Assembly: GCA_017459925.1 (NCBI GenBank)
Contig: JAFUCC010000002.1
Location: forward strand, 24,400-88,399
Length of the DNA: 64,000 nucleotides
Reading direction: 5' to 3'
DNA from: Eggerthellaceae bacterium
Lineage (GTDB): Bacteria > Actinomycetota > Coriobacteriia > Coriobacteriales > Eggerthellaceae
Shown here: positions 1-64,000 of the stretch, one piece after another
How positions within the stretch are numbered: the stretch's first letter is position 1
How the letters are laid out: each line of letters opens with the position of its first letter
Notes under the pieces: model-generated
Told to the model about the DNA's origin: nothing
Seen by the model: the letters and a program-made list of their open reading frames with translations, nothing else
Database searches by the model: none
Position numbers and translations under genes: made by a program

Positions 1-1
1 T

Positions 2-6612
<6,611 letters not shown>

Positions 6613-6637
6613 CGCCATCCTCCCATGAGGGTTGACT

Positions 6638-6670
6638 AAACGGCCGGAGTTCAACTCCGGCCGTTTTGCT
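6638..6670 (+). terminator. intrinsic terminator after rpoC
   Basis: AAACGGCCGGAG-ttcaa-CTCCGGCCGTTT followed by TTTTG. Confidence 0.8.
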
Positions 6671-6676
6671 GTAATG

Positions 6677-6711
6677 AGGAAAAAGAAAACGCCGCCCCGA
6701 ACGGGGCGGCG
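6677..6711 (-). terminator. intrinsic terminator after ppk1
   Basis: CGCCGCCCC-gaac-GGGGCGGCG hairpin; read on minus strand it is followed by TTTTCTTTTTCC. Confidence 0.75.
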
Positions 6712-6732
6712 TCATTCGTGAGGCGTTGTTCG

Positions 6733-9700
6733 CTACTTGCGGAACCGGGCGAAGAAGCCCTGCTTCTTCTCAGGCGGCATCTCGATTTCACGATGACCGC
6801 CTTCGAAGAAGCCCTGAACTTCCTCGTCAGCAGTCTTGGCGTCGTCCTGCCTGGCTTGCTCGGGGCTTTCCGGCGTTTCGGCGGCCTCGGCAACGGGGAC
6901 CTGATCCTCTGCGGGCACCGCGGCATCGGCCTCAGGCGCAGGCTGCTCGTTGACAAGCTCGGACTCAACCTGTTCAGGCGTTTGGCCCTCAACTTCGAGG
7001 CTTGCAAGATGGGCTGAAAGGTCGTCTGCGGACATGGGCTCTTCGGCTTCAGGCTGAATTTCGCCCTGAGATGGGCTCTCCGATTCGAGCGTAGGCTCGT
7101 TGGGGGTTTCGACTTGCGGATTGGGGGAGAGCAAGTCCTCGAGCGTCATGTCGGTGAGCGATTCGGCAGGTTCGGCTATGGCTTCGGCGGCCTTCTCGAC
7201 AACCTCGGCGGGTTCTTCGACCTGGTCGAGATTTGAAATGGGCTCGTCTTGGATAATCAGCGGAGCTTCCTGAAGAGGAACAGATTGGCCAGGGGTGGCG
7301 CTCAATTGCGCTATGAGCTCGGAGACGCGGTCTGAAGAAGGCGTGCTTTCCTGAGGTTCCTCAGGTGCCTCGCCGGTCACGATTTCGCCGAGCGTCATAT
7401 CGTGAATAGAGACCTCGCCGGGAACCTCCTCGAACGGATTTGAATTCGAAGCGTGCTCGGCAGCCTCTTCAGCCGGCGTTGAAATCGCGCCGAGTTCAGC
7501 GTCAAGAGCGGACAAGTCGACCGAAGCGATGGGCACCGGTTCGACAGCGGGCTCCGTCTGCGCAGAATCGAGAGGCGCGATACCATTGTCGGCGAGCACC
7601 GACCCGAGGTCGAAATCGATGGCCTCATGGGCGGTTTCAGCCTCAGGTTCAGGCTCGGCAGCATGCTCGGCCTCTGGCTCGGACTCGGCCTCATGTTCAG
7701 GCTCGGGTTCTGACTCAAGTTCTGGTTCGGGCTTCGGCTCCGGCTCCGGCTCCGGCTCTGATTGAGGCTCTGGTTCTGGTTCGAATTCAGGCTCAGGTTC
7801 AGGCTCAAGCTCAGGCTCAGGTTCAGTTTCAGGTTCAGGTTCCGGTTCAGGTTCAGGTTCGGGCTCGGCCAGAGTCTTCTCTTCTCCTGCATCAGCGTCG
7901 ACGCTGGCTTCGGCTATGCCCTCGCCATCGGCGACGGACTCCGTGGTTGCTTCAGCAACGGGCTCGTCGACCGAATCGAACGACTCGATTTCGTCGAGGC
8001 TGGGTTCAAGGGCGGACTCGTTGTCGTCAGATTGTCCGTCGTACGCCTCTGCGGCCTCATCGGGAATGGTGTTCTCAACGAGGGTGGGCTCCGGTTCGGG
8101 AATGATGGGGGCATTGGAAAGGATCTCGCCTATCGTGAGCTCCGTTAGCGGCGTGCTGGGCTCATTGGCGATTTCTTCTGCAGGTGACGGTGCTTCTTCC
8201 CAAATTGCCTCCTCAAAAGGCGATTCATCTTCGAAAATCGTCTCAGCGGAAGGGGTTTCGTCTTCGACGACGATGACGGGAATGCGCTCGGTAATCTCTC
8301 CGGGTTCGCCAAACGAGCTCATCGCCGCTTCCTCAGCTGCATCGGCAGCGCGCTTTATGAGCGTGGCTTGAGCATCGAACGAGGGCTCGGGATTTCCGTC
8401 TTCGTCGAGGTCGCAGAAAGCGCCGAGCGGCGTGTACGTTGCGTTGGGGCGCAGTTCGCGCAACTTGGCTGTGTCGCGCATGCACACGTCGATGTACGAA
8501 AGCACTTTGTTGCGGATTTCGCCGCCGGGAAGCGGCCAGGCGATTTCCACGCGCTTGTTGAGGTTGCGCGTCATCAGGTCGGCGCTCGACAAGTAGATGA
8601 CGCAATCGTCGGCCGGACCGAAGCAGTAAATACGGCTATGTTCGAGCAAGCGCCCGACGATGGAGACGACGCGCACGTTTTCGGTCGCGCCTTTCACCTG
8701 GGGGATGAGGCAGCATATGCCGCGTATGAACAGCGTAATGCGAACGCCGGCGCACGAAGCCTCGGAAATCTTCTCGAGGATGTCCTTGTCGGTGATGGAA
8801 TTGGCCTTCATGAACGCGCTTGCGGGCAGCCCCATGCGGGCGCGCTCGATCTGCTTGTCGAGGTTGTCGATGAGCATCGTCTTTATCTGCAGCGGGGCGA
8901 CGCGCAGGATGTCGTAGTTATCCGACACGTTTTCCAGCTGCATGTTGCGGAAGAACTCGACGGCGTCGCGGCCGAATGCCTCGTCGGTCGTGATGAACGA
9001 GAAATCGGTGTAGAGCTTGGCGGTCTTCTCGTTGTAATTGCCGGTGCCGAGCTGCGTGATGTGCTGGATCGCGCCTTCGGGGGTGCGGCGCGTGATGCAG
9101 CAGATCTTCGAATGCACCTTGTAATCGCGGAAACCGTAGAGCACGTTGCAGCCGGCTTGCTCGAAGCGCTGCGACCACTCGATGTTGTTGTTCTCGTCGA
9201 AACGCGCGCGCAGCTCGAAGAGCGCCGTGACTTCCTTGCCGGCATCTGCGGCGGCGATGAGCGCTTCGGCCAGGTGAGATTGGCTTGCCAGGCGGTAGAG
9301 CGTGATCTTGATGGAGATGACGTCCGGGTCGTTTGCGGCTTCGCGCAGGAGCTGCACGAACGGGTCCATGCTCTCGTACGGATAGGACATGAGCACATCG
9401 CGTTCTGCCACTTGGTCGATGATACGGCGTTTGCGGTCGAAGCATGTGGGCCATGCCGGCGTGAACGGCGGGTTCGACAACCTTTCGCGCTTCTTGTCGG
9501 AAAGCCTGCTGCCCAGGCCCCACGTGAAGCTGAGGTCGAGCGGCACGATGGTGTCGTACATCTGGTAGCGCTTCAAGTCGAGCTTTTTCAGCATGAGCTT
9601 TTCCATGACCGGCGACAGCGGTCGCTCGCATTCGAGGCGCACGGGAGCCAGGCGTGCACGCTGCTTCAGCAGGCGCTTCATGTGTTCGCGGTAATCCTCG

Positions 9701-10653
9701 TCTTGCTCGTCGAAGCCTTGGTTTGCGTCGATGTCGGCGTTGCGCGTCACGCAGATGACGTTCGTGTGCTTGATCTTGTACATGCTGAAGATTTCGGGAA
9801 CGAACATCTCGATGGCGTGCTCGAGGAGGATGAACTGGAATCCGCGGCCAGGCAGTTTGATGACGCGTTCACACTGGTGCGGCAGCGGGATGAGCCCGAG
9901 CACCACGCCCTCGGCGCCGCCTTTTTCCTTCTTGGACTTTTCCTTGTCCTTCTTCTTTTTCTTCTTCTTGCGCTCTTCTTCGGTCGCTTCGTCGTCGAGG
10001 CGCACGAGGATGTAGAGCTTGCCGTTTTCCAGATGGGGGAACGGGTGGCGCGAGTTGATGATCTGCGGCGAGAGGAACGGCTCGATGTTGTGCTTCACGA
10101 GGCCGAACAGGTAGTTTCGCTGCTCTTCGGAAAGGTCGTCGGGACGCAGGTGCCGCACGCCTTCCTTCGCCAATTGGCCGCGCACATGCTCGTACGTCGA
10201 TTCGTGGATGGGGTAGAGCTCGTGGCAGCGCTCGTGGATGGCGCGAATCTGCTCTTTGGCCGTCATGCCCGTCTTGGAATCGACGACGGGCGGGTCGATG
10301 AACGACAGGTCGGTAAGACTGCCGACGCGGACCATGAAGAACTCTTGGAGGTTGCTCCAGAAGATCGAGATGAAGTTGAGCCTCTCGAGCAGCGGAACTG
10401 ATTCGTCAGCGCCCTGGTCGAGCACACGCTCGTTGAACGTCAGCCAGGACAGCTCGCGGTTCTGCATGAAAACGCTGCCGCTGTCTTCCTCTTCCTCTTC
10501 GTCTTCATCGGCGGCAAATTCGTAGTAGGCATCGTCGCCTTCGGAGGCGCCGGCAAGGGCGGCTTCGTCGGACAGGGGTGCCAGAGGCTCGCTTGCTTGG
10601 TCGGCTTCGAACTCGCCAAATGCCGTGCCGTCGGTGATGCTCTCTTCGCTCAT
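6733..10653 (-). CDS. ppk1: polyphosphate kinase 1 fused to ~550 aa acidic low-complexity C-terminal tail
   Basis: PPK1-type sequence over the N-terminal ~750 aa ([14 protein letters not shown], two PLD-like His motifs [11 protein letters not shown] and [12 protein letters not shown]). ATG at 10653 preceded by GAGGAA; the track start 10671 is an upstream GTG. Tail from ~8400 down to 6736. Confidence 0.9.
7625..7872 (-). repeat. (Glu-Pro)n coding microsatellite-like repeat inside ppk1 tail
   Basis: Translates to [78 protein letters not shown]; DNA is iterated GGYTCNGG units. Confidence 0.9.
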
Positions 10654-10755
10654 ACGGTTTCCTCTGTTCACGATGGGTTAAAACATCATTACACTATACC
10701 TCATCAAGGTGCATATTTGGTGTATCATCGAGGCATCTTCGAGAAAGGAAACCGC

Positions 10756-12513
10756 ATGCTCGAGCAGGTCGATTTCACGGTAGACAAGATATCCAAGGAA
10801 GACTACAAACCCCGTCACAAAGAGCTCATCAACAAGCTCGTCGTGCTGCAGCAGCAAGCGCGCGCCAAGGGAATTGGCCTCGTGGTCCTGTTCGAGGGGT
10901 GGGGCGGCGCCGGGAAGGGCAGCCGCATTTCCGACCTCATGTACGAGCTCGATGCGCGTGCGACCACGGTTCACGTGACGGAGGACTTCGATGTCGAGGC
11001 GGCACGCAAGTTCGTCGGCTCCGAATGGGGCGTTTCCGACTTCAAGCCCGTCATGCAAGAGTTTTGGCAGTCACTCGGCGAACGAGGCACCATCACGTTC
11101 TACGACCGCGGCTGGTATACGGCGGCAATTGACCAAGCCCTGTTCGAGCTTACGGGCGACAAGCCCAAAGCCGTCAAGAAGCTCGCCAAGAAGGCTAAGG
11201 GCCATCCGCTCGTGGAAGACGGCGCCTCGAAAGCCCGCGGCGAATTCCATGGCGACGTCGTTGCAAGCTACCAGCGCATCGCGCACAACTTCGAGCAGAT
11301 GCTGGTCGACGACGGCTACATTGTCATCAAGCTGTTCGTTCACGTGTCGAAAGAGGCCCAGAAGAAACGCCTCGAGCGCCTGCACGACAACCCCAGCACC
11401 ACGTGGCGCGTGAGCCAGGAGAAGCTCGACCAGGTGATGCACTACGATAGGGCCTACCAGCTCTACGACCGACTGCTCGAGACGAGCAACTTCGCATTCG
11501 CCCCCTGGACGCTCGTGAACGGCGAGGACAAGCGCGCCGCGAACCTGCAGGTGGCGCAAGCGCTCGTCGACGCCATCGAGCATGCGCTGGCAGCCGGTCC
11601 AGACGAAGCTACCGAAGCAGCCAAGAAGAAGGCAGCCGAGAACTCGGCGCGCGCGGCAGCCGCCATCGGCGATGGCGGAGCCGAGGAGGCGAAGGTCGAC
11701 GATGCGGAAGCCGTCCGCAAGGCCGCCGAGGCCGAAGCCGCCCTGCAGCATTCTCAGGCTCCGCGCGGCTCGAACTACATCATCATGGCGGGGTATCCGC
11801 AGATCGACCATTCGAAAGCCAAGCCGACTATCGGAACCGACGAGGAATACAAGGAGCAGCTGAAGGCCGAGCAAGCGCGCTTTGCCGAGCTCGAGCTGGA
11901 AATGTACCAGAAGCGCGTGCCGCTCATGCTCATGTACGAGGGTTGGGATGCCGCCGGCAAGGGCGGAAACATCAAGCGCGTGTGCCAGGCCATCGACGCC
12001 CGCGCATATACCATATTCCCGTCGCCCGCGCCCACCAAGCCCGAGCTCATGCATCCGCATTTGTGGCGCTACTGGATCCGCCTTCCCAAGGCCGGCCATG
12101 TCGGCATCTACGACCGCAGCTGGTACGGACGGGTGCTCGTGGAACGCGTCGAGGGGTTCTCGTCGACCGACCAATGGTCCCGCGCCTACGATGAGATCAA
12201 CGCCTTCGAGTACGAGCTCGTGCAGTGGGGTGCGATCCTGCTGAAGTTCTGGGTCGACATCACCCCCGAAGAGCAGCTGCGCCGATTCGAGGCGCGTCAA
12301 GCCGATCCGAACAAGATTTGGAAGATCACCGACGAGGATTGGCGCAACCGCGACAAGTACCCCCAGTACAAGCAGGCCGTCGACGATATGTTCCGGCTGA
12401 CATCCACCACGTTCGCGCCGTGGATCGTGCTCGAGAGCGATGACAAGCGTTACGCCCGCGTTCAGGCGTTGCGCGCAATCAACGAGGCGCTCGAGGAGCG
12501 CATGCACAAGTAA
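10756..12513 (+). CDS. ppk2: two-domain polyphosphate kinase 2 (polyphosphate:AMP/NMP phosphotransferase type)
   Basis: Two PPK2 P-loop modules (LVVLFEGWGGAGKGSRI and LMLMYEGWDAAGKGGNIKRV) joined by an Ala/Glu-rich linker; ATG 10756 behind GAAAGGAAA; divergent from ppk1. Confidence 0.9.
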   Translation: MLEQVDFTVDKISKEDYKPRHKELINKLVVLQQQARAKGIGLVVLFEGWGGAGKGSRISDLMYELDARATTVHVTEDFDVEAARKFVGSEWGVSDFKPVMQEFWQSLGERGTITFYDRGWYTAAIDQALFELTGDKPKAVKKLAKKAKGHPLVEDGASKARGEFHGDVVASYQRIAHNFEQMLVDDGYIVIKLFVHVSKEAQKKRLERLHDNPSTTWRVSQEKLDQVMHYDRAYQLYDRLLETSNFAFAPWTLVNGEDKRAANLQVAQALVDAIEHALAAGPDEATEAAKKKAAENSARAAAAIGDGGAEEAKVDDAEAVRKAAEAEAALQHSQAPRGSNYIIMAGYPQIDHSKAKPTIGTDEEYKEQLKAEQARFAELELEMYQKRVPLMLMYEGWDAAGKGGNIKRVCQAIDARAYTIFPSPAPTKPELMHPHLWRYWIRLPKAGHVGIYDRSWYGRVLVERVEGFSSTDQWSRAYDEINAFEYELVQWGAILLKFWVDITPEEQLRRFEARQADPNKIWKITDEDWRNRDKYPQYKQAVDDMFRLTSTTFAPWIVLESDDKRYARVQALRAINEALEERMHK

Positions 12514-12612
12514 GATACAAGGATGCGGGTTCGGTGAGCCCTGCAGGGGCGCGATTCATCGCGCCCGCTGCGCGCAGCGTGGTGCGTTCCAATTGAGGGA
12601 ATTGAAGGAAAC

Positions 12613-13476
12613 ATGGCGAGGTACGATACAGGACAGAAGCGTAAAGGCAGCCGTGCATGGCGCGTCGTCTTCGTCATAGCGCTCGTCGTCCTCGTCGCCT
12701 CGCTTGCTGCGCTCGGGGTCATAGCGTTCAGCTATTTCCAAGGCCAAATGAAATACGACAAGGTTGCCGACGATTCCGGGTTCGATCCGAACGACGCGGT
12801 CTCGAATGTGGCCGAGCTGCATGTCGATTGGGATGCTTTGCGAGCTGTCAACGAGGACACGGTGGCGTGGCTGTACGTGCCGAACTCCAACATAAACTAT
12901 CCCGTTGTGCGCGGAAGTGACAACGAATACTACCTCACGCACGATTTCGACGGAGCGCAGGGCTGGTTGGCGAATTACGGAGCGGTCTTCATGGATTGCC
13001 GCAACAATCCCGATTGGTCCGACGATGCGTACTTCATGTACGGCCACCACATGAACGACGGCTCGATGTTCGCAGACGTCGCCGCGATGACCGATCAGCA
13101 GAGGTTCGACGAGTGCCGGACCATGTACCTGCTCAGCCCATCGGGCAATTTCAAGCTGAGGACGTTCGCCCTCGTGCATGCCGCCGCTGACGATCCTCTG
13201 GTTCAAGTTGCGTTCGCCACGCCCGAGGACATGACGGCTTACGTTCAGGACAAGATCAACCGTTCGGTTGTGGAGCCCGGCACGCTGCCTAAGGCTTCGA
13301 AGATGACGAAGGCGTTCGCGCTCGCAACGTGCGATAACCTGTACAGCGACGGACGATACGTCCTTTACGCGTATATCGAGGAAACGTCTGCCGAAGGACT
13401 TTCCGGCGATTTGGGCATTACGGCAGACGATGGGCAGGCAAACGGGTTCGTGAACGATTTGATGGTCGAGGAATAG
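12613..13476 (+). CDS. srtB: class B-like sortase
   Basis: N-terminal TM anchor, VAWLYVPNSNINYPVVRGSDNEYYLTHDF, GAVFMDCRN, YGHHMNDGSMF, catalytic FALATCD; collinear with S. aureus SrtB as I recall it. Confidence 0.85.
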   Translation: MARYDTGQKRKGSRAWRVVFVIALVVLVASLAALGVIAFSYFQGQMKYDKVADDSGFDPNDAVSNVAELHVDWDALRAVNEDTVAWLYVPNSNINYPVVRGSDNEYYLTHDFDGAQGWLANYGAVFMDCRNNPDWSDDAYFMYGHHMNDGSMFADVAAMTDQQRFDECRTMYLLSPSGNFKLRTFALVHAAADDPLVQVAFATPEDMTAYVQDKINRSVVEPGTLPKASKMTKAFALATCDNLYSDGRYVLYAYIEETSAEGLSGDLGITADDGQANGFVNDLMVEE

Positions 13477-13484
13477 GAGAGGTC

Positions 13485-14558
13485 ATGGCCGAAGGCAAGC
13501 AGGTTACATACGCTCAAGCTGGCGTCGATATCGAAGAGGGCGCCCGAGCCGTAGACGCCATCAAGGGCATCGTCCATTCCACGTACCGCGCAGAGGTGGT
13601 GGGCGATATCGGCGGGTTCGGCGGCCTGTTCTCGATTGCCGCCGCCAAAGACATGGAAGACCCGCTTCTGGTCTCCGGCACCGACGGCGTCGGCACGAAG
13701 CTCAAGATCGCCCAGATGCTGGGCAAGCACGATACGGTCGGCATCGACCTCGTCGCCATGTGCGCGAACGACATCCTCGCGACGGGCGCCGAACCGCTGT
13801 TCTTCCTCGATTACGTCGCGGTGGGCAAGCTCGATTCGAAAGCCATGGCCGAAATCGTCTCGGGCATCGGCGAAGGCTGCAGGCAAGCTGGCTGCTCGCT
13901 CATCGGCGGCGAAATGGCGGAGCACCCTGGCGTCATGGATCCTTCCGACTACGATTTGTCGGGGTTCTGCGTCGGCATCGTCGACCGTCCCAAGATGCTC
14001 AACCCCGAAGCCGTGAAACCCGGCGATTTGCTCGTGGGCCTCATGTCGAGCGGCCTGCATTCCAACGGCTACTCGCTCGCGCGCAAAGTGTGCCTGGAAG
14101 GCCGCTCCCTTGAAGAGGTCACTGCTCCGGTCGAAGAGCTCGGCGGCAAGGGCGTTGCCGAGGCTTTGCTCGAGCCAACGCGCATCTACGTGAACGGCGT
14201 GCGCCACGTCATGGAAAAGTGCCCCGACGCCATTCGCGCTTTGGCGCATATCACGGGCGGCGGTATTACCGAGAACCTCAACCGGGCCTTGAACGACCAG
14301 GTTGACGCAGTGGTCGAGCTTGGCAGCTGGGCCGTGCCTCCCATCGTCAAGTACACGTGCGATGCGGCGAGCCTTTCGGAAGAAGAGGCGCTCAAGACGT
14401 TCAACATGGGCATCGGCATGGTGCTCATCATCGATCCGTCGACGTTCGGGGCCGTGCGCCGCGCTTGCGAGCAGGCTGGCGAGGTCACGCGCCTCATCGG
14501 GCGCGTGGAAGAGGGAAGCGGCATCGTGCGTTACACGAACCAGGGAAGCTTGCTGTAA
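13485..14558 (+). CDS. purM: phosphoribosylformylglycinamidine cyclo-ligase (AIR synthetase)
   Basis: GGFGGLF, VSGTDGVGTKLKIA, full-length PurM-like ORF. Confidence 0.96.
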   Translation: MAEGKQVTYAQAGVDIEEGARAVDAIKGIVHSTYRAEVVGDIGGFGGLFSIAAAKDMEDPLLVSGTDGVGTKLKIAQMLGKHDTVGIDLVAMCANDILATGAEPLFFLDYVAVGKLDSKAMAEIVSGIGEGCRQAGCSLIGGEMAEHPGVMDPSDYDLSGFCVGIVDRPKMLNPEAVKPGDLLVGLMSSGLHSNGYSLARKVCLEGRSLEEVTAPVEELGGKGVAEALLEPTRIYVNGVRHVMEKCPDAIRALAHITGGGITENLNRALNDQVDAVVELGSWAVPPIVKYTCDAASLSEEEALKTFNMGIGMVLIIDPSTFGAVRRACEQAGEVTRLIGRVEEGSGIVRYTNQGSLL

Positions 14559-14575
14559 GGCGTAAGGGGTTTTCA

Positions 14576-15190
14576 ATGGCTGATAAGCTGAAGGTTGGCG
14601 TGCTGCTTTCGGGTAGCGGCACGAACTTGCAGGCGATCATCGATGCGGCTGACGAAGGGTTGCCGATCGAGATCGCGCACGTGGTGTCATCCCGGCCCGA
14701 TGCGTACGGCATCGAGCGCGCCAAAGCGGCGGGCATTCCGGTGCTCGTCTTGAACCGCGAGGTTTACGCCGATGTGCGCGCAGCCGATACGATGATCGCC
14801 GACACGCTGAAGGCGTCGGGTGTCGAGTACGTCGTCATGGCGGGGTACATGCGCATGGTCACGGGCGTGTTGCTCGACGCTTACCCGAACCGCATCTTGA
14901 ACCTTCATCCGGCATTGCTGCCATCGTTCAAGGGCGCGCACGCCATACAGGACGCCTTCGATGCCGGCGTGAAGGTCACGGGCGTCACCGTTCATTTCGC
15001 GAATGCCGAGTACGACAAGGGTCCGATCGTTGCCCAACGAGCCGTCATCGTACGCGAAGACGACACGGTGGACACGCTCGAGGAGCGCATTCACGCCGTA
15101 GAGCACGAACTGTACCCGCAAGTGCTGGGCTGGCTCGCCGACGGGCGCGTGAGCGTGTCCGAAGACGGCAAGGTCCACATCAGCGAATAG
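14576..15190 (+). CDS. purN: phosphoribosylglycinamide formyltransferase
   Basis: VLLSGSGTNLQAIID, NLHPALLPSFKG, VTGVTVHF; ATG 14576 follows purM by 17 nt. Confidence 0.95.
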   Translation: MADKLKVGVLLSGSGTNLQAIIDAADEGLPIEIAHVVSSRPDAYGIERAKAAGIPVLVLNREVYADVRAADTMIADTLKASGVEYVVMAGYMRMVTGVLLDAYPNRILNLHPALLPSFKGAHAIQDAFDAGVKVTGVTVHFANAEYDKGPIVAQRAVIVREDDTVDTLEERIHAVEHELYPQVLGWLADGRVSVSEDGKVHISE

Positions 15191-15198
15191 GCCGCAAC

Positions 15199-15269
15199 TT
15201 GAACGTTGTCCCAGGGACGATGTTCAAATTGAAGGAATATTTGAACATCGTCCCTGGGACAACGTTCAA
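15199..15269. repeat. family-A paired palindrome (copy A1)
   Basis: 31-bp perfect inverted arms TTGAACGTTGTCCCAGGGACGATGTTCAAAT / ATTTGAACATCGTCCCTGGGACAACGTTCAA, 9-nt loop; between purN stop and XdhC-like start. Confidence 0.95.
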
Positions 15270-15287
15270 TTCCGAAGAAGGAATGAT

Positions 15288-16283
15288 TTGCGCATGAACA
15301 AGGACACACTCGAGACGATAATCGAAGACTTGAAGGCGGGGAATACGCCGACAATCACGACGGCAGACGTGCCAGCGTTCAGCGAGGAGGTCACGGCGGG
15401 AAACGACCACCTGTCACCGGCTGACCTTGACGTCATCGCGAATAGTCTTACGGAAGCGGACATTCCCACTTTCGAGCGTGCGCTCAAGGCTGCCGAAGAG
15501 GGCGAGCTCGCTTGGCTCGGCTTCAAGGTCGTATACGACTCCGATGTCGCTCAGGCGAAATCGGGCATCGGCTTCACGAAAGACTACGGCGAGGTGGGTT
15601 CGGCAGATGGCGAGCCTCTCGTGTTCTTCTGCAACGATGCAAAGGAAATCGTCAGTTCGCGCGAGCCGTCGAAGCGCGATTTGTTCCAGATGAAGGACGT
15701 CACGCGCGGGCCCTCGATGCACAACGAGCAATTCGAGGGGCTCACTTGGGCGAGCGTAGCGCTCTTCGAGCCCATTCGCGTGTGGCTTCTCGGAGCGTCT
15801 GATGTGGCAGTCGAACTCGTCCCGCTCGCGCGCAAGGTCGGCTTCGACGTCCTTGCCGTCGATTACGACACGGCGTACCTCAATGCCGACAGGTTTCCGG
15901 ATGCGCACCGCATCTTGCTCGACGGCGAGGGCTTCGACGCGCTGTTCGAGCTGCATGCCAAGCCCGAGGACTACGTGTGCGTGCTGACGCGCGGGCACAT
16001 GCACGATCCTGACGGCTGCATATGGGCTTCGCGCGAGGGCGTGCATTATATCGGCATGATGGGCTGCAAGGGCAAGAACGAGGGCATTCACGACCTCATC
16101 ATCGAAGGCGGCGTTTCCGAAGAGCAATGGAATGCGATCAAGAGGCCGATCGGCCTGAAATTCGGCGCGAAGACGCCAGCGGAACTCGCCATAGCCATCG
16201 TGGCCGAGCTTATCGACGTGCGTTACAAGCAACGGTATCCAGAAGCCGCTCGCAAGAGGCACGAGGATTCGTTGGGGCGTTAG
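15288..16283 (+). CDS. XdhC/CoxI-family accessory protein (Rossmann C-domain)
   Basis: C-terminal half matches XdhC Rossmann pattern (VWLLGASDVAVELVPLARKVGFDVLAVD, VCVLTRGHMHD, YIGMMGCKGK, PIGLKFGAKTPAELAIAIVAELI). TTG 15288 or ATG 15294 start. Confidence 0.75.
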   Translation: MRMNKDTLETIIEDLKAGNTPTITTADVPAFSEEVTAGNDHLSPADLDVIANSLTEADIPTFERALKAAEEGELAWLGFKVVYDSDVAQAKSGIGFTKDYGEVGSADGEPLVFFCNDAKEIVSSREPSKRDLFQMKDVTRGPSMHNEQFEGLTWASVALFEPIRVWLLGASDVAVELVPLARKVGFDVLAVDYDTAYLNADRFPDAHRILLDGEGFDALFELHAKPEDYVCVLTRGHMHDPDGCIWASREGVHYIGMMGCKGKNEGIHDLIIEGGVSEEQWNAIKRPIGLKFGAKTPAELAIAIVAELIDVRYKQRYPEAARKRHEDSLGR

Positions 16284-16410
16284 CGTTGCAAAACACATTA
16301 TGTTGCGTTTTCTGTTTGTCATGACCACATAAAGCTGCTAACATGCACATGAAGGCCGTCTAAACAACGGGAAAAGGAAGCAAGGGCGGCGAAACCGGAA
16401 GGATTACCTC

Positions 16411-16884
16411 ATGGACGAAACTGGAGTTTTGGGTCTGCTCGACGAGCTTTCCATCCTGCTCGAAGATTCTAAGCCGGTCGGGTTCGGCCGTAACAACAAC
16501 CTGCGCCAGGTCGATATCGCCGCCGCGTTCGAGATCATGGACGACATCCGCGACACGTTCCCGAGCGAATTCGCGCAGGCGCGCCAGATCGTGCGCGAAC
16601 GCCAGGGCTTGCTCGACGATGCCGACGCCGAGGCTAACCGCATGGTCGAAGATGCGCGTTCGCAGGCCATGACCATCGCCAGCGAGCAGGAGATCGTCCG
16701 CATCTCCCAGCAGCAGGCAGACCAGATCATGGCTGACGCCCGCGAGCTCGAGCGCCAGACGCGCGCTGGGGCGGAAGATTACGCCGACGAAGTGTTCAGC
16801 CATGTCGAGCAGAGCCTCGATACGCTGCTGAACAACGTGCGCCGCTGCCGCGATCGCCTGAACGCGACGTCGCAGCTTCGCTAA
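16411..16884 (+). CDS. hypothetical coiled-coil protein (ATPase subunit b/H-like)
   Basis: 157 aa, strongly helical/charged sequence, good codon bias, directly upstream of yceD; no catalytic motif recognised. Confidence 0.6.
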   Translation: MDETGVLGLLDELSILLEDSKPVGFGRNNNLRQVDIAAAFEIMDDIRDTFPSEFAQARQIVRERQGLLDDADAEANRMVEDARSQAMTIASEQEIVRISQQQADQIMADARELERQTRAGAEDYADEVFSHVEQSLDTLLNNVRRCRDRLNATSQLR

Positions 16885-16891
16885 GCGATTC

Positions 16892-17452
16892 ATGTCTGAA
16901 ACAACCATCAAGATACCTGCGGAACTCTTCGCTTTGGCGGAGAGTTCCCATTTTGAGGGCGCGTACGATTTGCCGGAGCTTGCGATAGGCCCTGACGACT
17001 ACGTGTTCGCAGGGCCCCTTGCCTGGCAAGTCGACATCACGAACACCGGCTCGGCGCTTCTCGTGGAAGGAAGCATTGCGGGAGAGGGCACATGCGCTTG
17101 CTCGCGCTGCCTCGAAGATGTCAGCCACGATTTCCAAGGCACGGTCGAGGGGTATTTCCTCATCGGCGATGCGGGCAATGCGTTCGACGAGGACGAAGAG
17201 GAAATTGGGGAAGACGAGTTCGAGGTGCTTCCCGACGACCACATGCTCGACCTCGCGCCGCTCTTGCAAGCCGCGCTCGTCATCGACGCGCCCGACATGC
17301 CCTTGTGCCGCGAAGACTGCGCGGGCTTGTGCCCCCAATGCGGCGCAAATCTCAACGAAGGCGATTGTGGCTGTGGGGAAGACCCCGAACTAGCGGCGTT
17401 CGAGCAAGAAGCCAACCCGTTCTCCGCCCTCGCAAACTTCAAGTTCGAATGA
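16892..17452 (+). CDS. yceD: DUF177/YceD family protein
   Basis: CSRCLEDV ... CREDCAGLCPQCGANLNEGDCGC Cys clusters; classical position upstream of rpmF-plsX. Confidence 0.85.
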   Translation: MSETTIKIPAELFALAESSHFEGAYDLPELAIGPDDYVFAGPLAWQVDITNTGSALLVEGSIAGEGTCACSRCLEDVSHDFQGTVEGYFLIGDAGNAFDEDEEEIGEDEFEVLPDDHMLDLAPLLQAALVIDAPDMPLCREDCAGLCPQCGANLNEGDCGCGEDPELAAFEQEANPFSALANFKFE

Positions 17453-17559
17453 GTAGCAGAATGAGTAGCAGGACGTTCCTGCTACTCATTTTCTCAGAGT
17501 GCTCCAACTCTTGGACCCGCTTACTGGAAATGAGTAGCAGGAACGTCCTGCTACTCATT
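17448..17559. repeat. family-B paired palindrome (copy B1)
   Basis: Half unit AATGAGTAGCAG (17448-17459), then AATGAGTAGCAGGACGTTCCTGCTACTCATT (17460-17490), and its exact reverse complement at 17529-17559; 38-nt spacer; overlaps yceD stop. Confidence 0.95.
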
Positions 17560-17598
17560 CGCGTCTTTGAGAAGTTTTGATGGGGACGGAATACCTGC

Positions 17599-17627
17599 TT
17601 GAACAGTGGTGGGCTGTTTGCTACTAT
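17599..17627 (+). promoter_or_regulatory. sigma-70-type promoter for rpmF-plsX
   Basis: TTGAAC-17 nt-TACTAT, ~70 nt upstream of rpmF ATG. Confidence 0.55.
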
Positions 17628-17695
17628 ACCGTTTTGCGTGTTTACAACGTGAACGCCGTATTTCGATACGAATACATAGAAGGAGCTTGAGGAAC

Positions 17696-17875
17696 ATGGC
17701 AGTACCTAAACAACGAATGGGTCGTATCCGCACTCATACCCGTCGCAGCACCCACGACCGCATCGACGCCCCTGCGCGTAGCACCTGCCCGCAGTGCGGC
17801 GAGGCTAAGCTGCCGCATCGCGTGTGCCCGAACTGCGGCTACTACAAGAACCGTGAAATCGTCGAGACCGAATAA
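17696..17875 (+). CDS. rpmF: 50S ribosomal protein L32
   Basis: MAVPKQRMGRIRTHTRRS..., zinc ribbon CPQCG...CPNCG; GAAGGAG RBS. Confidence 0.95.
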   Translation: MAVPKQRMGRIRTHTRRSTHDRIDAPARSTCPQCGEAKLPHRVCPNCGYYKNREIVETE

Positions 17876-17896
17876 CGCGACGAAACAGGGTATGCT

Positions 17897-17930
17897 GAGA
17901 GCCTTCCGTTAGCGCGGAGGGCTCTTTTAT
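17897..17930 (+). terminator. intrinsic terminator after rpmF
   Basis: GAGAGCCTTCCG-ttagcg-CGGAGGGCTCT followed by TTTTATT. Confidence 0.65.
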
Positions 17931-17989
17931 TAGGTTGGAAATGTCGAGCACAGAAGCTCCCCTCGGGAGCCTGAGGCGAGGAGGCAGGC

Positions 17990-18979
17990 ATGGCAGATAA
18001 GGTTACGATTTCCGTCGACGCCCTTGGCGGTGACAACGCCCCGAAGGTAGTGCTCGAAGGCGTCGAACAAGCGCTTGCCGAAGATGGAGACCTTTCGGTC
18101 ATCCTGTGCGGGCCTGCTGAAGTCGTCGAGCCTTTTGCCGCCGCGCATGATAGGTGCGTTGCGCGTGCGACGACCGAGGAGATCTCGATGGCCGAGCATC
18201 CTGCAAACGCCGTTCGCAAGAAAAAGGATTCGTCGATTGTGGTGGGGTGCCGCCTCGTGAAAGAAGGGGAGGCCCAAGGTTTCTTCTCTGCGGGCTCCAC
18301 GGGGGCCTGCCTTGCCGCCGGCACGCTCGTCATAGGGCGTATCAAGGGGGTGGCGCGTCCTGCGCTCGCAACGCTCGTGCCGTCTCCGGCAAAGCCCGTC
18401 GTGCTGTGCGATGTCGGAGCTAACGCCGACTGCAAGCCCGAATACCTCGTGCAGTTCGCTGAAATGGCAAGCATTTACGCCCGCAAGATCCTCGGCGTCG
18501 CAGACCCCAAGGTGGGTTTGCTGAACATCGGCGAGGAAGAGGAGAAGGGCTCGCAATTCGCACAGGAAGCGCATGCGCTGCTCAAGGAGAAGGTTGCGAA
18601 CTTCGGCGGCAATGCGGAGGGCCGAGATGTCATGGATGGCCCGTTCGACGTCGTCGTGTGCGACGGGTTCACCGGCAACGTCTGCCTGAAGACCATCGAG
18701 GGTACGGCGAAGGTGCTGTTCGGCGAGTTGAAGTCGATCATGATGTCGTCGCTTAAGACCAAGCTCGGGGCCATGGCCCTTAAAGGCGGCCTGAAGGGGC
18801 TCATGGGCAAGATCGATCCAGACGCCATGGGCGGCGCGCCGCTCCTCGGCTGCAAAGGCGCCTGCATCGTCGGCCATGGTTCCTCGAATGCGCGCGCTAT
18901 TAAAAACGGCGTTCTGGCGTCGGCCGCTTACGTTCGCTCGGGCGTTAGTGAATTAATCGCGGAAGCCGTGCAAAAGTAA
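17990..18979 (+). CDS. plsX: phosphate acyltransferase PlsX
   Basis: ISVDALGGDNAP, GLLNIGEEEEKG, DVVVCDGFTGNVCLK. Confidence 0.95.
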   Translation: MADKVTISVDALGGDNAPKVVLEGVEQALAEDGDLSVILCGPAEVVEPFAAAHDRCVARATTEEISMAEHPANAVRKKKDSSIVVGCRLVKEGEAQGFFSAGSTGACLAAGTLVIGRIKGVARPALATLVPSPAKPVVLCDVGANADCKPEYLVQFAEMASIYARKILGVADPKVGLLNIGEEEEKGSQFAQEAHALLKEKVANFGGNAEGRDVMDGPFDVVVCDGFTGNVCLKTIEGTAKVLFGELKSIMMSSLKTKLGAMALKGGLKGLMGKIDPDAMGGAPLLGCKGACIVGHGSSNARAIKNGVLASAAYVRSGVSELIAEAVQK

Positions 18980-19134
18980 GCCCGCTCCCTTACTTTCAAG
19001 TACAATACGGAAATGCGCAACCGGCATGGCCGGTGGCGTAAGCATGCACGGAATCGCGAGTAACATGGCCGAAGCGCACGCACGGCGCGCCCTTCGTCCA
19101 GGTTGATTCGCAGGCACTATGCTCGAATCGAGGC

Positions 19135-20058
19135 TTGGATAACTTGAACGAAGAACAGCGAAAGAAATTCGAGAAGGCGCAAGCCATCATCGGATACGAA
19201 TTCAAAGACCCGCAGTACCTCCTTTCCGCCATTACGCATCCGTCAGCGAACGAGGGCCGCTCCATTAGGTTTTCGTACGAGCGCCTGGAGTTCTTGGGCG
19301 ATAGCGTGCTCGGCGGCATCGTGGCGTCGGCCGCTTTCAACCGTTTCCATCAACTTGACGAAGGCGGTTTGACGCGCGTGAAGGTGGCACTCGTATCGGG
19401 GTCGAGCCTTGCCGACGTGGCTGAAGGGCTCGGTTTCGCCGACGTCATCGTGTTCGGCTCATCAGAGCAGGGCACGGGCCGCCGCGGTCTTCATTCCGCT
19501 TTGGAAAACGTGTACGAGGCGGTGGTCGCTGCCTTGTACCTCGACGGCGGCCTCGAAGCAGCGGAGCGGTTCGTCGAGAGCACGCTCATAAAGCGCATGT
19601 CCATAGATTTGGCGCGCGAGCCCGAGAATCCCAAGAGCGCGCTGCAGGAAAAGCTGCAGGAAGACGGCATCACGCCGACGTACAAGCTCGTGGAGACGCA
19701 GGGTCCCCCGCATGACCGCACGTTCGTCGCGCAAGTGTTCGCGGGCGACCAGGGCCTCGCGCAAGGTACGGGCCGCACGAAGAAGGAAGCCGAAAGCCAG
19801 GCCGCGAAGAGCACCTTGGCCCGTTTAGGCGAGTTCTTCGGATTGGGCCTTTCCGATGACGAGCGGCTCGAGCGTGTAACCGCGCAGCAGCAGGCCAAGG
19901 CCGAGAAGGTCATCTCGCAGGCTCAGGCGACCATCGACAAGGTATCCGCGCAGCAGCAGGCCAAGGCAGAGAAGGCAGCCGCGCGTGCTGCCGAGCGAAT
20001 CCAGGCCGAGCGCAAGAAGTCCGAACGTCGCCAGCGCGGCGCCGACGACGAGGGCTAA
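19135..20058 (+). CDS. rnc: ribonuclease III with ~70 aa Lys/Ala/Gln-rich C-terminal extension
   Basis: RNase III signature ERLEFLGDSVLG, dsRBD GPPHDRTFVAQV...GTGRTKKEAESQAAK; TTG start assumed (no in-frame ATG nearby). Confidence 0.88.
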   Translation: MDNLNEEQRKKFEKAQAIIGYEFKDPQYLLSAITHPSANEGRSIRFSYERLEFLGDSVLGGIVASAAFNRFHQLDEGGLTRVKVALVSGSSLADVAEGLGFADVIVFGSSEQGTGRRGLHSALENVYEAVVAALYLDGGLEAAERFVESTLIKRMSIDLAREPENPKSALQEKLQEDGITPTYKLVETQGPPHDRTFVAQVFAGDQGLAQGTGRTKKEAESQAAKSTLARLGEFFGLGLSDDERLERVTAQQQAKAEKVISQAQATIDKVSAQQQAKAEKAAARAAERIQAERKKSERRQRGADDEG

Positions 20059-20067
20059 GGTGGAACC

Positions 20068-23000
20068 GTGTATCTGAAGTCGCTCGTCCTGAAGGGGTTC
20101 AAGTCGTTTGCAGACCGCAGCGTCCTGTCGCTCGAACCGGGCATCACGGCCATCGTCGGTCCCAACGGCTCGGGCAAGTCGAACATATCGGACGCTGTCC
20201 TGTGGGTGCTCGGCGAGCGCAATGCGCGCAACTTGCGCGGCCAAGCGATGGAAGACATCATCTTCTCGGGCTCAGCTGCCCGCAAGGCGGTTTCAGTGGC
20301 CGAAGTCGACCTGGTGCTCGACAATTCGGATCACACGCTTCCCGTTGAATTCGACGAGGTCGTCATCACGCGGCGCATGTTCAGGTCGGGAGAGTCGGAA
20401 TACCTCGTGAACGGCGTCGTCTCACGACGCCTCGACGTGCTCGACATCCTGCATGACACCGGATTGGGGACGGGCACTCATTCCATCATCTCGCAGGGAA
20501 GCCTCGATTCCATCCTCCAATCGAAACCCGAGGACCGCCGTGCGCTCATCGAGGAAGCGGCGGGCGTTCTCAAGCACAAGCAGCGTAAGGAGAAATCCGC
20601 GCGCAAGCTCGCTTCGATGGATAACCATCTCGCGCGCGTGCGGGATGTGGCTGGCGAGGTCGCCCGTCAGCTTGGCCCGCTCGAGCGGAAGGCCAAGCGC
20701 GCTGCTGCCTACCAGGAAGCCCACGCTTCGCTTACCGAGCTGAAGCTTGCGTTGGCAGTCGACGACCTGCGTCGGCTGCAACGCGAATGGGATGCCATTT
20801 GCTCCGCCGAGAAGCAGGCGAACGCCGAAATCGAGGCGCGTCGCGCGAGCGTCACATCTGCTGAGCAAAGGGTGAACGACCTGCAAGAGCTGATCAGGCG
20901 CGAGTCGGAAGACGCCGGCGAGCTCTCTCGTAAGCACCGAAGGGCCGAGAACCTTGCTGAAAGGCTCGACAGCGCTGACATGCTGGTGCGCGAGCGCCGC
21001 CGCGCGGCCATCGGATACGAGGCCGACATGCGCACATCGCTCGATGGTTCCGAAACGCGCAGGGCCGATGCGCTGCGCGAACTGGAAAGCGCGCAAGCGC
21101 AGCTTGCCGAAGTAAGCGAGTCGTGCTCCTTGGCTGACAAGAGGGTCGATGAGCTGGCGGGCGAGCGCGCGGCGATCGACGAAAAGCGCCGTGCAGTCGA
21201 AGCGCGCTTAGAAGAGCTCGTGGTAGCTGTGCGTGCGTGCGAGCAAGCTGCTGACGAGGCTAAGAGGAACAAGGCGCTGCTGCAGGAAAGCCTCTCGAAC
21301 GGTCTTGCGCATGTGAAGCTCGTTGAAGCCCGCAACGTCGAGCTTGGCGCCGACGTCGAGCGCGCCCGCGAGGAATACGAAAAGCGATCCGCAGACACGA
21401 AAGCGGCAAAAGACGCGCTCGACGATCTAGAGAAACGCGAAGCCGTTGCGCAGGAAGCCGTGGTGGCGCGGTTTACCGATCGTGAGCAAGCCCGCGAGGC
21501 GCGCGAGCGTTCTGAAGAGGCCGTGCGTCTCATCGAATCGGAAATACGCGTGCTCGAGCAGGCACGTCGTGCTGCAAGCGAAGACGATCCGGCGTTGGTG
21601 TGGCTCATGGACAACGCCGAACGGTTCGGGGGAGTCCCCGTTGCCCAGACGGTGAAGGCGTCAGCGGGAATCGAGAGCCTCGTCGAGCGGTTGCTCGGCG
21701 ACGACGTCGCCGCGCTTGCGGTCGAGGACCCGCAGCGCGCTGAAGAAGTGGCATCGGCCATCATCGACGGAGCGTTGTCGGGCGACGTTACCATGGTTGC
21801 GCGCTCTGACGCAGGAGCGAAGCGCGCCGTTGCCGCACGCGCTTCGAGCGTCGGTCATCCGCTGGTCGACGATCTCGTGTATTCCGAGCAGGCGGCTCCT
21901 GTCATCGAGGCGCTTTTGGGCGACGTCGTCGTGTGCAAGACGCGCGAAGAGGCGTTCGCCGCGCACGTAAACGATAAAGAAGGCTTGCGTTTCGTATCGC
22001 CCGATGGGTGCGCGATTTGGCCTAACGGCAAGGTACGCGTATACGGCGCCGCCGCTTCTGGCGACGAGGGCGTGCTTGCGCGCGAACGTCATCTCGACGA
22101 ATTAAGGGAGCGGCTCGAGAAGGCCGTTGAAGAACGCGGTGCCGCAACGAAGGCTTCCGAGGCCGCCGAAGAGGCGTACCGCGAAGCGCAGGCGGCAGGC
22201 CTGAAGTTGAGCCAGGAACTTGCGAATGGCAAGGGCGTGCATGCAGCTGCCGCCGCCGAGGAAGAACGCGCCAAGGTGCGCATGTCGGCGGTTGCGAATG
22301 AATTGGAAGACCTGACATACCAGCTCGACACGGCGCGCAAGTCGGTCGAGGACCTTCGCCCCGACCTCGAGGCATGCACGAAGCAGCTCGAGGAGCACGA
22401 GGCCAAGCACGCCGAGCTTGTGAAAGAGCGCGATGAGCGCACAAGCGAGGCGGAACCGCTTCGCGGGGAGGCTGCCCGCATCGCAGAGCAGCTGTCCGAG
22501 GCGAAGCTATCAGCTGCCACGTTCGCCGAGCGCAGGACGTATGCCGAGCGCATCGTCGTTGCCCGCCAGCGCGATATCGAGACGATCGACTCTGCCGCGG
22601 TGGAAGCCCGCAAGTCCCTCGCCGTGAAGGCGGCTGCGGCGAAACGAGGCGAAGAGCTGCTCGAGGTATTCGCGCGGCTGTCTGCCGGCATGCAGCGACG
22701 CGTCAAGGTGCTCGACGATGCCGTGAGCGCTTCGGAATCGTCTTCGAGCACGGTTCATTCCGACGCCGCTGAAGCGCGCGATGCGGCGCGCAAGGCTCAT
22801 GACGATTACGATGCCGCGAGCGAGAGGGCCACTCAGGTCCGCGTGGAGAAGAGCCGCCTGGAAGTTCAGGTGGAAGCGGCCGTGAACGCCGTCGTCGTCG
22901 ATTTGGGCACGCCCCTTGACCGGGTCGAGGACCTGCCGCCCGTGGAAGACCGCGCAGCCGTCGAAGACGAAGTGTTCAAGCTGCAGCGTCGTATAAAGTC

Positions 23001-23616
23001 GATGGGGACCATCAACCCGGATGCCGCCGAAGAGTACGCTGCGCTCAAGGAACGATACGACTTCCTCGCGGGGCAGCTTGCCGATGTGGAAGCCGCACGT
23101 CGTTCGCTCGCTCGAATCGTGCGCGTCATCGACAACCGCATGAAGGACGATTTCGCTCGTACGTTTGAAGAGGTGAACGAAAACTTCAACGAGATCTTCG
23201 GCGTGCTGTTCCCCGGCGGGTCGGCATACCTGTCGCTCGTCGACCCGGACGACATAGACAATTCCGGTGTCGAAGTGACCGCCCAGCCCCGCGGCAAGCG
23301 CATCACCAAGATGATGCTCATGAGCGGCGGCGAGAAATCGCTCACGGCGCTCGCGTTGCTGTTTGCCGTGTACAAGACGCGCACGACCCCGTTCTACATC
23401 CTCGACGAGGTCGAAGCGGCGCTTGACGACACGAACCTGCGCCGCCTCACGTCCTACATCGACACGCTCCGCGAGACGACGCAGCTCATAATGATCACCC
23501 ATCAAAGGCGCACGATGGAAATGGCCGACGTGCTGTTCGGCGTTTCCATGCAAGCCGACGGAGTCACTCAAGTCATCAGCCAGAAACTCGAGCGCGCGCT
23601 CGAGCATGCGGAGTAG
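20068..23616 (+). CDS. smc: chromosome segregation protein SMC
   Basis: GTG start, MYLKSLVLKGFKSF, Walker A GPNGSGKSN, long coiled coils, signature LSGGEKSLTALALLFA, Walker B FYILDEVEAALDD. Confidence 0.96.
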   Translation: MYLKSLVLKGFKSFADRSVLSLEPGITAIVGPNGSGKSNISDAVLWVLGERNARNLRGQAMEDIIFSGSAARKAVSVAEVDLVLDNSDHTLPVEFDEVVITRRMFRSGESEYLVNGVVSRRLDVLDILHDTGLGTGTHSIISQGSLDSILQSKPEDRRALIEEAAGVLKHKQRKEKSARKLASMDNHLARVRDVAGEVARQLGPLERKAKRAAAYQEAHASLTELKLALAVDDLRRLQREWDAICSAEKQANAEIEARRASVTSAEQRVNDLQELIRRESEDAGELSRKHRRAENLAERLDSADMLVRERRRAAIGYEADMRTSLDGSETRRADALRELESAQAQLAEVSESCSLADKRVDELAGERAAIDEKRRAVEARLEELVVAVRACEQAADEAKRNKALLQESLSNGLAHVKLVEARNVELGADVERAREEYEKRSADTKAAKDALDDLEKREAVAQEAVVARFTDREQAREARERSEEAVRLIESEIRVLEQARRAASEDDPALVWLMDNAERFGGVPVAQTVKASAGIESLVERLLGDDVAALAVEDPQRAEEVASAIIDGALSGDVTMVARSDAGAKRAVAARASSVGHPLVDDLVYSEQAAPVIEALLGDVVVCKTREEAFAAHVNDKEGLRFVSPDGCAIWPNGKVRVYGAAASGDEGVLARERHLDELRERLEKAVEERGAATKASEAAEEAYREAQAAGLKLSQELANGKGVHAAAAAEEERAKVRMSAVANELEDLTYQLDTARKSVEDLRPDLEACTKQLEEHEAKHAELVKERDERTSEAEPLRGEAARIAEQLSEAKLSAATFAERRTYAERIVVARQRDIETIDSAAVEARKSLAVKAAAAKRGEELLEVFARLSAGMQRRVKVLDDAVSASESSSSTVHSDAAEARDAARKAHDDYDAASERATQVRVEKSRLEVQVEAAVNAVVVDLGTPLDRVEDLPPVEDRAAVEDEVFKLQRRIKSMGTINPDAAEEYAALKERYDFLAGQLADVEAARRSLARIVRVIDNRMKDDFARTFEEVNENFNEIFGVLFPGGSAYLSLVDPDDIDNSGVEVTAQPRGKRITKMMLMSGGEKSLTALALLFAVYKTRTTPFYILDEVEAALDDTNLRRLTSYIDTLRETTQLIMITHQRRTMEMADVLFGVSMQADGVTQVISQKLERALEHAE

Positions 23617-23626
23617 AGGAGGACGC

Positions 23627-24544
23627 ATGGGCCTGTTCAACCGCTTCAAGGAAGGGCTTTCGCGCACGCGCGAGGCGTTCCAAGAAGACGTTAACCTGCT
23701 GCTCGACCGCAGCCCCGACGTCGATGACGAGTTCTGGGACGGCCTCGAAGAGGCGCTCATCATGTCCGACATGGGCGGCTATTCGGCTTCCACCATCGTG
23801 GACAAGCTGCGCAGCGAAGCCACGCGCAAGGGTTACCGCACCGCGCGCGACGTGCTCGGGGCGCTTAACGAGGAAATTGCCGCCGAATTCGTGGAAGGCG
23901 GCGAGGAGATTCTCGGCGGAGCGCCTTCGATCGTGCTCTTCGTGGGCGTGAACGGCTCGGGCAAGACGACGACGACGGGCAAGATCGCGAAAGAGGCGAA
24001 GGATGCTGGCCGTACCGTCATCCTCGGATGCGGTGACACGTTCCGCGCTGCCGCCATCGAGCAGCTCGAGGTGTGGTCGAAGCGGGCAGACGTTGAGATT
24101 TGCGCACGCGAGCGCGGCAGCGATCCCGCCAGCGTGTGCTTCGAGACCATCGAGCGCGGCGAGGAAATCGGAGCCGATCTCGTGCTCATCGACACGGCGG
24201 GGCGCCTTCACACGTCCGCCGACCTCATGCGCGAGCTCGAGAAAGTTGTCGCCGTGGTGCGCAAACGCGCGAACCTACCCGTGCACCTCGTGCTCGTCAT
24301 CGATGCGACGACGGGCCAGAACGGCTTGCAGCAAGCCCGCGAATTCAACGATGCGCTCGATTTGGACGGCGTCATCATCACGAAGCTCGACGGCACGGCG
24401 AAAGGCGGCATAGCCGTCGCCGTGGCGCATTACCTGAAGCTGCCCATCATCAAGCTGGGAGTTGGCGAGGGACTCGAGGACCTGAAAGACTTCGACGCTC
24501 ATGAATACGCTGCCAGCCTCGTCGGCGATTTCGGACAGGAGTAG
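23627..24544 (+). CDS. ftsY: signal recognition particle receptor FtsY (short, NG domain only)
   Basis: GVNGSGKTTTTGKIA, DTAGRLH, ITKLDGTAKGG; ATG 23627 behind GGAGGA. Confidence 0.95.
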   Translation: MGLFNRFKEGLSRTREAFQEDVNLLLDRSPDVDDEFWDGLEEALIMSDMGGYSASTIVDKLRSEATRKGYRTARDVLGALNEEIAAEFVEGGEEILGGAPSIVLFVGVNGSGKTTTTGKIAKEAKDAGRTVILGCGDTFRAAAIEQLEVWSKRADVEICARERGSDPASVCFETIERGEEIGADLVLIDTAGRLHTSADLMRELEKVVAVVRKRANLPVHLVLVIDATTGQNGLQQAREFNDALDLDGVIITKLDGTAKGGIAVAVAHYLKLPIIKLGVGEGLEDLKDFDAHEYAASLVGDFGQE

Positions 24545-25021
24545 CTGCGGCGTTTAGGGGTGCTGACGTTGCCGCCTGCTCGCGGCCGTTCATAAGGTGC
24601 GCCATTCCGAACGAAGCGAGGAATCTCCCCGCGTAACTTCCGATTTTCGCCAATTGAACAACGCCATTGGCGAAAACAGAAGCTTACGCGTGATGCGAAA
24701 CCAGCATGAACTGTGGTTTTACTGGTGCCACCCTAAAGTCGCTATCGAAAATGCCCGCGCGACTTTGATTTTTCGCCATCGTGATTTGAATAATTGAGAA
24801 AACGACCGCGAAACCTCCGATTACCTCCAGTAGGAATTTCAGAATTGGGAATATGTCCGCGCAATCACGATTTCTTTCCAGCTTACGAGATATATCGGTT
24901 AATCCATAGGGGCACACGATGTACGACCGCTGTCGCAGTGGGCAAGAACTGTAGGGGCGTTCCTTGAGTGCGCACGATGCGAAATCGGGCTGAGGCTCAT
25001 CAATCTAAACCAAATTCCAGG

Positions 25022-25050
25022 TTGAGGAATCGGGAAGTCTCGTCTAGAAT
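25022..25050 (+). promoter_or_regulatory. candidate promoter of adhesin gene
   Basis: TTGAGG-17 nt-TAGAAT in AT-rich spacer, ~165 nt upstream of ATG 25214. Confidence 0.5.
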
Positions 25051-25117
25051 AATGCCTGCAAATCAAGCGAAAAGTGGGCTCGCAACCAAAAGACAAACGC
25101 ACGCGTGAGACACAACC

Positions 25118-25154
25118 CTGGCTGGAAGACAACCGGAAGGCGCCTTCCAGCCAG
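25118..25154 (+). promoter_or_regulatory. 11-bp stem hairpin in adhesin 5' leader
   Basis: CTGGCTGGAAG-15 nt loop-CTTCCAGCCAG followed by TGTTGTGGTGT. Confidence 0.5.
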
Positions 25155-25213
25155 TGTTGTGGTGTATGTGCGGTGGGAAAGCGGGCAAGGTAGCGACAGC
25201 AGGGGAGACTTTC

Positions 25214-28200
25214 ATGGCGAAGATGAAGAACACGATGCGGAAGCTGACCGCGATGCTCGCGGCCGTGGCGCTGACAGTCGGCCTGTGCCCGGCTGGCGCC
25301 TTCGCAGTTGCGGGGGGGGGTACGCTGATTCCTCGCTAAACGACACCAACGCCATTACGGAGCAAGATAACGAGGCCGACGCCCAAGACGAGGGTGTTGG
25401 CCTCGGTGCTGATTCCAACTTGCAAGTGCAAGGCGGAATGACTGCACAGGCGATGAACGATCCGGATAATCCAGTGTATTGGAAATACGATTCCGCTACG
25501 TCTACCTTGTATCTCGGTGGATCAAAAGAAGGGATTCTAGAAGACGCGAACGAGTTCAGGGCTACCAAGACGAATAACACAATTTGGGCATTTCAAGAGC
25601 CTAACGTATCGGGATCGGGCGGGTGGTTTACTGGGGACATGGCAACCCAAGTTCGTAATGCAAAAAGCGTGAAGGTGGTCAATCCCCTAACAACTAAAAG
25701 CATCCACGGATGGTTTAAGAACATGACGCAACTTACTGATGTCGATTTGGAGGGCTACACGCCCATGGTGTCGAACTACTCTGTCGATTACGTATCGGCA
25801 TTTGAGGGTTGCACGTCTTTGGTAACGCTTAATGTGAAGCCCCTCTTTTACCATCCCGACCCGAACGAATACTACGTTTCCGTCTTCTATGATCGCATGT
25901 TCTACAATTGCTCTTCGCTTACGACGCTGCTTTTTCCGTCTGAGTACGTGCACTACGCTTGGGATCCGGGCGGTTCGAATCCAATCGAATACTACTACTA
26001 TGCCAAGCGCGGAGGCGGGAACATAGAATCCAGTCGTCTGTCGGCTGAAAAAATGACGTTTTACGGCTGCACTAAGCTTATCGGCGGCGAGGGGACGACG
26101 GTGGAAGCGCAAGTGTCACGTTTCGGAGGCACGGGGACGACTTTTCCTGAAACCATGGAAGGGTGCTTGGGGGTTGCGAACCTGTTTCAGATTGACGGGA
26201 CTATCGACGATCAAACTCCGTTTGCTGGCAGTTACGGGGTGTTCACGGCGTCGTCTTACGGCCTTGTTTACGACTCTAATGATGGGTCGCATCAAAGCAA
26301 GTCATACGATATCGCGCTAAATGCGAAGCCGACATTGGCATCAGCATCTTTCTTGGGGTTCAATTCGAGCGACCTGGTGTTTATTGGGTGGAACACCAAG
26401 GCTGACGGCTCGGGCACGTCATACGAGGTTGGCACTGAACTGGAAATGAGCCGAGCGACCATACTATACGCCCAATGGGCCTATCCTGTTATCTATGATG
26501 CTAACGGCGGCAAGGCGGGCACGGCTCCTGAAGACCAGATGAAAGAGCCCGGCAAGAACCTCACCCTGCATTCCGGCAAGCCTTCGCGCGACCCGGACCT
26601 GACACCCGTCACGACCACGCTGGCCTACAACGACGGCAGCGATGCCACGTCTGAGCTGAAAACCAATCGCACCGAGGAGTGGGAGTTCAAGGGCTGGACC
26701 ACTGAAGACACGGTAAGCGCCAGGAAGGGTGTCGTGACCGATGCGGAGTGGGATGCCTTGGAATCTTCGAAAAAGTATGCTCCGGGCGATACGTATTCAA
26801 CTGACGCCGAGCTGACGCTATATGCGCAGTGGAAGGCGAAAAACCCCTTGTATGCTTCTGTGGCATTGCCGAAGCCGGCCGATCGCGAAGGGTACGATTT
26901 TCTCGGGTGGTACACGGCTGCTGAGGGCGGTACCAAGGTCGGCGATGCGGGCGCGACCATCACGCCCGAGACCGATGCGACCCTGTACGCGCATTGGGCG
27001 AAGAAGTCCTATGAGGTCACCTACGATGCGAACGGCGGCGCAGGCACGCTCGAATCCGATACGAAGACCTATGGAGATACGCTCACACTGAAGAGCTCGG
27101 GCGTTTCGCGCGATAACGAGTCGGGTAAGGTCACGCTAACGCTCAACTACAAGGGCGGCTCGTATCAGGCGGGGAAGGACTCCGATTACTGGGCGTCTAA
27201 GAGTTCGGATGAGGCTACGACCACCACTACGTTCACGTTCACGGGCTGGAGCAGCAGCGCAGACGCCGAGACTGCGGAGTATTCTGCTTCCAACTCGTGG
27301 GCCTACACGGCCAACGCGGCTGCGAACCTGTACGCCGTCTGGTCCTCGAACACAACCGGCTACTCGTCGTACACGCTTCCTGATGCGACGCATCCCCAGA
27401 CTGGCGACAAGACGCACACGTTCAAGGGCTGGACGACTGCGCAGTACATCTCGACAGAATGGGGCAGCATCCCTGAAAGCTCGAGGTGGGAGGCGGGCGC
27501 GAGCTACGGCCCCGTAGAGGCCGACACTACACTCTACGCCGTATGGGATCCGCCGGCTTACGCTATCGAGTACGATGCCAACGCGGGCGACGATACGGTA
27601 TCCGGCGACCTCAGCGCGCAGAGCTATACGGCTGATGTGAACGTGCAGCTGCACGCTGCCCTCACGCGCACTCCTAAGGATGCCTCCTTCACCGTGACTT
27701 TCGACGCCAACGGCGGCGCGGTGTCTCCCGAGTCTGAGACGGCGACTAACTCGACCACGTACACGTTTAAGAAGTGGAACACGCAAGCCGACGGCGGCGG
27801 CACGGCATATGATGCGAGTGCCCAATATACGATCAACGCCGATGTGAAGTTGTATGCCCAATGGGAGAAGGGCGGGTCGGTTGCGTCCGTCAATCTGCCG
27901 ACGCCCACGCGCGACGGCTACAACTTCCTCGGCTGGACCGAAGCAGCTGATGGATCTGGCAATAAGCTGACTGGAACTTACACGCCGTCAGACGATGTGA
28001 CGCTGTACGCCCAGTGGGAGGCGAAGACCTACGCCGTGACGTATGACGTCAACGGCGGCGATGCGGACAGCAAGCCGGCCGATGCGACGAAGACTCACGG
28101 GGTCGACCTCGAGGTTGGGGCGGCTGCCACGCACGCGTATACGACTGGCGTCGTAACCGTGAAGTTCGACGGGCATGAGGGAACGGCGGCCTCAGGCTCG

Positions 28201-30738
28201 TCGCTTGACGACGCGAGTGCGCACTACAAGGTGGAGTACACGTTCCTGCGCTGGCAGGTCGGTGAATCCACTGCGTATGCCCCCGGCTCGCTGTATAAGA
28301 AGAACCAGGCCGCCACGCTAACCGCACAGTGGGCTGAGGAGACCTCGTTCACAGGTGTCGTGGAGCTGCCGACCGTGGAGCGCGAGGGCTACGACTTCCT
28401 CGGCTGGTACGACGGAGCTGGCAATGATGCCAACCTCATCGGCGATGCGGGAAGCGAGTACACGCCCGATGCCACTACGCCCGTGACGGTTACCTTGCAT
28501 GCGAAGTGGAAGGTGAAGGAGTACGACGTCACATACAACGCCAACACCGATCAGACGGTGACGGGCCTGCCCGATGCGGAGAAGAAGACGCATGGCGAAA
28601 CGTACACAGTTAGCTCCAACACGCCGACGCGCTCCGACACCGAGACGCACAGAATCACCGTAACCTACGACAGCCGCGGTGGAGCGACGACCCCTGACCC
28701 GAGCACTCTTGACGCCACGGTCGGCTACGTGTTTGACAAGTGGAACACGGCAGCTGACGGTAGCGGAACGGGGTACGCGCCTGGTGCTTCGTACACGGAC
28801 AACGACGAACTCGCGCTTTATGCCCAGTGGAACGAGAGCCTGTCCGGCAACACGGTGACGCTCCCCGCCGGGCCGACGCATTCCGTGGCCGGCTTCACGT
28901 TCCAGGGCTGGACGACCGACGATTACAAGACCACCGCGTGGGATAGCATTCCCAACGAGTCGAAATGGACGGCTGGCGCGGACTATAGCCCCACATCGAA
29001 TATCACGCTCTATGCTGTGTGGAACCCGCCGGTTTACGAGGTGTCCTACGACGCCAACGGCGGCGCGAGCGCTCCCGACAAGCAGTACAAGAAATACGAC
29101 GAGGGCCTGACTTTGTCATCCGAGGAGCCGACCTGGAACAACTCCACTGAAAGCATTGCCGTCACCTACAACGGCAATGGGGGTAGCGCGGAGCGCGGTT
29201 CCGACACGGTTACCGCCACGACAGGCTACATGTTCGAGAAGTGGACCGACCGGCAAGACGGCGACGGCACCGAGTATCAGCCGTCCGGCTCGTACACGCC
29301 CAATGCCGACGTGACGCTGTACGCGCAGTGGACCGAGTCGACCACATACGAGCCGGAGAAGGTGAAGCTCCCTGCTGCCGACCGGCCGGGCTACACGTTC
29401 CTGGGCTGGTACACCGCAGCCGACGGTGGCGAGTTCGTCGGCGATGCAGGCGCCGAGATCGCGGCGCCCGAGGAGACTACGACGTATTACGCGCAGTGGC
29501 AGGCATACGAGGAGCCGTCTGACCCCGTGTCGTATACGGTGGTCTTCCAGGTCCCCGATGACACGGATGGCGGTTCGGTCGGGAAGGACAGCCAGGAGTT
29601 CACGTTCGGCGAATCGCAGGCGTTAGACGCAGGAACCATCACGCCGCCTGCGGGCAAGGTGTTCTCGCACTGGGCTTCGGAAGGCGGCACAACCTACACG
29701 CAGAAGCAGCTCGTGAGTAACCTGACGAACGTCGACGGCGGGGAGGTAGTGCTGACGGCCGTGTGGAAGGATGCGCCCGCTGACGGCTCGCAGACATACA
29801 CCATTCAGTACTACGAGCAGGGGACGGATGGTTCGACCTACGCTATGGAAAGCGAGGAGACGATAGTCGAGGCGGTAGACACAGAGGTCTCTGTGCCCGA
29901 ATCCGCAAAGCTGGCGCCTCTCGGATTCCATTACGATGAGACGAATTCCGCCCCGTCTGGCACGGTTGAAGCCAACAGCTCCACGGTGCTCACCGTTTAC
30001 TGGGCGCGCAATCAGTTTGACGTCACGTTCGAGAAGGGTGCTGACGATGCTACCGGCTCGATGGATGGGCAGCATTTCGTCTGGGCTTCCGGCGAGGCGC
30101 TTACGCCTAATGCCTTCTCTCGCGCAGGCTGGAAGTTTACTGGCTGGAAGGTCACCGAGCAGAACGGTATGACGGCACAGGGCGAGAGCCTCATGAGCGC
30201 TCAGTCAAACGACGTTGTTGCAATGGTTGCGCAGGCGGTCGGCGATATGGTTGCTGACAAGGCCGACGGTTCACGACTTACGTGGGAAGATAACGGGACT
30301 GTTACGCTGACAGCGCAGTGGGTGAAGGATTCGAGCGGCGGGGATGACCCAGATAATCCAGGTGGTGATGACCCAGACAATCCGGGCGGCGACGACCCTG
30401 ATAATCCGAACAAACCCGGAGGCGATAAACCTGGTGGTGGTTCTGGCGACGCGGATGGTGAGTCCGGCAGTATCGAGAAAGCTGATTTTGTCCGCGAAGC
30501 AGCCAATAATAACTCGAACGCCAATGACAAGGCTCCCAGTACAGGCGATTCTAATAAGCTCATTGTCGAGGGCTTGGCCGTCATGGCGCTTCTTGCCGCT
30601 GTTGTGATGGCGCTGTCGCTTCGACAGTCACGTAAGCGCGCACACGTAGTTGGCACCTGGTCGGCTCCGGCTCGTCAAGCCGCCGCAAAGCGCCCAACGC
30701 CTCGCAAGACGACGCGTGGAAGGCATGTCAAGCGGTAA
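25214..30738 (+). CDS. giant cell-surface repeat adhesin, frameshifted at a G9 tract (phase-OFF or pseudogene in this sequence)
   Basis: ATG 25214 behind AGGGGAG encodes the signal peptide MAKMKNTMRKLTAMLAAVALTVGLCPAGAFA in frame 2. That frame stops at 25339. The 1.8k-aa body is open in frame 1 from before the G9 tract (25312-25320). Body: DUF285/BspA-like N-region (FEGCTSLVTLNV, MFYNCSSLTTLLF, FYGCTKLIGG), ~20 Listeria-Bacteroides (Flg_new)-type repeats (Y.V.YDANGG ... F.GW.T..DG.G..Y ... LYAQW), then a C-terminal PSTG motif, TM helix and basic tail. Confidence 0.85.
25312..25320 (+). repeat. poly-G (G9) homopolymer at signal-peptide/mature-protein junction
   Basis: cGGGGGGGGGt read directly; one extra G or two fewer fuses the signal peptide frame to the long ORF. 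Confidence 0.95.
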
Positions 30739-30795
30739 TGTCGTAGAACAAATGCAGAAGAACAATCATTCACGCTACGACATGTGAACCATTAT

Positions 30796-30830
30796 GCGCC
30801 GCCTCGTTTAACGGGGCGGCGCTGTCGTAT
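30796..30830 (+). terminator. probable terminator after adhesin
   Basis: GCGCCGCC-loop-GGCGGCGC hairpin ~60 nt past stop; weak T tail. Confidence 0.55.
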
Positions 30831-31099
30831 GCGCACGCTTCAGATTCTGCGGTGGTATGGATTTTCTTAGGTCAATAATCGCTGTTCGTGAGCTTCGTTA
30901 GGAATGCATTCTCGATATGCTGGCTGTGGAAAACGATCGCTCTCGCGAACGCGAAAGCTCATTTTCAAGCCATGTTTGCTTGTTTTTTACGGAAACATCG
31001 TTTGTTGGTGTCGCTGATTCTCTGAATTAACCGCAAAACGTTGCGAAAAGCCGACGAAAAGTCGTCCGAGAAGCTACGCGAATTCTCAAAACACAAGCT

Positions 31100-31128
31100 T
31101 TGACGTGCGAAAACGCGTGCATTACAAT
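31100..31128 (+). promoter_or_regulatory. near-consensus promoter giving a leaderless transcript
   Basis: TTGACG-17 nt-TACAAT; -10 ends 6 nt before ATG 31135. Confidence 0.65.
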
Positions 31129-31134
31129 CCGCCC

Positions 31135-32142
31135 ATGGTTTTCGTATTCGATGCGATAACGGCTTTGGAATTCTATCGGTCGATCTATCCGACGGAGCGA
31201 TCGCCTGTGCGCTTTGAGAATATCCCAGCCTGGGAAGAATGCGCGGTTACCGAAGAAGACGTGTGGAGCATGGCGCCAGCCTTCGTCACGCCGTCGTTTC
31301 TCGAGTGCGTAGGCGGTGTCATTCATGTGACGTCATTCGATCCGACCAGAAGGTTGAAATCGAAAACCCATCAGACCCATGCGTGGGCAGGGCGTATTCC
31401 CAAGGATTCATTTTGCCAATTCGATGTCGGTGTGTTTCTTCCGTCGCCACAGTTCATCTTCCTGCAGGCGGCTTCGCGATTGAACCTTGCTCAGCTCATT
31501 GCTCTCGGAGACGAACTGTGCGGCACGTATTCTTTCGATAAGTCCAAGGCGCGGGGACTACGACAGCGAGAGGTGCCGCTTACCAGCGTTCATGTGCTTG
31601 ACGCTTACCTCTCGTACGCGAAAGGCTGCAGAGGTTACAACAGGGCAAAAAGAGCTCTCGGGCATATCGTTGACGGGAGCGCGTCGCCAGCTGAAACGCG
31701 TGACGAGATGGAATTATGCCTTCCGCATAAGCTCGGCGGATATGCGCTTGAAAAGCCGAAGATGAACGAACAGATAATCCTTTCTCGACAAGCGTCCGTA
31801 GTGGCAAAAAAGACGTTCTGTCGCGCTGATTTGCTCTGGAAACGAGACAGTCCGAATGATTCCACCATCATCGAGCACCAAGGCGAGTTCGACCATATGG
31901 AAAGTAATCGCTTCAACGACGATCGCGCACGCGTAAACGCGCTGAGGCTCATGGGCTATGAAGTTATAGAACTAACAAGGTCGCAAGTCTGGGATCTTCG
32001 CGTATTCGAGGAAATCGCCCTGGAAATTGCAAAGCGCACTGGAAAGCGCATTCGAACTGAGAACAGGGGGCTCACACCTCAGCGAAAAGAGCTTCGTTCG
32101 ATTCTCGCTGATTGGAATGCTTCGTATGGAAGAAAGATGTGA
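31135..32142 (+). CDS. hypothetical protein with C-terminal DUF559/Vsr-like endonuclease-fold region
   Basis: C-terminus ADLLW...TIIEHQGEFDH...DDRARVNALRLMGYEVIELT fits the D...ExDG..H...D..R...L...G..V pattern of DUF559 proteins. The GTG 31105 track start lies inside the promoter, so ATG 31135 is preferred. Confidence 0.6.
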   Translation: MVFVFDAITALEFYRSIYPTERSPVRFENIPAWEECAVTEEDVWSMAPAFVTPSFLECVGGVIHVTSFDPTRRLKSKTHQTHAWAGRIPKDSFCQFDVGVFLPSPQFIFLQAASRLNLAQLIALGDELCGTYSFDKSKARGLRQREVPLTSVHVLDAYLSYAKGCRGYNRAKRALGHIVDGSASPAETRDEMELCLPHKLGGYALEKPKMNEQIILSRQASVVAKKTFCRADLLWKRDSPNDSTIIEHQGEFDHMESNRFNDDRARVNALRLMGYEVIELTRSQVWDLRVFEEIALEIAKRTGKRIRTENRGLTPQRKELRSILADWNASYGRKM

Positions 32143-32628
32143 TAGGGATTAGCTCGGCGGTATCACGGCATTCCAATTTCCATGTATTGAGACATTGACG
32201 CAAAAAGGCACTCACGCGCCCGTTTCGCAGAATTTGAATTCAAGGTTGGCAATAATTCCATGATACGCGTTTGTGGTCTAATGCGTGAACTGGGCGAATG
32301 TAAGAACGCTATGTTCTTAACCATCGATTTCGGACGCGAAACATCTCGTTTTCGCCATTAGCCTAAGCTCAATTCATCAAAACGAACGCATACCCCCCAT
32401 TTCTTTCCAAGCATTCAATTTGGATACGTCAAATCCCTTTATGTGCAAATCGAATGCAGCAGCTCAACGCGCTGGAGCGCAGACGTATAGGAACACACGC
32501 AATTGCTGAACCTGTGATGCTTTGGGACAGCTGCATCCGATTAAGATATCATCTACCTCCGAGATTAAATCCACTGAGAACCGCGAAATCAGAGTGCGAT
32601 TCCGGCTATAAGGCGATAAGGAAGCGAC

Positions 32629-34074
32629 ATGTTCGACAACTTGCAAGACCAATTACAAGAGGTATTCGACGACCTTAAGGGCAAGGGCCGCCTGACCGAA
32701 GGCGATATCCAAGCCGCCATGCGCCGCGTGCGCATGGCCTTGCTCGAGGCTGACGTCAGCTACAAGGTCGTTAAGTCGTTCGTCACGAAGACGAGCGAAC
32801 GGTGCATGCAAGCCGACGTGCTGGAATCGCTGACGCCTGCGCAAAACGTCATCAAGGTCGTGCTCGACGAGCTGACGGCCCTGCTCGGCGAGACCGATGC
32901 GAACATCGATCTTTCGCCCAACAAGCACCCTAACGTCATCATGCTCGTGGGCCTTCAGGGCTCCGGCAAAACGACGGCGGCTGCCAAGCTGGCTTATCTG
33001 CTGAAGCGCGAGGGCCACAATCCTCTGCTCGTGGCTTGCGATGTGTACCGTCCCGCCGCAGCCGACCAGCTGCAGACGCTCGGCGGCGAAATCGGCGTGC
33101 GCGTGTACCGGGAAGGCGAGGATAGCAAAGACCCCGTCGCAATTGCGAAAGCCGGCATTCGCAACGCCGTCGACAACCTGTGCGATGTCGCCATCATCGA
33201 CACGGCTGGCCGCTTGCACGTCGACGAGGAGATGATGGAGGAAGCCGAGTCGATCAAGGCCGCCGTCGAGCCTGACGAGGTGCTCATGGTGGTCGACGCC
33301 ATGACCGGTCAGGACGTCGTGAACGTGGTCGAAACGTTCAGCCAGCGCGTTGAATTCGACGGCGTCATCATGTCGAAGATGGACGGCGACGCCCGCGGCG
33401 GCGGCGCTCTCTCCATCCGCGAATCGACGGGCAAGCCCATCAAGTTCATCAGCTCTGGCGAGAAGCCCGATTCGCTCGAGGTGTTCCATCCCGACCGCAT
33501 GGCTCGCCGTATCCTCGGCATGGGCGATGTGGTCAGCCTCATCGAAAGCGCCGTGAAGGTCCAGCAGGAAGAGGAAGAGCGCGAGGCGAGCGAGCGTCTG
33601 CGGCGCATGGACCTGAACCTCAACGACTTCTTGGACATGAACCGCCAGATCCGCAAGATGGGCGGCGTTGGCAAGCTTGTCAGCGCCCTGCCCGGCGGCG
33701 ACAAGATGATGGCCCAAGGCCAGGTCGACGAGCATGCGCTCGACAAGATGGAGACCATCATCAACTCCATGACCAAGGCCGAACGCGAAAAGCCCGACAT
33801 CATCAACGGCAGCCGCCGCGCGCGCATTGCGAGCGGCGCCGGCGTCACCGTGCAAGCCGTGAACCAGCTGCTGAAGCAGTATTCCGATACGCGCAAGCAG
33901 GTTAAGAAGATGATGGCCGCCTACGGTCTGGACGAGGTTCCCACGAAGAAGGGGCGTCCCAAAAAGGGCGGCAAGAAGAACAAGAACAAGCGTCGCGGCG
34001 GTCGCGCGGGCATGCCCGGCATGGGCGGCATGAGCATGGCCGACCTTAAGAAAATCCAGAGCATGTTGGAATAG
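32629..34074 (+). CDS. ffh: signal recognition particle protein Ffh
   Basis: LVGLQGSGKTTAAAKLA, DTAGRLH, SKMDGDARGG, Met-rich M domain, basic tail. Confidence 0.96.
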   Translation: MFDNLQDQLQEVFDDLKGKGRLTEGDIQAAMRRVRMALLEADVSYKVVKSFVTKTSERCMQADVLESLTPAQNVIKVVLDELTALLGETDANIDLSPNKHPNVIMLVGLQGSGKTTAAAKLAYLLKREGHNPLLVACDVYRPAAADQLQTLGGEIGVRVYREGEDSKDPVAIAKAGIRNAVDNLCDVAIIDTAGRLHVDEEMMEEAESIKAAVEPDEVLMVVDAMTGQDVVNVVETFSQRVEFDGVIMSKMDGDARGGGALSIRESTGKPIKFISSGEKPDSLEVFHPDRMARRILGMGDVVSLIESAVKVQQEEEEREASERLRRMDLNLNDFLDMNRQIRKMGGVGKLVSALPGGDKMMAQGQVDEHALDKMETIINSMTKAEREKPDIINGSRRARIASGAGVTVQAVNQLLKQYSDTRKQVKKMMAAYGLDEVPTKKGRPKKGGKKNKNKRRGGRAGMPGMGGMSMADLKKIQSMLE

Positions 34075-34078
34075 CGAC

Positions 34079-34924
34079 GTGGCAGGAGATTTCACGATAA
34101 CGCTGGAATCCTACGACGGAACCGACAAAGATGTCGTCGTAGCCGCCGGCGTAGATAAAATCGGGCACCGGGCGTTCACGAACAATCGGTACGTGCATTC
34201 GATAACGTTGCCTGAAGGCGTCGAGGTCATCGAAGACGAGGCCTTCTCAGCGTGCGTGAACCTCCGCTCCATCAACATTCCCTCTACCGTGCGAGCAATT
34301 GGCGCTGGCGCATTCAAAGGCTGCTGGCGGCTTGAGGAGGTTCATGTTCCCGAAGGCGTTGAGACCCTTGGCCTGAAGACGTTCGCGCGATGCCGTTCGC
34401 TCAAGACGCTCACGCTGCCCACGACATTGCGTTCGATTGGCGAGGCATGCTTCCAGCATTGCGGCGACTTGGAAACGCTCGTCCTGCCCGATGCGCTCGA
34501 GAGCATCGGGACGAGCGCCTTCTACAACTGCAAGACGCTGAAGGACGTCGCCTGGCCCTCGGCTCTTGAAGTAGTCGAAAACGAGGCGTTCCGCGGATGC
34601 GCTGCTCTAGAAGAAGTCGAGATGCCCGAGTCGGTTGGCTGGATGGGGCAGCGGTGCTTCAAGGATTGCGCATCGCTCGCATCTGCCGCCTTGCCGCCGA
34701 ACATCGAGTTCATCGAGGAGGGCATGTTCGAGGGTTGCTCGGCGCTCGATGCCGTGGTGGTTCCCAACGATTTGTCTCATGTCGAATCTCGCGCGTTTGC
34801 CGACAGCGGCTTATCGCAGGACGACATCGCGTTCCCGGAGGACTGCCACATAGCCCCCGACGCCTTCGCGCAATCGGAGCCGAAAGAAGTGACCGGCCGC
34901 GCCGAGTGGGATCCCGAATCATGA
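34079..34924 (+). CDS. BspA-type leucine-rich-repeat protein without signal peptide
   Basis: ~10 iterations of I..GAF.GC..L..V.[LI]P..[VL]; GTG start 4 nt after ffh stop. Confidence 0.75.
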   Translation: MAGDFTITLESYDGTDKDVVVAAGVDKIGHRAFTNNRYVHSITLPEGVEVIEDEAFSACVNLRSINIPSTVRAIGAGAFKGCWRLEEVHVPEGVETLGLKTFARCRSLKTLTLPTTLRSIGEACFQHCGDLETLVLPDALESIGTSAFYNCKTLKDVAWPSALEVVENEAFRGCAALEEVEMPESVGWMGQRCFKDCASLASAALPPNIEFIEEGMFEGCSALDAVVVPNDLSHVESRAFADSGLSQDDIAFPEDCHIAPDAFAQSEPKEVTGRAEWDPES

Positions 34925-34939
34925 TTGAACGGCAGGGAG

Positions 34940-35023
34940 TTGAACATCACCCCAGGGAAGATGTTCAATTTGAGGGCGATTAGTCCTCGGAAAATTGAAC
35001 ATCTTCCCTGGGGTGATGTTCAA
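34940..35023. repeat. family-A paired palindrome (copy A2)
   Basis: 32-bp perfect inverted arms TTGAACATCACCCCAGGGAAGATGTTCAATTT / AAATTGAACATCTTCCCTGGGGTGATGTTCAA, 20-nt loop; preceded by degenerate half copy TTGAACGGCAGGGAG. Confidence 0.95.
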
Positions 35024-35064
35024 CCACTACGGTTGTGCGGTTTGGTTGAAGTGAGTTTCCAGGC

Positions 35065-35093
35065 TTGTCAAACGCCGATTCGGGACATATCAT
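35065..35093 (+). promoter_or_regulatory. candidate promoter of rpsP operon
   Basis: TTGTCA-17 nt-TATCAT, 50 nt upstream of rpsP ATG. Confidence 0.5.
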
Positions 35094-35143
35094 ACTGTGT
35101 TGCTGTTTTTGAAGCATGACAAAAGCTAAAGGAGTTCGTTTAC

Positions 35144-35383
35144 ATGGCAGTTAAGATTCGCCTCGCACGTCACGGCGCAAAGAAGCGCCCGTACTACCGC
35201 ATCGTCGTCGCCGATTCGCGCAAGCAGCGCGACGGCCGTTTCATCGAGGAAGTTGGCCGTTACAACCCGTGCGTCTCCCCGTCGTTCGTGTCCTTCGACA
35301 AGGAGCGCGTCGACTACTGGCTGAGCGTTGGCGCCCAGCCCACCGACACGGTTGCGCGTCTGCTCAAGAACGAGCAGGAATAA
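35144..35383 (+). CDS. rpsP: 30S ribosomal protein S16
   Basis: [26 protein letters not shown]. Confidence 0.96.
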
Positions 35384-35386
35384 ACG

Positions 35387-35635
35387 ATGTCGGAGCCTAA
35401 CGACATCGCGGGTCTGGTCGACTGCGTCGTCCGCCCCCTCGTCGACTACGAAGAGGACCTTCAGATCACTTCTCGCGAGGAGGACGGCGCTGTTCTCATC
35501 GAGATCAGCGTCAACGAGGAAGACACCGGCAAGATCATTGGCCGTCAGGGCCGCGTCATCAAGGCCATCCGCACGTTGGTGCGTGCGGCAGCGTCGCGCA
35601 ACGACATGCGCGTCGAAGTTGAGATCCTCGACTAA
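35387..35635 (+). CDS. KH-domain RNA-binding protein (YlqC family)
   Basis: GKIIGRQGRVIKAIRTL GXXG KH motif; conserved rpsP-KH-rimM position. Confidence 0.9.
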   Translation: MSEPNDIAGLVDCVVRPLVDYEEDLQITSREEDGAVLIEISVNEEDTGKIIGRQGRVIKAIRTLVRAAASRNDMRVEVEILD

Positions 35636-36151
35636 ATGCACGCTTGGGCCGACGTAGCGGTTCTCGCCAAGACAAAGAACCTGAAGGGAAGGTTCGTCGC
35701 ATATGCTGCGGCGGGCCTTCCTTTTTTGCTTGAAGATGGAGACGAGGTGGCGTTCGTGCCGCCGCAGCTCGACGTGCCGAGAAAGGCTGTCGTATCGTAC
35801 GTCAACCTGCTTGACGACCATACGGCTGAAATCGAGTTCGATGGTGTCGATGGCGATGCGGCAAGCGTTCTCGCGGGGTCGCATTGCCTTATTCCGAGAA
35901 ACGTCATTGACGAATCGGTATACGAAGAGGCTCCGGTGACATGGGAGGGGTGGACGGTCGTCGACGTGTCAGCTGATCAAATCGGAGTCGTCGCTGGCCT
36001 CCTCGACAATCCCGGACAGGCCCTTCTCGAAGTTGAGCGCGAGGACGGCTCGACCACGCTCGTTCCCGTTGTCGATGAAATCATCCGCGGGGTCGATGTC
36101 GAAGATAGGACGGTCCTTGTCGACCTTCCGAACGGCCTGCTTGATTTGTAG
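35636..36151 (+). CDS. rimM: 16S rRNA processing protein RimM
   Basis: Size, position between KH gene and trmD, PRC-barrel-like C-terminus. Confidence 0.85.
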   Translation: MHAWADVAVLAKTKNLKGRFVAYAAAGLPFLLEDGDEVAFVPPQLDVPRKAVVSYVNLLDDHTAEIEFDGVDGDAASVLAGSHCLIPRNVIDESVYEEAPVTWEGWTVVDVSADQIGVVAGLLDNPGQALLEVEREDGSTTLVPVVDEIIRGVDVEDRTVLVDLPNGLLDL

Positions 36152-36159
36152 GTGCTGCC

Positions 36160-36954
36160 ATGATCATCGAAACGCTGTCAACCTTCCCGAACATGTACGA
36201 TTCCGTCATGGGTTCGTCGATGATGCGAATCGCGCAAGACAAGGGCCTGCTCGAGTTCCGCGCGTACGATTTGCGCGATTGGACGCATGATCGCCACCGC
36301 ACGACCGACGACGACCCATATGGCGGCGGAGCCGGCCTCGTGATGAAATGCGAGCCCATTTTCGAGGCATATCAGGCAATCACGGGAATCGACTTGGGAC
36401 TTGGCGTTTCGGAAACCGGGAACGAGCAGCCGCATACTGGGCCTGTGCCCGAGCATGCAGACGGCCCTCGTCCCACGACCGTGTTCCTCACTCCGTGCGG
36501 TAGGCGCTTCGATGACGAGTTGGCGCTCGAGCTGTCCGCCAAAGACAGGCTGCTGTTCGTATGCGGTCATTACGAGGGCATCGACGAGCGCGCTTACAAG
36601 CTCGCCGATTACCAGATTTCGCTTGGCGATTACGTGCTGACGAGCGGCGAGCTTGCATCTATGGTCGTCATCGACGCAGTTGTGCGCAAGATCGACGGAG
36701 TCCTCGGCGCCGAGGATGGCGCGTCGGACGAAAGCTTCGCAAAGGGCCTGCTCGAGCACCCCCAGTACACGCGGCCAAGCGAGTTCCTCGGAATGCGCGT
36801 TCCCGATGTGTTGCTGTCTGGGGATCATGGCGCAATTGCCGCGTGGAAGCGCGAGCAGAGCCTGCTGAGGACGAAAGAGCTCAGGCCCGAGCTGATCGAC
36901 AAGGCGGAGTTGTCGGAAGGCGATTTGAAGTTTCTGAAAAGTTTAGCCGAGTAA
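36160..36954 (+). CDS. trmD: tRNA (guanine37-N1)-methyltransferase
   Basis: DDDPYGGGAGLVM, VCGHYEGIDERA, LGDYVLTSGE; carries a ~35 aa insert. Confidence 0.95.
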   Translation: MIIETLSTFPNMYDSVMGSSMMRIAQDKGLLEFRAYDLRDWTHDRHRTTDDDPYGGGAGLVMKCEPIFEAYQAITGIDLGLGVSETGNEQPHTGPVPEHADGPRPTTVFLTPCGRRFDDELALELSAKDRLLFVCGHYEGIDERAYKLADYQISLGDYVLTSGELASMVVIDAVVRKIDGVLGAEDGASDESFAKGLLEHPQYTRPSEFLGMRVPDVLLSGDHGAIAAWKREQSLLRTKELRPELIDKAELSEGDLKFLKSLAE

Positions 36955-37035
36955 CCGCAGTTCACATGCTTAGCGGTATCATATAAGTTCGCGTTTTAAG
37001 TAAGCATGTCATCGGATTTTTGAACAGGGGAAAAC

Positions 37036-37620
37036 GTGCAGGTCGTGGATTCCGGACAACACGCAGCTGAGAGGCCGCATAGCGCTTTGCGGTCGTTTCT
37101 CAGCATCGTGATCATGGTCGCCGTTGTGGCGATCATCACGGTGTTGCTCCGCCTGTTCGTGTTCGTGCCCTACGAGATACCGTCCGGTTCGATGGAGGAA
37201 ACCATCATGACCGGGGACATGGTGTTCTCGGAGAAGGTCACCTATTATTTCCGGGAACCGCAACGAGGTGACATCGTTACGTTCGACGACCCCGAGGTTG
37301 CGGGCCGCACGCTCATCAAGCGCGTCATCGCGGTCGGCGGGCAGACGGTCGACCTCGTCGATGGAAAGGTCGTCGTGGACGGCGTCACTGTCGACGAGCC
37401 GTACACCAACGGCAAGGAATCGTATCCGCTCAGCCGTACCGCCACTGACGTTACCGTCGAGTTTCCCTACACCGTGCCCAGCGGATACGTGTGGGTAATG
37501 GGCGACAACCGAACAAGTTCGCAGGATTCGCGTTATTTCGGGGCGATACCGGTTAGCTCGATCACCGGTCGCGCCGCACTGGTGTATTGGCCTTTCAGCG
37601 ATTTCGGCTTGCTGTCGTAA
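37036..37620 (+). CDS. lepB: signal peptidase I
   Basis: TM anchor, IPSGSMEETI, KRVIAVGG, GDNRTSSQDSRYFG. Confidence 0.92.
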   Translation: MQVVDSGQHAAERPHSALRSFLSIVIMVAVVAIITVLLRLFVFVPYEIPSGSMEETIMTGDMVFSEKVTYYFREPQRGDIVTFDDPEVAGRTLIKRVIAVGGQTVDLVDGKVVVDGVTVDEPYTNGKESYPLSRTATDVTVEFPYTVPSGYVWVMGDNRTSSQDSRYFGAIPVSSITGRAALVYWPFSDFGLLS

Positions 37621-37677
37621 ACGCGCGTTGCCGTGTGCAAGCCGCATGGCGCGCCGATGAAGGAGATGAAGGAGAAC

Positions 37678-38604
37678 ATGGCAAACAGGACAGAGACGGC
37701 TCCCACGTTCCAGGACGTCATCATGAACCTGCAACGGTATTGGGCCGACCAGGGCTGCGTTGTGTTGCAGCCTTACGACAACGAGGTCGGTGCTGGCACG
37801 TTCCACACGGCCACCACGCTGCGGTCGCTGGGTCCGGGGGTGTGGCGCACGGCATACGTGCAACCGTCGCGTCGCCCGACAGACGGACGCTACGGCGAGA
37901 ACCCCAACCGCCTGCAGCATTACTACCAGTTCCAAGTCATCCTGAAGCCGTCTCCCGATGACGTGCAGCAGCTGTACCTCGACTCGCTGCGCGCCATCGG
38001 AATCGACATCGACGAACACGATGTGCGCTTCGTCGAGGACGACTGGGAGTCCCCGACGCTTGGCGCCTGGGGCCTCGGCTGGGAGGTTTGGATCGACGGC
38101 ATGGAAGTCACGCAGTTCACCTACTTCCAGCAGGTCGGCGGCTTCGAATGCAGCCCGGTTCCAGCCGAGATCACGTACGGGCTCGAGCGTCTGACCATGT
38201 ACATCCAAGGCGTCGACAGCGTCTATGACATCGTCTGGTCACGCGGCGAGGACGGCACCGTGTTCACATATGGCGACGTGTTCCTCGAGAACGAGCGCGA
38301 GTTCTCGGCGTACAACTTCGAAGTCGCCGATACCGATTTCCTGTTCGGAGAGTTCGACCGTTACGAGCGCGAATGCAACCGCGTGCTCGAGGCGGGCCTT
38401 CCGCTGCCGGCGTACGACTATGTGCTGAAGTGCAGCCATGCATTCAACCTGCTCGATGCGCGCGGCGTCATCTCGCAGACCGAGCGCATGGGCTACATCT
38501 TGCGCGTGCGCACCATCGCCAAGGCGTGCTGCGCGAGCTATCTCGAGCATGTCGTGGGCGAGAGTACCTCGACCGAGGGGAAGGGGGCCGAAGATGGCGA
38601 ATAA
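37678..38604 (+). CDS. glyQ: glycine-tRNA ligase alpha subunit
   Basis: [37 protein letters not shown]; ATG 37678 behind GAAGGAG. Confidence 0.95.
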
Positions 38605-40678
38605 GACGCTTGCCTTTGAAATCGGCACCGAGGAGCTGCCCGCATTCGATTTGCATGCCGCAACCGAGAAACTCGGCGATTTGGCTTCTACGGCGCTTGA
38701 CGGCGCAAAGATTCCGCATGGCGACGTTTCCGTGTACACCACGCCGCGCCGCCTCATCGTCATCGTCGCCGATGTTCCCGAGGCTACCGAAGCCGCCGTT
38801 GAAGAGTTCCGTGGCCCTGCTGCCAAGATCGCGTTCGACGAGAGCGGCGAGCCGACGAAGGCTGCCATCGGTTTTGCACGCGGCAAGGGCGTCGACCCTG
38901 CGAGCCTCGAGCGCCGCGACGAGAACGGCACCGAGTACGTGTACGCCGTGAAGGAGACCCCTTCGCTTGACGTGGTCGCATTGCTGCCCGACTTGCTCGG
39001 CAACCTCATCACGGCTATCTCTTGGCCTAAATCGCAGCGCTGGGGAAGCCGCCGCGAGCAGTTCAGCCGTCCGGTGCGCTGGATCCTCGCGATGCTCGGC
39101 GAGACGGTCGTGCCCGTCGAGTTCGCTGGCCTCGTAGCCGGGAACACGACGCGCGGCCACCGGTTCTTGAACCCCGGTCCGCATGAGGTTGCGTCGGCTG
39201 AGAAGCTCATCGACGTGTTGCGTGCTGCGAACGTCGTTCCGAGCGAAGCAGAGCGCGAGAGCTCGATTCGCGAGCAGGTGAGAGCCATCGAGGCCGAAAC
39301 GGGGCTCGTCGCCGAGCTTCCCGCGAAGACGATGGAAGAGGTTGTGAACCTGACCGAATTCCCTACTGTCATGGTCGGCGAGTTCGACGAGCTGTTCCTG
39401 GCCGTGCCGAAGGAGATCACGGTTGACGCCATGCTCGTTCATCAGCGTTACTTCCCGCTGTTCAATGCAGACGGCACGCTTTCCAACAAGTTCCTCATCA
39501 CGTCGAACGGCAATCCCGATTTCCGCGAGAACATCGTCGACGGCAACCAGCGCGTTGTCGCCGCGCGCCTCTATGACGCGAAGTTCTTCTATGACGAGGA
39601 CCTGAAGAAACCGCTCGAGGCATATGTCGAGCGCTTGGGCGAGGTCGTGTTCCAGGAATCCCTCGGCACGACGCGCGCCAAGACCGACCGCATCGTCGAG
39701 CTTGCGAAGCGCCTTGCTGCAGATGCGGGGCTCGCGGGCCAAGACGCCGCAGATGCCGAGCGAGCAGCTTATCTGTGCAAGGCAGACCTTGTCACTGGCG
39801 CGGTGGTCGAGTTCACGAGCGTTCAGGGCATCATGGGCCGCTACTATGCGAAGGCTGCAGGCGAGACCGACCAGGTTGCTGAAGCCATCGCAGACCATTA
39901 CCGTCCGCGATTCGCAGGGGACGACACGCCGGCCAGCATGGTGGGCAAAGTTGTTGCCGCAGCTGACAAGCTCGACACGATTTGCGGCCTGTTCGCTGTG
40001 GGGCAAGGCCCGACTGGCTCTTCCGACCCGTTTGCCTTGCGCCGTTCCGCCATCGGCATTTTGGCGATGCTCGAAGACGGCCTCGACATCTCGCTCATCG
40101 ACGCCATCGACTCCGCGCTCGACATTTACGAGCAAGGCGGATTGAAGTTCGACCGTGAAGCCGTGCGTGCCGAAGTCGTCGATTTCTTCGTTACGCGCAC
40201 CAAGGTCATGTTGCGCGATTCCGGCATAGCAGCCGATACCGTCGACGCCGTTCTCGCATCTGGCGTTGCCGAGCCTATGGTCATCATGGGCCGTGCCCGC
40301 GCGCTTGAAAGCGCCCGAGCCAACGACAAGGAAACGTTCGACGATTTGGCCACGGCTTACGCGCGCGCGAACAACCTACGCGATGCCGAGCTTGGCGCCG
40401 ATGTCGACGAGTCGCTTTTCGGCGATGAGGAGAAGGCGCTGAACGCTGCCGTGGCAGCCGCCGAATCCGCCGTTGCCAATGCGCTCGCTGCCGATGATTA
40501 CCCGCAGGCTCTGTCTGTGCTCGCTGGTTTGCGCGGGCCTATCGATGCGTTCTTCGAGAACGTCATGGTGATGGATGAGGACGACAAGGTGCGCGCCAAC
40601 CGCCTGAAGCTCCTCAACCGCTTCGTCGGCGTGTTCGGGAACGTCGCGGACTTCGGGAAGATGTCGAAGAGCAAGTAA
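38594..40678 (+). CDS. glyS: glycine-tRNA ligase beta subunit
   Basis: [17 protein letters not shown]; ATG 38594 overlaps the glyQ end by 11 nt. Confidence 0.93.
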
Positions 40679-40680
40679 CC

Positions 40681-40783
40681 GATGAGTAGCAGGACTGTCC
40701 TGCTACTCATTTTCTAGCAACCAACCGTGCTCGCAGACTGTCATAGGAAATGAGTAGCAAGACAGTCCTGCTACTCATTTTTT
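40681..40783. repeat. family-B paired palindrome (copy B2)
   Basis: ATGAGTAGCAGGACTGTCCTGCTACTCAT (40682-40710) and ATGAGTAGCAAGACAGTCCTGCTACTCAT (40750-40778), 39-nt spacer; between convergent glyS and the VTC gene. Confidence 0.95.
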
Positions 40784-41681
40784 ACGAAGCGCGCTGCATG
40801 TCCTCTAAGCCGTAGCCTGGTGATGGCTGGATCAGGGTTTCGGTATTCATGGCGCGCTCCTTGGATGTGGGGATGCGGTAAATCGAGACCTTGCCGGAAT
40901 CGGTTTTGCGCACTTGGACGGCGCCTTGTTCGGCGAGGACGCGCTTGTAGGCATTTCCGTATTTCGAGAAGGAACGCGGGTAAGCTCCAACCGACGAGAG
41001 AAGCTCGCAGAGCCATACAGGGTAGCCGCCTGCGCACTTGATCTCCATGATCACCTGATCGGGCGCAGTGACGGGGCGGCGTTGAACCGAGCCTTCCTCC
41101 ATAAGGTCGACGTAGCAGATGTCTTCGTCGAACGTGATGCGGTCGACGCAGTCTTCGTCTGCCGGGTCGATCTTGCACCACGCTTCTCGCAAGCAGCTGA
41201 TGAGCATCGACGGTTTCAGGCCTTCGTAGCGGTCGAAGAACGCATCGAGCTCGCGTGCGATTTGCACTTTGCCGGGGAGCAGCTCCTTGCTGCCATCTGT
41301 TCCGGGAATGGGGAGCTGCGTTTGCGCGTCCTCGTAGGACATGCCGTTGATGTAGGCTCGCGCGCCTTCGGCGCTCATGCGCACGCGGCGTTTGTACACG
41401 ATGCCCTTGAACTTCTTCTTGATCTCGACGAATACCGACTCTGCTTCTGAAAACGGGCCGTAGCTGCGGATGCGCAGCTTCTCTTTGTAAAGGGGCTTTT
41501 CAAGCGATCTGCAGATCAGCGAGCGGTCGGGCGTGTCCAAATAAAGGCTGTCGATGCGCGTCGCCCCGTAGTCGTCGAGGCGCATGTGGGCGGCGAGCCC
41601 TGCCTTGATGGCCTCGCATTGCCCGGTCGTTATGAGGTACTTCTTCTCTTTGCGTTCAAAGGTGTCTGCTGCAGTAGCCAT
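40782..41681 (-). CDS. VTC-domain protein (triphosphate-tunnel, Vtc4-like polyphosphate polymerase fold)
   Basis: FERKEKKYLI N-terminal acidic/basic tunnel motif, SLYLDTPD, KEKLRIRSY, VEIKKKFKGIVYKRR, CLREAW, RITFDEDI, VIMEIKCAGGYPVWL, SFSKYGNAY. Collinear with bacterial VTC-domain proteins as I recall them. ATG 41681 behind AAGGGAAAGGAAG. Confidence 0.8.
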   Translation of the reverse strand: MATAADTFERKEKKYLITTGQCEAIKAGLAAHMRLDDYGATRIDSLYLDTPDRSLICRSLEKPLYKEKLRIRSYGPFSEAESVFVEIKKKFKGIVYKRRVRMSAEGARAYINGMSYEDAQTQLPIPGTDGSKELLPGKVQIARELDAFFDRYEGLKPSMLISCLREAWCKIDPADEDCVDRITFDEDICYVDLMEEGSVQRRPVTAPDQVIMEIKCAGGYPVWLCELLSSVGAYPRSFSKYGNAYKRVLAEQGAVQVRKTDSGKVSIYRIPTSKERAMNTETLIQPSPGYGLEDMQRAS

Positions 41682-41711
41682 GTTGGGCTTCCTTTCCCTT
41701 GTGCCATGAGC

Positions 41712-41744
41712 ATGGTACGCGTCGCACCTGAATCGAAGCTGAAA
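41712..41744 (-). promoter_or_regulatory. Pho-box-like operator plus -10 for the VTC gene
   Basis: Minus strand reads TTTCAG-cttcg-ATTCAG-10 nt-TACCAT. Confidence 0.55.
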
Positions 41745-41750
41745 GAGCGT

Positions 41751-41782
41751 TTTCAGGCAGGTTTCAGCTTCTCGGCTAGAAT
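41751..41782 (+). promoter_or_regulatory. Pho-box-like operator plus -10 for the two-component operon
   Basis: TTTCAG-gcagg-TTTCAG-9 nt-TAGAAT, 28 nt upstream of the response-regulator ATG. Confidence 0.55.
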
Positions 41783-41809
41783 GGGCTTGTACGCGGAAAG
41801 GCGGAACCA

Positions 41810-42484
41810 ATGCAGATACTCATCGTTGAAGACGACATTCGGCTGGCCCAGGCAGTTGGGAAAATCCTCGAGGAAAACGACTATCAAGTCGATATGGTGC
41901 ACGATGGGCAATCAGGTCTCGATTACGCCGAGTCGGGCATTTACGACGTGGTGATCCTCGACGTCATGTTGCCGAAGATGGACGGGTTCGAGGTGTCGAA
42001 GCAGCTGCGCCGCAAGGGCGTAGACACGCCGGTGCTCATGCTTACGGCACGCGCCCAGATTCCCGACAAGATCGAAGGGCTCGATTCGGGCGCAGACGAC
42101 TACATGACCAAGCCGTTTTCGCCGGCAGAGTTGCTGGCGCACCTGAGGGCTCTCACGCGGCGCACAGGTCAGGTCGTGTTCGAGACCCTTGCGTTTTCCG
42201 ACCTCGAGCTGAACCTCGAAAGCCACGATTTGAAATGCGGCAGCAAGTCCATCAACCTGTCGTACAAAGAGTTCTCGCTCATAAACATCCTCATGACCAA
42301 CCATGGGCAAATCGTGTCGAAAGAAACCCTCATCTCGAAAGTCTGGGGCGTGGAGTCAACCGCCGTCGATAATAATGTGGAAGCATACGTGTCGTTCTTG
42401 CGCAAGAAGCTGAAGTTCCTCGGTTCGAAGGCGCAAATCGAGACGATCAGGAAAGTGGGATACCGCCTGACCGACGAGGGTTAG
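41810..42484 (+). CDS. OmpR/PhoB-family response regulator
   Basis: MQILIVEDD, receiver Asp in VILDVMLPKMDG, winged-helix C-domain ending IETIRKVGYRL. Confidence 0.93.
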   Translation: MQILIVEDDIRLAQAVGKILEENDYQVDMVHDGQSGLDYAESGIYDVVILDVMLPKMDGFEVSKQLRRKGVDTPVLMLTARAQIPDKIEGLDSGADDYMTKPFSPAELLAHLRALTRRTGQVVFETLAFSDLELNLESHDLKCGSKSINLSYKEFSLINILMTNHGQIVSKETLISKVWGVESTAVDNNVEAYVSFLRKKLKFLGSKAQIETIRKVGYRLTDEG

Positions 42485-42485
42485 C

Positions 42486-43832
42486 ATGCTGAAAAAACTT
42501 CGCATCAAGTTCGTGGCGATCATCATGGCCTCGGTGGCCGTGGTGCTCGCCATCGTGTTCACGGGAATCTGCGTATCCGAATACCAACGCAGCATGTCGA
42601 CGGTGAGCGAAGCGCTGAGCACTTCGATCGACAGGGCGAGTAACGACGGCCTTAATGCACCCGATCCGTTCATGAAGGGCGGCATGCGGTTTGACATCGA
42701 AAGCGCTTTCGAGGACTTCGATGATGTTGACGAGCTGTCCGACATGGTGAACGAGTTCATCGATGAACGCGAATTCGGAGGCCCGCGCATTGGTGGAGGC
42801 CGCGAGGAAGAACGCTCTCTTGTGCCAGTGGCCGTGTACGTACTCGATTCCTCCGGGACCTACACCGCCGTATCCCGCTACACCACCGCTTATATCGAGG
42901 AGGATGTGCTTACGTCTGCTTCAAGCCAGCTTGTAAGCGTTGGGGAGGGGAGCGGTGAGCTTTCGAGCCTGGGGCTCGTGTACGAGAAGCGCTCGGTTGA
43001 AGGATTCACCTATGTCGCCTTCGCCGATGCATCGTATGCGTCGAGCTGGCAATCGCTCGCAGTTTCGCTTCTAATTGCGGGAATCCTCACCCTTGCCGTG
43101 TTCTTCGTGATCGCGCTATTGCTCTCGAAGTGGGCGCTCAAACCCGTTGAAGAGGCGTGGACCGCGCAACGTCAATTCGTGGCCGACGCATCTCATGAGC
43201 TGAAGACCCCGCTAACGGTCGTTCTGGCGAACACGTCTATCCTGCTGAAGCACCCAGAGTCCACCATCGCGAACCAAAGCCAGTGGATCGAGAGCACCCA
43301 AGTGGAAGCCGAGAGCATGCAAGGGCTCGTGAACGAGATGCTTGAACTTGCCCAGGTCGAATCGCGGGCAAATGTGCAGCATGAAGAATTCGATTTCAGC
43401 GATATGGTGGCCGGCGAGACGCTGCAGTTCGAGTCTGTCGCCTACGAGCGCGGCTGCCGGTTCGAGGAATCGGTTGCCGAGGGAATCACGGTTTCCGGAG
43501 ACGCCCAACGCCTGCGCAAGATGACCTCGACCCTTATCGAGAACGCCTTGAAGTACGTCGATGAGGGCGGGTTGGTCGAAGTGAAGCTGGAAGCCAAAGG
43601 CGACATAGCCCATATGACCATTCACAACACTGGCTCGACAATAGCGCCCGAGGATCTTCCGCATATCTTCGACCGTTTCTACCGCACCGACAAGGCGCGC
43701 ACATCCGGTACCGGCGGCTTCGGCCTCGGCCTCGCCATCGCCCGCGAAATCGCCCGCGAGCACGACGGCGACATAACCTGCGACAGCAACGAATCAGGTA
43801 CCACTTTTACTGCAACCCTCCCGATAGCTTAA
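42486..43832 (+). CDS. sensor histidine kinase (two TM helices, ~150 aa external loop)
   Basis: H-box ASHELKTPLT, N-box ENALKY, G-boxes HNTGSTI / GTGGFGLGLAIA. Confidence 0.92.
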   Translation: MLKKLRIKFVAIIMASVAVVLAIVFTGICVSEYQRSMSTVSEALSTSIDRASNDGLNAPDPFMKGGMRFDIESAFEDFDDVDELSDMVNEFIDEREFGGPRIGGGREEERSLVPVAVYVLDSSGTYTAVSRYTTAYIEEDVLTSASSQLVSVGEGSGELSSLGLVYEKRSVEGFTYVAFADASYASSWQSLAVSLLIAGILTLAVFFVIALLLSKWALKPVEEAWTAQRQFVADASHELKTPLTVVLANTSILLKHPESTIANQSQWIESTQVEAESMQGLVNEMLELAQVESRANVQHEEFDFSDMVAGETLQFESVAYERGCRFEESVAEGITVSGDAQRLRKMTSTLIENALKYVDEGGLVEVKLEAKGDIAHMTIHNTGSTIAPEDLPHIFDRFYRTDKARTSGTGGFGLGLAIAREIAREHDGDITCDSNESGTTFTATLPIA

Positions 43833-43902
43833 AAAGTAAAAGAGAGTAGCCCACTGCAGAGGGAAGGGGGTGAGGGCGATTCCGCAGCTACGCGAGGCGG
43901 CA

Positions 43903-44006
43903 AGTTGAACGTTACCCCAGGGACGATGTTCAAATTGAAAGAACGCTTTAACGCAAAGTTGAAGTTTCAACAAATTTGAACATCGTCCCTGGGGTAACGT
44001 TCAACT
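43903..44006. repeat. family-A paired palindrome (copy A3), nested in an outer 13-bp inverted repeat
   Basis: 34-bp perfect arms AGTTGAACGTTACCCCAGGGACGATGTTCAAATT / AATTTGAACATCGTCCCTGGGGTAACGTTCAACT, 36-nt loop; outer GAGGGAAGGGGGT (43859-43871) pairs with ACCCCCTTCCCTC (44037-44049). Confidence 0.95.
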
Positions 44007-44081
44007 AGCTGGTGAGTCTGCGAGGACAAGCCCGAAACCCCCTTCCCTCAACCCGGAGCGGACAGAAGGACAAACGCATCC

Positions 44082-44114
44082 TTTCAGCATCTTTTAAGTT
44101 TCCTTTCCTACTAT
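44082..44114 (+). promoter_or_regulatory. Pho-box-like operator plus -10 for the DUF4956 gene
   Basis: TTTCAG-catct-TTTAAG-10 nt-TACTAT, 41 nt upstream of ATG 44155. Confidence 0.55.
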
Positions 44115-44154
44115 TTGCCTATCAACGGGAAACCTTTGGGAAAGGAAACCAATC

Positions 44155-44853
44155 ATGGATGCATTGTTCACTTCGGTGCTCGGCACGACCGAGTCGGCTA
44201 TGACGACGGTGACGACCGCCGGCTTCATGTGGTGCACGCTCGCGTCGATCGTCCTCGGCTTGGTGTGCGCGCTCATCTACATGTACAAGCACGACTACTC
44301 GAAGAACTTCGTCGTGACGCTGGCGCTCATGCCCGTCATCGTGCAGATGGTCATCACTCTCGTCAACGGAAACCTTGGCGCGGGCGTCGCAGTCATGGGC
44401 GTGTTCAACCTCGTGCGCTTCCGCTCGATAGCGGGTACGGCAAAGGACATCGGAAGCGTGTTCCTGGCAATGGCCATCGGCCTCGCGACCGGTATGGGCT
44501 ATATCGGCGTTGCCGCCATCCTCACGGTCGTCGTGGGCGTGTTCAACATCATTTACGTCACGACTCCGTTCGGAAGCCCGCGTGAGTCCGCCAAGAAGAA
44601 GCAGCTGAAGATCACGGTTCCCGAGGACCTCGAGTTCGAAGGCGCGTTCGACGAAGTGCTCGCGAACTACACGGCGACGTGCGAGCTGCAGAACGTCTCG
44701 ACGAGCAACATGGGCAGCTTGTACCAGCTTGAGTACTTGGTTTCCATGAAGGCTGACGGGCTCGAGAAGCGCATGATCGACGAGCTGCGCTGCCTGAACG
44801 GCAACCTGAAGATCTCGCTGGGGTCTCCGCAGATGAAACGCGAAGTCCTGTAA
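44155..44853 (+). CDS. DUF4956-family membrane protein
   Basis: Four predicted TM helices with LVRFRS and GLATGMGYIG motifs, then a soluble tail LKITVPEDLEFEGAFDEVL ... DELRCLNGNLKISL; matches DUF4956 proteins as I recall them. Confidence 0.8.
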   Translation: MDALFTSVLGTTESAMTTVTTAGFMWCTLASIVLGLVCALIYMYKHDYSKNFVVTLALMPVIVQMVITLVNGNLGAGVAVMGVFNLVRFRSIAGTAKDIGSVFLAMAIGLATGMGYIGVAAILTVVVGVFNIIYVTTPFGSPRESAKKKQLKITVPEDLEFEGAFDEVLANYTATCELQNVSTSNMGSLYQLEYLVSMKADGLEKRMIDELRCLNGNLKISLGSPQMKREVL

Positions 44854-44928
44854 GACGCTGGTGTGGGGTTGGTGGGCGATTCCGGAGCGAAATGCTTCAA
44901 GGCGACCAAAGCATCGTCCATCCGCGGA

Positions 44929-44966
44929 AAAACGACCCAGGTGGTTATCCATCTGGGTCGTTTTGC
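44929..44966 (+). terminator. intrinsic terminator after the DUF4956 gene
   Basis: AAAACGACCCAG-12 nt-CTGGGTCGTTTT. Confidence 0.8.
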
Positions 44967-45060
44967 GTTACTATTGGATTCGTAACAAGCGAGTGTCCTT
45001 CTGGCGCTCGTTTCCGTGTTGGTTTCAGCATAAATGCAGCATCGAGTGGAGGAGTGCAAA

Positions 45061-47772
45061 GTGGCTGAGGCAGTCAAGCGCGTCTACAAATTCGGCAAGG
45101 ACGCACGGGGCAACAACGTAACCGAAGGCAATACCGACATGAAATACGTGCTCGGCGGCAAGGGCGCGAACCTCGCCGAGATGGCCAACATCGGCCTGCC
45201 GGTGCCTCCGGGATTCACCATCACGTGCCAGACGTGCATGGAGTATGCAAATGCCGACAACACCTGGCCGGAAGGCGCTCTCGACGAAATCGCCGAGTAC
45301 CGTGCCGACCTGGAAGAGCGCATGGGCAAGCGCATCGGCGACGACGCCGACCCGCTGCTCGTTTCCGTCCGCTCGGGCGCTCCCATGTCGATGCCCGGCA
45401 TGATGGACACCGTCCTCAACCTCGGCCTGAACGACCGTTCCATCAACGGCCTCATTGCCCAGACCGAGAATCCCCGTTTCGCATGGGACAGCTACCGCCG
45501 CTTCATCCAGATGTTCTCCAACGTGGTCATGGGCATCGACGGCGACAAGTTCGAGCATGCCATCACGGCCGCCAAGGACGCCAAGGGCGTCAAGGAAGAC
45601 ACCGAGCTCGACGCCGCCGACCTCGAAGCGCTCGTAGCCACTTTCAAGGGCATCTTCTCCGACAGCGTCGACGCTGCCGAGTACCCCGAGCTCGTCGTTG
45701 ACGGCAAGGTTCAGTTCCCGCAGGACCCGATGGCCCAGCTGAAGCTCGCCATCGAGGCCGTGTTCGGCTCTTGGAACAACCCGCGCGCAACGCTCTACCG
45801 CAAGCAGAACAAGATTGCCGACGACCTCGGCACCGCCGTCAACGTGCAGTGCATGGTGTTCGGCAACAAGGGCGACACATCCGCCACGGGCGTTGCCTTC
45901 ACGCGTAACGCCGCCGACGGCACCAAGGAATTCTACGGCGACTACCTCGTTAACGCCCAGGGCGAAGACGTCGTCGCCGGCATCCGCAACACCTCGCCGA
46001 TCTCCGAGCTGAAGCACGTCTCCGGCCTCGAGACCGCCGGCCAGGAGCTTGAGGACATCTTCGTGCTGCTCGAGAACCACTTCCGCGACATGATGGACAT
46101 CGAGTTCACCATCGAGCAGGGCAAGCTGTTCATGCTGCAGACCCGCGTCGGCAAGCGCACCGCCGCCGCCGCGCTGAAGATCGCCATCGACATGGAGAAG
46201 GAAGGCCTCATCACCAAGGAAGAGGCCGTCATGCGCGTCGCTCCCGAGCAGCTCGACCAGCTGCTGCATCCGCAGTTCGACAAGAGCGCCAAATACGACG
46301 TCGTGGCCCGCGGCCTGAACGCTTCTCCTGGCGCTGCCGTCGGCGCTGCCGTGTTCTCGGCTGAAGCCGCCGTTGCCGCCGCCGAGGAAGGCAAGAAGAC
46401 CGTCCTCGTGCGTTGGGAGACCACGCCCGACGACCTCGCCGGCATGATCGCCGCCGAGGGCATCCTCACCTCGCATGGCGGCAAGACCTCGCACGCGGCC
46501 GTCATCGCCCGCGGCATGGGCGCTCCGTGCGTCTGCGGCGTCGAAGCCTTGAAGATCGACGCTGAGAAGAAGGAAGCCGCCATCGCCGGCACCGACATCG
46601 TCATCAAGGAAGGCGACCTCATCTCGCTCGACGGCACCACGGGCATCGTGGTCCTGGGCGCGGTCGACCTGGTGCAGCCCGAGCTCACCGGCGACCTCGA
46701 CACCATCCTCGAGTGGGCTGACGAGTTCCGCACCCTCGGCGTTCGCGCCAATGCCGACAACCCGGCCGACGCGCAGCTTTCGCGCGACTTCGGCGCGCAG
46801 GGCATCGGCCTGTGCCGCACTGAGCACATGTTCCTGGGCGACCGCAAGCAGATCGTGGCCGACATGATCCTCGCCGAGTCGGAGAGCCCCGAGTATTACG
46901 CGGCGCTTGACAAGCTGTACGATGCACAGCAGGGCGACTACTACGAGATGCTGAAGGCCATGGACGGCCTGCCCGTCATCATCCGCCTGCTCGACCCTCC
47001 TCTGCACGAGTTCCTTCCCTCGGCCCAAGAGCTCGCCATCAAGGTTGCTGTCGACGCCGTGAAGGGCGAACACGACCCCGCGATCAAGAGGCTGCTCAAC
47101 GCTGCCGAGAACATGGCGGAAATGAACCCGATGCTCGGCCTGCGCGGCTGCCGCCTCGGCATCGTCATGCCCGGCCTGTCTGCCATGCAGGTGCGCGCCA
47201 TCGCCACTGCCACGGCGAAGCTGATCAAGGAAGGCTTCGACCCGAAGCCCGAGGTCATGATTCCGCTTGTCTCGATGGAAAACGAGCTCATCTACGTCCG
47301 CAACGAGGCCGAGAAGGCCATCAAGGAAGTCGAAGAGCGCGACGGCGTCGACCTGTCCTTCATCGAAATCGGCACCATGATCGAGTTGCCGCGTGCGGCT
47401 ATCACCGCTGACGAGATCGCCGAGAAGGCCGACTTCTTCTCCTTCGGTACCAATGACCTCACGCAGACGACGTTCGGCTTCAGCCGCGACGACGTCGAGG
47501 GCAAGTTCTTCAAGGACTACGAGAACCTGGGCATCATGAAGGTGAACCCGTTCGCGACAGTCGACGACGGCGTCGTGAAGCTGATCGACATCGCCGTCAA
47601 GGGCGGCCGTTCCACGAACCCCGAACTCGTGACCGGCGTCTGCGGCGAGCACGGTGGCGATCCGGACTCCATTCACAAGTTCCACAAGGTCGGCCTGACC
47701 TATGTGTCCTGCTCGCCGTACCGCGTGCCGGTTGCTCGCCTTGCCGCTGCTCAGGCTGCGCTCGAGAAGTAA
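45061..47772 (+). CDS. ppdK: pyruvate, phosphate dikinase
   Basis: GGKGANLAEM, phospho-His TSHAAVIARGMG, GLCRTEHMF, CGEHGGDP; GTG 45061 behind GGAGGA. Confidence 0.95.
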   Translation: MAEAVKRVYKFGKDARGNNVTEGNTDMKYVLGGKGANLAEMANIGLPVPPGFTITCQTCMEYANADNTWPEGALDEIAEYRADLEERMGKRIGDDADPLLVSVRSGAPMSMPGMMDTVLNLGLNDRSINGLIAQTENPRFAWDSYRRFIQMFSNVVMGIDGDKFEHAITAAKDAKGVKEDTELDAADLEALVATFKGIFSDSVDAAEYPELVVDGKVQFPQDPMAQLKLAIEAVFGSWNNPRATLYRKQNKIADDLGTAVNVQCMVFGNKGDTSATGVAFTRNAADGTKEFYGDYLVNAQGEDVVAGIRNTSPISELKHVSGLETAGQELEDIFVLLENHFRDMMDIEFTIEQGKLFMLQTRVGKRTAAAALKIAIDMEKEGLITKEEAVMRVAPEQLDQLLHPQFDKSAKYDVVARGLNASPGAAVGAAVFSAEAAVAAAEEGKKTVLVRWETTPDDLAGMIAAEGILTSHGGKTSHAAVIARGMGAPCVCGVEALKIDAEKKEAAIAGTDIVIKEGDLISLDGTTGIVVLGAVDLVQPELTGDLDTILEWADEFRTLGVRANADNPADAQLSRDFGAQGIGLCRTEHMFLGDRKQIVADMILAESESPEYYAALDKLYDAQQGDYYEMLKAMDGLPVIIRLLDPPLHEFLPSAQELAIKVAVDAVKGEHDPAIKRLLNAAENMAEMNPMLGLRGCRLGIVMPGLSAMQVRAIATATAKLIKEGFDPKPEVMIPLVSMENELIYVRNEAEKAIKEVEERDGVDLSFIEIGTMIELPRAAITADEIAEKADFFSFGTNDLTQTTFGFSRDDVEGKFFKDYENLGIMKVNPFATVDDGVVKLIDIAVKGGRSTNPELVTGVCGEHGGDPDSIHKFHKVGLTYVSCSPYRVPVARLAAAQAALEK

Positions 47773-47795
47773 ACCTGCACAACAGCGTTTGCAAA

Positions 47796-47825
47796 GGAGC
47801 CTCGCAACTATGCGAGGCTCCTTTT
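47796..47825 (+). terminator. intrinsic terminator after ppdK
   Basis: GGAGCCTCGCA-acta-TGCGAGGCTCC-TTTT. Confidence 0.85.
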
Positions 47826-47833
47826 CATTGTCC

Positions 47834-47942
47834 GATGAGTGGCAGGATGAGTAGCAGGACGTTCCTGCGACTCATTTCCCAGATGTAGTCCAGGCAGTAT
47901 CGTGTTGCGGAAAATGAGTCGCAGGAACGACCTGCTACTCAT
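47834..47942. repeat. family-B paired palindrome (copy B3)
   Basis: Half unit GATGAGTGGCAG, then ATGAGTAGCAGGACGTTCCTGCGACTCAT (47847-47875) and ATGAGTCGCAGGAACGACCTGCTACTCAT (47914-47942); overlaps mnmA stop. Confidence 0.95.
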
Positions 47943-49027
47943 CCTGTTATAGTGCCGCCGCAGATGACGGTGTCGTCGTCGTAGACGACAGCCGCCTGGC
48001 CGGGAGCGCAGGCACGTTGGGGTTCGTCGAACTTGATGCGAATCGAGGTTTCGTTGGTTTGCTCGACGGTTGCCGGACGCGCTGTTTGGCGGTAATGGGA
48101 TTTCACGGTGAGCCGCTCAGGTTGGGAGAGCGCTGCGCGGGCGATGAAGTTCACGTCTTCGACTTCGATAGAGGTGCATAACGTGTTCGCGTCTGTGTCG
48201 ACCACGAGCTCGTTGCGAAGCGGGTCTTTCGCGAAAACGTAGAGCGGCTCGGAAGCGGCAACCCCTATGCCTTTCCGCTGGCCGATCGTGTAGTGAATGA
48301 GGCCTGCATGCTCGCCGAGGATTTTACCCTCGCGGTTCACGATGGCGCCTGGCTCGAATGTCTCGCCCGTGCGCTTCGCGATGAACGATGCGTAATCTCC
48401 GTCGGGCACGAAGCATATATCTTGGCTTTCGGCTTTCTGTGCGTTGATGAAGCCATGCGATTCGGCGAGTTCGCGCACATGCGGCTTCGTGAGCTCGCCC
48501 AAGGGGAAGAGCATGTGGGCGAGGGTGTCCTGAGTTAGGTGGAACAGGACGTAGCTTTGGTCCTTGTTGGCGTCGATGCCGCGTTTAAGCTCGTAGCGGT
48601 TCGTTTCCTCGTTAAAGCAGCGTCGGGCGTAATGGCCCGTGGCGACGTAATCAAAACGAAGTTCCCGGCGTCGCTCTTGAAGCGCCTCGAATTTCACGTA
48701 TCGATTGCAGTCGATGCAGGGGTTAGGAGTCAGGCAATTCAAGTAGCTCTTGCAGAAGCGGTCGATGACGGCTTCGTTGAACGTGCGTGTGAAGTTGTAC
48801 ACGAAATGTGGTATGCCCAGTTCCAGGCAAACCTGCCGTGCGTCCTCGGCGTCTTTGAGCGAGCAGCACGATTTCTCGTCGACGACGCAAGCGTCATCGT
48901 TGTCGAACAGCTTCAGCGTGACGCCTTCCACATCGTAGCCCGCATCACGCAAAACAAGCGCCGACACAGAACTGTCGACACCCCCGCTCATTGCCATGAG
49001 CACTCGTTTGTTCGATGTACCGCTCAT
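47939..49027 (-). CDS. mnmA: tRNA 2-thiouridine(34) synthase
   Basis: PP-loop VLMAMSGGVDSSV, CCSLKDAEDARQVC, catalytic Cys region. Confidence 0.94.
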   Translation of the reverse strand: MSGTSNKRVLMAMSGGVDSSVSALVLRDAGYDVEGVTLKLFDNDDACVVDEKSCCSLKDAEDARQVCLELGIPHFVYNFTRTFNEAVIDRFCKSYLNCLTPNPCIDCNRYVKFEALQERRRELRFDYVATGHYARRCFNEETNRYELKRGIDANKDQSYVLFHLTQDTLAHMLFPLGELTKPHVRELAESHGFINAQKAESQDICFVPDGDYASFIAKRTGETFEPGAIVNREGKILGEHAGLIHYTIGQRKGIGVAASEPLYVFAKDPLRNELVVDTDANTLCTSIEVEDVNFIARAALSQPERLTVKSHYRQTARPATVEQTNETSIRIKFDEPQRACAPGQAAVVYDDDTVICGGTITG

Positions 49028-49069
49028 ACCTAAATCTTACTTGTCGACGTTGTGAAACGGTTCGGCGAA

Positions 49070-49098
49070 TTGAACATCACCCCAGGGGTGATGTTCAA
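49070..49098. repeat. family-A single palindrome (copy A4)
   Basis: TTGAACATCACCCC-A-GGGGTGATGTTCAA, perfect 14-bp arms, abutting the cysK stop and 43 nt upstream of the mnmA start. Confidence 0.95.
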
Positions 49099-49099
49099 A

Positions 49100-50029
49100 T
49101 TAGAAGTCGAATAACGGCGTGGAAAGGTAGCGCTCTCCCGTATCGGGGAGGATCACCACGATGAGCTTGCCTTCGCTTTCGGGACGTTCGGCGACCTTGC
49201 GCGCAGCGCTAACGGCGGCGCCTGCGGAGATTCCGACGAGCAAACCGTCCTTTGCGGAAAGCTCGCGTGCGGCTTCGTAGGCCTCCTCCTCTTGAATGGC
49301 GATGACCTCATCGTAGATGGTAGTGTCCAGCGTCTCGGGCACGAATCCTGCACCGATGCCCTGAAGGCCATGGCTTCCAGCGTTTCCGCCAGACAACACA
49401 GGCGAGTTCGCGGGTTCGACGGCGATGACTTTCACATCGGGGTTTTGCCCTTTCAGGTAGCGGCCGACGCCCGTCAGGGTACCGCCAGTGCCGACGCCGG
49501 CGACGAAGAGGTCAACCTTGCCCTCGGTATCGCGCCAGATTTCAGGGCCTGTCGTGAACTCGTGCGTGGAAGGGTTGGCGGGGTTGGTGAACTGGCTCGG
49601 TATGAACGAGTTTTCGATCTCCGCGCATAGCTCGTTCGCCTTGTCGATGGCGCCCTTCATGCCAGCAGACCCATCGGTCAGGACAATCTCGGCACCGTAA
49701 GCCTTGGCGAGGTTTCGGCGCTCGACAGACATCGTCTCGGGCATCGTCAGGATAAGCCGCATGCCGTGCGTGGCCGCAATGGCGGCGAGCCCGATGCCGG
49801 TGTTGCCCGACGTCGGCTCGATGAGCGTCGTGCTCTCGTTGATGCGCCCGGCGGCGAGGGCCGCGTCGAGCATCGACTTGGCGATGCGGTCTTTGACGGA
49901 ACCAGCAGGATTGAAGAATTCGACCTTGCCGACTATGGTGGCTTTCAGGCTGTGGTTCTGCTCGTAATGCGTCAACTCGACGAGCGGGGTGTTGCCGATG
50001 AGCTCGGCAATGCTTTTGTGAATCGACAT
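49100..50029 (-). CDS. cysK: cysteine synthase A (O-acetylserine sulfhydrylase)
   Basis: [11 protein letters not shown] (PLP Lys), [20 protein letters not shown]. Confidence 0.95.
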
Positions 50030-50170
50030 CCCTCATCCTCCCTCTCATCGGCTCGCCGCCGATGTGCCCGTAGATATGCCAATCGTGAATGTGCGCCCAA
50101 TATTGTACTGGTCTGGGATAATGCGGGAAAGCGAATTCACGTAAAGCCCCACGGGAAGGCGGAAGCGTTC

Positions 50171-51178
50171 ATGGAACTTCATCTTGATAGGCTCCCTCGT
50201 TCGGTTGAGCTCGTGCGCGATGGGGAAGGGCCGCTATTCCGTTATGTTGACGAGCGCCTTCTGCCACACGAGGTCTCGATTTCCGAAACGCGGGATTGGC
50301 AATCGGTCATAGAGGCAATAAAATGCCTTGCGGTGCGAGGGGCGCCGGCAATCGGCATTGCGGGCGCTGCGGCGATGGCGCTTTGGTCGGCTTACGACGG
50401 AAAAGACGTCGAGCAGGCTGCGGCTGAAATCGCTTCAGCACGACCCACCGCCGTCAATTTGCGGTGGGGGGTCAACCGCGCGCTCGAAAAATCCTCTGGG
50501 ATCGAAGGCGATGCGCAAACCGAAATGCTCTACACGCTCGTCAAGCTCATGGAAGCTGAAGACGAGGAGACCAACCGCGCAATCGGGCGGAATGGTTCCG
50601 CCCTCATCGATCCCGGCTCGCGCATTCTCACGCATTGCAACGCGGGCAGCCTTGCGACATGCTATTTCGGAACGGCTCTCGGCGTCGTGTACAGCGCCGC
50701 TGCCGAGGGGAAGGTCGAACGCGTCTATGCCGACGAGACGAGGCCAGTTGGGCAGGGGGCCAGGCTCACGGCATGGGAACTTGCCCAAGTCGGCATACCC
50801 GTAACCCTCATATGCGACAACATGGCGGCGAGCCTCATGGCCGCCGGCAACGTCGACGCCGTTATCGTGGGCGCTGACAGGATTGCCCGAAATGGCGACG
50901 CGGCCAACAAGATCGGCACGTACGGCGTGGCCATTCTCGCAAAAGAGCACGGCATTCCCTTTTACGTTGCAGCGCCGTTTTCGACTGTCGACGCGCAACT
51001 TGCGGACGGCTCGGGCATCGTCATCGAGCAACGACCTGCGCAAGAGGTGTTACCCGAACCGATTGACGGCGTCGATGTTTGGAACCCGGCTTTCGACGTG
51101 ACCCCAGCGCGCTACATCACCAAGATTGTTACGGAAAAAGGCGCATTCTCGCCCGAGGAGCTCGAAGCGCGGCTATAA
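50171..51178 (+). CDS. mtnA: S-methyl-5-thioribose-1-phosphate isomerase / eIF-2B family
   Basis: AVRGAPAIG, ILTHCNAGSLAT, VGADRIARNGDAANKIGTY. Confidence 0.85.
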   Translation: MELHLDRLPRSVELVRDGEGPLFRYVDERLLPHEVSISETRDWQSVIEAIKCLAVRGAPAIGIAGAAAMALWSAYDGKDVEQAAAEIASARPTAVNLRWGVNRALEKSSGIEGDAQTEMLYTLVKLMEAEDEETNRAIGRNGSALIDPGSRILTHCNAGSLATCYFGTALGVVYSAAAEGKVERVYADETRPVGQGARLTAWELAQVGIPVTLICDNMAASLMAAGNVDAVIVGADRIARNGDAANKIGTYGVAILAKEHGIPFYVAAPFSTVDAQLADGSGIVIEQRPAQEVLPEPIDGVDVWNPAFDVTPARYITKIVTEKGAFSPEELEARL

Positions 51179-51187
51179 TCGCAATTC

Positions 51188-51874
51188 GTGTTCACGCTCG
51201 ATAACATACAATCCGCCTTCAAAGCGGCGATTCCCATCATGCTCGGTTATGTCGCCATCGGCATACCGTGCGGAATCCTCTCGGCTTCAATAGGCATGAA
51301 CGCCTTGCAAGTCTTCATGATGTGCGCGTTGTTCTACTCGGGAGCCGGCCAGTTCATGATTCCGAACATGTGGCTCGCTGGCGCGCCGATCGCCTCCATC
51401 ATTCTCTCGGTTTCGTTTGTGAACACCCGGCAGATGCTCTACTCCGCAGCGTTCGCGCCCTGGTTCGAGAAGGCGTCGAAGAAGCTTGCCTTTTGGTTCG
51501 CCGCTACCGTCACGGATGAGAGCTTCGGCGTGAACATGCAGCAGTTCGAGCAAGGCGGCTGGACGCCCCAGCGCGCCACGCTCGTGAACTTGTTCTCCCA
51601 GACGTCGTGGACGGTCTCATGCGTCGTGGGGGTGTTCGTCGGCAACGCCATCGGCATTCCGCTTGCAATTGCGGCGTTTGCCATGACGTCGATTTTCATA
51701 TGCCTGCTCGTCACGCAAGAGCTGACGCCTGCCAACATCGTCGCCGCCGTGTGCGCCATGATCGGCGTGTTCGCCTGCAAGCTCGTCGGCCTGTCGGGCC
51801 CTGCCATTTTCATCGGAGCGATCGTGGGCGTGGCGTGTGCCATCCTCTTCTCGCGCGTGAGGGAGAGGTTGTGA
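51188..51874 (+). CDS. azlC: AzlC-family branched-chain amino acid exporter subunit
   Basis: Polytopic membrane protein, GAGQF motif, followed by a small AzlD-like ORF. Confidence 0.8.
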   Translation: MFTLDNIQSAFKAAIPIMLGYVAIGIPCGILSASIGMNALQVFMMCALFYSGAGQFMIPNMWLAGAPIASIILSVSFVNTRQMLYSAAFAPWFEKASKKLAFWFAATVTDESFGVNMQQFEQGGWTPQRATLVNLFSQTSWTVSCVVGVFVGNAIGIPLAIAAFAMTSIFICLLVTQELTPANIVAAVCAMIGVFACKLVGLSGPAIFIGAIVGVACAILFSRVRERL

Positions 51875-51876
51875 GC

Positions 51877-52209
51877 ATGCAGCCGATTACCTGGACGGGC
51901 TTTTGGATCGTGTTCATCGTCTGCGCGCTGACGATGCTCGCATGCCGCGTGCTGCCGTTATTCCTGCTCAAGGGCCGCGAACTTCCCGAGCGCGTGACGG
52001 AAGCGCTCGGTTTTATCCCGCCTGCCGCGTTCGCGGCGCTCGTCGCAAACGACTTGCTCACGCCCGGCATGTTCGATGCGGGCTTCTGGCCTGCGGGGGC
52101 GCCACTTGTCGCAGCGCTCATCGTCGTGGTCGTCGCCCGCTTCACCAAATCGCTCCTCCTGTCTGCCATTGCGGGCGTTGCGGCATATGCGCTGCTTGTG
52201 ATGATTTAG
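51877..52209 (+). CDS. azlD: AzlD-family small membrane protein
   Basis: 110 aa, 3-4 TM, CRVLPLFLL motif, translationally coupled to azlC. Confidence 0.75.
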   Translation: MQPITWTGFWIVFIVCALTMLACRVLPLFLLKGRELPERVTEALGFIPPAAFAALVANDLLTPGMFDAGFWPAGAPLVAALIVVVVARFTKSLLLSAIAGVAAYALLVMI

Positions 52210-52227
52210 GGCATGAGGAAATCATCC

Positions 52228-52256
52228 TTGCAACGCTGTTGAGGTGGAGATATACT
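52228..52256 (+). promoter_or_regulatory. candidate promoter of rplS
   Basis: TTGCAA-17 nt-TATACT, 66 nt upstream of ATG. Confidence 0.55.
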
Positions 52257-52322
52257 AGCTAATCGCGTCTAGAGACAATTACCGTTGCACGTTTGGTTTT
52301 GAGGGCATAGAAGGAAGACGAA

Positions 52323-52670
52323 ATGGATATCATTCGCGCTATCGAAGAGCAGCAGAAGAAGCAGGACATTCCCGAGTTCCACGTTGGCGACAACGTGAAG
52401 GTTCACTATCGCATCACCGAGGGCAACCGTGAGCGCATCCAGGTGTTCCAGGGCGACGTCATCCGCCGCCATGGTCACTCCAGCCGCGAGACGTTCACCG
52501 TCCGCAAGGTCAGCTTCTCGGTCGGCGTCGAGCGCACGTTCCCGGTTCATTCGCCGAAGATCGACAAGATCGAGGTCACGCGTCGTGGCGACGTTCGCCG
52601 TGCAAAGCTGTACTACCTGCGCGACAAGGTCGGCAAGGCCGCCAAGATCAAGGAGAAGGCGTACCGCTAA
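52323..52670 (+). CDS. rplS: 50S ribosomal protein L19
   Basis: [38 protein letters not shown]. Confidence 0.96.
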
Positions 52671-52690
52671 TTCTCAGCTGCGAGAACTTC

Positions 52691-52717
52691 AAGGCCCGCT
52701 GCGAGCGGGCCTTTTTC
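52691..52717 (+). terminator. intrinsic terminator after rplS
   Basis: AAGGCCCGC-tgcga-GCGGGCCTT-TTTC. Confidence 0.85.
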
Positions 52718-52778
52718 ATGCCCGCAATGCGATAATGGGGGCATCGAAACAAACTAGAACGAACAAAGTGGGGCGTTC

Positions 52779-53561
52779 ATGGCAATGACGGTGCCTGAAA
52801 TACGGGAAATGCTGCGCGGGGCCGACGAGCAAGGTCTCGCCGCGCTTGAGCGCTCGCTTGCAGCCGATACGCGTAAGGGCGTGAAAGCGGCCATCGAAGC
52901 AGCTCGCAAGCGCTTGGAGGGCGAGAAGGCCGAATGCGCGCGCGTTGCGGCGCTGTACTCGTTCGAGAAGTCGCTGCTCGATTCCGGGCAGTCGGTCATC
53001 GTTGGGCTCGATGAAGTCGGGCGCGGCGCCGTTGCTGGTCCGCTAGCAGTGGGCGCCGTGGTGCTCCCGCCAGAGCCGATGGTCATGGGGCTGAACGACT
53101 CCAAGAAGCTCACGCCCGAGCAGCGCGAGGCCATAGCGCAAGAGGTGAAAACGCACGCGCTGGCATGGGCGGTCGAGTACGTAGCTCCCGAAGACATCGA
53201 CCGCGATGGGATGACCGCGTCGCTTAAGCGCGCGTTCAAGGGAGCCCTCGACCAAGTCGACCGCATTCTGCCATGCGATCTGGTGATCGTCGACGGGAAT
53301 CCGATTCACATCGACCCGCGCGAGAAGAACGTGATTAAAGGCGATGCGAAATGCGCGAGCATCGCTGCGGCATCGATTGTCGCGAAAGTGACGCGAGACG
53401 CGCTCATGCGCGATATGGCAGCCGATTATCCTGAATACGACTTCGGTGGAAACAAGGGGTATGGTTCTGCACAGCATATCGACGCGATAAAGGCCCATGG
53501 TCTTTCTCCCGTGCATCGCAAAAGCTTCTGCAGGTCGTTCATGCAGGAGAGCCTCTTCTAG
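52779..53561 (+). CDS. rnhB: ribonuclease HII
   Basis: GLDEVGRGAVAGPL, DSKKLT, ASIVAK. Confidence 0.93.
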   Translation: MAMTVPEIREMLRGADEQGLAALERSLAADTRKGVKAAIEAARKRLEGEKAECARVAALYSFEKSLLDSGQSVIVGLDEVGRGAVAGPLAVGAVVLPPEPMVMGLNDSKKLTPEQREAIAQEVKTHALAWAVEYVAPEDIDRDGMTASLKRAFKGALDQVDRILPCDLVIVDGNPIHIDPREKNVIKGDAKCASIAAASIVAKVTRDALMRDMAADYPEYDFGGNKGYGSAQHIDAIKAHGLSPVHRKSFCRSFMQESLF

Positions 53562-53820
53562 CATATCTCGAGAATAGTTTTGCGCATCAGGCGCGGCTTA
53601 AAGCCGAATCGGCGACGATTCGGTTAGGCGAAGTGCGGCACTTCCGGCGAAAAGAGCGGCTGCGTACACGTCGGCCGCGTCATTGAAACGCGCAAAGGCG
53701 CAAGCCTCTCGGCAGCTGTCCTCGCGTGACGTCCCTTTTATCATCGCATCCCATCAGTGAAAACAAGGGCGCGAATACGCGTCCGGGTGACAAGGCTTCG
53801 AATGGCGAAGCTGAAGGGAG

Positions 53821-54213
53821 TTGCAGATGGGAAAGAGCAAGGGAAAGAAACACAACAAGGTTCTCGGAAGAAGGGGCGAAGAGGCCGCGGCGCGGTACCT
53901 CGAGCTCAAGGGGTACGAGATCCTCGAGCGAAACTGGGCATGCCCGATGGGTGAAGCCGACATCATCGCCCGAGATGGATGCACGGTCGTGTTCGTAGAG
54001 GTTAAGACGCGAACGAGCATCGACAAGGGGTTGCCGTCGGAGGCGGTCAGCCCGCAGAAGCGTGCGCGTTACGAGAAGATCGCCTGCTGGTATCTCAGCG
54101 ATTACGAATACGTAGACGTGCCGGTGCGCTTCGACGTCATCGCCTTGTTGGTGAGCGCTCCCGACCGTGCCCTCATGCGTCATTACGTCAACGCGTTCCA
54201 GGCAGGGTGGTGA
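53821..54213 (+). CDS. yraN: YraN-family (UPF0102) endonuclease
   Basis: GRRGEEAAARYLELKGYEILERNW, GEADIIA, VFVEVKTR, RFDVI. Confidence 0.88.
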   Translation: MQMGKSKGKKHNKVLGRRGEEAAARYLELKGYEILERNWACPMGEADIIARDGCTVVFVEVKTRTSIDKGLPSEAVSPQKRARYEKIACWYLSDYEYVDVPVRFDVIALLVSAPDRALMRHYVNAFQAGW

Positions 54214-55703
54214 CCGTGGCGAGGCGCTGCTGCATCCATAGCGCAGTGCTTCGGGGCGTTGAGGCCATACCGATTGACGTGGAAGTGGCGGTCACGCAAG
54301 GCATGCCTGCTTTCAATATCGTCGGGATGGTCGACGCTGCGGTGCAGGAGTCGAGAGAGCGCGTTAAGGCTGCGCTGAAGGCCTCGGGCTTCGCAATGCC
54401 CGGTGATCGCGTGTTGGTGAGTTTGGCGCCGAGCTCGCTCAGGAAAAGCGGTTCCGGCTTCGATTTGCCCATCGCGGTCGGCATTCTCGTCGCGACAGGG
54501 CAAATCGATCCAAGCTTGGCAGACGCCATGCTGTTCGTGGGAGAGCTCTCGCTCGACGGAGCGGTTCGTCCAGTCTCGGGTTTGCTCGCCTACGCGCTTT
54601 GCGCGCGGGATTACGGCTTCGAGCTCATCTGCTCTGACGATGCTGACGGGTTGGTCGATGTCGAAGGCCTGCGCCAACGGGGGTTGAAGTCGGTTGGAAG
54701 CTTGCGCGAGCCTTCGTTCACGTCATTCGAGGGCAGGTACCTCGTCGATGACGAACGCGCGCTGGATTACAGGGACGTCGCAGGGCATGATATCGCCAAG
54801 CGCGCGTTTCAAATCGCCGCTGCAGGCAATCACGGGCTGCTCATGATGGGGCCACCCGGGTCGGGAAAGACGATGCTCGCCTCGCGCATGCCCTCGATCT
54901 TGCCGCCTCTTACGGAAGACGAGATGCTTCAGGCGGCATTGATACACTCCGTTGCGGGGGAGAACATCGCGCCGATACTCGCGGGCGTGCGCCCGTTTCG
55001 GGCGCCGCATCATTCCGCTACGGCTGCCGGGCTTATCGGAGGCGGCTCGCCGATTCGTCCCGGAGAGATATCGCTCGCGCACCTGGGCGCGCTTTTCTTG
55101 GATGAAATATCAGAGTTCAAGCCTTCGGTGCTCCAGCAGATACGCCAGCCCATCGAATCAGGTCAGGTGTGCATAACGCGCGCTGATGGAAGCGTTGCGT
55201 TCCCCTCGCGATTCCTGCTCGTGGCTGCGAGTAATCCATGCGCTTGCGGATACTACGGAGACCCCGATAGGCCTTGCACGTGTTCGGTGAAGCAGGTTCG
55301 CGATTACCAGAACCGTATAGGCGGGCCGTTAATGGACCGCATCGACCTGCACCTCGACGTGAGGCGAATCGAGCCGTCCGAAGTCCTTTCCGTTCAAGGC
55401 GGTACTTCGTCCGCTGAATTGAGGGAAGGCGTCATGCTGGGGCGCGCTTACGCCTCATGGCGCAAGGAGCGGGATACCTTCGAGCCGACAACGCGCGGGC
55501 TGGTTCGTTCGTGCAAGCTCTCTTCCGAAGATGCCGATTTCTTCGAGAAGACGGCGGCGGTGAGCCATATGAGCGGAAGGGCGATAGTCCGGGTCTTGTC
55601 GGTTGCGCGGACAATCGCCGACATTGCCGAACGAGAGTCGGTGGGAAGGGCAGACTTGTGCGAGGCGATTAGCTTCAGGATCAGGGACGGGGTGGGGCGA
55701 TGA
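54207..55703 (+). CDS. comM: YifB/ComM Mg-chelatase-like AAA ATPase
   Basis: Lon-like N-domain, GPPGSGKTMLA, LFLDEISEF, Cys cluster CACGYYGDPDRPCTC. Confidence 0.92.
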   Translation: MVTVARRCCIHSAVLRGVEAIPIDVEVAVTQGMPAFNIVGMVDAAVQESRERVKAALKASGFAMPGDRVLVSLAPSSLRKSGSGFDLPIAVGILVATGQIDPSLADAMLFVGELSLDGAVRPVSGLLAYALCARDYGFELICSDDADGLVDVEGLRQRGLKSVGSLREPSFTSFEGRYLVDDERALDYRDVAGHDIAKRAFQIAAAGNHGLLMMGPPGSGKTMLASRMPSILPPLTEDEMLQAALIHSVAGENIAPILAGVRPFRAPHHSATAAGLIGGGSPIRPGEISLAHLGALFLDEISEFKPSVLQQIRQPIESGQVCITRADGSVAFPSRFLLVAASNPCACGYYGDPDRPCTCSVKQVRDYQNRIGGPLMDRIDLHLDVRRIEPSEVLSVQGGTSSAELREGVMLGRAYASWRKERDTFEPTTRGLVRSCKLSSEDADFFEKTAAVSHMSGRAIVRVLSVARTIADIAERESVGRADLCEAISFRIRDGVGR

Positions 55704-56602
55704 CAGATGAAATCCAAGGGCCACGGCATGTTGTCGATGCGCGCAGCGAATCGTTCCCCGAAGCCCTGAAAACGATTCCGCGACCGCCGCAAAAGCTGTA
55801 CGTCATAGGGGCGCTCGAATCGCTCGTTCCAGGCCTTGCCGTCATCGGAGCGCGCAAGGCGACGCCGTACGGGCTCAGTTGCGCCCGCAGGTTCGCGCGG
55901 TTGGCGGCGGAAAAGGGCGTCTTGATCATTTCGGGCGGAGCGCGGGGTTGTGATTCAGAGGCCCACTGGGCTGCGCTCAAGGCCGAGAGCCCCACGGTCG
56001 TGTTCCTCGGGGGCGGCTGCGATGTGGTGTATCCGCCCGAGCACGCCCAGCTGTTCCAGCGGATCGTCGATTCTGGAGGGGCGATCGTCAGCGAGCGGAG
56101 TTGGGCAACGCCTCCCAAGCCGTTCATGTTCCGAGAGCGAAACAGGCTCATCGCCGGCTTGGCCGATGCGGTGCTCATCGTCGAAGCGGGGTTGCCGTCG
56201 GGCACGTTCTCGACCGCGGACGAGGCGCTCGATGCCGGAAAGGAAGTGCTGGTGGTTCCAGGGGCTATTACGAGCGAGGCGTCATATGGCTCGAACAGGC
56301 TCCTGTTCCAGGGCGCCTCGCCCATCATCGACGACGAGAGCTTCGAGGATGCGCTCTTCAGGTCTTGCGGCGTGCTGAAGCGCTTGAAGGGGAATGGCGA
56401 TGACGCGCCTGAAGAAGACCCGATCGTGCGATGCGTCCTGGCGCAGCCGATCGACAGCGAGGCGCTGTACGGGCTGGCGGTTGAGGAGTACGGCGCAGAT
56501 GGGGCGCGTGCGAAGCTCATGGAAGTCCTCGTGGAGGCGGAGGCCCGTGGCGTCATTGCGCGCCAGGGCGATGGGAGGTGGGGCCCCGTCGTCCGCTCAT
56601 AA
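55700..56602 (+). CDS. dprA: DNA processing protein DprA
   Basis: VIGARKATPYG, SGGARGCDSEAH, ERNRLIAGL. Confidence 0.92.
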   Translation: MTDEIQGPRHVVDARSESFPEALKTIPRPPQKLYVIGALESLVPGLAVIGARKATPYGLSCARRFARLAAEKGVLIISGGARGCDSEAHWAALKAESPTVVFLGGGCDVVYPPEHAQLFQRIVDSGGAIVSERSWATPPKPFMFRERNRLIAGLADAVLIVEAGLPSGTFSTADEALDAGKEVLVVPGAITSEASYGSNRLLFQGASPIIDDESFEDALFRSCGVLKRLKGNGDDAPEEDPIVRCVLAQPIDSEALYGLAVEEYGADGARAKLMEVLVEAEARGVIARQGDGRWGPVVRS

Positions 56603-56616
56603 GGTAAACTGACACC

Positions 56617-57996
56617 ATGATGAATCCTGTTTCCATAGCGGGAGCAGGCCTCGCCGGAAGCGAGGCTGCCCTTCAGCTCGCAAAGCGCGGGTTTCCCGTC
56701 GTGCTCCATGAAATGCGGCCGATGCGCGAAACGGCGGTTCATAAAACGGGGTTGTGCGCGGAGCTCGTCTGCTCGAACTCCCTCAAGAGCACCAAGTTGG
56801 CAAGCGCTGCAGGCATGTTGAAAGCCGAGCTCGAAGAACTCGGGTCGTTTCTTTACGAAGCCGCCCTCGAAAACGCCGTTCCAGCTGGCGGGGCATTGGC
56901 GGTGAACCGCGACTCGTTCGCAAGGCGCATCACGGAGCTCGTCGAGAACGATCCGCTCATCGACCTTAGGCGCGATGAGGTGACAAGCGTCGAGGAGCTT
57001 GCACAGGACTCGAGCGCGGTCGTCTTGGCAACCGGCCCCCTGACGAGCGAGTCGCTTGCGGCCTCGCTTCAAATACTCGTCGGCGACTACCTCGCCTTCT
57101 ACGATGCGGCGGCGCCCATCGTCATGGCTGATTCGCTCGACATGGGCGTGTTGTTCCGGCAAAGCAGATACGAAGACGCCGAAAGCGCCGATGGTGTATC
57201 GCAGGGCGATTATCTGAACGCCCCCTTTTCGAAAGAGGAATACGACGGGTTCATCGACGAGCTTCTCGCTGCGGAAAAGGTGATTGCCCGGGATTTCGAA
57301 TCGAAAGACCTGTTCCAAGCCTGCCAGCCTATCGAGGAAATAGCGCGCGCTGGCCATGACGCGCCACGGTTCGGCCCCTTGAAGCCGGTTGGCCTCACCG
57401 ACCCGCGGACGGGGAAGCGCCCATGGGCTGCGCTGCAGTTGCGAGCGGAAGACGCCGATCTGACCAGCTACAACCTCGTCGGATTCCAGACGAACCTCAA
57501 ATTCGGCGAGCAGGCGCGGGTTTTCAGGATGATTCCGGGGTTGCAAAACGCCGAGTTCGCGCGCTATGGCGTCATGCACCGCAACACGTTCATCGATGCC
57601 CCGCGCCTGCTTGATCGTAATTTGCGCCTGAAAGCGGCTGCAGCCCAAGGCGTGCAAACGCCCGTGTTCGTCGCGGGACAGCTTGGCGGGACGGAGGGTT
57701 ACTGCGAGGCGATCCGGTCCGGATTGCATGTGGCTCTGAGCATTTCCGCCTTGCTTGAGGAAGTGGATGCGCCGCGCCTTCCCCGGGAGACTGCGTTCGG
57801 CGCGCTCCTCGCTCATGCGACCGATGCGAACACGGTCGGTTACCAGCCTATGCACGTGAATTTCGGGGTCATGCCGCCTCTCGACCAGCCTGTTCGGAAC
57901 AAGGGGAAACGCTATGAAGCGTATTCCGAAAGGGGATTGGCCGCCCTTGGCTCGTACAAGGGAGAACTTGCCGCTTGCGGTCTTTTGGAGGGCTAG
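56617..57996 (+). CDS. trmFO: methylenetetrahydrofolate-tRNA-(uracil54-C5)-methyltransferase TrmFO
   Basis: FAD fold IAGAGLAGSEAALQLA, LVCSNSLKS, GFQTNL, GQLGGTEGY. Confidence 0.92.
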   Translation: MMNPVSIAGAGLAGSEAALQLAKRGFPVVLHEMRPMRETAVHKTGLCAELVCSNSLKSTKLASAAGMLKAELEELGSFLYEAALENAVPAGGALAVNRDSFARRITELVENDPLIDLRRDEVTSVEELAQDSSAVVLATGPLTSESLAASLQILVGDYLAFYDAAAPIVMADSLDMGVLFRQSRYEDAESADGVSQGDYLNAPFSKEEYDGFIDELLAAEKVIARDFESKDLFQACQPIEEIARAGHDAPRFGPLKPVGLTDPRTGKRPWAALQLRAEDADLTSYNLVGFQTNLKFGEQARVFRMIPGLQNAEFARYGVMHRNTFIDAPRLLDRNLRLKAAAAQGVQTPVFVAGQLGGTEGYCEAIRSGLHVALSISALLEEVDAPRLPRETAFGALLAHATDANTVGYQPMHVNFGVMPPLDQPVRNKGKRYEAYSERGLAALGSYKGELAACGLLEG

Positions 57997-57999
57997 CCC

Positions 58000-59001
58000 A
58001 TGGCTCGGAAGGTCATGACGAGGGCGCCGAAAAGGCCCTTGCAGAAAGAGGTCGCGGACGATGAGCGCGTGTACGACGATTCACGCGTCACGGTCCTCGT
58101 GGACGGGTTCATCGGGTACCTGAGGGCGGAACGCGGGTTCTCGGAGCACACCATTAGGAACTATGGCGTAGACCTCGGTTCGTTCCTCAGGTGGTGCGCC
58201 CGCCATGACGTCGACCCCCTGAATGCGACGCATCGGCAGCTGCGTGCGTACCTGGGGGAAATGGACGCTGCCCGCTATTCGCGGGCAACCGTGAACCGGC
58301 GGCTTTCGTCGCTGCGCGGCTTTTACCGCTGGATGAACCTCGTGGGCGCCATGGACGCCGACCCGGCTGAGGCGCTGAGCGGCCCGAAACGCGGCAAGCA
58401 CTTGCCGCATGTGCTGAAACAAGACGAAATGGACCGGTTGTTGGCGCTGAATGCGCCCATGGGCCCAGATGGCGGGCCGCGCGAGAGAACGCCGGAGGAG
58501 GTTCGAGACCAAGCCATGCTCGAGTTCCTGTATGCCAGCGGCGCGCGCATATCGGAAGCGGCGAATCTCAGGGTCGGCGACGTTGATTTCAACTCGAACC
58601 TCGTGAAGTTGTTCGGCAAGGGCAGCAAAGAGCGCATCGTTCCATTGCACGATTTATGCGTTGACGCGATGAAGTGCTACCTTGACGAGGCTCGGCCGGC
58701 TCTTTTGAAGGGAAAGTCCGCGACAGACCGGTTCTTCATCTCGAAACGGGGAAACCCCATGAGCGCGGATGCCATGCGCGTGCGCTTCAAAGCCCTGGTA
58801 CGGCAAGCTGGGATTGACGGCAAGCTGACACCGCATGACATGCGCCATACGTTCGCGACCGACCTGCTCGACGGGGACGCCGACCTGCGTTCGGTTCAGG
58901 AGATGCTCGGCCATGCGAGCCTATCGACGACTCAGGTGTACACGCACCTTTCCACGACGCGCCTGAAGGACGCACATCACCAAGCCCACCCTCGCGCGTA
59001 A
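58000..59001 (+). CDS. XerC/XerD-family tyrosine recombinase
   Basis: [31 protein letters not shown]; housekeeping dprA-trmFO-xer context. Confidence 0.9.
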
Positions 59002-59011
59002 ATCTTTATGG

Positions 59012-59056
59012 CGAACAAATGTTTTATTCTGAATGTGCCGGACGGTCTAGTAGAAT
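59012..59056 (+). promoter_or_regulatory. candidate LexA (Cheo-type) box and -10 upstream of uvrA
   Basis: CGAACAAATGTTTT (59012-59025; GAAC-N4-GTTT, one mismatch to GAAC-N4-GTTC) and TAGAAT at 59051-59056. Confidence 0.45.
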
Positions 59057-59085
59057 ACTGCTTCGACACATGAAAGCGGGGAGCT

Positions 59086-61968
59086 ATGGGACAGAATTCC
59101 ATTGTCATTAAAGGTGCGCGCCAGCACAACCTGAAAGACATCGACCTTGAGATACCGCGCGACAAGCTCGTGGTCATAACGGGCTTGTCGGGGTCGGGCA
59201 AGTCATCGCTTGCATTCGACACGATGTATGCGGAAGGGCAACGGCGCTATGTCGAAAGCCTGTCGAGCTATGCGCGCATGTTCCTCGGGCAGATGAGCAA
59301 ACCCGATCTCGACAGCATCGACGGCTTGTCGCCTGCCGTGTCCATCGACCAGAAGACCACGAGCCGCAACCCGCGTTCCACCGTGGGAACCACTACCGAG
59401 ATTTACGATTACCTGCGCCTGCTGTTCGCGCGGACCGGCGTCCCGCATTGCCCCGAATGCGGGCGCGTCATCAAGAAGCAAACGACCGATCAGGTTACTG
59501 ATGAAATCCTGAAGCTCGGAAACGAAGACGGCACGACGAAGGCCATCATCATGGCGCCTGTCGTCACGGGGCGAAAAGGCGAATTCACAAAACTCTTTGC
59601 CGATTTGGGTAAAGAGGGCTTTGCGCGCGTCCGCATCGACGGCGAAGTCGTGCGCCTAACGGGCGAGGAGATAACGCTCAACAAGAAGATAAAGCACTTC
59701 ATCGACGTCGTGGTCGACCGCGTGGTGCTGAAAGGGTCTGCCACGGGGCGCATTGCCGAGTCGGTCGAAACGGCGACGACGTTGGCAGACGGGCGCGTGC
59801 TCGTGCAGCTCCTCGACGAGAAGGGCAATGCGCTTCAAGCCGATGCGCCGACGTCTTCGGGCGCCACAGGAGGGCTGCGTCCCGGCGAGCACCTGTTCTC
59901 CCTCGCGCTCGCATGCCCCGAGCATGGCCATTCCATGGACGAGCTTCAGCCTCGAGACTTCTCGTTCAACGCGCCTTACGGAGCTTGCCCCGAATGCCTC
60001 GGCATCGGCAGCCGCGACGAAGTCGACCCGCGGCTCGTCGTGCCCGACACGACGCTTTCTCTCAACGAAGGGTGCATTGCCCCGTTCAAGACGGGCAACT
60101 ACTATCCGCAAGTTATGAAGGCGGTTCTCAAGCATGTCGGCGCTTCGCCTGACACGCCATGGGAAGACCTTCCCAAGAAAGCTCAAGATGCGCTGCTGAA
60201 AGGCTGCAAGGGGCGCGTGCGCGTCGATTACGTCACGGTTGACGGCCGCGAGACCTATTGGTACATCGAATGGCATGGCGTGTTGGCGGCCGTCGAGGAG
60301 AAGCTGCGCGAGGCGGGAAGCGATCGGCAGCGCGAACGCATGGAAGCGTACTTTTCGACGATTCCATGCAACACATGCGGCGGCAAGCGCCTGAAGCCCG
60401 AGATCCTCGCCGTCACAGTAGGCGGCAAGAACATCCACGAAGTATGCGAGCTATCGGCGGTTGAATCTCTCGAATTCTTCGAATCGCTCACGCTCGAAGG
60501 GCAAGACCTGCAAATCGCAGGGCCCATTGTCAAGGAAATCAAGGCGCGCTTGCGTTTTCTCGTCGACGTGGGCCTCGATTACCTCACGCTCGAGCGCGCC
60601 ACGGCGACGCTTTCCGGTGGCGAAGCCCAGCGCATCAGGCTCGCCACGCAAATCGGCGCAGGGCTCATGGGAGTGCTCTACATTCTCGACGAACCGTCGA
60701 TCGGTTTGCATCAACGCGACAACGAACGCCTCATCGCAACGTTGAAGCGCTTGCGCGACCTCGGCAACACCGTCATCGTGGTCGAACACGATGAAGACAC
60801 CATCCGCTCTGCCGACTACGTGGTCGACATGGGGCCGGGCGCTGGCGAGAACGGCGGATACGTCGTTGCCGCGGGCACGCCCGCAAAAGTCGCAAAGGCC
60901 AAGGGGTCGGTGACGGCAGATTACCTGAGCGGCCGCAGGCGCATCGAGGTGCCGGCCGAACGTCGCAATCCAGGCCGCGGCAAAGTCGTCCTAACGGGCG
61001 CATCCGAGAACAACCTCAAGAAGATCAACGTCGAGATAGAGATTGGCACGCTCACGGTCGTGACGGGTGTCTCGGGGTCGGGGAAGTCCTCGCTTGTCAC
61101 CGACACGCTGGCGCCGCTGCTTGCGAACCGCGTCAACCACGCACGACGCCGCACGGGCGAGTTCAGGAAGATTTCGGGTCTTGAGAAAATCGACAAGGCC
61201 ATCAACATCGACCAAAGCCCCATCGGACGTACGCCGAGGTCGAATCCGGCAACCTACATCGGGCTATGGGACGACATCCGCGCCCTGTTCGCCTCGACGC
61301 AAGAATCAAAGGCGCGCGGGTACTCGCCTGGGCGCTTCTCCTTCAACGTCAAAGGCGGGCGTTGCGAAGCCTGCAAGGGAGACGGCCAGATAAAGATAGA
61401 AATGCACTTCCTTCCCGACATTTACGTTCCGTGCGAGGTGTGCAACGGCGACCGCTACAACCGCGAGACGCTGCAGGTCACGTACCGCGGGAAGAACATC
61501 GCCGACGTGCTCGACATGACGGTGGATGAGGCGCTCGAGTTCTTCAAGAACATCCCCGGCATCAAGCGCAAGCTCGAAACGCTGCACGATGTCGGCCTGG
61601 GGTACATCCGTCTCGGGCAGCCTGCTACGACGCTTTCCGGCGGTGAAGCGCAGCGCGTGAAGCTTTCAAGCGAACTGCAAAAGCGGCAAACGGGCAAGAC
61701 GTTCTACATCCTCGACGAGCCGACGACGGGTTTGCATTTCGAAGATGTCCGCCAGTTGCTCGCCGTGTTGCAGAGGCTCGTCGACGCCGGGAACACGGTG
61801 CTGGTCATCGAGCATAACCTCGATGTCGTGAAGTCGGCAGACCGCATCATCGACCTTGGCCCCGAAGGCGGCGAGCGTGGAGGACGCATCGTGGCCACTG
61901 GAACGCCCGAAGAGGTTGCGCAGGTGAAGGAAAGCTACACCGGCCAGTTCCTGGCTCGTATGTTGTAA
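59086..61968 (+). CDS. uvrA: excinuclease ABC subunit A
   Basis: Two ABC modules ([32 protein letters not shown] twice), zinc fingers. Confidence 0.97.
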
Positions 61969-62022
61969 ACGAACCTTTTTCGGAAATCGGCTTCCTCAGG
62001 CGAGTTGCAGTAAGATAGGCGC

Positions 62023-62724
62023 ATGCAAAAACGCACGCGGGAAATAATTGCGCTCGTGCTCCTTATCGTGCTCGGCATAGCCGGCGTGAGCGCCATGGCA
62101 TGGTACATCCTTGTCGGGCATAGCTGGAACGCAGCCGCGTCGCTCATCGACGATCATTTCGGTTCGATGGAGGGGTATACCGTCGTCCTCTGCGAAGGGA
62201 CGATGCCCTATAACGCGAATGCCGAAGATGCCAAGGACGTGGCGCCTGAAGAGCGTGCCGTTGGCGAGCCGGTTCGCGAAATCGCATCTGACATTCCAGA
62301 CGACGAGTCGCTTTCAATTGCCCATGTCGCCGAGAGCTACGTGGAAAAGGACGCGCAGGTCGTCATGGTCGACGTCGAAAACCCAAGAGATTATGCCGAT
62401 CCGGTTATCGTTTCACGTAACGGCAAGCGAATCGCCGTGTTCTACGCAAGCGGCCCGAGGGCCGATCTTGCAGCGCGTCAGATGGTCAAGCAATTGCGCC
62501 ATTACGCCGTCAACGTGAGCATCTGCATAACCGACGACCTCGAGGCGGTCGAGCGAGGCCTCGGGCGGGTGGACATCGCCATATGCACTGACCGCAAGGC
62601 AATCGATGAGAATGGGTACATCGGCAAGACGTATACCGTGGGGCTGCCTTATGTCGGGCAGGTCAGGGCGGTGCTGCTCGCTCCGAGCGGATACGTCTCG
62701 TCGAAGGCGATATCATCGTTATAA
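62023..62724 (+). CDS. hypothetical N-terminally membrane-anchored protein
   Basis: Single TM IIALVLLIVLGIAGVSAMAWYIL then a ~190 aa soluble domain; no motif recognised. Confidence 0.6.
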   Translation: MQKRTREIIALVLLIVLGIAGVSAMAWYILVGHSWNAAASLIDDHFGSMEGYTVVLCEGTMPYNANAEDAKDVAPEERAVGEPVREIASDIPDDESLSIAHVAESYVEKDAQVVMVDVENPRDYADPVIVSRNGKRIAVFYASGPRADLAARQMVKQLRHYAVNVSICITDDLEAVERGLGRVDIAICTDRKAIDENGYIGKTYTVGLPYVGQVRAVLLAPSGYVSSKAISSL

Positions 62725-62754
62725 AGACGGCTCATGGGGCCTGGATAACAGGGC

Positions 62755-64000
62755 GTGAAAGACGGTGTGCCGAGCTTGGAGCAACAAGAGGAGAAAATTG
62801 CGCGCATAAAACGCGAGCTTGAAAGCGTGCCCGCCCTGCCTGGCGTGTACCTTTGGAAAGATTCGTCTGGTCAGGTAATCTACGTAGGCAAGGCGAAGCA
62901 GCTCCGAGCGCGCATGCGGCAGTACGTCAACTTCCAAGACGAACGCGCGAAGATCCCCCTCCTCGTCGACGCCATCGATTCGTTCGAGTACATCGTCGTG
63001 GAAAACGAGCATGAGTCGCTCGTGCTCGAGAAGAACCTCATCAACCAGCATTCGCCGTTCTTCAACGCTGACTTCAAGGACGACAAGTCATATCCGTTCA
63101 TCGCCCTGACGATGGGCGATGCCTTTCCTGCAATCAAGTACACGCGCGAGAAGCACCGGGATGACACGAGGTATTTCGGCCCGTACACCGATAGCCGGGC
63201 CGCACGCATGATGGTCGACGCCGTGCGTCGCGTCGTGCCGATTTGCGCCGCCTCGTGCGCTGAGTGGCGCAGGCTCAAGAGGAAATACGAACGGGGCGAC
63301 ATCGATGCCCTTCTCTCGTCAGACGGCATGCTGCGGCCATGCTTCGATGCCCATGTGGGCTTGGGGCCGGGCGTGTGCTGCGGGCAGATAACTCCCGACG
63401 AGTACGCCGAGAACGTGCGGAGGGTCGCGCGGTTCCTCGACGGGCATCACGACGAGTTCGTGAAAGAGATGTCCGACGAGATGATGGAAGCGGCCGAAAG
63501 CCTCGATTTCGAGCGGGCAGCGCGCATAAAGGAGCGCATCGACGCCGTCGGCGCCCTTTCGGATCGGCAGCACGCAGTGTCTTCGCGCAACCTCGATGCC
63601 GACGTCATCGGCTTTTACCGCGAGGAGACGATAGCAGGTGTTCACGTGCTCATGGTGCGCGAAGGATGCATCATGAACAGCAACGAGTTCGTGTTGAACA
63701 AGGGCAGCGACGTGCCCGACGACGATCTGCTGCGCGCGTTCCTGCTTCGTTACTACGATGCCACGACTTCGATCCCGCGCGAGGTCATCGTGCGGGATGC
63801 GCCTGAAGACGCAGACGTCATGGCCGATTGGCTGACCGAGAAGCTCGATAACGCCCATGGGGCGAAGGTGAGGTTCACGGCACCTCGGAAAGGCGAGAAA
63901 CACGACCTCGTCGTGATGGCGGAGCGAAACGCCAAGCACACGCTTTTAAGGTACAAGGTTCGCACGAATTACGAGGACAAGCGCGTGAACGACGCCTTGC
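62755..64000 (+). CDS. uvrC: excinuclease ABC subunit C, 3' end cut by window edge
   Basis: GIY-YIG PGVYLWKDSSGQVIYVGKAKQLRARM, UVR domain FERAARIKERIDAV; first possible start is GTG 62755, after the in-frame TAA at 62746. Not in the ORF track because it has no stop in the window. Confidence 0.9.
   Translation, partial: MKDGVPSLEQQEEKIARIKRELESVPALPGVYLWKDSSGQVIYVGKAKQLRARMRQYVNFQDERAKIPLLVDAIDSFEYIVVENEHESLVLEKNLINQHSPFFNADFKDDKSYPFIALTMGDAFPAIKYTREKHRDDTRYFGPYTDSRAARMMVDAVRRVVPICAASCAEWRRLKRKYERGDIDALLSSDGMLRPCFDAHVGLGPGVCCGQITPDEYAENVRRVARFLDGHHDEFVKEMSDEMMEAAESLDFERAARIKERIDAVGALSDRQHAVSSRNLDADVIGFYREETIAGVHVLMVREGCIMNSNEFVLNKGSDVPDDDLLRAFLLRYYDATTSIPREVIVRDAPEDADVMADWLTEKLDNAHGAKVRFTAPRKGEKHDLVVMAERNAKHTLLRYKVRTNYEDKRVNDAL

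Follow-up and report, generated by a model that had tools for sequence, protein, structure and literature searches.

The closest described system is found in Bifidobacterium, where a short ORF carrying a Sec signal is followed by a G8-G13 tract and by a long ORF encoding an anchored body (PMC9187656). In the sortase-dependent pilus of Bifidobacterium breve UCC2003, the tract is G11 at bbr_0113a/b and G10 at bbr_1889a/b (Penno et al. 2022, PMC9187656). Tract-length heterogeneity was measured at both loci, and pili were made once the ORFs were placed in frame (PMC9187656). The initial annotation of the DNA analysed here held that such a design was not known to be described in high-GC gut Actinobacteria. 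That statement of novelty has to be withdrawn: the design has already been established by experiment in B. breve and has been mapped in five Bifidobacterium species (PMC9187656).

Two other groups of systems are relevant. As far as the cited accounts go, homopolymer phase variation in the Mycobacterium tuberculosis complex affects glpK and other genes (PMC10334774; bioRxiv 10.1101/717272). These Actinobacteria also show reversible frameshifts in short G/C homopolymers but, within the same accounts, the targets are mainly metabolic or regulatory genes, rather than the boundary of signal peptide and surface protein. The poly-G/C loci of Campylobacter, Neisseria and Haemophilus resemble the present one by a G run of at least 8 towards the 5' end of a gene related to the surface, by frame toggling upon ±1 changes and by a tract that stands out against the genome. 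The bacteria concerned are Gram-negative pathogens with small, mostly low-GC genomes that each carry dozens of loci, whereas the 64 kb described here come from a high-GC Gram-positive of commensal type and contain a single locus, known from assemblies alone. Campylobacter, too, is not known to have canonical MutS/MutL mismatch repair. Mycobacteria possess NucS, and the usual tract there is shorter, at about 7 C. The slippage mechanism itself is well established elsewhere.

The DNA analysed is a 64,000-nucleotide stretch, called here the window, from a ruminant-gut Eggerthellaceae bacterium. It contains a G9 tract located between a signal peptide and a very large open frame, and the gene is OFF in the assembled consensus. 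We give a probability of about 60% to the reading in which this tract would be a slipped-strand contingency switch of a large secreted, cell-anchored LRR and Flg_new surface protein. A phase-variation switch or a homopolymer error, the two possibilities first put forward, remain the right pair of alternatives, the switch now being indirectly supported. It is possibly the first of its kind in Coriobacteriia. Novelty may lie in the lineage (Coriobacteriia/Eggerthellaceae) and in the kind of gene concerned (non-pilin, no adjacent sortase).

A gene split at a G9 tract

All features described below are on the forward (+) strand. The ATG at position 25214 is preceded, 6 nt upstream, by a Shine-Dalgarno-like AGGGGAG read directly from the sequence (25201-25207, core GGGGAG at 25202-25207). 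Further upstream, a consensus scan picked up a promoter-like TTGAGG-17-TAGAAT (25022-25050; 9/12 matches, weak evidence). An 18-nt inverted repeat, corresponding to a hairpin with a 15-nt loop, is located 53-103 nt 5' of the ATG (25111-25161). The frame starting at ATG 25214 is translated as MAKMKNTMRKLTAMLAAVALTVGLCPAGAFAVAGGGTLIPR*. Its first 31 residues, MAKMKNTMRKLTAMLAAVALTVGLCPAGAFA (25214-25306), have the composition of a signal peptide and end with an AxA motif, as judged from translation and hydropathy. The pattern is of Sec type, and the hydropathy peak at residues 11-25 is the second highest in the whole protein. To this extent the qualification of "textbook" signal peptide stands, as a call made by eye and hydropathy only. 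From the Sec pattern, the signal-peptidase cleavage site would lie after AxA. A lipoprotein signal was ruled out by inspection, the cysteine being preceded by V-G-L with L at -1.

The signal-peptide frame then enters the G9 tract (25312-25320) and stops at the TAA codon 25337-25339, giving a 41-aa product. The adjacent -1 frame forms an ORF spanning 25105-30738. On the 5' side of the tract, this frame encodes an Arg/Gly/Asp-rich sequence with no hydrophobic signal segment. Signal and 1,805-residue body are therefore in two frames, with the G9 tract as their sole join. Adding one G in silico fuses them in one ORF of 1,841 aa reading ...AFAVAGGGYADSSLNDTN..., and the G7 form, worked out by hand, has 1,840 aa with one Gly fewer than the G10 form. 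With G8, the product is 38 aa long and ends at the TGA codon 25326-25328 (read directly as GTA CGC TGA), which is also the stop at G11. Both OFF frames stop within 2-5 codons of the tract. In silico, ±1 G in the tract thus toggles the gene between a full-length and a truncated product, the putative switch being ON with G7, G10 or G13 and OFF with G8 or G9. The ribosome binding site, the exact limits of the tract, the fate of the signal-peptide frame, the extent and composition of the adjacent frame and its fusion by G10 or G7 are all as given in the initial annotation.

Within the 1,841-codon gene, the tract covers codons 34-36, near the 5' end. Its length and position are those by which phase-variable loci are recognised, namely a mononucleotide run of about 7-8 nt or longer located 5' in the CDS. 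G9 also lies within the G8-G13 range of Bifidobacterium (PMC9187656), and the same split in two ORFs is observed. Both loci belong to high-GC gut Actinobacteria and associate a Shine-Dalgarno sequence and a Sec-signal ORF, an intragenic poly-G and a very long body ORF, of 65 aa and 2,674 aa in B. breve and of 41 aa and about 1,805 aa here. In both cases the reference sequence is OFF, and the annotated starts are internal and exclude the signal peptide. The differences are equally clear. The class is another one (Coriobacteriia/Eggerthellaceae, from the ruminant gut). The gene does not encode a pilin and is not the first of a sortase-pilus operon; it is a stand-alone LRR and Flg_new gene in an island between ftsY and ffh. 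Finally, the work on B. breve measured heterogeneity, the phenotype of the ON state and enrichment in vivo, whereas the present locus is known as assembled sequence.

A full-length protein could also arise with the DNA unchanged, if some ribosomes made a -1 frameshift on G GGG GGG or if the RNA polymerase slipped on the tract. In the signal-peptide (zero) frame, GC[G GGG GGG] GGT formally fits the X XXY YYZ pattern of a slippery heptamer, and a -1 shift at this site yields exactly the AVAGGGYADSS product. No stimulatory structure is found at the usual spacing of 5-9 nt. The only strong hairpin near the tract (25371-25405) starts 50 nt downstream, past the zero-frame stop. Because of this wrong spacing, -1 frameshifting was set aside. 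Productive transcriptional slippage is known mainly on A/T runs, which also counts against recoding. In the Bifidobacterium precedent, the changes were ascribed to slippage at the DNA level (PMC9187656). We regard recoding as very improbable.

The tract in its genomic context

The G9 tract is the only G/C run of at least 7 nt in the window. G6 and C6 are each found once, compared with about 28 and 20 occurrences expected from base composition. Homopolymers are thus strongly depleted in the window, those of 6 nt by about 20-fold. We then considered 502 kb of Eggerthellaceae DNA, composed of the window and of 28 loci (L001-L028). The numbers of G/C runs of lengths 3 to 9 are 9161, 1717, 316, 29, 2, 0 and 3, respectively. 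The decay is about 0.07-0.09 per added base, and its extrapolation predicts about 0.01 runs of 9 in 502 kb. Codon choice was also considered. GGG is a minor glycine codon (14-16% of Gly codons), and GGG-GGG is used at 0 of the 27 Gly-Gly(-Gly) sites of the gene body. In a relative, a Gly7 stretch that follows the signal peptide has the codons GGC GGA GGC GGA GGC GGC GGT. The G9 tract is more than a chance run.

A second G9 was observed in a different Eggerthellaceae genome (L020), about 70 nt 5' of another Flg_new, LPXTG-like surface-protein gene. Four other Flg_new surface-protein genes examined (L049, L050, L056 and the high-GC L057) have no tract, so that the tract is not a feature of the whole family. 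One may tentatively imagine that Eggerthellaceae, perhaps all Coriobacteriia, purge homopolymers genome-wide and keep runs of about 9 G at surface-protein genes. Such runs, in coding sequence as at this locus and in promoters or leaders as in L020, might then constitute an uncatalogued, lineage-wide repertoire of contingency loci in a major clade of gut commensals, a proposal that we consider rather unlikely. With their reported absence of mismatch repair and the strong depletion in homopolymers observed in the present DNA, Coriobacteriia represent a natural test case for slippage in repair-deficient genomes.

A strain-specific island and the state of the gene

The split gene is located in a strain-specific island of about 8.1 kb (24545-32628), inserted after the stop codon of ftsY and ahead of the start codon of ffh. 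In 28 Eggerthellaceae species genomes, ffh follows ftsY after 4-1152 bp and the island is absent. In the closest genome (L001; FtsY 98% and Ffh 97% identical), just AAC separates the TAG and ATG codons. Towards its two ends the island drops in GC content (0.55 and 0.54). Neither Rfam nor a tRNA scan gave a hit in the window, so that no riboswitch or tRNA marks the island. At its borders, neither target-site duplication nor terminal inverted repeats are claimed, the only feature being a weak 29-nt pair, 72% complementary. The second gene of the island, ORF335 (31135-32142), encodes 335 aa and is also called on an ENA contig. Pfam and NCBIfam gave no match for it, and none of the 48 loci retrieved with FtsY (28 from Eggerthellaceae) contains a relative. 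Gene neighbours are smc, ftsY, ORF335 (no family), ffh and a gene for a cytoplasmic LRR_5 protein. Pfam and NCBIfam scans revealed no sortase (PF04203) or pilin domain among them.

The only carriers of the gene on record are one NCBI MAG protein and two ENA contigs, and a single study is probably the source of all three. Exact-protein look-ups with Ffh, the 1,766-aa call, ORF335, a 57-aa ORF and S16 gave the same two ENA contigs, and look-ups with FtsY and ORF345, using the start codons chosen here, gave no record. One of the contigs (L051) shows a single difference from the window in 21.4 kb, at position 25155 (T in the window, G in L051). This position is inside the 3' arm of the leader inverted repeat, and the L051 allele makes a perfect 18/18 stem. 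Both contigs have G9: the tract was read directly in L051, and the 57-aa ORF, which is specific to G9, is present on both. The 1,841-aa ON form was not found among about 15 billion proteins. Annotation calls the gene from internal starts, as an "intact" protein of 1,671 or 1,766 aa without a signal peptide. Such calls would conceal the true N-terminus and, with it, the switch.

If the true tract were in frame (G10), the gene would be intact and the split would result from sequencing or assembly. Homopolymers of at least 9 nt are classic sites of indel errors, and "G's end" problems of Illumina reads on G tracts, with differences between annotated and measured lengths, have been described (Penno et al., PMC9187656). 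Moreover, all assemblies probably derive from the reads of one study. Against this explanation, two assemblies that differ by one SNP both have G9 by direct reading, and both ENA contigs carry the 57-aa ORF. The sample data would be PCR-free Illumina NovaSeq 150-bp reads if they come from Xie et al. 2021, as the label suggests, and a consensus of many such reads rarely miscounts nine bases. In addition, the housekeeping genes of the window are intact, and no other frameshifted gene was seen there. An error is thus quite unlikely.

A recent, non-adaptive pseudogenisation deserves more attention. A G10 (or G7) run would have been changed by one base at a mutational hot spot, in a gene that is decaying. 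Consistent with this, the consensus is OFF in every assembly where the state can be determined. The gene also sits in a strain-specific island and, because this island is absent from the 28 related species, is dispensable. Finally, no orthologue with a conserved tract was found. Searches of species genome contigs gave no orthologue of the N-terminal domain, and metagenome contigs gave only two low-GC relatives, 31% identical, both without a tract. A word-based protein search with the N-terminal region returned Flg_new noise or no match. With the full-length protein, identities did not exceed 30% over a substantial part of the query, except for the NCBI call of the same gene.

Several observations argue against decay. 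The 5.4-kb ORF downstream of the tract has no further lesion (0 disabling mutations in 1,805 codons). The tract is a run of minor codons, although runs of at least 6 are otherwise purged from the genome, so that its existence needs explaining. In a lineage reportedly without mismatch repair, G9 would revert often, which makes "dead" and "OFF" hard to separate. Lastly, the B. breve reference genome is likewise OFF at both functional loci (PMC9187656). Pseudogenisation is therefore an unlikely explanation, although adaptive switching and a recent hot-spot frameshift look alike from sequence alone.

The slipped-strand switch that we favour is indirectly supported by the outlying tract, its minor Gly codon, the early stops of both OFF frames, the intact body, the second G9 in L020, the Bifidobacterium precedent and the reported lack of mismatch repair. 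Against it, tract length showed no variation, no orthologue was found for comparison, and the other Flg_new genes have no tract. In this reading, the replicating polymerase would gain or lose a G in the run. Neither MutS-MutL nor NucS is reported to be present in Coriobacteriia (PMC5290159), so that slipped loops would be left uncorrected and some cells would always be in the opposite phase. In the ON phase, cells would secrete the protein and anchor it, presumably to adhere to the host, to feed particles or to other microbes. OFF cells would make the short peptide only, and products of the internal starts (M75, M171), having no signal peptide, would be cytoplasmic. Most cells of this bacterium in the sampled gut community would then carry the OFF allele. 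The glycine residues encoded by the tract would directly follow the predicted cleavage site and open an acidic linker, in which changes of ±3 nt should be harmless. If the tract does switch, Eggerthellaceae would vary their surface by a bet-hedging device of mucosal pathogens and Bifidobacterium. This family attracts growing interest for drug and diet metabolism, and a switch of this kind would bear on how colonisation, escape from phages or immunity, and strain-level phenotypes are read from MAGs.

Domains of the encoded protein

In the fused protein, the signal peptide is followed by a divergent LRR domain of DUF285/BspA-like type and by about 14 Flg_new units, and the C-terminus carries an anchor to membrane or wall. 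The name adhesin given by the initial annotation is deduced from domains; the 1,841-aa product is a putative adhesin.

The N-terminal mature region (25321-26380) begins with the acidic linker, followed by the divergent DUF285/BspA-type leucine-rich-repeat domain. Matches to Pfam LRR_5 (E 0.0098) and to the NCBIfam PARCEL repeat are both below threshold. An exhaustive HMMER search of 1.84 billion representatives gave relatives whose identity, over about 100-170 residues, did not exceed 43%. Among the five top-ranked relatives, four contain DUF285 and one LRR_5. At the sequence level the domain is thus an orphan. AlphaFold2 prediction of the N-terminal 390 residues without alignment gave no usable fold (mean pLDDT 31).

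The Flg_new (Listeria-Bacteroides / InlB B-repeat) array extends from 26380 to 30325, with about 14 units counted from the L[YTH]AxW motif. It matches PF09479 (E 5.1e-69, 7 scored stretches), PF18998 (E 3.4e-07) and TIGR02543 (E 7.2e-08). A repeat scan shows that the units are diverged direct repeats at the DNA level. The array is followed by three tandem 24-nt repeats (30337-30408; repeat scan and translation), each encoding GGDDPDNP, that would form a wall-spanning spacer.

The C-terminal anchor (30532-30738) consists of APSTG, a hydrophobic helix with the highest hydropathy of the protein (residues 1783-1803), RQSRKR, a 32-aa basic tail and the stop codon. The LPXTG model TIGR01167 gives no match. 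Weak matches were obtained with the Gram-positive pullulanase C-terminus (E 0.0029) and with NPXTG (E 0.11). The extra 32-aa basic tail is atypical for an LPXTG sortase substrate, and the motif is APSTG, not LPXTG; anchoring by a sortase is thus putative. The organisation follows the same logic as that of InlB B-repeat/BspA-DUF285 surface proteins, with an N-terminal LRR, many Flg_new repeats and a C-terminal anchor. It differs from them by the orphan N-terminal domain and by APSTG in place of LPXTG. NCBI names the shortened call of the gene "InlB B-repeat-containing protein".

Reading frames and predicted product of the split gene

The surface-protein gene is divided between two reading frames. 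As proposed in the initial annotation, ATG 25214 is preceded by a ribosome-binding site (GGGGAG, 6 nt upstream) and opens a signal-peptide frame translated as MAKMKNTMRKLTAMLAAVALTVGLCPAGAFAVAGGGTLIPR. This frame enters a run of nine G's at 25312-25320 and is closed by TAA at 25337-25339. No stop interrupts the adjacent frame from 25105 to 30738; upstream of the tract this second frame is rich in Arg, Gly and Asp and lacks a hydrophobic segment. Translation also bears out the effect predicted for other tract lengths. One additional G (G10) gives a single 1,841-aa ORF containing ...AFAVAGGGYADSSLNDTN..., and G7 gives the same ORF minus one Gly. With G8, the signal frame meets TGA 25326-25328, so that both out-of-frame (OFF) phases end 2-5 codons past the tract. 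The 5.4-kb body is free of any further lesion. In public databases the gene is annotated as "intact", with products of 1,766 aa (ENA) and 1,671 aa (NCBI MBQ9041230.1) that begin at internal ATGs, 25438 and 25723, the NCBI start being Met171. These annotations drop the signal peptide and mask the frameshift.

The repaired product begins with a Sec-type signal peptide and an acidic linker. These are followed by a domain of ~350 residues, whose BspA LRR_5 and PARCEL repeat matches both fall below threshold, and by ~14 Flg_new units (Listeria-Bacteroides / InlB B-repeat; PF09479, E 5.1e-69). Three GGDDPDNP repeats lie 3' of this array, and the C-terminus carries an APSTG motif, a hydrophobic helix, RQSRKR and, unusually, a basic tail of 32 residues. 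For the ~350-residue domain, HMMER was run exhaustively against 1.84 billion representatives and returned relatives that share no more than 43% identity. A Pfam scan of the five top-ranked ones identified DUF285 in four and BspA-type LRR_5 in the fifth. The wall-anchor model TIGR01167 has no match in the repaired product and sortase anchoring is therefore uncertain. Structure prediction without alignment gave no usable model (pLDDT 31). Judged by its architecture, the product would be a Gram-positive surface protein with a putative role in adhesion. A strong 14-bp hairpin is located within the coding sequence at 25371-25405 (100-nt fold -35.9 kcal/mol, z -3.7).

Significance of the tract and competing explanations

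The window has a G+C content of 60.4%. From its composition ~28 G6 and ~20 C6 runs would be expected, but each occurs once, and G/C runs of 7 or 8 are absent over its 64 kb. We pooled it with 28 related Eggerthellaceae loci (L001-L028), 502 kb in all. G/C runs of 3, 4, 5, 6, 7, 8 and 9 bases occur 9161, 1717, 316, 29, 2, 0 and 3 times in this pool. Beyond length 5, counts decay to ~0.07-0.09 per added base, which predicts ~0.01 nine-base runs. With three observed, these runs form a separate class. Across the same loci, G/C homopolymers of at least 6 are about 20 times rarer than base composition would predict.

The G9 tract is more than a chance occurrence, and the G run is not dictated by the encoded protein. 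In housekeeping genes just 14% of Gly codons are GGG, as against 16% in the surface-protein gene, and consecutive GGG GGG does not occur at any of the 27 Gly-Gly(-Gly) sites of the body. A distant relative encodes seven glycines directly after its signal peptide as GGC GGA GGC GGA GGC GGC GGT.

The initial annotation had left the choice between a phase-variation switch and a homopolymer error. Tract statistics, the lesion-free body, the reported lack of repair systems and a second G9 close to another Flg_new gene (L020, see below) favor the former. NucS and MutS-MutL are both reported absent from all analysed Coriobacteriia (PMC5290159), and slippage loops in G9 should therefore stay uncorrected. 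Homopolymer depletion fits selection against slippage in such a clade, and uncorrected slippage fits a genome-wide purge of runs of at least 6 that makes the single retained run conspicuous. We consider, with a probability of about 0.6, that the tract is a slipped-strand phase-variable ON/OFF switch found in the OFF phase. A recent non-adaptive frameshift is less likely. Ribosomes shifting by -1 on G GGG GGG of the G9 allele would make the same product as the in-frame gene. However, the only strong hairpin begins 50 nt 3' of the tract, past the zero-frame stop and too distant to stimulate frameshifting, which makes recoding very improbable.

The other two nine-base runs of the pool differ in context. 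One, a G9 in the human-gut Eggerthellaceae MAG locus L020 (contig CAKTUD010000005.1, 1547-1555 of the locus), lies in an AT-rich stretch ~70 nt 5' of the start of a gene for a 724-aa secreted, Flg_new-containing protein with an LPXTG-like LVQTG anchor. It is non-coding because TAA follows in the frame of the gene; if a switch, it may be of the promoter or leader type. The other is a C9 in L007, from another Eggerthellaceae MAG (349-357), in the intergenic region of purM and purN, 16 nt past the stop of purM and with no surface gene nearby.

In the collections searched, the surface-protein gene is extremely rare. It was found only in two ENA metagenome contigs of 63.6 kb and 100 kb, from a sample labelled XIEF21-1_SAMN15829972, and in one 107-kb NCBI MAG contig, where MBQ9041230.1 is named "InlB B-repeat-containing protein". 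The readable ENA contig differs from the window by one base over 21.4 kb and likewise carries G9. A 57-aa product specific to G9 is on record for both ENA contigs, and the 1,841-aa ON form is absent from a collection of 15 billion proteins. If the sample is from Xie et al. 2021, to which its label points, the reads are PCR-free Illumina NovaSeq 2x150. With such reads a consensus miscount of nine G's is unlikely, though possible, and we regard an error of sequencing or assembly in the tract length as improbable.

The single difference is at 25155 (T in the window, G in the ENA contig), in the 3' arm of an 18-nt inverted repeat (25111-25161; loop of 15 nt) in the leader of the gene. With G the stem is perfect (18/18). 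This position may be polymorphic in the population, and candidate roles of the repeat are operator, attenuator and I-shaped terminator.

Comparison with known phase-variable loci

The initial annotation held this design to be undescribed in high-GC gut Actinobacteria. This is contradicted by the pilus loci of Bifidobacterium breve UCC2003 (Penno et al. 2022, PMC9187656). There, the first gene in each of two clusters for sortase-dependent pili is split likewise, with a Sec signal on a short upstream ORF and an LPXTG body on a long downstream ORF (65 aa + 2,674 aa, for example), separated by G11 or G10. Both loci are OFF in the reference genome and in-frame joining of the ORFs yields pili. Error-controlled sequencing revealed mixed tract lengths, ON lengths were enriched in the mouse gut, and five Bifidobacterium species have G8-G13 tracts at loci of this kind (PMC9187656). 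Homopolymer phase variation is described for the M. tuberculosis complex too. By analogy, the Eggerthellaceae gene would work in the same way as these loci. In contrast to the Bifidobacterium pilus clusters, it has no sortase or pilin domains, stands alone in an island and comes from a different class; it is outside the pilus-cluster family. Our literature search found no report of repeat-mediated phase variation in Coriobacteriia; a preprint on Eggerthella lenta describes variation by inversion instead.

The ftsY-ffh island

Upstream of the gene lie rnc, smc and ftsY; ffh, rpsP and others flank it downstream. FtsY used as query recovered 28 Eggerthellaceae species genomes, most of them ruminant-gut MAGs, and in each of these ffh follows ftsY with a gap of 4-1152 bp. 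In the closest relative, a red-deer MAG (FtsY 98% identity), the gap is just AAC. A strain-specific island of 8.1 kb (24545-32628) is therefore made up of the surface-protein gene and a 335-aa ORF. It is placed exactly between the stop codon of ftsY and the start codon of ffh, and its G+C is lower at the ends. From the adjacency of the two genes in the closest relative and the range of gaps, Eggerthellaceae seem to vary at the ftsY-ffh spacer. Repeat, Rfam and tRNA scans found no convincing mobile-element signature at the island. Neither Pfam nor NCBIfam matches the 335-aa ORF (31135-32142), and the 48 retrieved loci contain no relative; on visual inspection, the C-terminus of its product looks similar to DUF559/Vsr-like endonuclease folds.

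Immediately 3' of ffh, 34079-34924 encodes a 281-aa BspA-type LRR_5 protein (E 6e-63) without signal peptide. Of the 28 related loci, 10 have a homologue (59-84% identity) at the same position. It is odd to find a leaderless LRR protein beside core translation and secretion genes. Elsewhere in the window, the polyphosphate kinase 1 (PPK1) ORF (6733-10671, minus strand) encodes 1,312 aa, unusually long for PPK1. Its C-terminal extension spans ~550 residues, among them an acidic, low-complexity repeat stretch that is PARP-like.

Follow-up and report, generated by a model that had tools for sequence, protein, structure and literature searches.

Organization of the locus

Does an actinobacterium that already encodes polyphosphate kinases also possess a dedicated module built around a relative of the yeast polyphosphate polymerase Vtc4? 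This question is raised by four genes within the analyzed window, a 64-kb stretch of Eggerthellaceae DNA. The host of the locus is a gut actinobacterium.

The four genes noticed in the first-pass annotation were confirmed as real open reading frames of the window, and they are conserved in other genomes. The first encodes a VTC-domain (Vtc4-like triphosphate tunnel) protein of 299 aa, counted from an ATG codon (40782–41678, minus strand). A TTG-initiated ORF of 342 aa reaches too far upstream, since it contains the predicted promoter of the gene. The plus strand carries genes for an OmpR/PhoB-family response regulator (224 aa, 41810–42484), a sensor histidine kinase (448 aa, 42486–43832) and a DUF4956 membrane protein (232 aa, 44155–44853). 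The description of these genes as a tight unit holds for their presence side by side, but not for their spacing, as a 322-nt spacer parts the kinase gene from that of DUF4956. A repeat search revealed a nested palindromic element in this spacer (43859–44049, no strand assigned), with outer arms of 13 nt (43859–43871 and 44037–44049) and inner arms of 37 nt (43900–43936 and 43973–44009). Its family has three copies in the window, and the element is probably a REP-like element or a transcript-end hairpin between the two genes.

PPK1 (6733–10671, minus strand) and a two-domain PPK2 (10597–12513, plus strand) are indeed encoded in the window, though approximately 30 kb from the VTC locus. They would act on the same polymer, but their folds are unrelated to that of the VTC protein and their genes have no copy of the promoter box described below.

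Two-component system and a shared promoter box

Pfam searches support the assignment of an OmpR-family regulator and a sensor kinase transcribed divergently from the VTC gene. The regulator contains Response_reg (E = 2e-31) and Trans_reg_C (E = 5e-21) domains, while in the kinase two hydrophobic segments, read from the sequence, surround a predicted extracytoplasmic domain of ~155 aa and are followed by HisKA and HATPase_c. The N-terminal sensor region of the kinase (residues 1–222) has homologous counterparts in the VTC-linked kinases of other taxa.

The direct repeat TTTCAG-N5-TTTCAG has exactly three matches in the 64-kb window, one before each transcription unit (three matches to TTTMAGNNNNNWTTMAG versus 0.02 expected). 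The predicted VTC promoter (41712–41744, minus strand), a TTTMAGNNNNNWTTMAG match, consists of the box TTTCAGCTTCGATTCAG (41744→41728), a 10-nt spacer and the −10-like hexamer TACCAT (41717→41712). The predicted regulator-kinase promoter (41751–41782, plus strand) comprises TTTCAGGCAGGTTTCAG (41751–41767), a 9-nt spacer and TAGAAT (41777–41782), and that of DUF4956 (44082–44114, plus strand) comprises TTTCAGCATCTTTTAAG (44082–44098), a 10-nt spacer and TACTAT (44109–44114). The same layout has been conserved in front of the VTC genes of other taxa, where the box is 70-fold enriched (80 loci) and its distance from the −10-like hexamer is fixed at 9–10 nt. In 19 related loci the divergent intergenic region holds a mirrored box, and the DUF4956 genes of five relatives (L001, L090, L092, L091 and L003) are likewise preceded by box and −10 elements.

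The arrangement resembles PhoB/PhoR, which also combine an OmpR/PhoB-family regulator and a HisKA kinase in an autoregulated divergent operon, and whose pho boxes are tandem direct repeats of 11-bp periodicity, placed 9–10 nt upstream of the −10 element in lieu of a −35. However, the repeat here, TTTCAG, differs in sequence from the pho box, and both proteins fall below all PhoB/PhoR equivalog cutoffs; the regulator is below every NCBIfam equivalog cutoff, with RppA and PhoB as its best matches. Unlike PhoR, the kinase carries an extracytoplasmic domain of considerable size, and a search for a PAS domain in it gave no match.

Gene neighbourhood in other genomes

The expected co-occurrence of the VTC and DUF4956 genes was borne out: in 78 of 79 loci of other species, DUF4956 lies directly downstream of VTC on the same strand, and in 53 of these 78 the start and stop codons overlap. 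Searching from the DUF4956 side yielded this arrangement as well (3/3). A homologous two-component system, with the sensor domain conserved, accompanies approximately 70% of the loci, in line with its proposed linkage to VTC. The third gene, present in 67 of 83 sources, encodes a secreted Cthe_2159 beta-helix protein with a lipoprotein signal. It is absent from this locus, and the lineage of the window has no secreted third gene.

In the window the pair is split, the two genes lying on opposite strands with the two-component system and the palindromic spacer between them. Only this split would favor the view that the four genes are mere neighbors grouped by coincidence, which we consider extremely improbable given the adjacency observed elsewhere and a common promoter box that has no further copy in the window. 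Moreover, an inversion at a chromosomal site that is itself conserved accounts for the split: at this site in a relative (L092) the genes follow the canonical order glyS, kinase, regulator, VTC, DUF4956, ppdK. Judged from this comparison, the unusual order in the window arose when kinase-regulator-VTC was inverted in place, an event that would have been harmless since a regulated promoter of its own already served DUF4956. Coincidental grouping is thus effectively refuted by the comparative data.

The VTC-domain protein resembles Vtc4

The VTC assignment is secure (Pfam PF09359, E = 5.4e-40; 137.8 bits versus a cutoff of 23; model positions 1–233 of 235 covered). A profile of 40 sequences matched the catalytic domain of Vtc4 (3g3q) at E = 9e-16, and Vtc2/3 more weakly (1e-7 to 1e-8). 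When the AF2 model of the protein (pLDDT 88) was compared with known structures using Foldseek, all top matches were Vtc4 (E = 5e-14, TM 0.64–0.67), followed by the hydrolase ygiF (E = 2e-8, TM 0.43), with CyaB and thiamine triphosphatase well behind Vtc4. By sequence and predicted fold, the protein is nearest to the yeast Vtc4 polymerase domain.

Eight of the nine Vtc4 residues required for polyphosphate synthesis are kept and are invariant across the bacterial family. These triphosphate and metal ligands are K13, R69, R71, K87, R164, E212, S238 and K239, equivalent to Vtc4 K200, R264, R266, K281, R361, E426, S457 and K458, respectively. The exception, Y359, is not conserved in the family and is replaced by C162 in the protein of the window. 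K458 is the only one of the nine that differs in the inactive Vtc2/3. Conserved residues and modelled fold together make polyphosphate synthesis by this protein plausible.

It is possible, if rather unlikely, that the protein is instead hydrolytic or otherwise non-polymerising (a tripolyphosphatase, short-chain polyphosphatase or NTP-processing enzyme), with DUF4956 as an MgtC-like regulator or anchor, and that the module consumes or senses phosphoanhydrides. Such a role would fit an additional invariant glutamate of the family, E11, located where Vtc4 has T198; the resulting RxExK partly restores ExExK, the metal-binding motif that characterizes hydrolytic tunnel enzymes of the CYTH type. The loss of Y359 points the same way, as do the polyphosphate kinases already present in the genome and the fact that the bacterial tunnel enzymes characterized so far are polyphosphatases, among them E. 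coli ygiF, the next-best fold match, which shares the superfamily fold and the basic tunnel. However, the likeness to ygiF and other CYTH proteins is much weaker than that to Vtc4 in both sequence and fold, their gene context is different, and the VTC protein lacks their CHAD domain. The equivalent of K458, the residue that marks the active polymerase among inactive paralogues, is invariant, and the 13 invariant basic residues of the family fit a long polyanion.

The DUF4956 protein resembles MgtC

The membrane partner belongs to DUF4956 (Pfam PF16316, E = 1.1e-17; 64.8 bits versus a cutoff of 30.6), as first annotated. Instead of the four transmembrane helices originally counted, its AlphaFold (AF2) model (pLDDT 74) has five hydrophobic helices (residues 21–43, 50–69, 74–91, 96–114 and 117–136), followed by a beta-alpha-beta-beta-alpha-beta domain (148–223). 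The predicted architecture is one of four to five transmembrane helices with a cytoplasmic ACT-like C-terminal domain.

In the model, the protein looks like MgtC/SapB/YhiD (PF02308): both have an N-terminal bundle of about five membrane helices and a cytoplasmic ACT-like C-terminal domain, and their Gly-rich core motifs are similar and occupy the same position. Its fold matched ACT, PII and the C-terminal domain of MgtC weakly; no significant sequence match between DUF4956 and MgtC was obtained (E = 0.06 at best with Pfam, 3% probability with hhalign), and collinear sub-threshold matches occur in 27 of 50 family members. A further difference is that MgtC is known for regulating ATP synthase and phosphate homeostasis, and not for partnering a tunnel enzyme.

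No relationship to the Vtc1/Vtc4 transmembrane channel was found by sequence or fold. The idea of DUF4956 as a counterpart of that channel is thus an analogy only, since the protein resembles a regulatory membrane protein. The locus shares with yeast VTC the Pfam family of the enzyme (PF09359) and a genetic tie between enzyme and membrane protein. However, the bacterial enzyme lacks an SPX domain, and a DUF202-type three-helix channel domain is neither fused to it nor supplied by its partner, the unrelated DUF4956; a two-component system would take the place of the inositol pyrophosphates that regulate yeast VTC.

Coupled export of polyphosphate is speculative. An oligomeric DUF4956 conduit, non-homologous to the Vtc1/3/4 channel, might deliver polymer made by VTC to the surface, where in most lineages secreted partners (the Cthe_2159 beta-helix protein or CotH kinase) would bind or use it; we regard this as unlikely. 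It would agree with the almost invariable, translationally coupled linkage between a gene for a soluble enzyme and one for a polytopic membrane protein, with recurrent third genes that are all extracytoplasmic, with the extracytoplasmic sensor domain of the kinase, and with the coupling of synthesis and translocation in yeast. Against it stand the MgtC-like architecture, known from a regulator and not a pore, and the lack of a secreted partner in the lineage of the window. Furthermore, the conserved basic residues of DUF4956 lie at its predicted cytoplasmic face and not along the membrane path, no ring of basic residues being evident in the membrane span.

Relation to pel operons

The VTC/DUF4956 pair is already noted in Gram-positive pel operons. 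Two papers on these operons report a "poly-phosphate polymerase" beside DUF4956/MgtC-like genes, e.g. Streptococcus intermedius SIR_1591-1594 (cotH, "poly-phosphate polymerase", DUF4956 and DUF4832), whose deletions gave no Pel or clear phenotype, polyphosphate being outside the readout; the authors regarded the product as cytoplasmic, which also speaks against a conduit (bioRxiv 10.1101/768473, 10.1101/2024.04.20.589940). CDD places the S. intermedius DUF4956 homologue in MgtC. According to the same authors, the SIR_1592-1594 combination (MgtC-like, VTC-like and CotH-like kinase) is not found outside pel operons (bioRxiv 10.1101/768473, 10.1101/2024.04.20.589940), but its VTC/DUF4956 core does occur outside them in the loci compared here. 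Both groups share a core of two adjacent genes, for a VTC-like enzyme and for a DUF4956/MgtC-like protein that contains an ACT domain, and in both the presence of catalytic residues was deduced bioinformatically. In contrast, the locus of the window has no pel operon, CotH or DUF4832; here the pair would be controlled by a two-component system of its own, and most relatives have the Cthe_2159 lipoprotein gene as the next one. The first-pass view that bacterial VTC proteins are uncharacterised agrees with our literature search, in which no functional study of bacterial VTC/DUF4956 proteins was found.

Proposed role of the module

We favor, with a probability of about 0.5, a three-promoter regulon under its own two-component system, in which the VTC enzyme acts with DUF4956. 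Judging from its domain content, the kinase would sense a signal outside the cytoplasmic membrane and phosphorylate the OmpR/PhoB-type regulator. The conservation and position of the motif suggest that the regulator binds the tandem TTTCAG-N5-TTTCAG at the −35 position and so turns on VTC and DUF4956 as well as its own operon. VTC would be a soluble tunnel enzyme of the Vtc4 type, competent for catalysis, that most likely makes polyphosphate from ATP, as its conserved residues and fold indicate. Near-obligate linkage and start/stop overlap suggest that the two proteins work together. According to the model and the positive-inside rule, the invariant Arg-Phe-Arg motif and the ACT-like domain of DUF4956 would face the cytoplasm, and the protein may either dock and regulate the enzyme at the membrane, or hand its product outward. 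Since the recurrent third gene encodes the Cthe_2159 lipoprotein and the pel neighbors are the secreted CotH and DUF4832, the module would be linked to the membrane or cell envelope.

Genetic organization of the VTC locus

The module comprises four genes at exactly the positions that the first-pass annotation had given them, as judged from the list of open reading frames (ORFs): a VTC-domain gene (40782-41678, minus strand), a response regulator gene (41810-42484), a histidine kinase gene (42486-43832) and a DUF4956 gene (44155-44853). The VTC-domain protein is 299 aa long when read from its ATG codon, and the ORF table also gives a 342-aa ORF starting at an upstream TTG. The module is flanked by genes encoding the glycyl-tRNA synthetase beta subunit (38438-40678) and pyruvate phosphate dikinase (45034-47772).

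The assignments of all four proteins were likewise upheld, with scores well above the curated Pfam thresholds. The VTC protein scores 137.8 bits, where the gathering cutoff is 23 (PF09359, model positions 1-233 of 235), and the DUF4956 protein 64.8 bits, where it is 30.6 (PF16316, matched by all 50 of its aligned relatives). No SPX domain was detected by Pfam in any of the four proteins, no NCBIfam model was found for the VTC and DUF4956 proteins, and these two had no match among anti-phage defence models. The two-component proteins remain below every named NCBIfam equivalog cutoff, including those for PhoB (183.6 bits, cutoff 296.2) and PhoR (175.7 bits, cutoff 334.2). An identical VTC protein is recorded from an Eggerthellaceae metagenome-assembled genome under the name “polyphosphate polymerase domain-containing protein”.

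The window also encodes the two polyphosphate kinases that had been claimed for it, PPK1 (6733-10671, minus strand) and a two-domain PPK2 of 638 aa (10597-12513, plus strand), both about 30 kb from the module. Their genes are divergent neighbours (6733-12513), and neither carries the TTTCAG-N5-TTTCAG box found in the predicted promoters of the module. The PPK1 ORF extends about 560 residues beyond the kinase domains (6733-8430, minus strand); this tail is extremely acidic and Pro/Glu-rich, with long PEPEPE runs and a short basic motif at its end, which is unusual for a polyphosphate kinase. Elsewhere in the window, a surface protein of 1877 aa that carries seven Listeria-Bacteroides repeat domains (25105-30738) and a BspA-type leucine-rich-repeat protein (34079-34924) are probably cell-surface adhesins.

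Relationship of the VTC protein to yeast Vtc4

In the literature, PPK1 and PPK2 are credited with all polyphosphate synthesis in bacteria, and the VTC type of synthesis is deemed specific to eukaryotes. Bacterial VTC and DUF4956 proteins appear there mostly as entries in expression tables. In the openly accessible literature, entries in transcriptome and proteome tables, a note on convergent mutation in C. thermocellum and two papers on Pel operons were all that was found on either family, and no published enzyme assay of a bacterial VTC member was found. The family itself is large: clustering at 50% identity gives about 3,500 groups, and a genome scan confirmed at least 595 relatives, among the 600 candidate stretches listed.

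Searches of PDB sequences with the single VTC and DUF4956 sequences returned noise only. A profile built from 40 diverse VTC homologues recovered the catalytic domain of yeast Vtc4 (E=9e-16); for the inactive paralogues Vtc2 and Vtc3 the E-values were no better than 1e-7 to 1e-8. The C-terminal part of the profile, used alone, had no match in the PDB. An AlphaFold (AF2) model based on the same 40-homologue alignment (pLDDT 88) was compared with PDB structures using Foldseek. The top 13 matches were all tunnel domains of Vtc4, Vtc2 or Vtc3 (E down to 5e-14, TM 0.64-0.67); the next was the bacterial hydrolase ygiF (2e-8, TM 0.43), and class IV adenylate cyclases and thiamine triphosphatase also ranked far below the Vtc domains.

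According to a cryo-EM preprint on the VTC complex, synthesis requires residues K200, R264, R266, K281, Y359, R361, E426, S457 and K458 of Vtc4, of which K458 is the sole one that differs in the inactive Vtc2 and Vtc3. Eight of the nine are kept in the bacterial protein (K13, R69, R71, K87, R164, E212, S238 and K239) and are invariant or nearly so among the 40 homologues; Y359 aligns to C162, a non-conserved position. The counterpart of K458, K239 within the motif SFSKYG, is invariant in the bacterial family, and Vtc2 and Vtc3 have Ile or Leu at this site. Since a global hmmalign alignment could not bridge an insertion in the yeast protein, E426, S457 and K458 were placed by a weak local alignment together with motif identity (EVK, FSK), a placement consistent with the global fold match to Vtc4. 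The mapping used what we take to be the Vtc4 sequence, with a length (721) equal to that of PDB chain 8i6v_E. Its central part agrees with the Vtc4 residues in the profile-hit alignment, and it has the expected amino acid at each of the nine published positions. Judged by these features of sequence and fold, the VTC protein is about as likely as not to be a polyphosphate polymerase.

Alternatively, the protein might carry out hydrolytic or other tunnel chemistry. Hydrolytic (CYTH) tunnel enzymes have an N-terminal metal-binding motif, ExExK. The bacterial VTC family contains an invariant E11 where Vtc4 has T198, giving R9-x-E11-x-K13; with the motif defined in this way, only its second glutamate is present. 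The data fit polymerase and hydrolase activity alike, and we rate hydrolytic or other tunnel chemistry about half as likely as polymerization.

Conservation of the gene neighbourhood

The first-pass annotation had proposed that the VTC gene, the DUF4956 gene and the two-component system belong together, and their surroundings in other genomes bear this out. With one genome taken per species, the matches listed comprise 80 loci, which were scored with custom HMMs; they belong to Coriobacteriia, Clostridia, Bacilli, Bacteroidota bins and a spirochaete. Of the 79 loci with room for it, 78 have the DUF4956 gene as the next one after VTC, in the same orientation, and in 53 of those 78 the stop and start of the two genes overlap, typically by 8 nt. 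The same arrangement was seen in all three look-ups made from DUF4956 proteins 45-51% identical to that of the window, for which independently precomputed Pfam labels were used. No VTC-DUF4956 fusion occurs among 389 proteins (269 VTC homologues and 120 DUF4956 homologues).

An OmpR-type regulator and a kinase are encoded upstream in 39 of the 60 loci with enough flank (20 in one operon, 19 divergently) and downstream in 3 further loci. The N-terminal sensor regions of the VTC-linked kinases are mutually homologous, which argues that the two-component system is a co-inherited partner and not a random neighbour. A third gene, encoding a beta-helix protein of about 600 aa with a lipoprotein signal (Cthe_2159, PF14262), comes straight after DUF4956 in 67 of the 83 sources (for example at 7544-9370 of L049, a VTC locus of another genome). 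No Cthe_2159 homologue is present in the window or in its closest relatives. No description of the conserved VTC-DUF4956-Cthe_2159 trio was found in the openly accessible literature.

Related genes have been noticed in pel operons (bioRxiv 10.1101/768473 and 10.1101/2024.04.20.589940). Whitfield et al. describe an accessory group in Gram-positive pel operons, made up of cotH, DUF4956, DUF4832 and a “poly-phosphate polymerase”, and the S. intermedius study models SIR_1593 as VTC-like with its catalytic residues present, next to a protein with four membrane helices and an ACT domain that is placed in the MgtC family. In that study, the source of the one published set of deletions, these had no effect on Pel or aggregation, the readouts used. 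Its authors suggest that the polymer stays cytoplasmic, and they report that they did not find the SIR_1592-1594 combination, which includes a CotH-like kinase, outside pel operons. In contrast to the pel-operon group, the loci described here carry the VTC/DUF4956 core outside pel operons, with the two-component system and Cthe_2159 instead. The core is thus widespread beyond them.

DUF4956, the membrane partner

The DUF4956 family is highly conserved; its members share an L-V-R-F-R-S motif and a Gly-rich core that is invariant. In the AlphaFold model (pLDDT 74), five hydrophobic helices are followed at the C-terminus by a beta-alpha-beta-beta-alpha-beta domain. The positive-inside rule would place the N-terminus outside, and the Arg motif and the C-terminal domain in the cytoplasm.

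Pfam gives DUF4956 only, and no Vtc1-type (DUF202) three-helix channel domain was found, either fused or as a partner. The DUF4956 profile matched no Vtc1, Vtc3 or Vtc4 chain among PDB sequences, and Foldseek returned no VTC transmembrane match for the model, only weak ones to ACT, PII and the MgtC C-terminal domain (2lqj). With neither a profile nor a fold match, homology to Vtc1 and thus to the yeast channel is rejected.

Its predicted architecture, about five membrane helices followed by a cytoplasmic ACT-like C-terminal domain, resembles that of MgtC proteins. Sub-threshold matches to MgtC (PF02308) occur in 27 of 50 DUF4956 members (best E=0.06) and are collinear over nearly the whole 121-position model. 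One source names a DUF4956 member YhiD, and the S. intermedius study reports that its homologue is classed as MgtC by CDD. Comparisons with hhalign gave E=0.29 against E. coli YhiD alone and E=0.015 (probability 3%) against a three-sequence MgtC alignment, neither of them significant. Because of these profile-profile results, homology of DUF4956 to MgtC is put here as a suggestion.

In two unrelated loci of other genomes, L036 (4208-4612) and L076 (3231-3983), the VTC module is preceded at a distance of a few kb by a true MgtC-family ORF, with E=8e-27 and 1e-14, respectively, to E. coli YhiD. This may be coincidence.

A shared promoter motif

Alignment by eye of the divergent intergenic regions of related loci revealed a tandem TTTCAG-N5-TTTCAG repeat with 11-bp periodicity, located 9-10 nt upstream of a TAnnAT hexamer before VTC, and a second copy in mirror orientation towards the regulator gene. 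The window holds exactly three matches to the pattern TTTMAGNNNNNWTTMAG (0.02 expected), each 9-10 nt from TAnnAT: one before VTC, one before the operon of regulator and kinase, and one 57 nt ahead of the start of DUF4956. In the 80 loci the box is enriched about 70-fold within 200 nt upstream of VTC, and the layout of box plus TAnnAT is conserved across taxa.

Tandem repeats in place of a -35 element are the layout of sites for activators of the PhoB/OmpR class. An activator site replacing the -35 element fits with the lack of consensus sigma-70 promoters in 40600-45100. The same region contains two terminator-like matches, fewer than in shuffled sequences and both inside coding sequence. From the position and layout of the predicted boxes, we infer that they are bound by the regulator of the module. 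In another VTC locus, L091, four consecutive TTTCAG/TTTAAG repeats with 11-bp spacing lie upstream of DUF4956 (6020-6058), which suggests that the number of regulator half-sites varies.

Inversion of the kinase-regulator-VTC block

The related locus L092 occupies the same chromosomal site as the module, with the order glyS, kinase and regulator (on the opposite strand), VTC, DUF4956, ppdK. The kinase-regulator-VTC block is inverted in the window and in two other loci (L001 and L090), and it is this inversion that split the VTC/DUF4956 pair. A box with a -10 hexamer is already present directly upstream of DUF4956 in the canonical relatives L092, L091 and L003, so that the inversion kept all three units under the same control. 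In L092, glyS and the module are also separated by a gene of the PF03618 (Kinase-PPPase) family (1733-2608). The corresponding interval of the window (40679-40781) has no room for it, and the gene was therefore lost or moved in the inverted lineage.

The 322-nt spacer between the kinase and DUF4956 genes contains a nested palindrome, one of three copies of an intergenic element in the window (15198-15270, 34939-35024 and 43904-44005). The arm consensus is about GTTGAACGTTACCCCAGGGACGATGTTCAA, and all six arms match it within three mismatches (none expected). The three copies resemble a family of REP-like repeats or a hairpin terminator used in common. In L090 the regulator-VTC intergenic region is expanded to 554 nt (4447-5000). 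Palindromic GTTTCA...CCCTGGCAC units, repeated throughout it, represent a further intergenic repeat family that has inserted between the two promoters with boxes.

Possible role of the module

The first-pass annotation had interpreted the locus as a minimal bacterial analogue of the eukaryotic synthase-translocase. This interpretation is supported in part: the near-obligate pairing, the catalytic residues and the recurrent two-component system speak for it, and the absence of homology between DUF4956 and the yeast channel speaks against it. The pairing with a membrane protein and the secreted third genes bear indirectly on a coupling of synthesis to translocation. Export of the polymer through DUF4956 would be an analogy with the yeast complex, for which the consistently extracytoplasmic third partners are the one line of support, and we consider it improbable.

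The most far-reaching reading, to which we assign as a whole a probability of roughly one in five, is that many gut anaerobes would possess a third polyphosphate route, independent of PPK and ending outside the cell. Docked on a membrane protein resembling MgtC, a polymerase of the Vtc4 type would pass its polymer on to the cell surface, and a two-component system dedicated to the route would sense the envelope and control it. Outside, the polymer would be bound or used by secreted partners (Cthe_2159 beta-helix lipoproteins, CotH kinases). Such a synthase-translocase would have arisen independently of the eukaryotic VTC channel.

The copy in the window is one ordinary member of a large family that had already been noticed. 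Its three predicted promoters with a single motif would form a regulon that is amenable to experiment with a simple set of constructs. If polyphosphate is made by these proteins, ppk knock-out studies in gut anaerobes would need to be read again, the eukaryotic enzyme could be traced back to a bacterial origin, and there would be a concrete handle on the biochemical role of MgtC-like proteins.

Follow-up and report, generated by a model that had tools for sequence, protein, structure and literature searches.

Some dedicated two-component systems are transcribed divergently from the operon that they control, as in local regulons of the cusRS/cusCFBA and kdpDE type. The pho box replaces the -35 element approximately 10 bp upstream of the -10 box, and phoBR is autoregulated. 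PHO boxes consist of two 11-nt direct-repeat units, with the cores CTGTCAT in E. coli and GTTCACC in S. coelicolor (PMC4415409). PhoP of M. tuberculosis binds TCACAGC-N4-TCACAGC as a tandem dimer (PDB 5ED4) and has the recognition helix NVVESYVSYLRRKI; its base contacts are made by N212, V213, E215, S216, Y217 and Y220 (PMC4832192). In streptococci, CiaR recognizes the box TTTAAG-N5-TTTAAG, which at activated promoters is separated from the -10 box by 10 nt and in which T3, A5 and G6 do not vary (PMC3091779, citing Halfmann et al. 2007), and the CiaR recognition helix is VVEVYVSKVRKKL (PMC3091779).

The locus described here, in a 64-kb window (the whole stretch of DNA that was analyzed) from an Eggerthellaceae genome, displays a variation on this architecture. 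Three modules, each a hexamer direct repeat followed by a -10 box, are located in front of a response regulator (RR)–histidine kinase (HK) operon, a gene for a VTC-domain protein, and a gene for a DUF4956 protein. We think it probable, from sequence and comparison, that all three are promoters dependent on the adjacent OmpR/PhoB-family regulator, which would switch on VTC and DUF4956 as well as its own operon. The box does not qualify as a strict Pho box, and its motif and geometry are closest to those of the streptococcal CiaR box.

Genes and promoter modules in the window

The features of the locus are listed in Table 1. VTC and the RR gene are divergently transcribed from a 128-nt spacer (41682–41809), with the VTC ATG at 41681 on the minus strand and the RR start at 41810; the HK gene starts 1 nt past the RR stop codon, and the two are therefore regarded as one operon. 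The RR has the receiver residues D8, D9, D51, T79 and K101, and the HK is predicted to span the membrane twice, an extracytoplasmic domain of ~160 aa that includes an acidic stretch being located between the two segments (topology read from the sequence); no PAS domain was found in it with Pfam. The VTC protein is 100% identical to a protein of an Eggerthellaceae MAG (P0001), for which the NCBI name is 'polyphosphate polymerase domain-containing protein'. A profile built on VTC proteins reaches yeast Vtc4 weakly (E=0.039), a single-sequence PDB search with the VTC protein gave no relevant match, and neither the VTC nor the DUF4956 protein matched an NCBIfam model.

Bacterial VTC genes are usually accompanied by DUF4956 (PMC7112168), which synteny places in most relatives as the second gene of a VTC-DUF4956-Cthe_2159 operon. 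In the clade of the window it has been relocated behind the HK gene and has kept its own module; no Cthe_2159 homolog is present in the 64-kb window. Inversion through related palindromes at the edges of the rearranged block (40682–40784 and 43859–44049) was considered as the origin of this order and rejected, as the two are unrelated in sequence. Clusters of bacterial VTC and DUF4956 genes, in many cases accompanied by CotH or Cthe_2159, occur commonly in gut bacteria. The VTC-DUF4956-Cthe_2159 module combines an enzyme resembling polyphosphate polymerases with a membrane partner and a beta-helix protein that is secreted, and it is widespread in gut Actinomycetota and Firmicutes.

Table 1. 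Genes, promoter elements and predicted transcription starts at the VTC locus (positions within the window).
Feature	Position	Strand	Remarks
VTC-domain protein, 299 aa	40782-41681	-	Pfam VTC 5.4e-40; proposed regulated target 1
VTC transcription start (predicted)	near 41707-41704	-	
VTC promoter -10 box TACCAT	41717-41712	-	10 nt past repeat; conserved in spacer alignment
VTC promoter repeat TTTCAG-cttcg-ATTCAG	41744-41728 (hexamers 41744-41739, 41733-41728)	-	Proposed RR-binding site
RR-HK promoter repeat TTTCAG-gcagg-TTTCAG	41751-41767 (hexamers 41751-41756, 41762-41767)	+	Proposed RR-binding site, autoregulation
RR-HK promoter -10 box TAGAAT	41777-41782	+	9 nt past repeat; direct reading
RR-HK transcription start (predicted)	near 41788-41791	+	
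OmpR/PhoB-family RR, 224 aa	41810-42484	+	Pfam Response_reg 2e-31, Trans_reg_C 5e-21
Sensor HK, 448 aa	42486-43832	+	Pfam HisKA and HATPase_c only
DUF4956 promoter repeat TTTCAG-catct-TTTAAG	44082-44098	+	Pattern scan
DUF4956 promoter -10 box TACTAT	44109-44114	+	10 nt past repeat; pattern scan
DUF4956 transcription start (predicted)	near 44120-44122	+	
DUF4956 membrane protein, 232 aa	44155-44853	+	Pfam DUF4956 1.1e-17; proposed regulated target 2

The spacer contains two modules in mirror arrangement, as the original prediction had described, and direct reading bears out every coordinate that it gave. Read as one sequence, CTGAAT-N5-CTGAAA, 6 nt, TTTCAG-N5-TTTCAG, the pair is an imperfect palindrome. 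Neither module had been credited with a recognisable -35, and a consensus scan of 41400–42100 indeed finds no sigma-70-type -35/-10 pair. Actinobacterial promoters often have no clear -35, however, and its absence is for that reason weak evidence of activator dependence.

The third module (44082–44114, plus strand), which the original prediction did not include, is located 41 nt 5' of the DUF4956 open reading frame and ~2.3 kb from the back-to-back pair. The regulon in the window would thus extend beyond the RR and VTC first proposed, as DUF4956 has a module of its own. The composite pattern TTTCAG-N5-WTTMAG-N9-10-TANNNT has three matches in the window versus 0.00 in 100 dinucleotide shuffles, and relaxing the repeat to as many as three mismatches in a window scan recovers the same three sites and adds none. 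The window contains exactly three modules, 5' of the RR-HK operon, VTC and DUF4956. Weaker matches to the repeat at 26528 (minus strand), 45023 (plus strand, at the ppdK start), 57522 (plus strand) and 61161 (plus strand) were rejected as chance occurrences because no TANNNT box is located 9–10 nt downstream.

Conservation and gene specificity in related loci

Eighty loci were collected by a VTC-profile scan, with one genome per species. Most are from Eggerthellaceae, including Senegalimassilia, Gordonibacter, Adlercreutzia, Slackia, Parvibacter and many MAGs, and a few are from Firmicutes (e.g. the isolate Ruminococcus sp. FC2018); several bins labelled Prevotella, Bacteroidaceae or Succinivibrio look mis-binned, and we therefore base no cross-phylum claim on them. 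An RR-HK pair adjoins VTC(-DUF4956) in approximately 55 of the 80 loci (tblastn), in five different gene arrangements, the canonical unit being RR-HK divergent from VTC-DUF4956-Cthe_2159. A homolog search with the RR returned metagenomic proteins only.

A strict match was defined as at most one mismatch to TTTMAG-N5-TTTMAG together with TANNNT 9–10 nt downstream. There are 128 such matches on both strands of 930,074 bp (the 80 loci and the window), and all except two fall within the 400 nt that precede VTC (69), RR (46) or DUF4956 (11, belonging to the closest clade); shuffled spacers contain none. The two orphan sites, in Senegalimassilia loci L023 and L026, precede a NUDIX gene. Both a VTC-facing and an RR-facing module are present in 45 of 46 divergent RR/VTC spacers, which, with the 126 of 128 strict matches in front of VTC, RR or DUF4956, strongly supports the predicted autoregulation together with control of VTC. 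In an alignment of ten spacers, whose RRs are 53–98% identical, the mean column identity is 49%, and the four half-sites and the two -10 boxes make up the invariant columns.

The loci share ancestry, and the search criterion partly dictates the hexamer frequencies; the details of the -10 boxes, the spacing rule and the 126/128 specificity do not follow from it. The repeat always reads towards the gene, and a gap of 9 or 10 nt between repeat and -10 is strictly kept in 124 of 126 sites: all RR promoters but one (45 of 46) have 9 nt, whereas 10 nt separate the two elements in 68 of 69 cases for VTC and in all 11 for DUF4956. The -10 boxes also differ by gene. At RR promoters the box is close to consensus, TAnAATG, and in 97–100% of 44 distinct sites its positions 4 and 5 are A; the consensus at VTC promoters is TA(G/C)nAT and at DUF4956 promoters TAnCAT/TAnTAT, the TA(G/C)CAT type being common to both. 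Within the half-sites T3, A5 and G6 are invariant across sites, with the same caveat on hexamer frequencies. Position 4 is C in 57–81% of VTC and RR half-sites and otherwise A, and in the second half-site of DUF4956 promoters it is A in 90%; many orthologous sites read literally TTTAAG.

Each gene keeps its own module when the order of genes changes, as in VTC>RR>HK (L011 and L014) and RR>HK>VTC (L051), and in loci with the order VTC-DUF4956-Cthe_2159-RR-HK (L045, L055 and L072) the VTC module has two mismatches. Approximately 20 loci (in Senegalimassilia, Gordonibacter and others) have the VTC module with no two-component system within 6 kb; the regulator there would have to be encoded elsewhere, or could be a different protein. 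The distant Firmicutes-type loci have TTTAAG repeats with irregular periods of 10–12 bp.

Back-to-back modules are 6 nt apart in the window and up to 2330 nt apart in other loci, most often 12 nt, which identifies them as separate promoter modules and not one palindromic operator; some loci contain palindromic insertions between or beside the modules. The same variation bears on the alternative that the paired repeats are a structural palindrome (a hairpin, terminator or mobile-element end), or a chance arrangement, with no regulatory role. The repeats do form an imperfect palindrome in the window, and palindromic repeat elements occur at 43859–44049 and 15199–15269. The fold, however, is no better than that of shuffles (z = -1.64, equalled by 14 of 200), the two halves are variably separated in orthologs with each at a fixed distance from its own -10, the third module stands alone, and Rfam searches with E-value thresholds (40500–45200 of the window and 10500–12300 of L026) gave no family match, only sub-threshold hits of hairpin type. 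With a chance expectation of 0.00 in addition, this alternative is extremely improbable, and we regard it as effectively refuted.

The regulator and its likeness to described systems

The original prediction assigned the modules to the OmpR/PhoB class, in which a direct repeat with an 11-bp period approximately 10 bp 5' of the -10 replaces the -35, and this reading has strong comparative support. Its label 'Pho-box-like' could be retained only as the name of a class, as neither the RR nor the HK reaches its family cut-off (PhoB and PhoR, respectively), and the half-site is neither CTGTCAT nor GTTCACC. Against the NCBIfam PhoB model TIGR02154 the RR scores 183.6 bits (cut-off 296.2), and its best NCBIfam model, RppA, is also below cut-off (218.6 versus 250); there is no CiaR model among its top NCBIfam matches. 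The HK scores 175.7 against the PhoR model (cut-off 334.2) in a match covering residues 227–444 only, and its NCBIfam matches (PhoR, PnpS and RppB) all fall below cut-off and include only the catalytic core, from ~170–230 to 446. Among solved structures DrrD is the best match of the RR, followed by M. tuberculosis PhoP (E=1.2e-44), the one of the top matches with a DNA target documented here, with RegX3 also among the best.

The RR recognition helix is NNVEAYVSFLRKKL, and the helix NNVEAY(V/I)SFLRKKL is nearly invariant in VTC-linked regulators of 53–98% overall identity, which fits a conserved DNA target. The modules are probably binding sites of the adjacent regulator.

The likeness to the CiaR box extends to several features: hexamers repeated directly across an N5 spacer and oriented towards the gene, 10 nt between repeat and -10, no -35, and T3, A5 and G6 invariant both in CiaR sites and in VTC-module sites. 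The recognition helices have 9 of 13 residues in common (VVEVYVSKVRKKL versus NVEAYVSFLRKKL), and CiaR is proposed to control its own ciaRH operon, as we propose for the RR here. The two nevertheless differ in that position 4 is mostly C at our locus (TTTCAG), making it a near variant and not an identical box, and in the 9-nt gap of the RR promoter. The host is a member of the Eggerthellaceae (Actinomycetota) and not Streptococcus, and VTC, DUF4956 and Cthe_2159 take the place of htrA and csRNAs as putative targets. Compared with an approximate CiaR sequence, the RR shows 41% identity; as this is ordinary paralog-level similarity, we do not call it a CiaR ortholog.

The PhoP operator of M. tuberculosis likewise has an 11-bp period and a strict spacer, but its half-site begins with TCA where ours has TTT. 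Three of the six base-contacting residues of PhoP are kept in the RR (N212, E215 and Y217), and V213, S216 and Y220 are replaced by N, A and F. In PhoP, N212 and E215 contact the CAG part, which is common to both motifs, and V213 and Y220 the 5' part, which is not, with S216 in mid-groove; we infer that the residues kept and replaced in the RR correspond in this way to what the half-sites do and do not have in common. PhoP is also a global virulence regulator and is not dedicated to a neighboring operon. The locus also resembles the cusRS/cusCFBA and kdpDE-type systems in that one short intergenic region has the proposed operators for both the regulator and the target operons, and that the regulon is small and physically linked; it differs from them in having two opposed direct-repeat modules, each with its own -10, in place of one shared box.

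Could the modules be true Pho boxes, with a PhoB, PhoP or RegX3 ortholog encoded elsewhere placing the VTC genes and the two-component system in the Pho regulon? The VTC domain is the catalytic domain of the yeast polyphosphate polymerase Vtc4 (Pfam 5e-40), the module occurs in loci with no adjacent two-component system, the solved structures closest to the RR include RegX3 and M. tuberculosis PhoP, and PHO boxes likewise pair two 11-nt direct repeats, to which OmpR/PhoB-family winged-helix proteins bind as a tandem dimer (PMC4415409). Yet the half-site TTTMAG(G) has only TTCA in common with the Streptomyces core and differs from both PHO cores, and the adjacent RR and HK are well below the PhoB and PhoR cut-offs, the HK having no PAS domain. 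No pst or phoU neighbor was seen, nor does either gene occur at a strict site in the 930 kb of loci, where the two orphan sites precede a NUDIX gene. Moreover, the module is tightly linked to this RR-HK pair through five gene orders, with a site on the RR's own promoter, which points to the adjacent regulator. We consider membership in a Pho regulon highly unlikely.

A proposed mechanism and its implications

What the sequences show are the sites, with their geometry, gene specificity and conservation. The proposed sequence of events is drawn by analogy with PhoB, CiaR and M. tuberculosis PhoP; binding by this RR, activation, the positions at which transcription begins, and the effect of the differing -10 boxes and gaps are inferences. 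The membrane HK would sense an extracytoplasmic signal and phosphorylate the RR at D51, and the phosphorylated RR would then bind TTTMAG-N5-TTTMAG as a head-to-tail dimer with an 11-bp period, the upstream hexamer occupying approximately -38 to -33 and the downstream hexamer approximately -27 to -22. The dimer would fill the place of the missing -35 and recruit RNA polymerase to the -10 located 9 or 10 nt downstream, and the outcome would be positive autoregulation of the RR-HK operon with co-induction of VTC and DUF4956. The RR promoter, with its near-consensus -10 (TAnAAT) and 9-nt gap, may allow basal expression, and the VTC and DUF4956 promoters, with a weaker -10 (TAnCAT type) and 10-nt gap, may be more dependent on the activator.

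The opposite sign of control has also to be considered. An RR bound at -38 to -22 could act as a repressor or roadblock to RNA polymerase, the genes being on when the RR is unphosphorylated. Repression can result from sites that overlap the -35 region, members of the OmpR family can act as repressors, as CiaR does at some promoters, and a -10 by itself can suffice at actinobacterial promoters. However, the fixed orientation and the distance of 9 or 10 nt to the -10 fit protein-polymerase contact better than occlusion, the geometry is identical to that of CiaR-activated promoters, with the repeat 10 nt from the -10, and the weak -10 boxes of VTC and DUF4956 suggest a need for an activator. Repression is thus an unlikely mode of action, and activation by the adjacent RR is the reading that we adopt.

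A broader interpretation, for which we see a little less than even chances, is that the RR-HK pair is a dedicated sensor and regulator of the VTC-DUF4956-Cthe_2159 module, the whole forming a self-contained signal-inducible unit with a two-tier promoter code. If this is so, the 9-nt gap and strong -10 would provide a basally expressed, autoregulated sensor, and the 10-nt gap and weak -10 would leave expression of the effector genes strictly dependent on the activator. An additional regulon member, for example a small RNA or a NUDIX hydrolase, would then be driven by the orphan module in Senegalimassilia.

The design is a classical, textbook one, and what is new is the regulon assignment and not the mechanism. 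In the literature searched, VTC/DUF4956 clusters appear only as unexplained accessory genes, and DUF4956 in gene lists and near Pel loci; we found no paper there linking a two-component system or a TTTCAG repeat motif to bacterial VTC/DUF4956, nor any account of the regulation of these genes. The difference between 9- and 10-nt gaps offers a natural case in which activator-to-(-10) spacing and -10 strength can be related to basal and induced expression at OmpR-family promoters. If the proposed control is correct, the operator would be the first experimental handle, through a reporter and the inducing signal, on the function of bacterial VTC proteins. As the operator is almost exclusive to VTC-module genes and is accompanied by a presumably dedicated HK with an extracytoplasmic sensor domain, it becomes testable which signal the system responds to, and whether induction alters polyphosphate or the cell surface.

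Gene order and related loci

The neighborhood of the VTC gene (polyphosphate polymerase-like) and the RR-HK operon (response regulator and histidine kinase) was compared between positions 38438–47772 of the window and positions 1–16681 of L081, a related locus whose RR is 80% identical. In L081, glyQ-glyS and a PF03618 kinase-phosphatase gene are followed by HK-RR, divergent from VTC-DUF4956-Cthe_2159, and then by ppdK. The VTC/RR-HK block is inverted in the window relative to glyS and ppdK, and the membrane protein gene DUF4956 remains behind HK, with a predicted promoter of its own. The PF03618 gene, which lies between glyS and HK in L081, is absent from the corresponding position in the window, and no Cthe_2159 homolog was found in a search of the window.

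The Firmicutes/Spirochaetales-type loci (L067, L070, L073, L077–L079) have the co-directional order RR-HK-VTC-DUF4956, with RRs that are 44–46% identical to that of the window. TTTAAG-type repeats are present 5' of both RR and VTC, with apparent periods of 10–12 bp, and the recognition helix of these RRs, NVVWV(Y/F)ISYLRKKL, differs from that of the window-type RR. Seven contigs from 'cleanbin' MAGs (L019, L046, L048, L052, L053, L061 and L062) have record titles that assign them to Prevotella, Bacteroidaceae, Succinivibrio or Alloprevotella; their module versions are GC-rich and Eggerthellaceae-like, and their RRs, where present, are ~60% identical. Mis-binning is the probable explanation, rather than cross-phylum spread of the module.

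Leaders, hairpins and palindromes

The ribosome-binding contexts of the VTC and DUF4956 leaders are near-identical and that of the RR leader is similar, a likeness that points to shared ancestry of the leaders or to a translational signal that they have in common. Downstream of VTC, the two hairpin copies share 91% identity at a spacing of 68 nt and look like duplicated intrinsic terminators; an Rfam search of both strands gave only sub-threshold 'mir-8517' hairpin matches. The inner part of the nested palindrome behind HK recurs elsewhere in the window, and the palindrome looks like a REP/MITE-like repeated element, with a probable additional role in termination of the RR-HK operon. In L004, L043 and L054, the spacer between RR and VTC also holds palindromic inserts resembling this element.

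Sequence features of the VTC/RR-HK region and related loci
Feature	Position	Strand	Description
VTC leader	41678–41698		ribosome-binding context GGGAAAGGAAgCCcAAcATGG
DUF4956 leader	44138–44158		ribosome-binding context GGGAAAGGAAaCCaATcATGG
RR leader	41795–41812		context GGAAAGGCGGAACCAATG
Tandem hairpin pair	40682–40784		between convergent glyS and VTC; each a 14-bp perfect stem, then T-run
Nested long palindrome	43859–44049		between HK stop codon and DUF4956 module
Inner arms	43900–43936, 43973–44009		37 nt, 97% complementary
Outer arms	43859–43871, 44037–44049		
Second copy of inner palindrome	15199–15269		
Orphan perfect module, Senegalimassilia	L023 ~11482; L026 ~11915	-	TTTAAG-gcttc-TTTCAG, 10 nt, TACTAT

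An orphan module and the HK sensor domain

Downstream of the orphan module in the two Senegalimassilia loci there are ~350–500 nt without a convincing open reading frame, followed by a NUDIX hydrolase gene. One possibility is an additional member of the regulon whose leader is long, another is a small RNA; Rfam returned nothing above threshold for this region.

The extracytoplasmic sensor domain of HK (gene 42486–43832, residues ~31–189) matched no model in Pfam or NCBIfam, and contains a strongly acidic stretch, EDFDDVDELSDMVNEFIDERE. Sensors such as PhoQ have cation-binding patches, which this stretch recalls, and it may offer a clue to the signal.

Follow-up and report, generated by a model that had tools for sequence, protein, structure and literature searches.

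Response regulators of the OmpR/PhoB family bind direct repeats with an 11-bp period as head-to-tail dimers. At class II promoters of the PhoB type, the pho box (consensus CTGTCAT-N4-CTGTCAT) replaces the -35 region and is located approx. 10 bp upstream of the -10 box. PhoP of Mycobacterium tuberculosis activates transcription as a tandem dimer on 11-bp direct repeats with the repeat unit TCACAGC, and the PmrA/BasR box has the form YTTAAK-N5-YTTAAK. Control of translation by upstream sequences has been described for insertion sequences. In the fold-back protection of IS10 and IS50, an anti-Shine-Dalgarno (anti-SD) sequence is placed upstream of the element's own transcription start, so that only read-through RNA buries the ribosome binding site (RBS). 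IS200 combines an SD-sequestering stem with protection against impinging transcription (PMC4513863).

The locus described here lies in a 64-kb stretch of Eggerthellaceae DNA, which was analyzed over its whole length of 64,000 nucleotides and is called the window below. Between glyS and the gene for pyruvate phosphate dikinase (PPDK) it carries genes for a VTC-domain protein, a response regulator (RR), a sensor histidine kinase (HK) and a DUF4956 membrane protein (Table 1). The kinase exhibits two hydrophobic segments around an acidic outside domain of approx. 160 amino acids. The catalytic domain of the yeast polyphosphate polymerase belongs to the VTC domain family. No sequence relatives of VTC or DUF4956 were found in the PDB, and the literature searched on DUF4956, on VTC with two-component systems and on the PmrA box contained nothing usable on the function or regulation of DUF4956 or VTC. 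A PPK2 protein of 638 aa, matched to PPK2 in several stretches, is encoded at 10597-12513, approx. 30 kb from the VTC and DUF4956 genes, without a regulator motif nearby. In the region between the convergent glyS and VTC genes (40675-40785) we observed two tandem hairpins of approx. 29 nt (ATGAGTAGCAGGAC-T-GTCCTGCTACTCAT) with a T-run behind each of them; they are probably duplicated bidirectional terminators. An Rfam scan of 40000-46000 by E-value returned no relevant RNA element; sub-threshold, spurious mir-8517 matches fell on these terminator hairpins.

Table 1. Genes and sequence elements of the VTC/DUF4956 locus (positions in the window)
Feature	Position	Strand	Remarks
glyS	38438-40678	+	
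VTC-domain gene	40782-41681	-	PF09359, E = 5.5e-40; ATG at 41681
Putative VTC-side operator TTTCAGcttcgATTCAG	41728-41744	-	-10 box TACCAT 41717-41712 after 10-nt spacer; 19.8 bits; conserved in 46 loci
Putative RR-side operator TTTCAGgcaggTTTCAG	41751-41767	+	-10 box TAGAAT 41777-41782 after 9-nt spacer; 23.2 bits; conserved in 46 loci
OmpR/PhoB-family response regulator (RR)	41810-42484	+	PF00072 (2e-31) receiver, PF00486 (5e-21) winged helix (Trans_reg_C)
Sensor histidine kinase (HK)	42486-43832	+	PF00512 and PF02518
Nested palindrome	43859-44049	.	outer arms 43859-71 / 44037-49; inner 37-nt arms 43900-36 / 43973-44009
Putative DUF4956 operator, distal half-site TTTCAG	44082-44087	+	pattern search; distal half of first-ranked matrix match 44082-44098
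Putative DUF4956 operator, proximal half-site TTTAAG	44093-44098	+	11-bp register with distal half-site
Putative anti-SD arm GTTTCCTTTCC	44098-44108	+	operator/-10 spacer, upstream of predicted transcription start
Predicted -10 box TACTAT, DUF4956 promoter	44109-44114	+	10 nt after operator; -35 consensus absent
DUF4956 ribosome binding site GGAAAGGAAAC, 3' arm of hairpin	44139-44149	+	perfect 11-nt inverted repeat with 44098-44108
DUF4956 membrane-protein gene	44155-44853	+	232 aa; Pfam PF16316, E = 1.1e-17
Pyruvate phosphate dikinase (PPDK)	45034-47772	+	

Upstream of the DUF4956 gene the two hexamers of the direct repeat TTTCAG-catct-TTTAAG are followed by a 10-nt spacer (44099-44108) and by TACTAT. 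Re-reading of the bases at 44082-44114 gave exactly the architecture of the original prediction, and the 41 nt that it had given between TACTAT and the start agree with the ATG at 44155, the first base of which lies 41 nt past the last base of TACTAT. When both strands of the 64-kb window were searched for TTTCAG-N5-TTTMAG, two matches were obtained (41751 and 44082), while 0.00 were expected from 100 shuffles. The relaxed pattern TTTCAG-N5-WTTMAG, searched in the same way, had three matches against 0.00 expected in shuffles, namely the three putative operators of this locus, the sole addition being 41728 on the minus strand. This search also bore out the earlier statement that the window contains no further copy of the motif, the ppk2 region included.

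The specificity of the motif was also evident from a position weight matrix, which was derived from RR and VTC promoter sites of other genomes, leaving out the window and its closest relative L001. Among approx. 128,000 positions in the window the DUF4956 site ranked first with 24.7 bits, ahead of the RR and VTC sites (23.2 and 19.8 bits). The next match reached 13.0 bits and sits inside the palindrome between HK and DUF4956; the matrix scan thus yielded no additional regulon members in the 64-kb window. The DUF4956-proximal site is a genuine feature that goes far beyond what chance would produce. When 903,616 bp from related loci were scanned, matches of at least 16 bits were located at 68 VTC, 51 RR and 20 DUF4956 promoters and at 25 positions elsewhere. 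Among the latter, several form the divergent counterpart of a VTC-side site in genomes whose RR gene is located elsewhere, and others lie 5' of a NUDIX gene. In four distant genomes (L012 10477-10493, L020 8473, L033 12109 and L054 10459, all on the minus strand) a site that scores high and has a -10 box at the correct spacing is located approx. 300 nt upstream of a NUDIX-hydrolase gene, and in two of them a Cthe_2159-family gene is found directly 3' of DUF4956 (L012 6694-8784, L020 3195-5339). The NUDIX-hydrolase and Cthe_2159-family genes may be additional regulon members in these distant genomes.

The divergent spacer between VTC and RR displayed CTGAAA-N5-CTGAAA toward VTC and TTTCAG-N5-TTTCAG toward RR in all 46 distinct Eggerthellaceae loci, so that the regulator's own promoter carries the same motif in the window (41751-41767) as in the 46 loci. 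On the RR side a TAnAAT box follows 9 nt after the site, with the consensus bases present in 43-47 of 48 sites; on the VTC side a TAnnAT box follows after 10 nt (41-45 of 46 sites). As the search pattern fixed part of the hexamers only, the -10 positions were not imposed. The difference of one base between the two spacers is systematic across genomes. The 11-bp period of the half-sites at the DUF4956 site of the window recurs in 94 RR/VTC sites and 26 DUF4956 sites. The view that the DUF4956 site matches both sites at 41.7 kb needs one small correction: the 10-nt distance to the -10 box is shared with the VTC side, while the spacing on the RR side is 9 nt.

Altogether 117 loci were gathered, comprising 80 contigs selected as one genome per species, 16 metagenome loci and 21 loci from look-ups of exact proteins. 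DUF4956 homologues were 62-99% identical across Eggerthellaceae; the closest one (99%) belongs to L001, an uncultured Eggerthellaceae genome from red deer, and further relatives throughout the family share 62-92% identity. Comparison of orthologous loci, as suggested with the original prediction, revealed conservation of the repeats in 46 VTC/RR loci and 26 DUF4956 sequences. These 26 distinct DUF4956 upstream sequences come from one clade with protein identities of 72-100% and represent several gene orders. All of them retained two hexamers separated by N5, the 10 nt and the -10 box. The distal hexamer is TTTCAG in 17 of the 26 sequences, the spacer from operator to -10 box measures exactly 10 nt in every one, and a TAnnAT-like -10 hexamer exists in 25; the exception, L007, reads CACAAT. 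Variants of the -10 box before DUF4956 include TACCAT, TAGCAT and TACTAT, and its distance to the start is mostly 34-41 nt. While hexamers and -10 box are held constant, the N5 and the 10-nt spacer are free to vary, a pattern expected for a protein-binding site combined with a promoter. In more distant genera (below 72% identity) the DUF4956-proximal site was not found, indicating that it is clade-specific. In L007 four hexamers in consecutive 11-bp register (TTTCAG, TTTCAG, TTTAAG, TTTCAG; 4913-4951) precede DUF4956; this array might be an extended operator bound by two regulator dimers.

The sites before DUF4956 differ from the others in their proximal hexamer. YTTAAG occupies this position in 23 of 26 DUF4956-type sites and in 13 of 94 RR/VTC-type sites (Fisher p = 1.5e-12, uncorrected for phylogeny), and TTTCAG is the proximal hexamer at most RR and VTC sites. 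The DUF4956 operator therefore looks like a recognizable YTTAAG subtype, possibly tuned in affinity or set to a different activation threshold. It could be argued from the distinctive proximal hexamer, which resembles half-sites of the PmrA/BasR type, that a different OmpR-family regulator encoded elsewhere binds here and that DUF4956 stands outside the VTC regulon. We regard this as quite improbable, since the VTC-side sites show the identical distal hexamer, register, orientation and 10-nt spacing to the -10 box, and TTTAAG also occurs at bona fide RR and VTC sites. Furthermore, the site accompanies the cluster of two-component system, VTC and DUF4956 through several rearrangements, and a matrix trained on other genomes puts it top in the window. 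The likeness to the PmrA/BasR box lies in the hexamer-N5-hexamer direct repeat and in the proximal YTTAAG, which fits that consensus. In contrast, the distal half-site is TTTCAG, and phylum and targets are unrelated.

The encoded regulator stayed below every NCBIfam equivalog cut-off: it scored 218.6 against 250 for RppA, 183.6 against 296.2 for PhoB (TIGR02154), 183.6 against 330 for PmrA and 147.3 against 471 for NF007546. Among solved structures, its nearest relatives include Thermotoga DrrD and M. tuberculosis PhoP (E = 1e-44; 3r0j, 5ed4, 9ji3). Membership in the Pho regulon was rejected on the basis of the PhoB cut-offs and the conserved hexamer, which is TTTCAG and not a pho box; PmrA membership was rejected on its cut-off and on the differing motif. 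PhoP of M. tuberculosis is related in sequence, with no orthology claimed; it shares the use of 11-bp direct repeats and differs in repeat unit and regulon. The promoters of E. coli PhoB are similar in layout, with two repeats in 11-bp register in place of the -35 region, a regulator composed of receiver and winged helix, and an autoregulated operon. Unlike there, the half-site is TTTCAG/TTTAAG instead of CTGTCAT, and the targets are VTC and DUF4956 instead of pst/pho. By class, the putative site is a familiar direct-repeat operator of the OmpR/PhoB type; what is new is its definition for the VTC/DUF4956 pair.

Most probably, the site is an operator of this RR in an activator-dependent DUF4956 promoter, and DUF4956 belongs to one small regulon together with VTC and RR-HK. 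From motif and geometry we infer that the phosphorylated RR would bind the hexamers of TTTCAG-N5-TTTAAG as a head-to-tail dimer. Positioned 10 nt upstream of TACTAT in place of the missing -35 region, the dimer would recruit RNA polymerase, and transcription would start at approx. 44121, giving a leader of approx. 34 nt. At 41.7 kb the same motif would drive the promoters of VTC and of RR-HK, which point in opposite directions, resulting in autoregulation and in co-induction of VTC and DUF4956; the products of these two genes are presumed to be partners. The direction of control is not given by sequence alone, and with the repeat located over the -35 position the same RR could also be pictured as a repressor that blocks RNA polymerase until a signal arrives. 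Such repression seems unlikely to us. There is no recognizable -35 hexamer to occlude, as no σ70-type -35/-10 pair was detected in 40600-45100; the same geometry exists at the RR's own and the VTC promoters in 46 loci; and the layout fits class II activation of the PhoB type, with its pho box 10 bp upstream of the -10 box.

The gene order of related genomes was compared as well. Of 75 distant loci, 73 have VTC directly 5' of DUF4956, and there the two neighbors presumably form one operon. The common order is HK and RR on one strand, facing away from VTC and DUF4956 on the other, and L008 shows it, flanked by glyS and PPDK just as the block of the window is. Compared with L008 (2393-5352), the VTC-RR-HK block of the window (40782-43832) is inverted. 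The inverted block with HK before DUF4956 was present in the window, L001, L002, L004, L097, L098, L102, L112 and L115; L003 and L005 have it too, plus an insert between RR and HK. Judged from these orders, DUF4956 was separated from VTC in the window by a secondary inversion of the VTC-RR-HK block. Inside the clade both block orders were seen together with the DUF4956 promoter and operator, which are therefore older than the inversion. VTC and DUF4956 are ancestral neighbors, whose separation was permitted by the independent, putatively RR-dependent promoter.

Adjacency of VTC and DUF4956 in the distant loci, taken together with the inversion in the window, supports a single regulon. The third operator of the same kind supports a tie between DUF4956, the VTC gene and the two-component system, as the original prediction had proposed; the conserved motif and -10 geometry and the first rank in the matrix scan point in the same direction.

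The surroundings of DUF4956 are unusually fluid in the clade. HK may lie upstream on the same strand, VTC may lie upstream on the same or the opposite strand, and a further arrangement has HK, VTC and DUF4956 all on one strand. Inverted repeats flanking the VTC-RR-HK block, which could serve as a recurrent substrate for an invertase or for recombination, were looked for and not found; only operators and RBS regions are alike. From RBS to ATG, VTC (41678-41698) and DUF4956 (44138-44158) are identical at 18 of 21 positions (GGGAAAGGAAnCCnAnCATGG), which would reflect either a shared strong SD context or the trace of a promoter-region duplication. Independent origins of the HK-upstream order were considered as well, since this order takes three positions in the NJ tree of DUF4956 genes. 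The tree is star-like, however, and the shared breakpoint just upstream of the operator speaks for a single inversion, so that independent origins are not claimed.

Between HK and the operator the window contains a nested palindrome (Table 1), which had been taken for an insulator. Its existence and position between HK and the site were confirmed; an insulator role was not borne out. Its inner part (43900-44009) is one copy of a palindromic element that recurs at 15198-15275, approx. 34951-35012 and 49081-49100. The family has the core CCCAGGGACGATGTTCAAAT, occurs in intergenic inverted pairs and is present in at least four copies in 64 kb; these repeats look like REP- or MITE-like elements. 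The inner palindrome is an insertion relative to L001, which has the outer arms only, and L002, L004 and L005 lack a palindrome altogether, their kinase stop codon being 4-12 nt before the operator. By this comparison the palindrome is not a conserved part of the system. It includes no T-run terminator, nor does any other part of the region between HK and DUF4956, and it may be a local hindrance to read-through.

An unexpected feature was observed in the spacer between operator and -10 box, which forms a perfect inverted repeat with the DUF4956 RBS. RNA folding of 44060-44175 resulted in a 13-bp stem over the RBS with a buried SD sequence (-36.3 kcal/mol, z = -4.9). In contrast, RNA comprising 44121-44175 displayed no significant structure (z = +1.0). 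The duplex of spacer and RBS in the window has an energy of -18.0 kcal/mol compared with -6.2 kcal/mol for shuffles. Column-wise covariation was replaced by duplex energies and a cross-pairing matrix, as the register of pairing is not constant from locus to locus. Mean duplex energies were -12.8 kcal/mol for nine loci with HK upstream of DUF4956 and -4.8 kcal/mol, a shuffle-like value, for 14 loci with VTC upstream (Mann-Whitney p = 1.6e-4). Eight of the nine HK-upstream loci reached -11.4 kcal/mol or stronger, and two further ones with -13.8 and -15.3 kcal/mol bring this to ten of 11. Besides the window, pairing was found in the HK-upstream loci L001, L002, L004, L005, L097, L098, L112 and L115. 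Exceptions exist on both sides, namely L003 with HK upstream and no pairing, and L111 with VTC upstream and pairing.

In the cross-pairing matrix, HK-upstream spacers paired with their own RBS at -12.7 kcal/mol and with those of other loci at -11.3 kcal/mol. The signal is one of generic anti-SD composition and not of strict covariation, although the spacers of L005, L097 and L112 pair with their own locus-specific 3' flanks. Since the HK-upstream loci probably descend from one inversion, the association between gene order and pairing is not phylogenetically independent.

These data suggest a scenario that we put forward tentatively and hold to be somewhat less than an even chance: after the inversion the spacer would have been recruited as an anti-SD sequence, so that read-through RNA is silenced and RNA started at the promoter is translated. 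The arm would act in read-through transcripts only, because it lies upstream of the predicted start site. In HK-upstream genomes, RNA reading through from the kinase operon would contain the 10-nt spacer, fold it onto the RBS and be poorly translated, while RNA begun at the regulator-dependent promoter would not include the arm and would allow translation of DUF4956. The 10-bp stretch between operator and -10 box would be free for this use, as it is presumably read closely by neither regulator nor σ factor. The resemblance to IS10/IS50 and IS200 is that an upstream sequence pairs with the RBS in longer transcripts, here in a predicted stem of 13 bp. Unlike in these elements, the arm resides inside a chromosomal, putatively regulator-dependent promoter and follows a gene-order inversion, and the mechanism is proposed from folding and association.

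Read-through also bears on the view that the site arose by chance or is decaying as a relic, with DUF4956 expressed via read-through from RR-HK only. The missing T-run terminator would favor it, and with the kinase stop so close to the site in L002, L004 and L005, read-through is likely there. Still, we give this view very little probability. Chance matches expected for the motif amount to zero, and 26 sequences covering 72-100% protein identity and several gene orders retain the hexamers and the -10 box, while their spacers drift. Moreover, the anti-SD spacer in HK-upstream loci argues for selection against read-through RNA as a template. An RR-dependent promoter in front of DUF4956 thus remains our preferred reading.

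Taken together, the comparison assigns a well-defined putative operator, TTTCAG-N5-TTTCAG/YTTAAG at a fixed distance of 9-10 nt to a -10 box, to a dedicated two-component system that had not been described before. This system accompanies the bacterial VTC-domain/DUF4956 pair, itself uncharacterized, across Eggerthellaceae. With this motif whole genomes can be searched for the regulon, and RR, kinase and the three promoters offer a handle on the signal that induces a putative polyphosphate-related membrane system of gut and rumen bacteria. If true, the pairing of spacer and RBS would represent a compact natural example of how, once genes have been rearranged, one of them is insulated from read-through from upstream; it would be a promoter-embedded device by which translation would depend on which promoter made the RNA.
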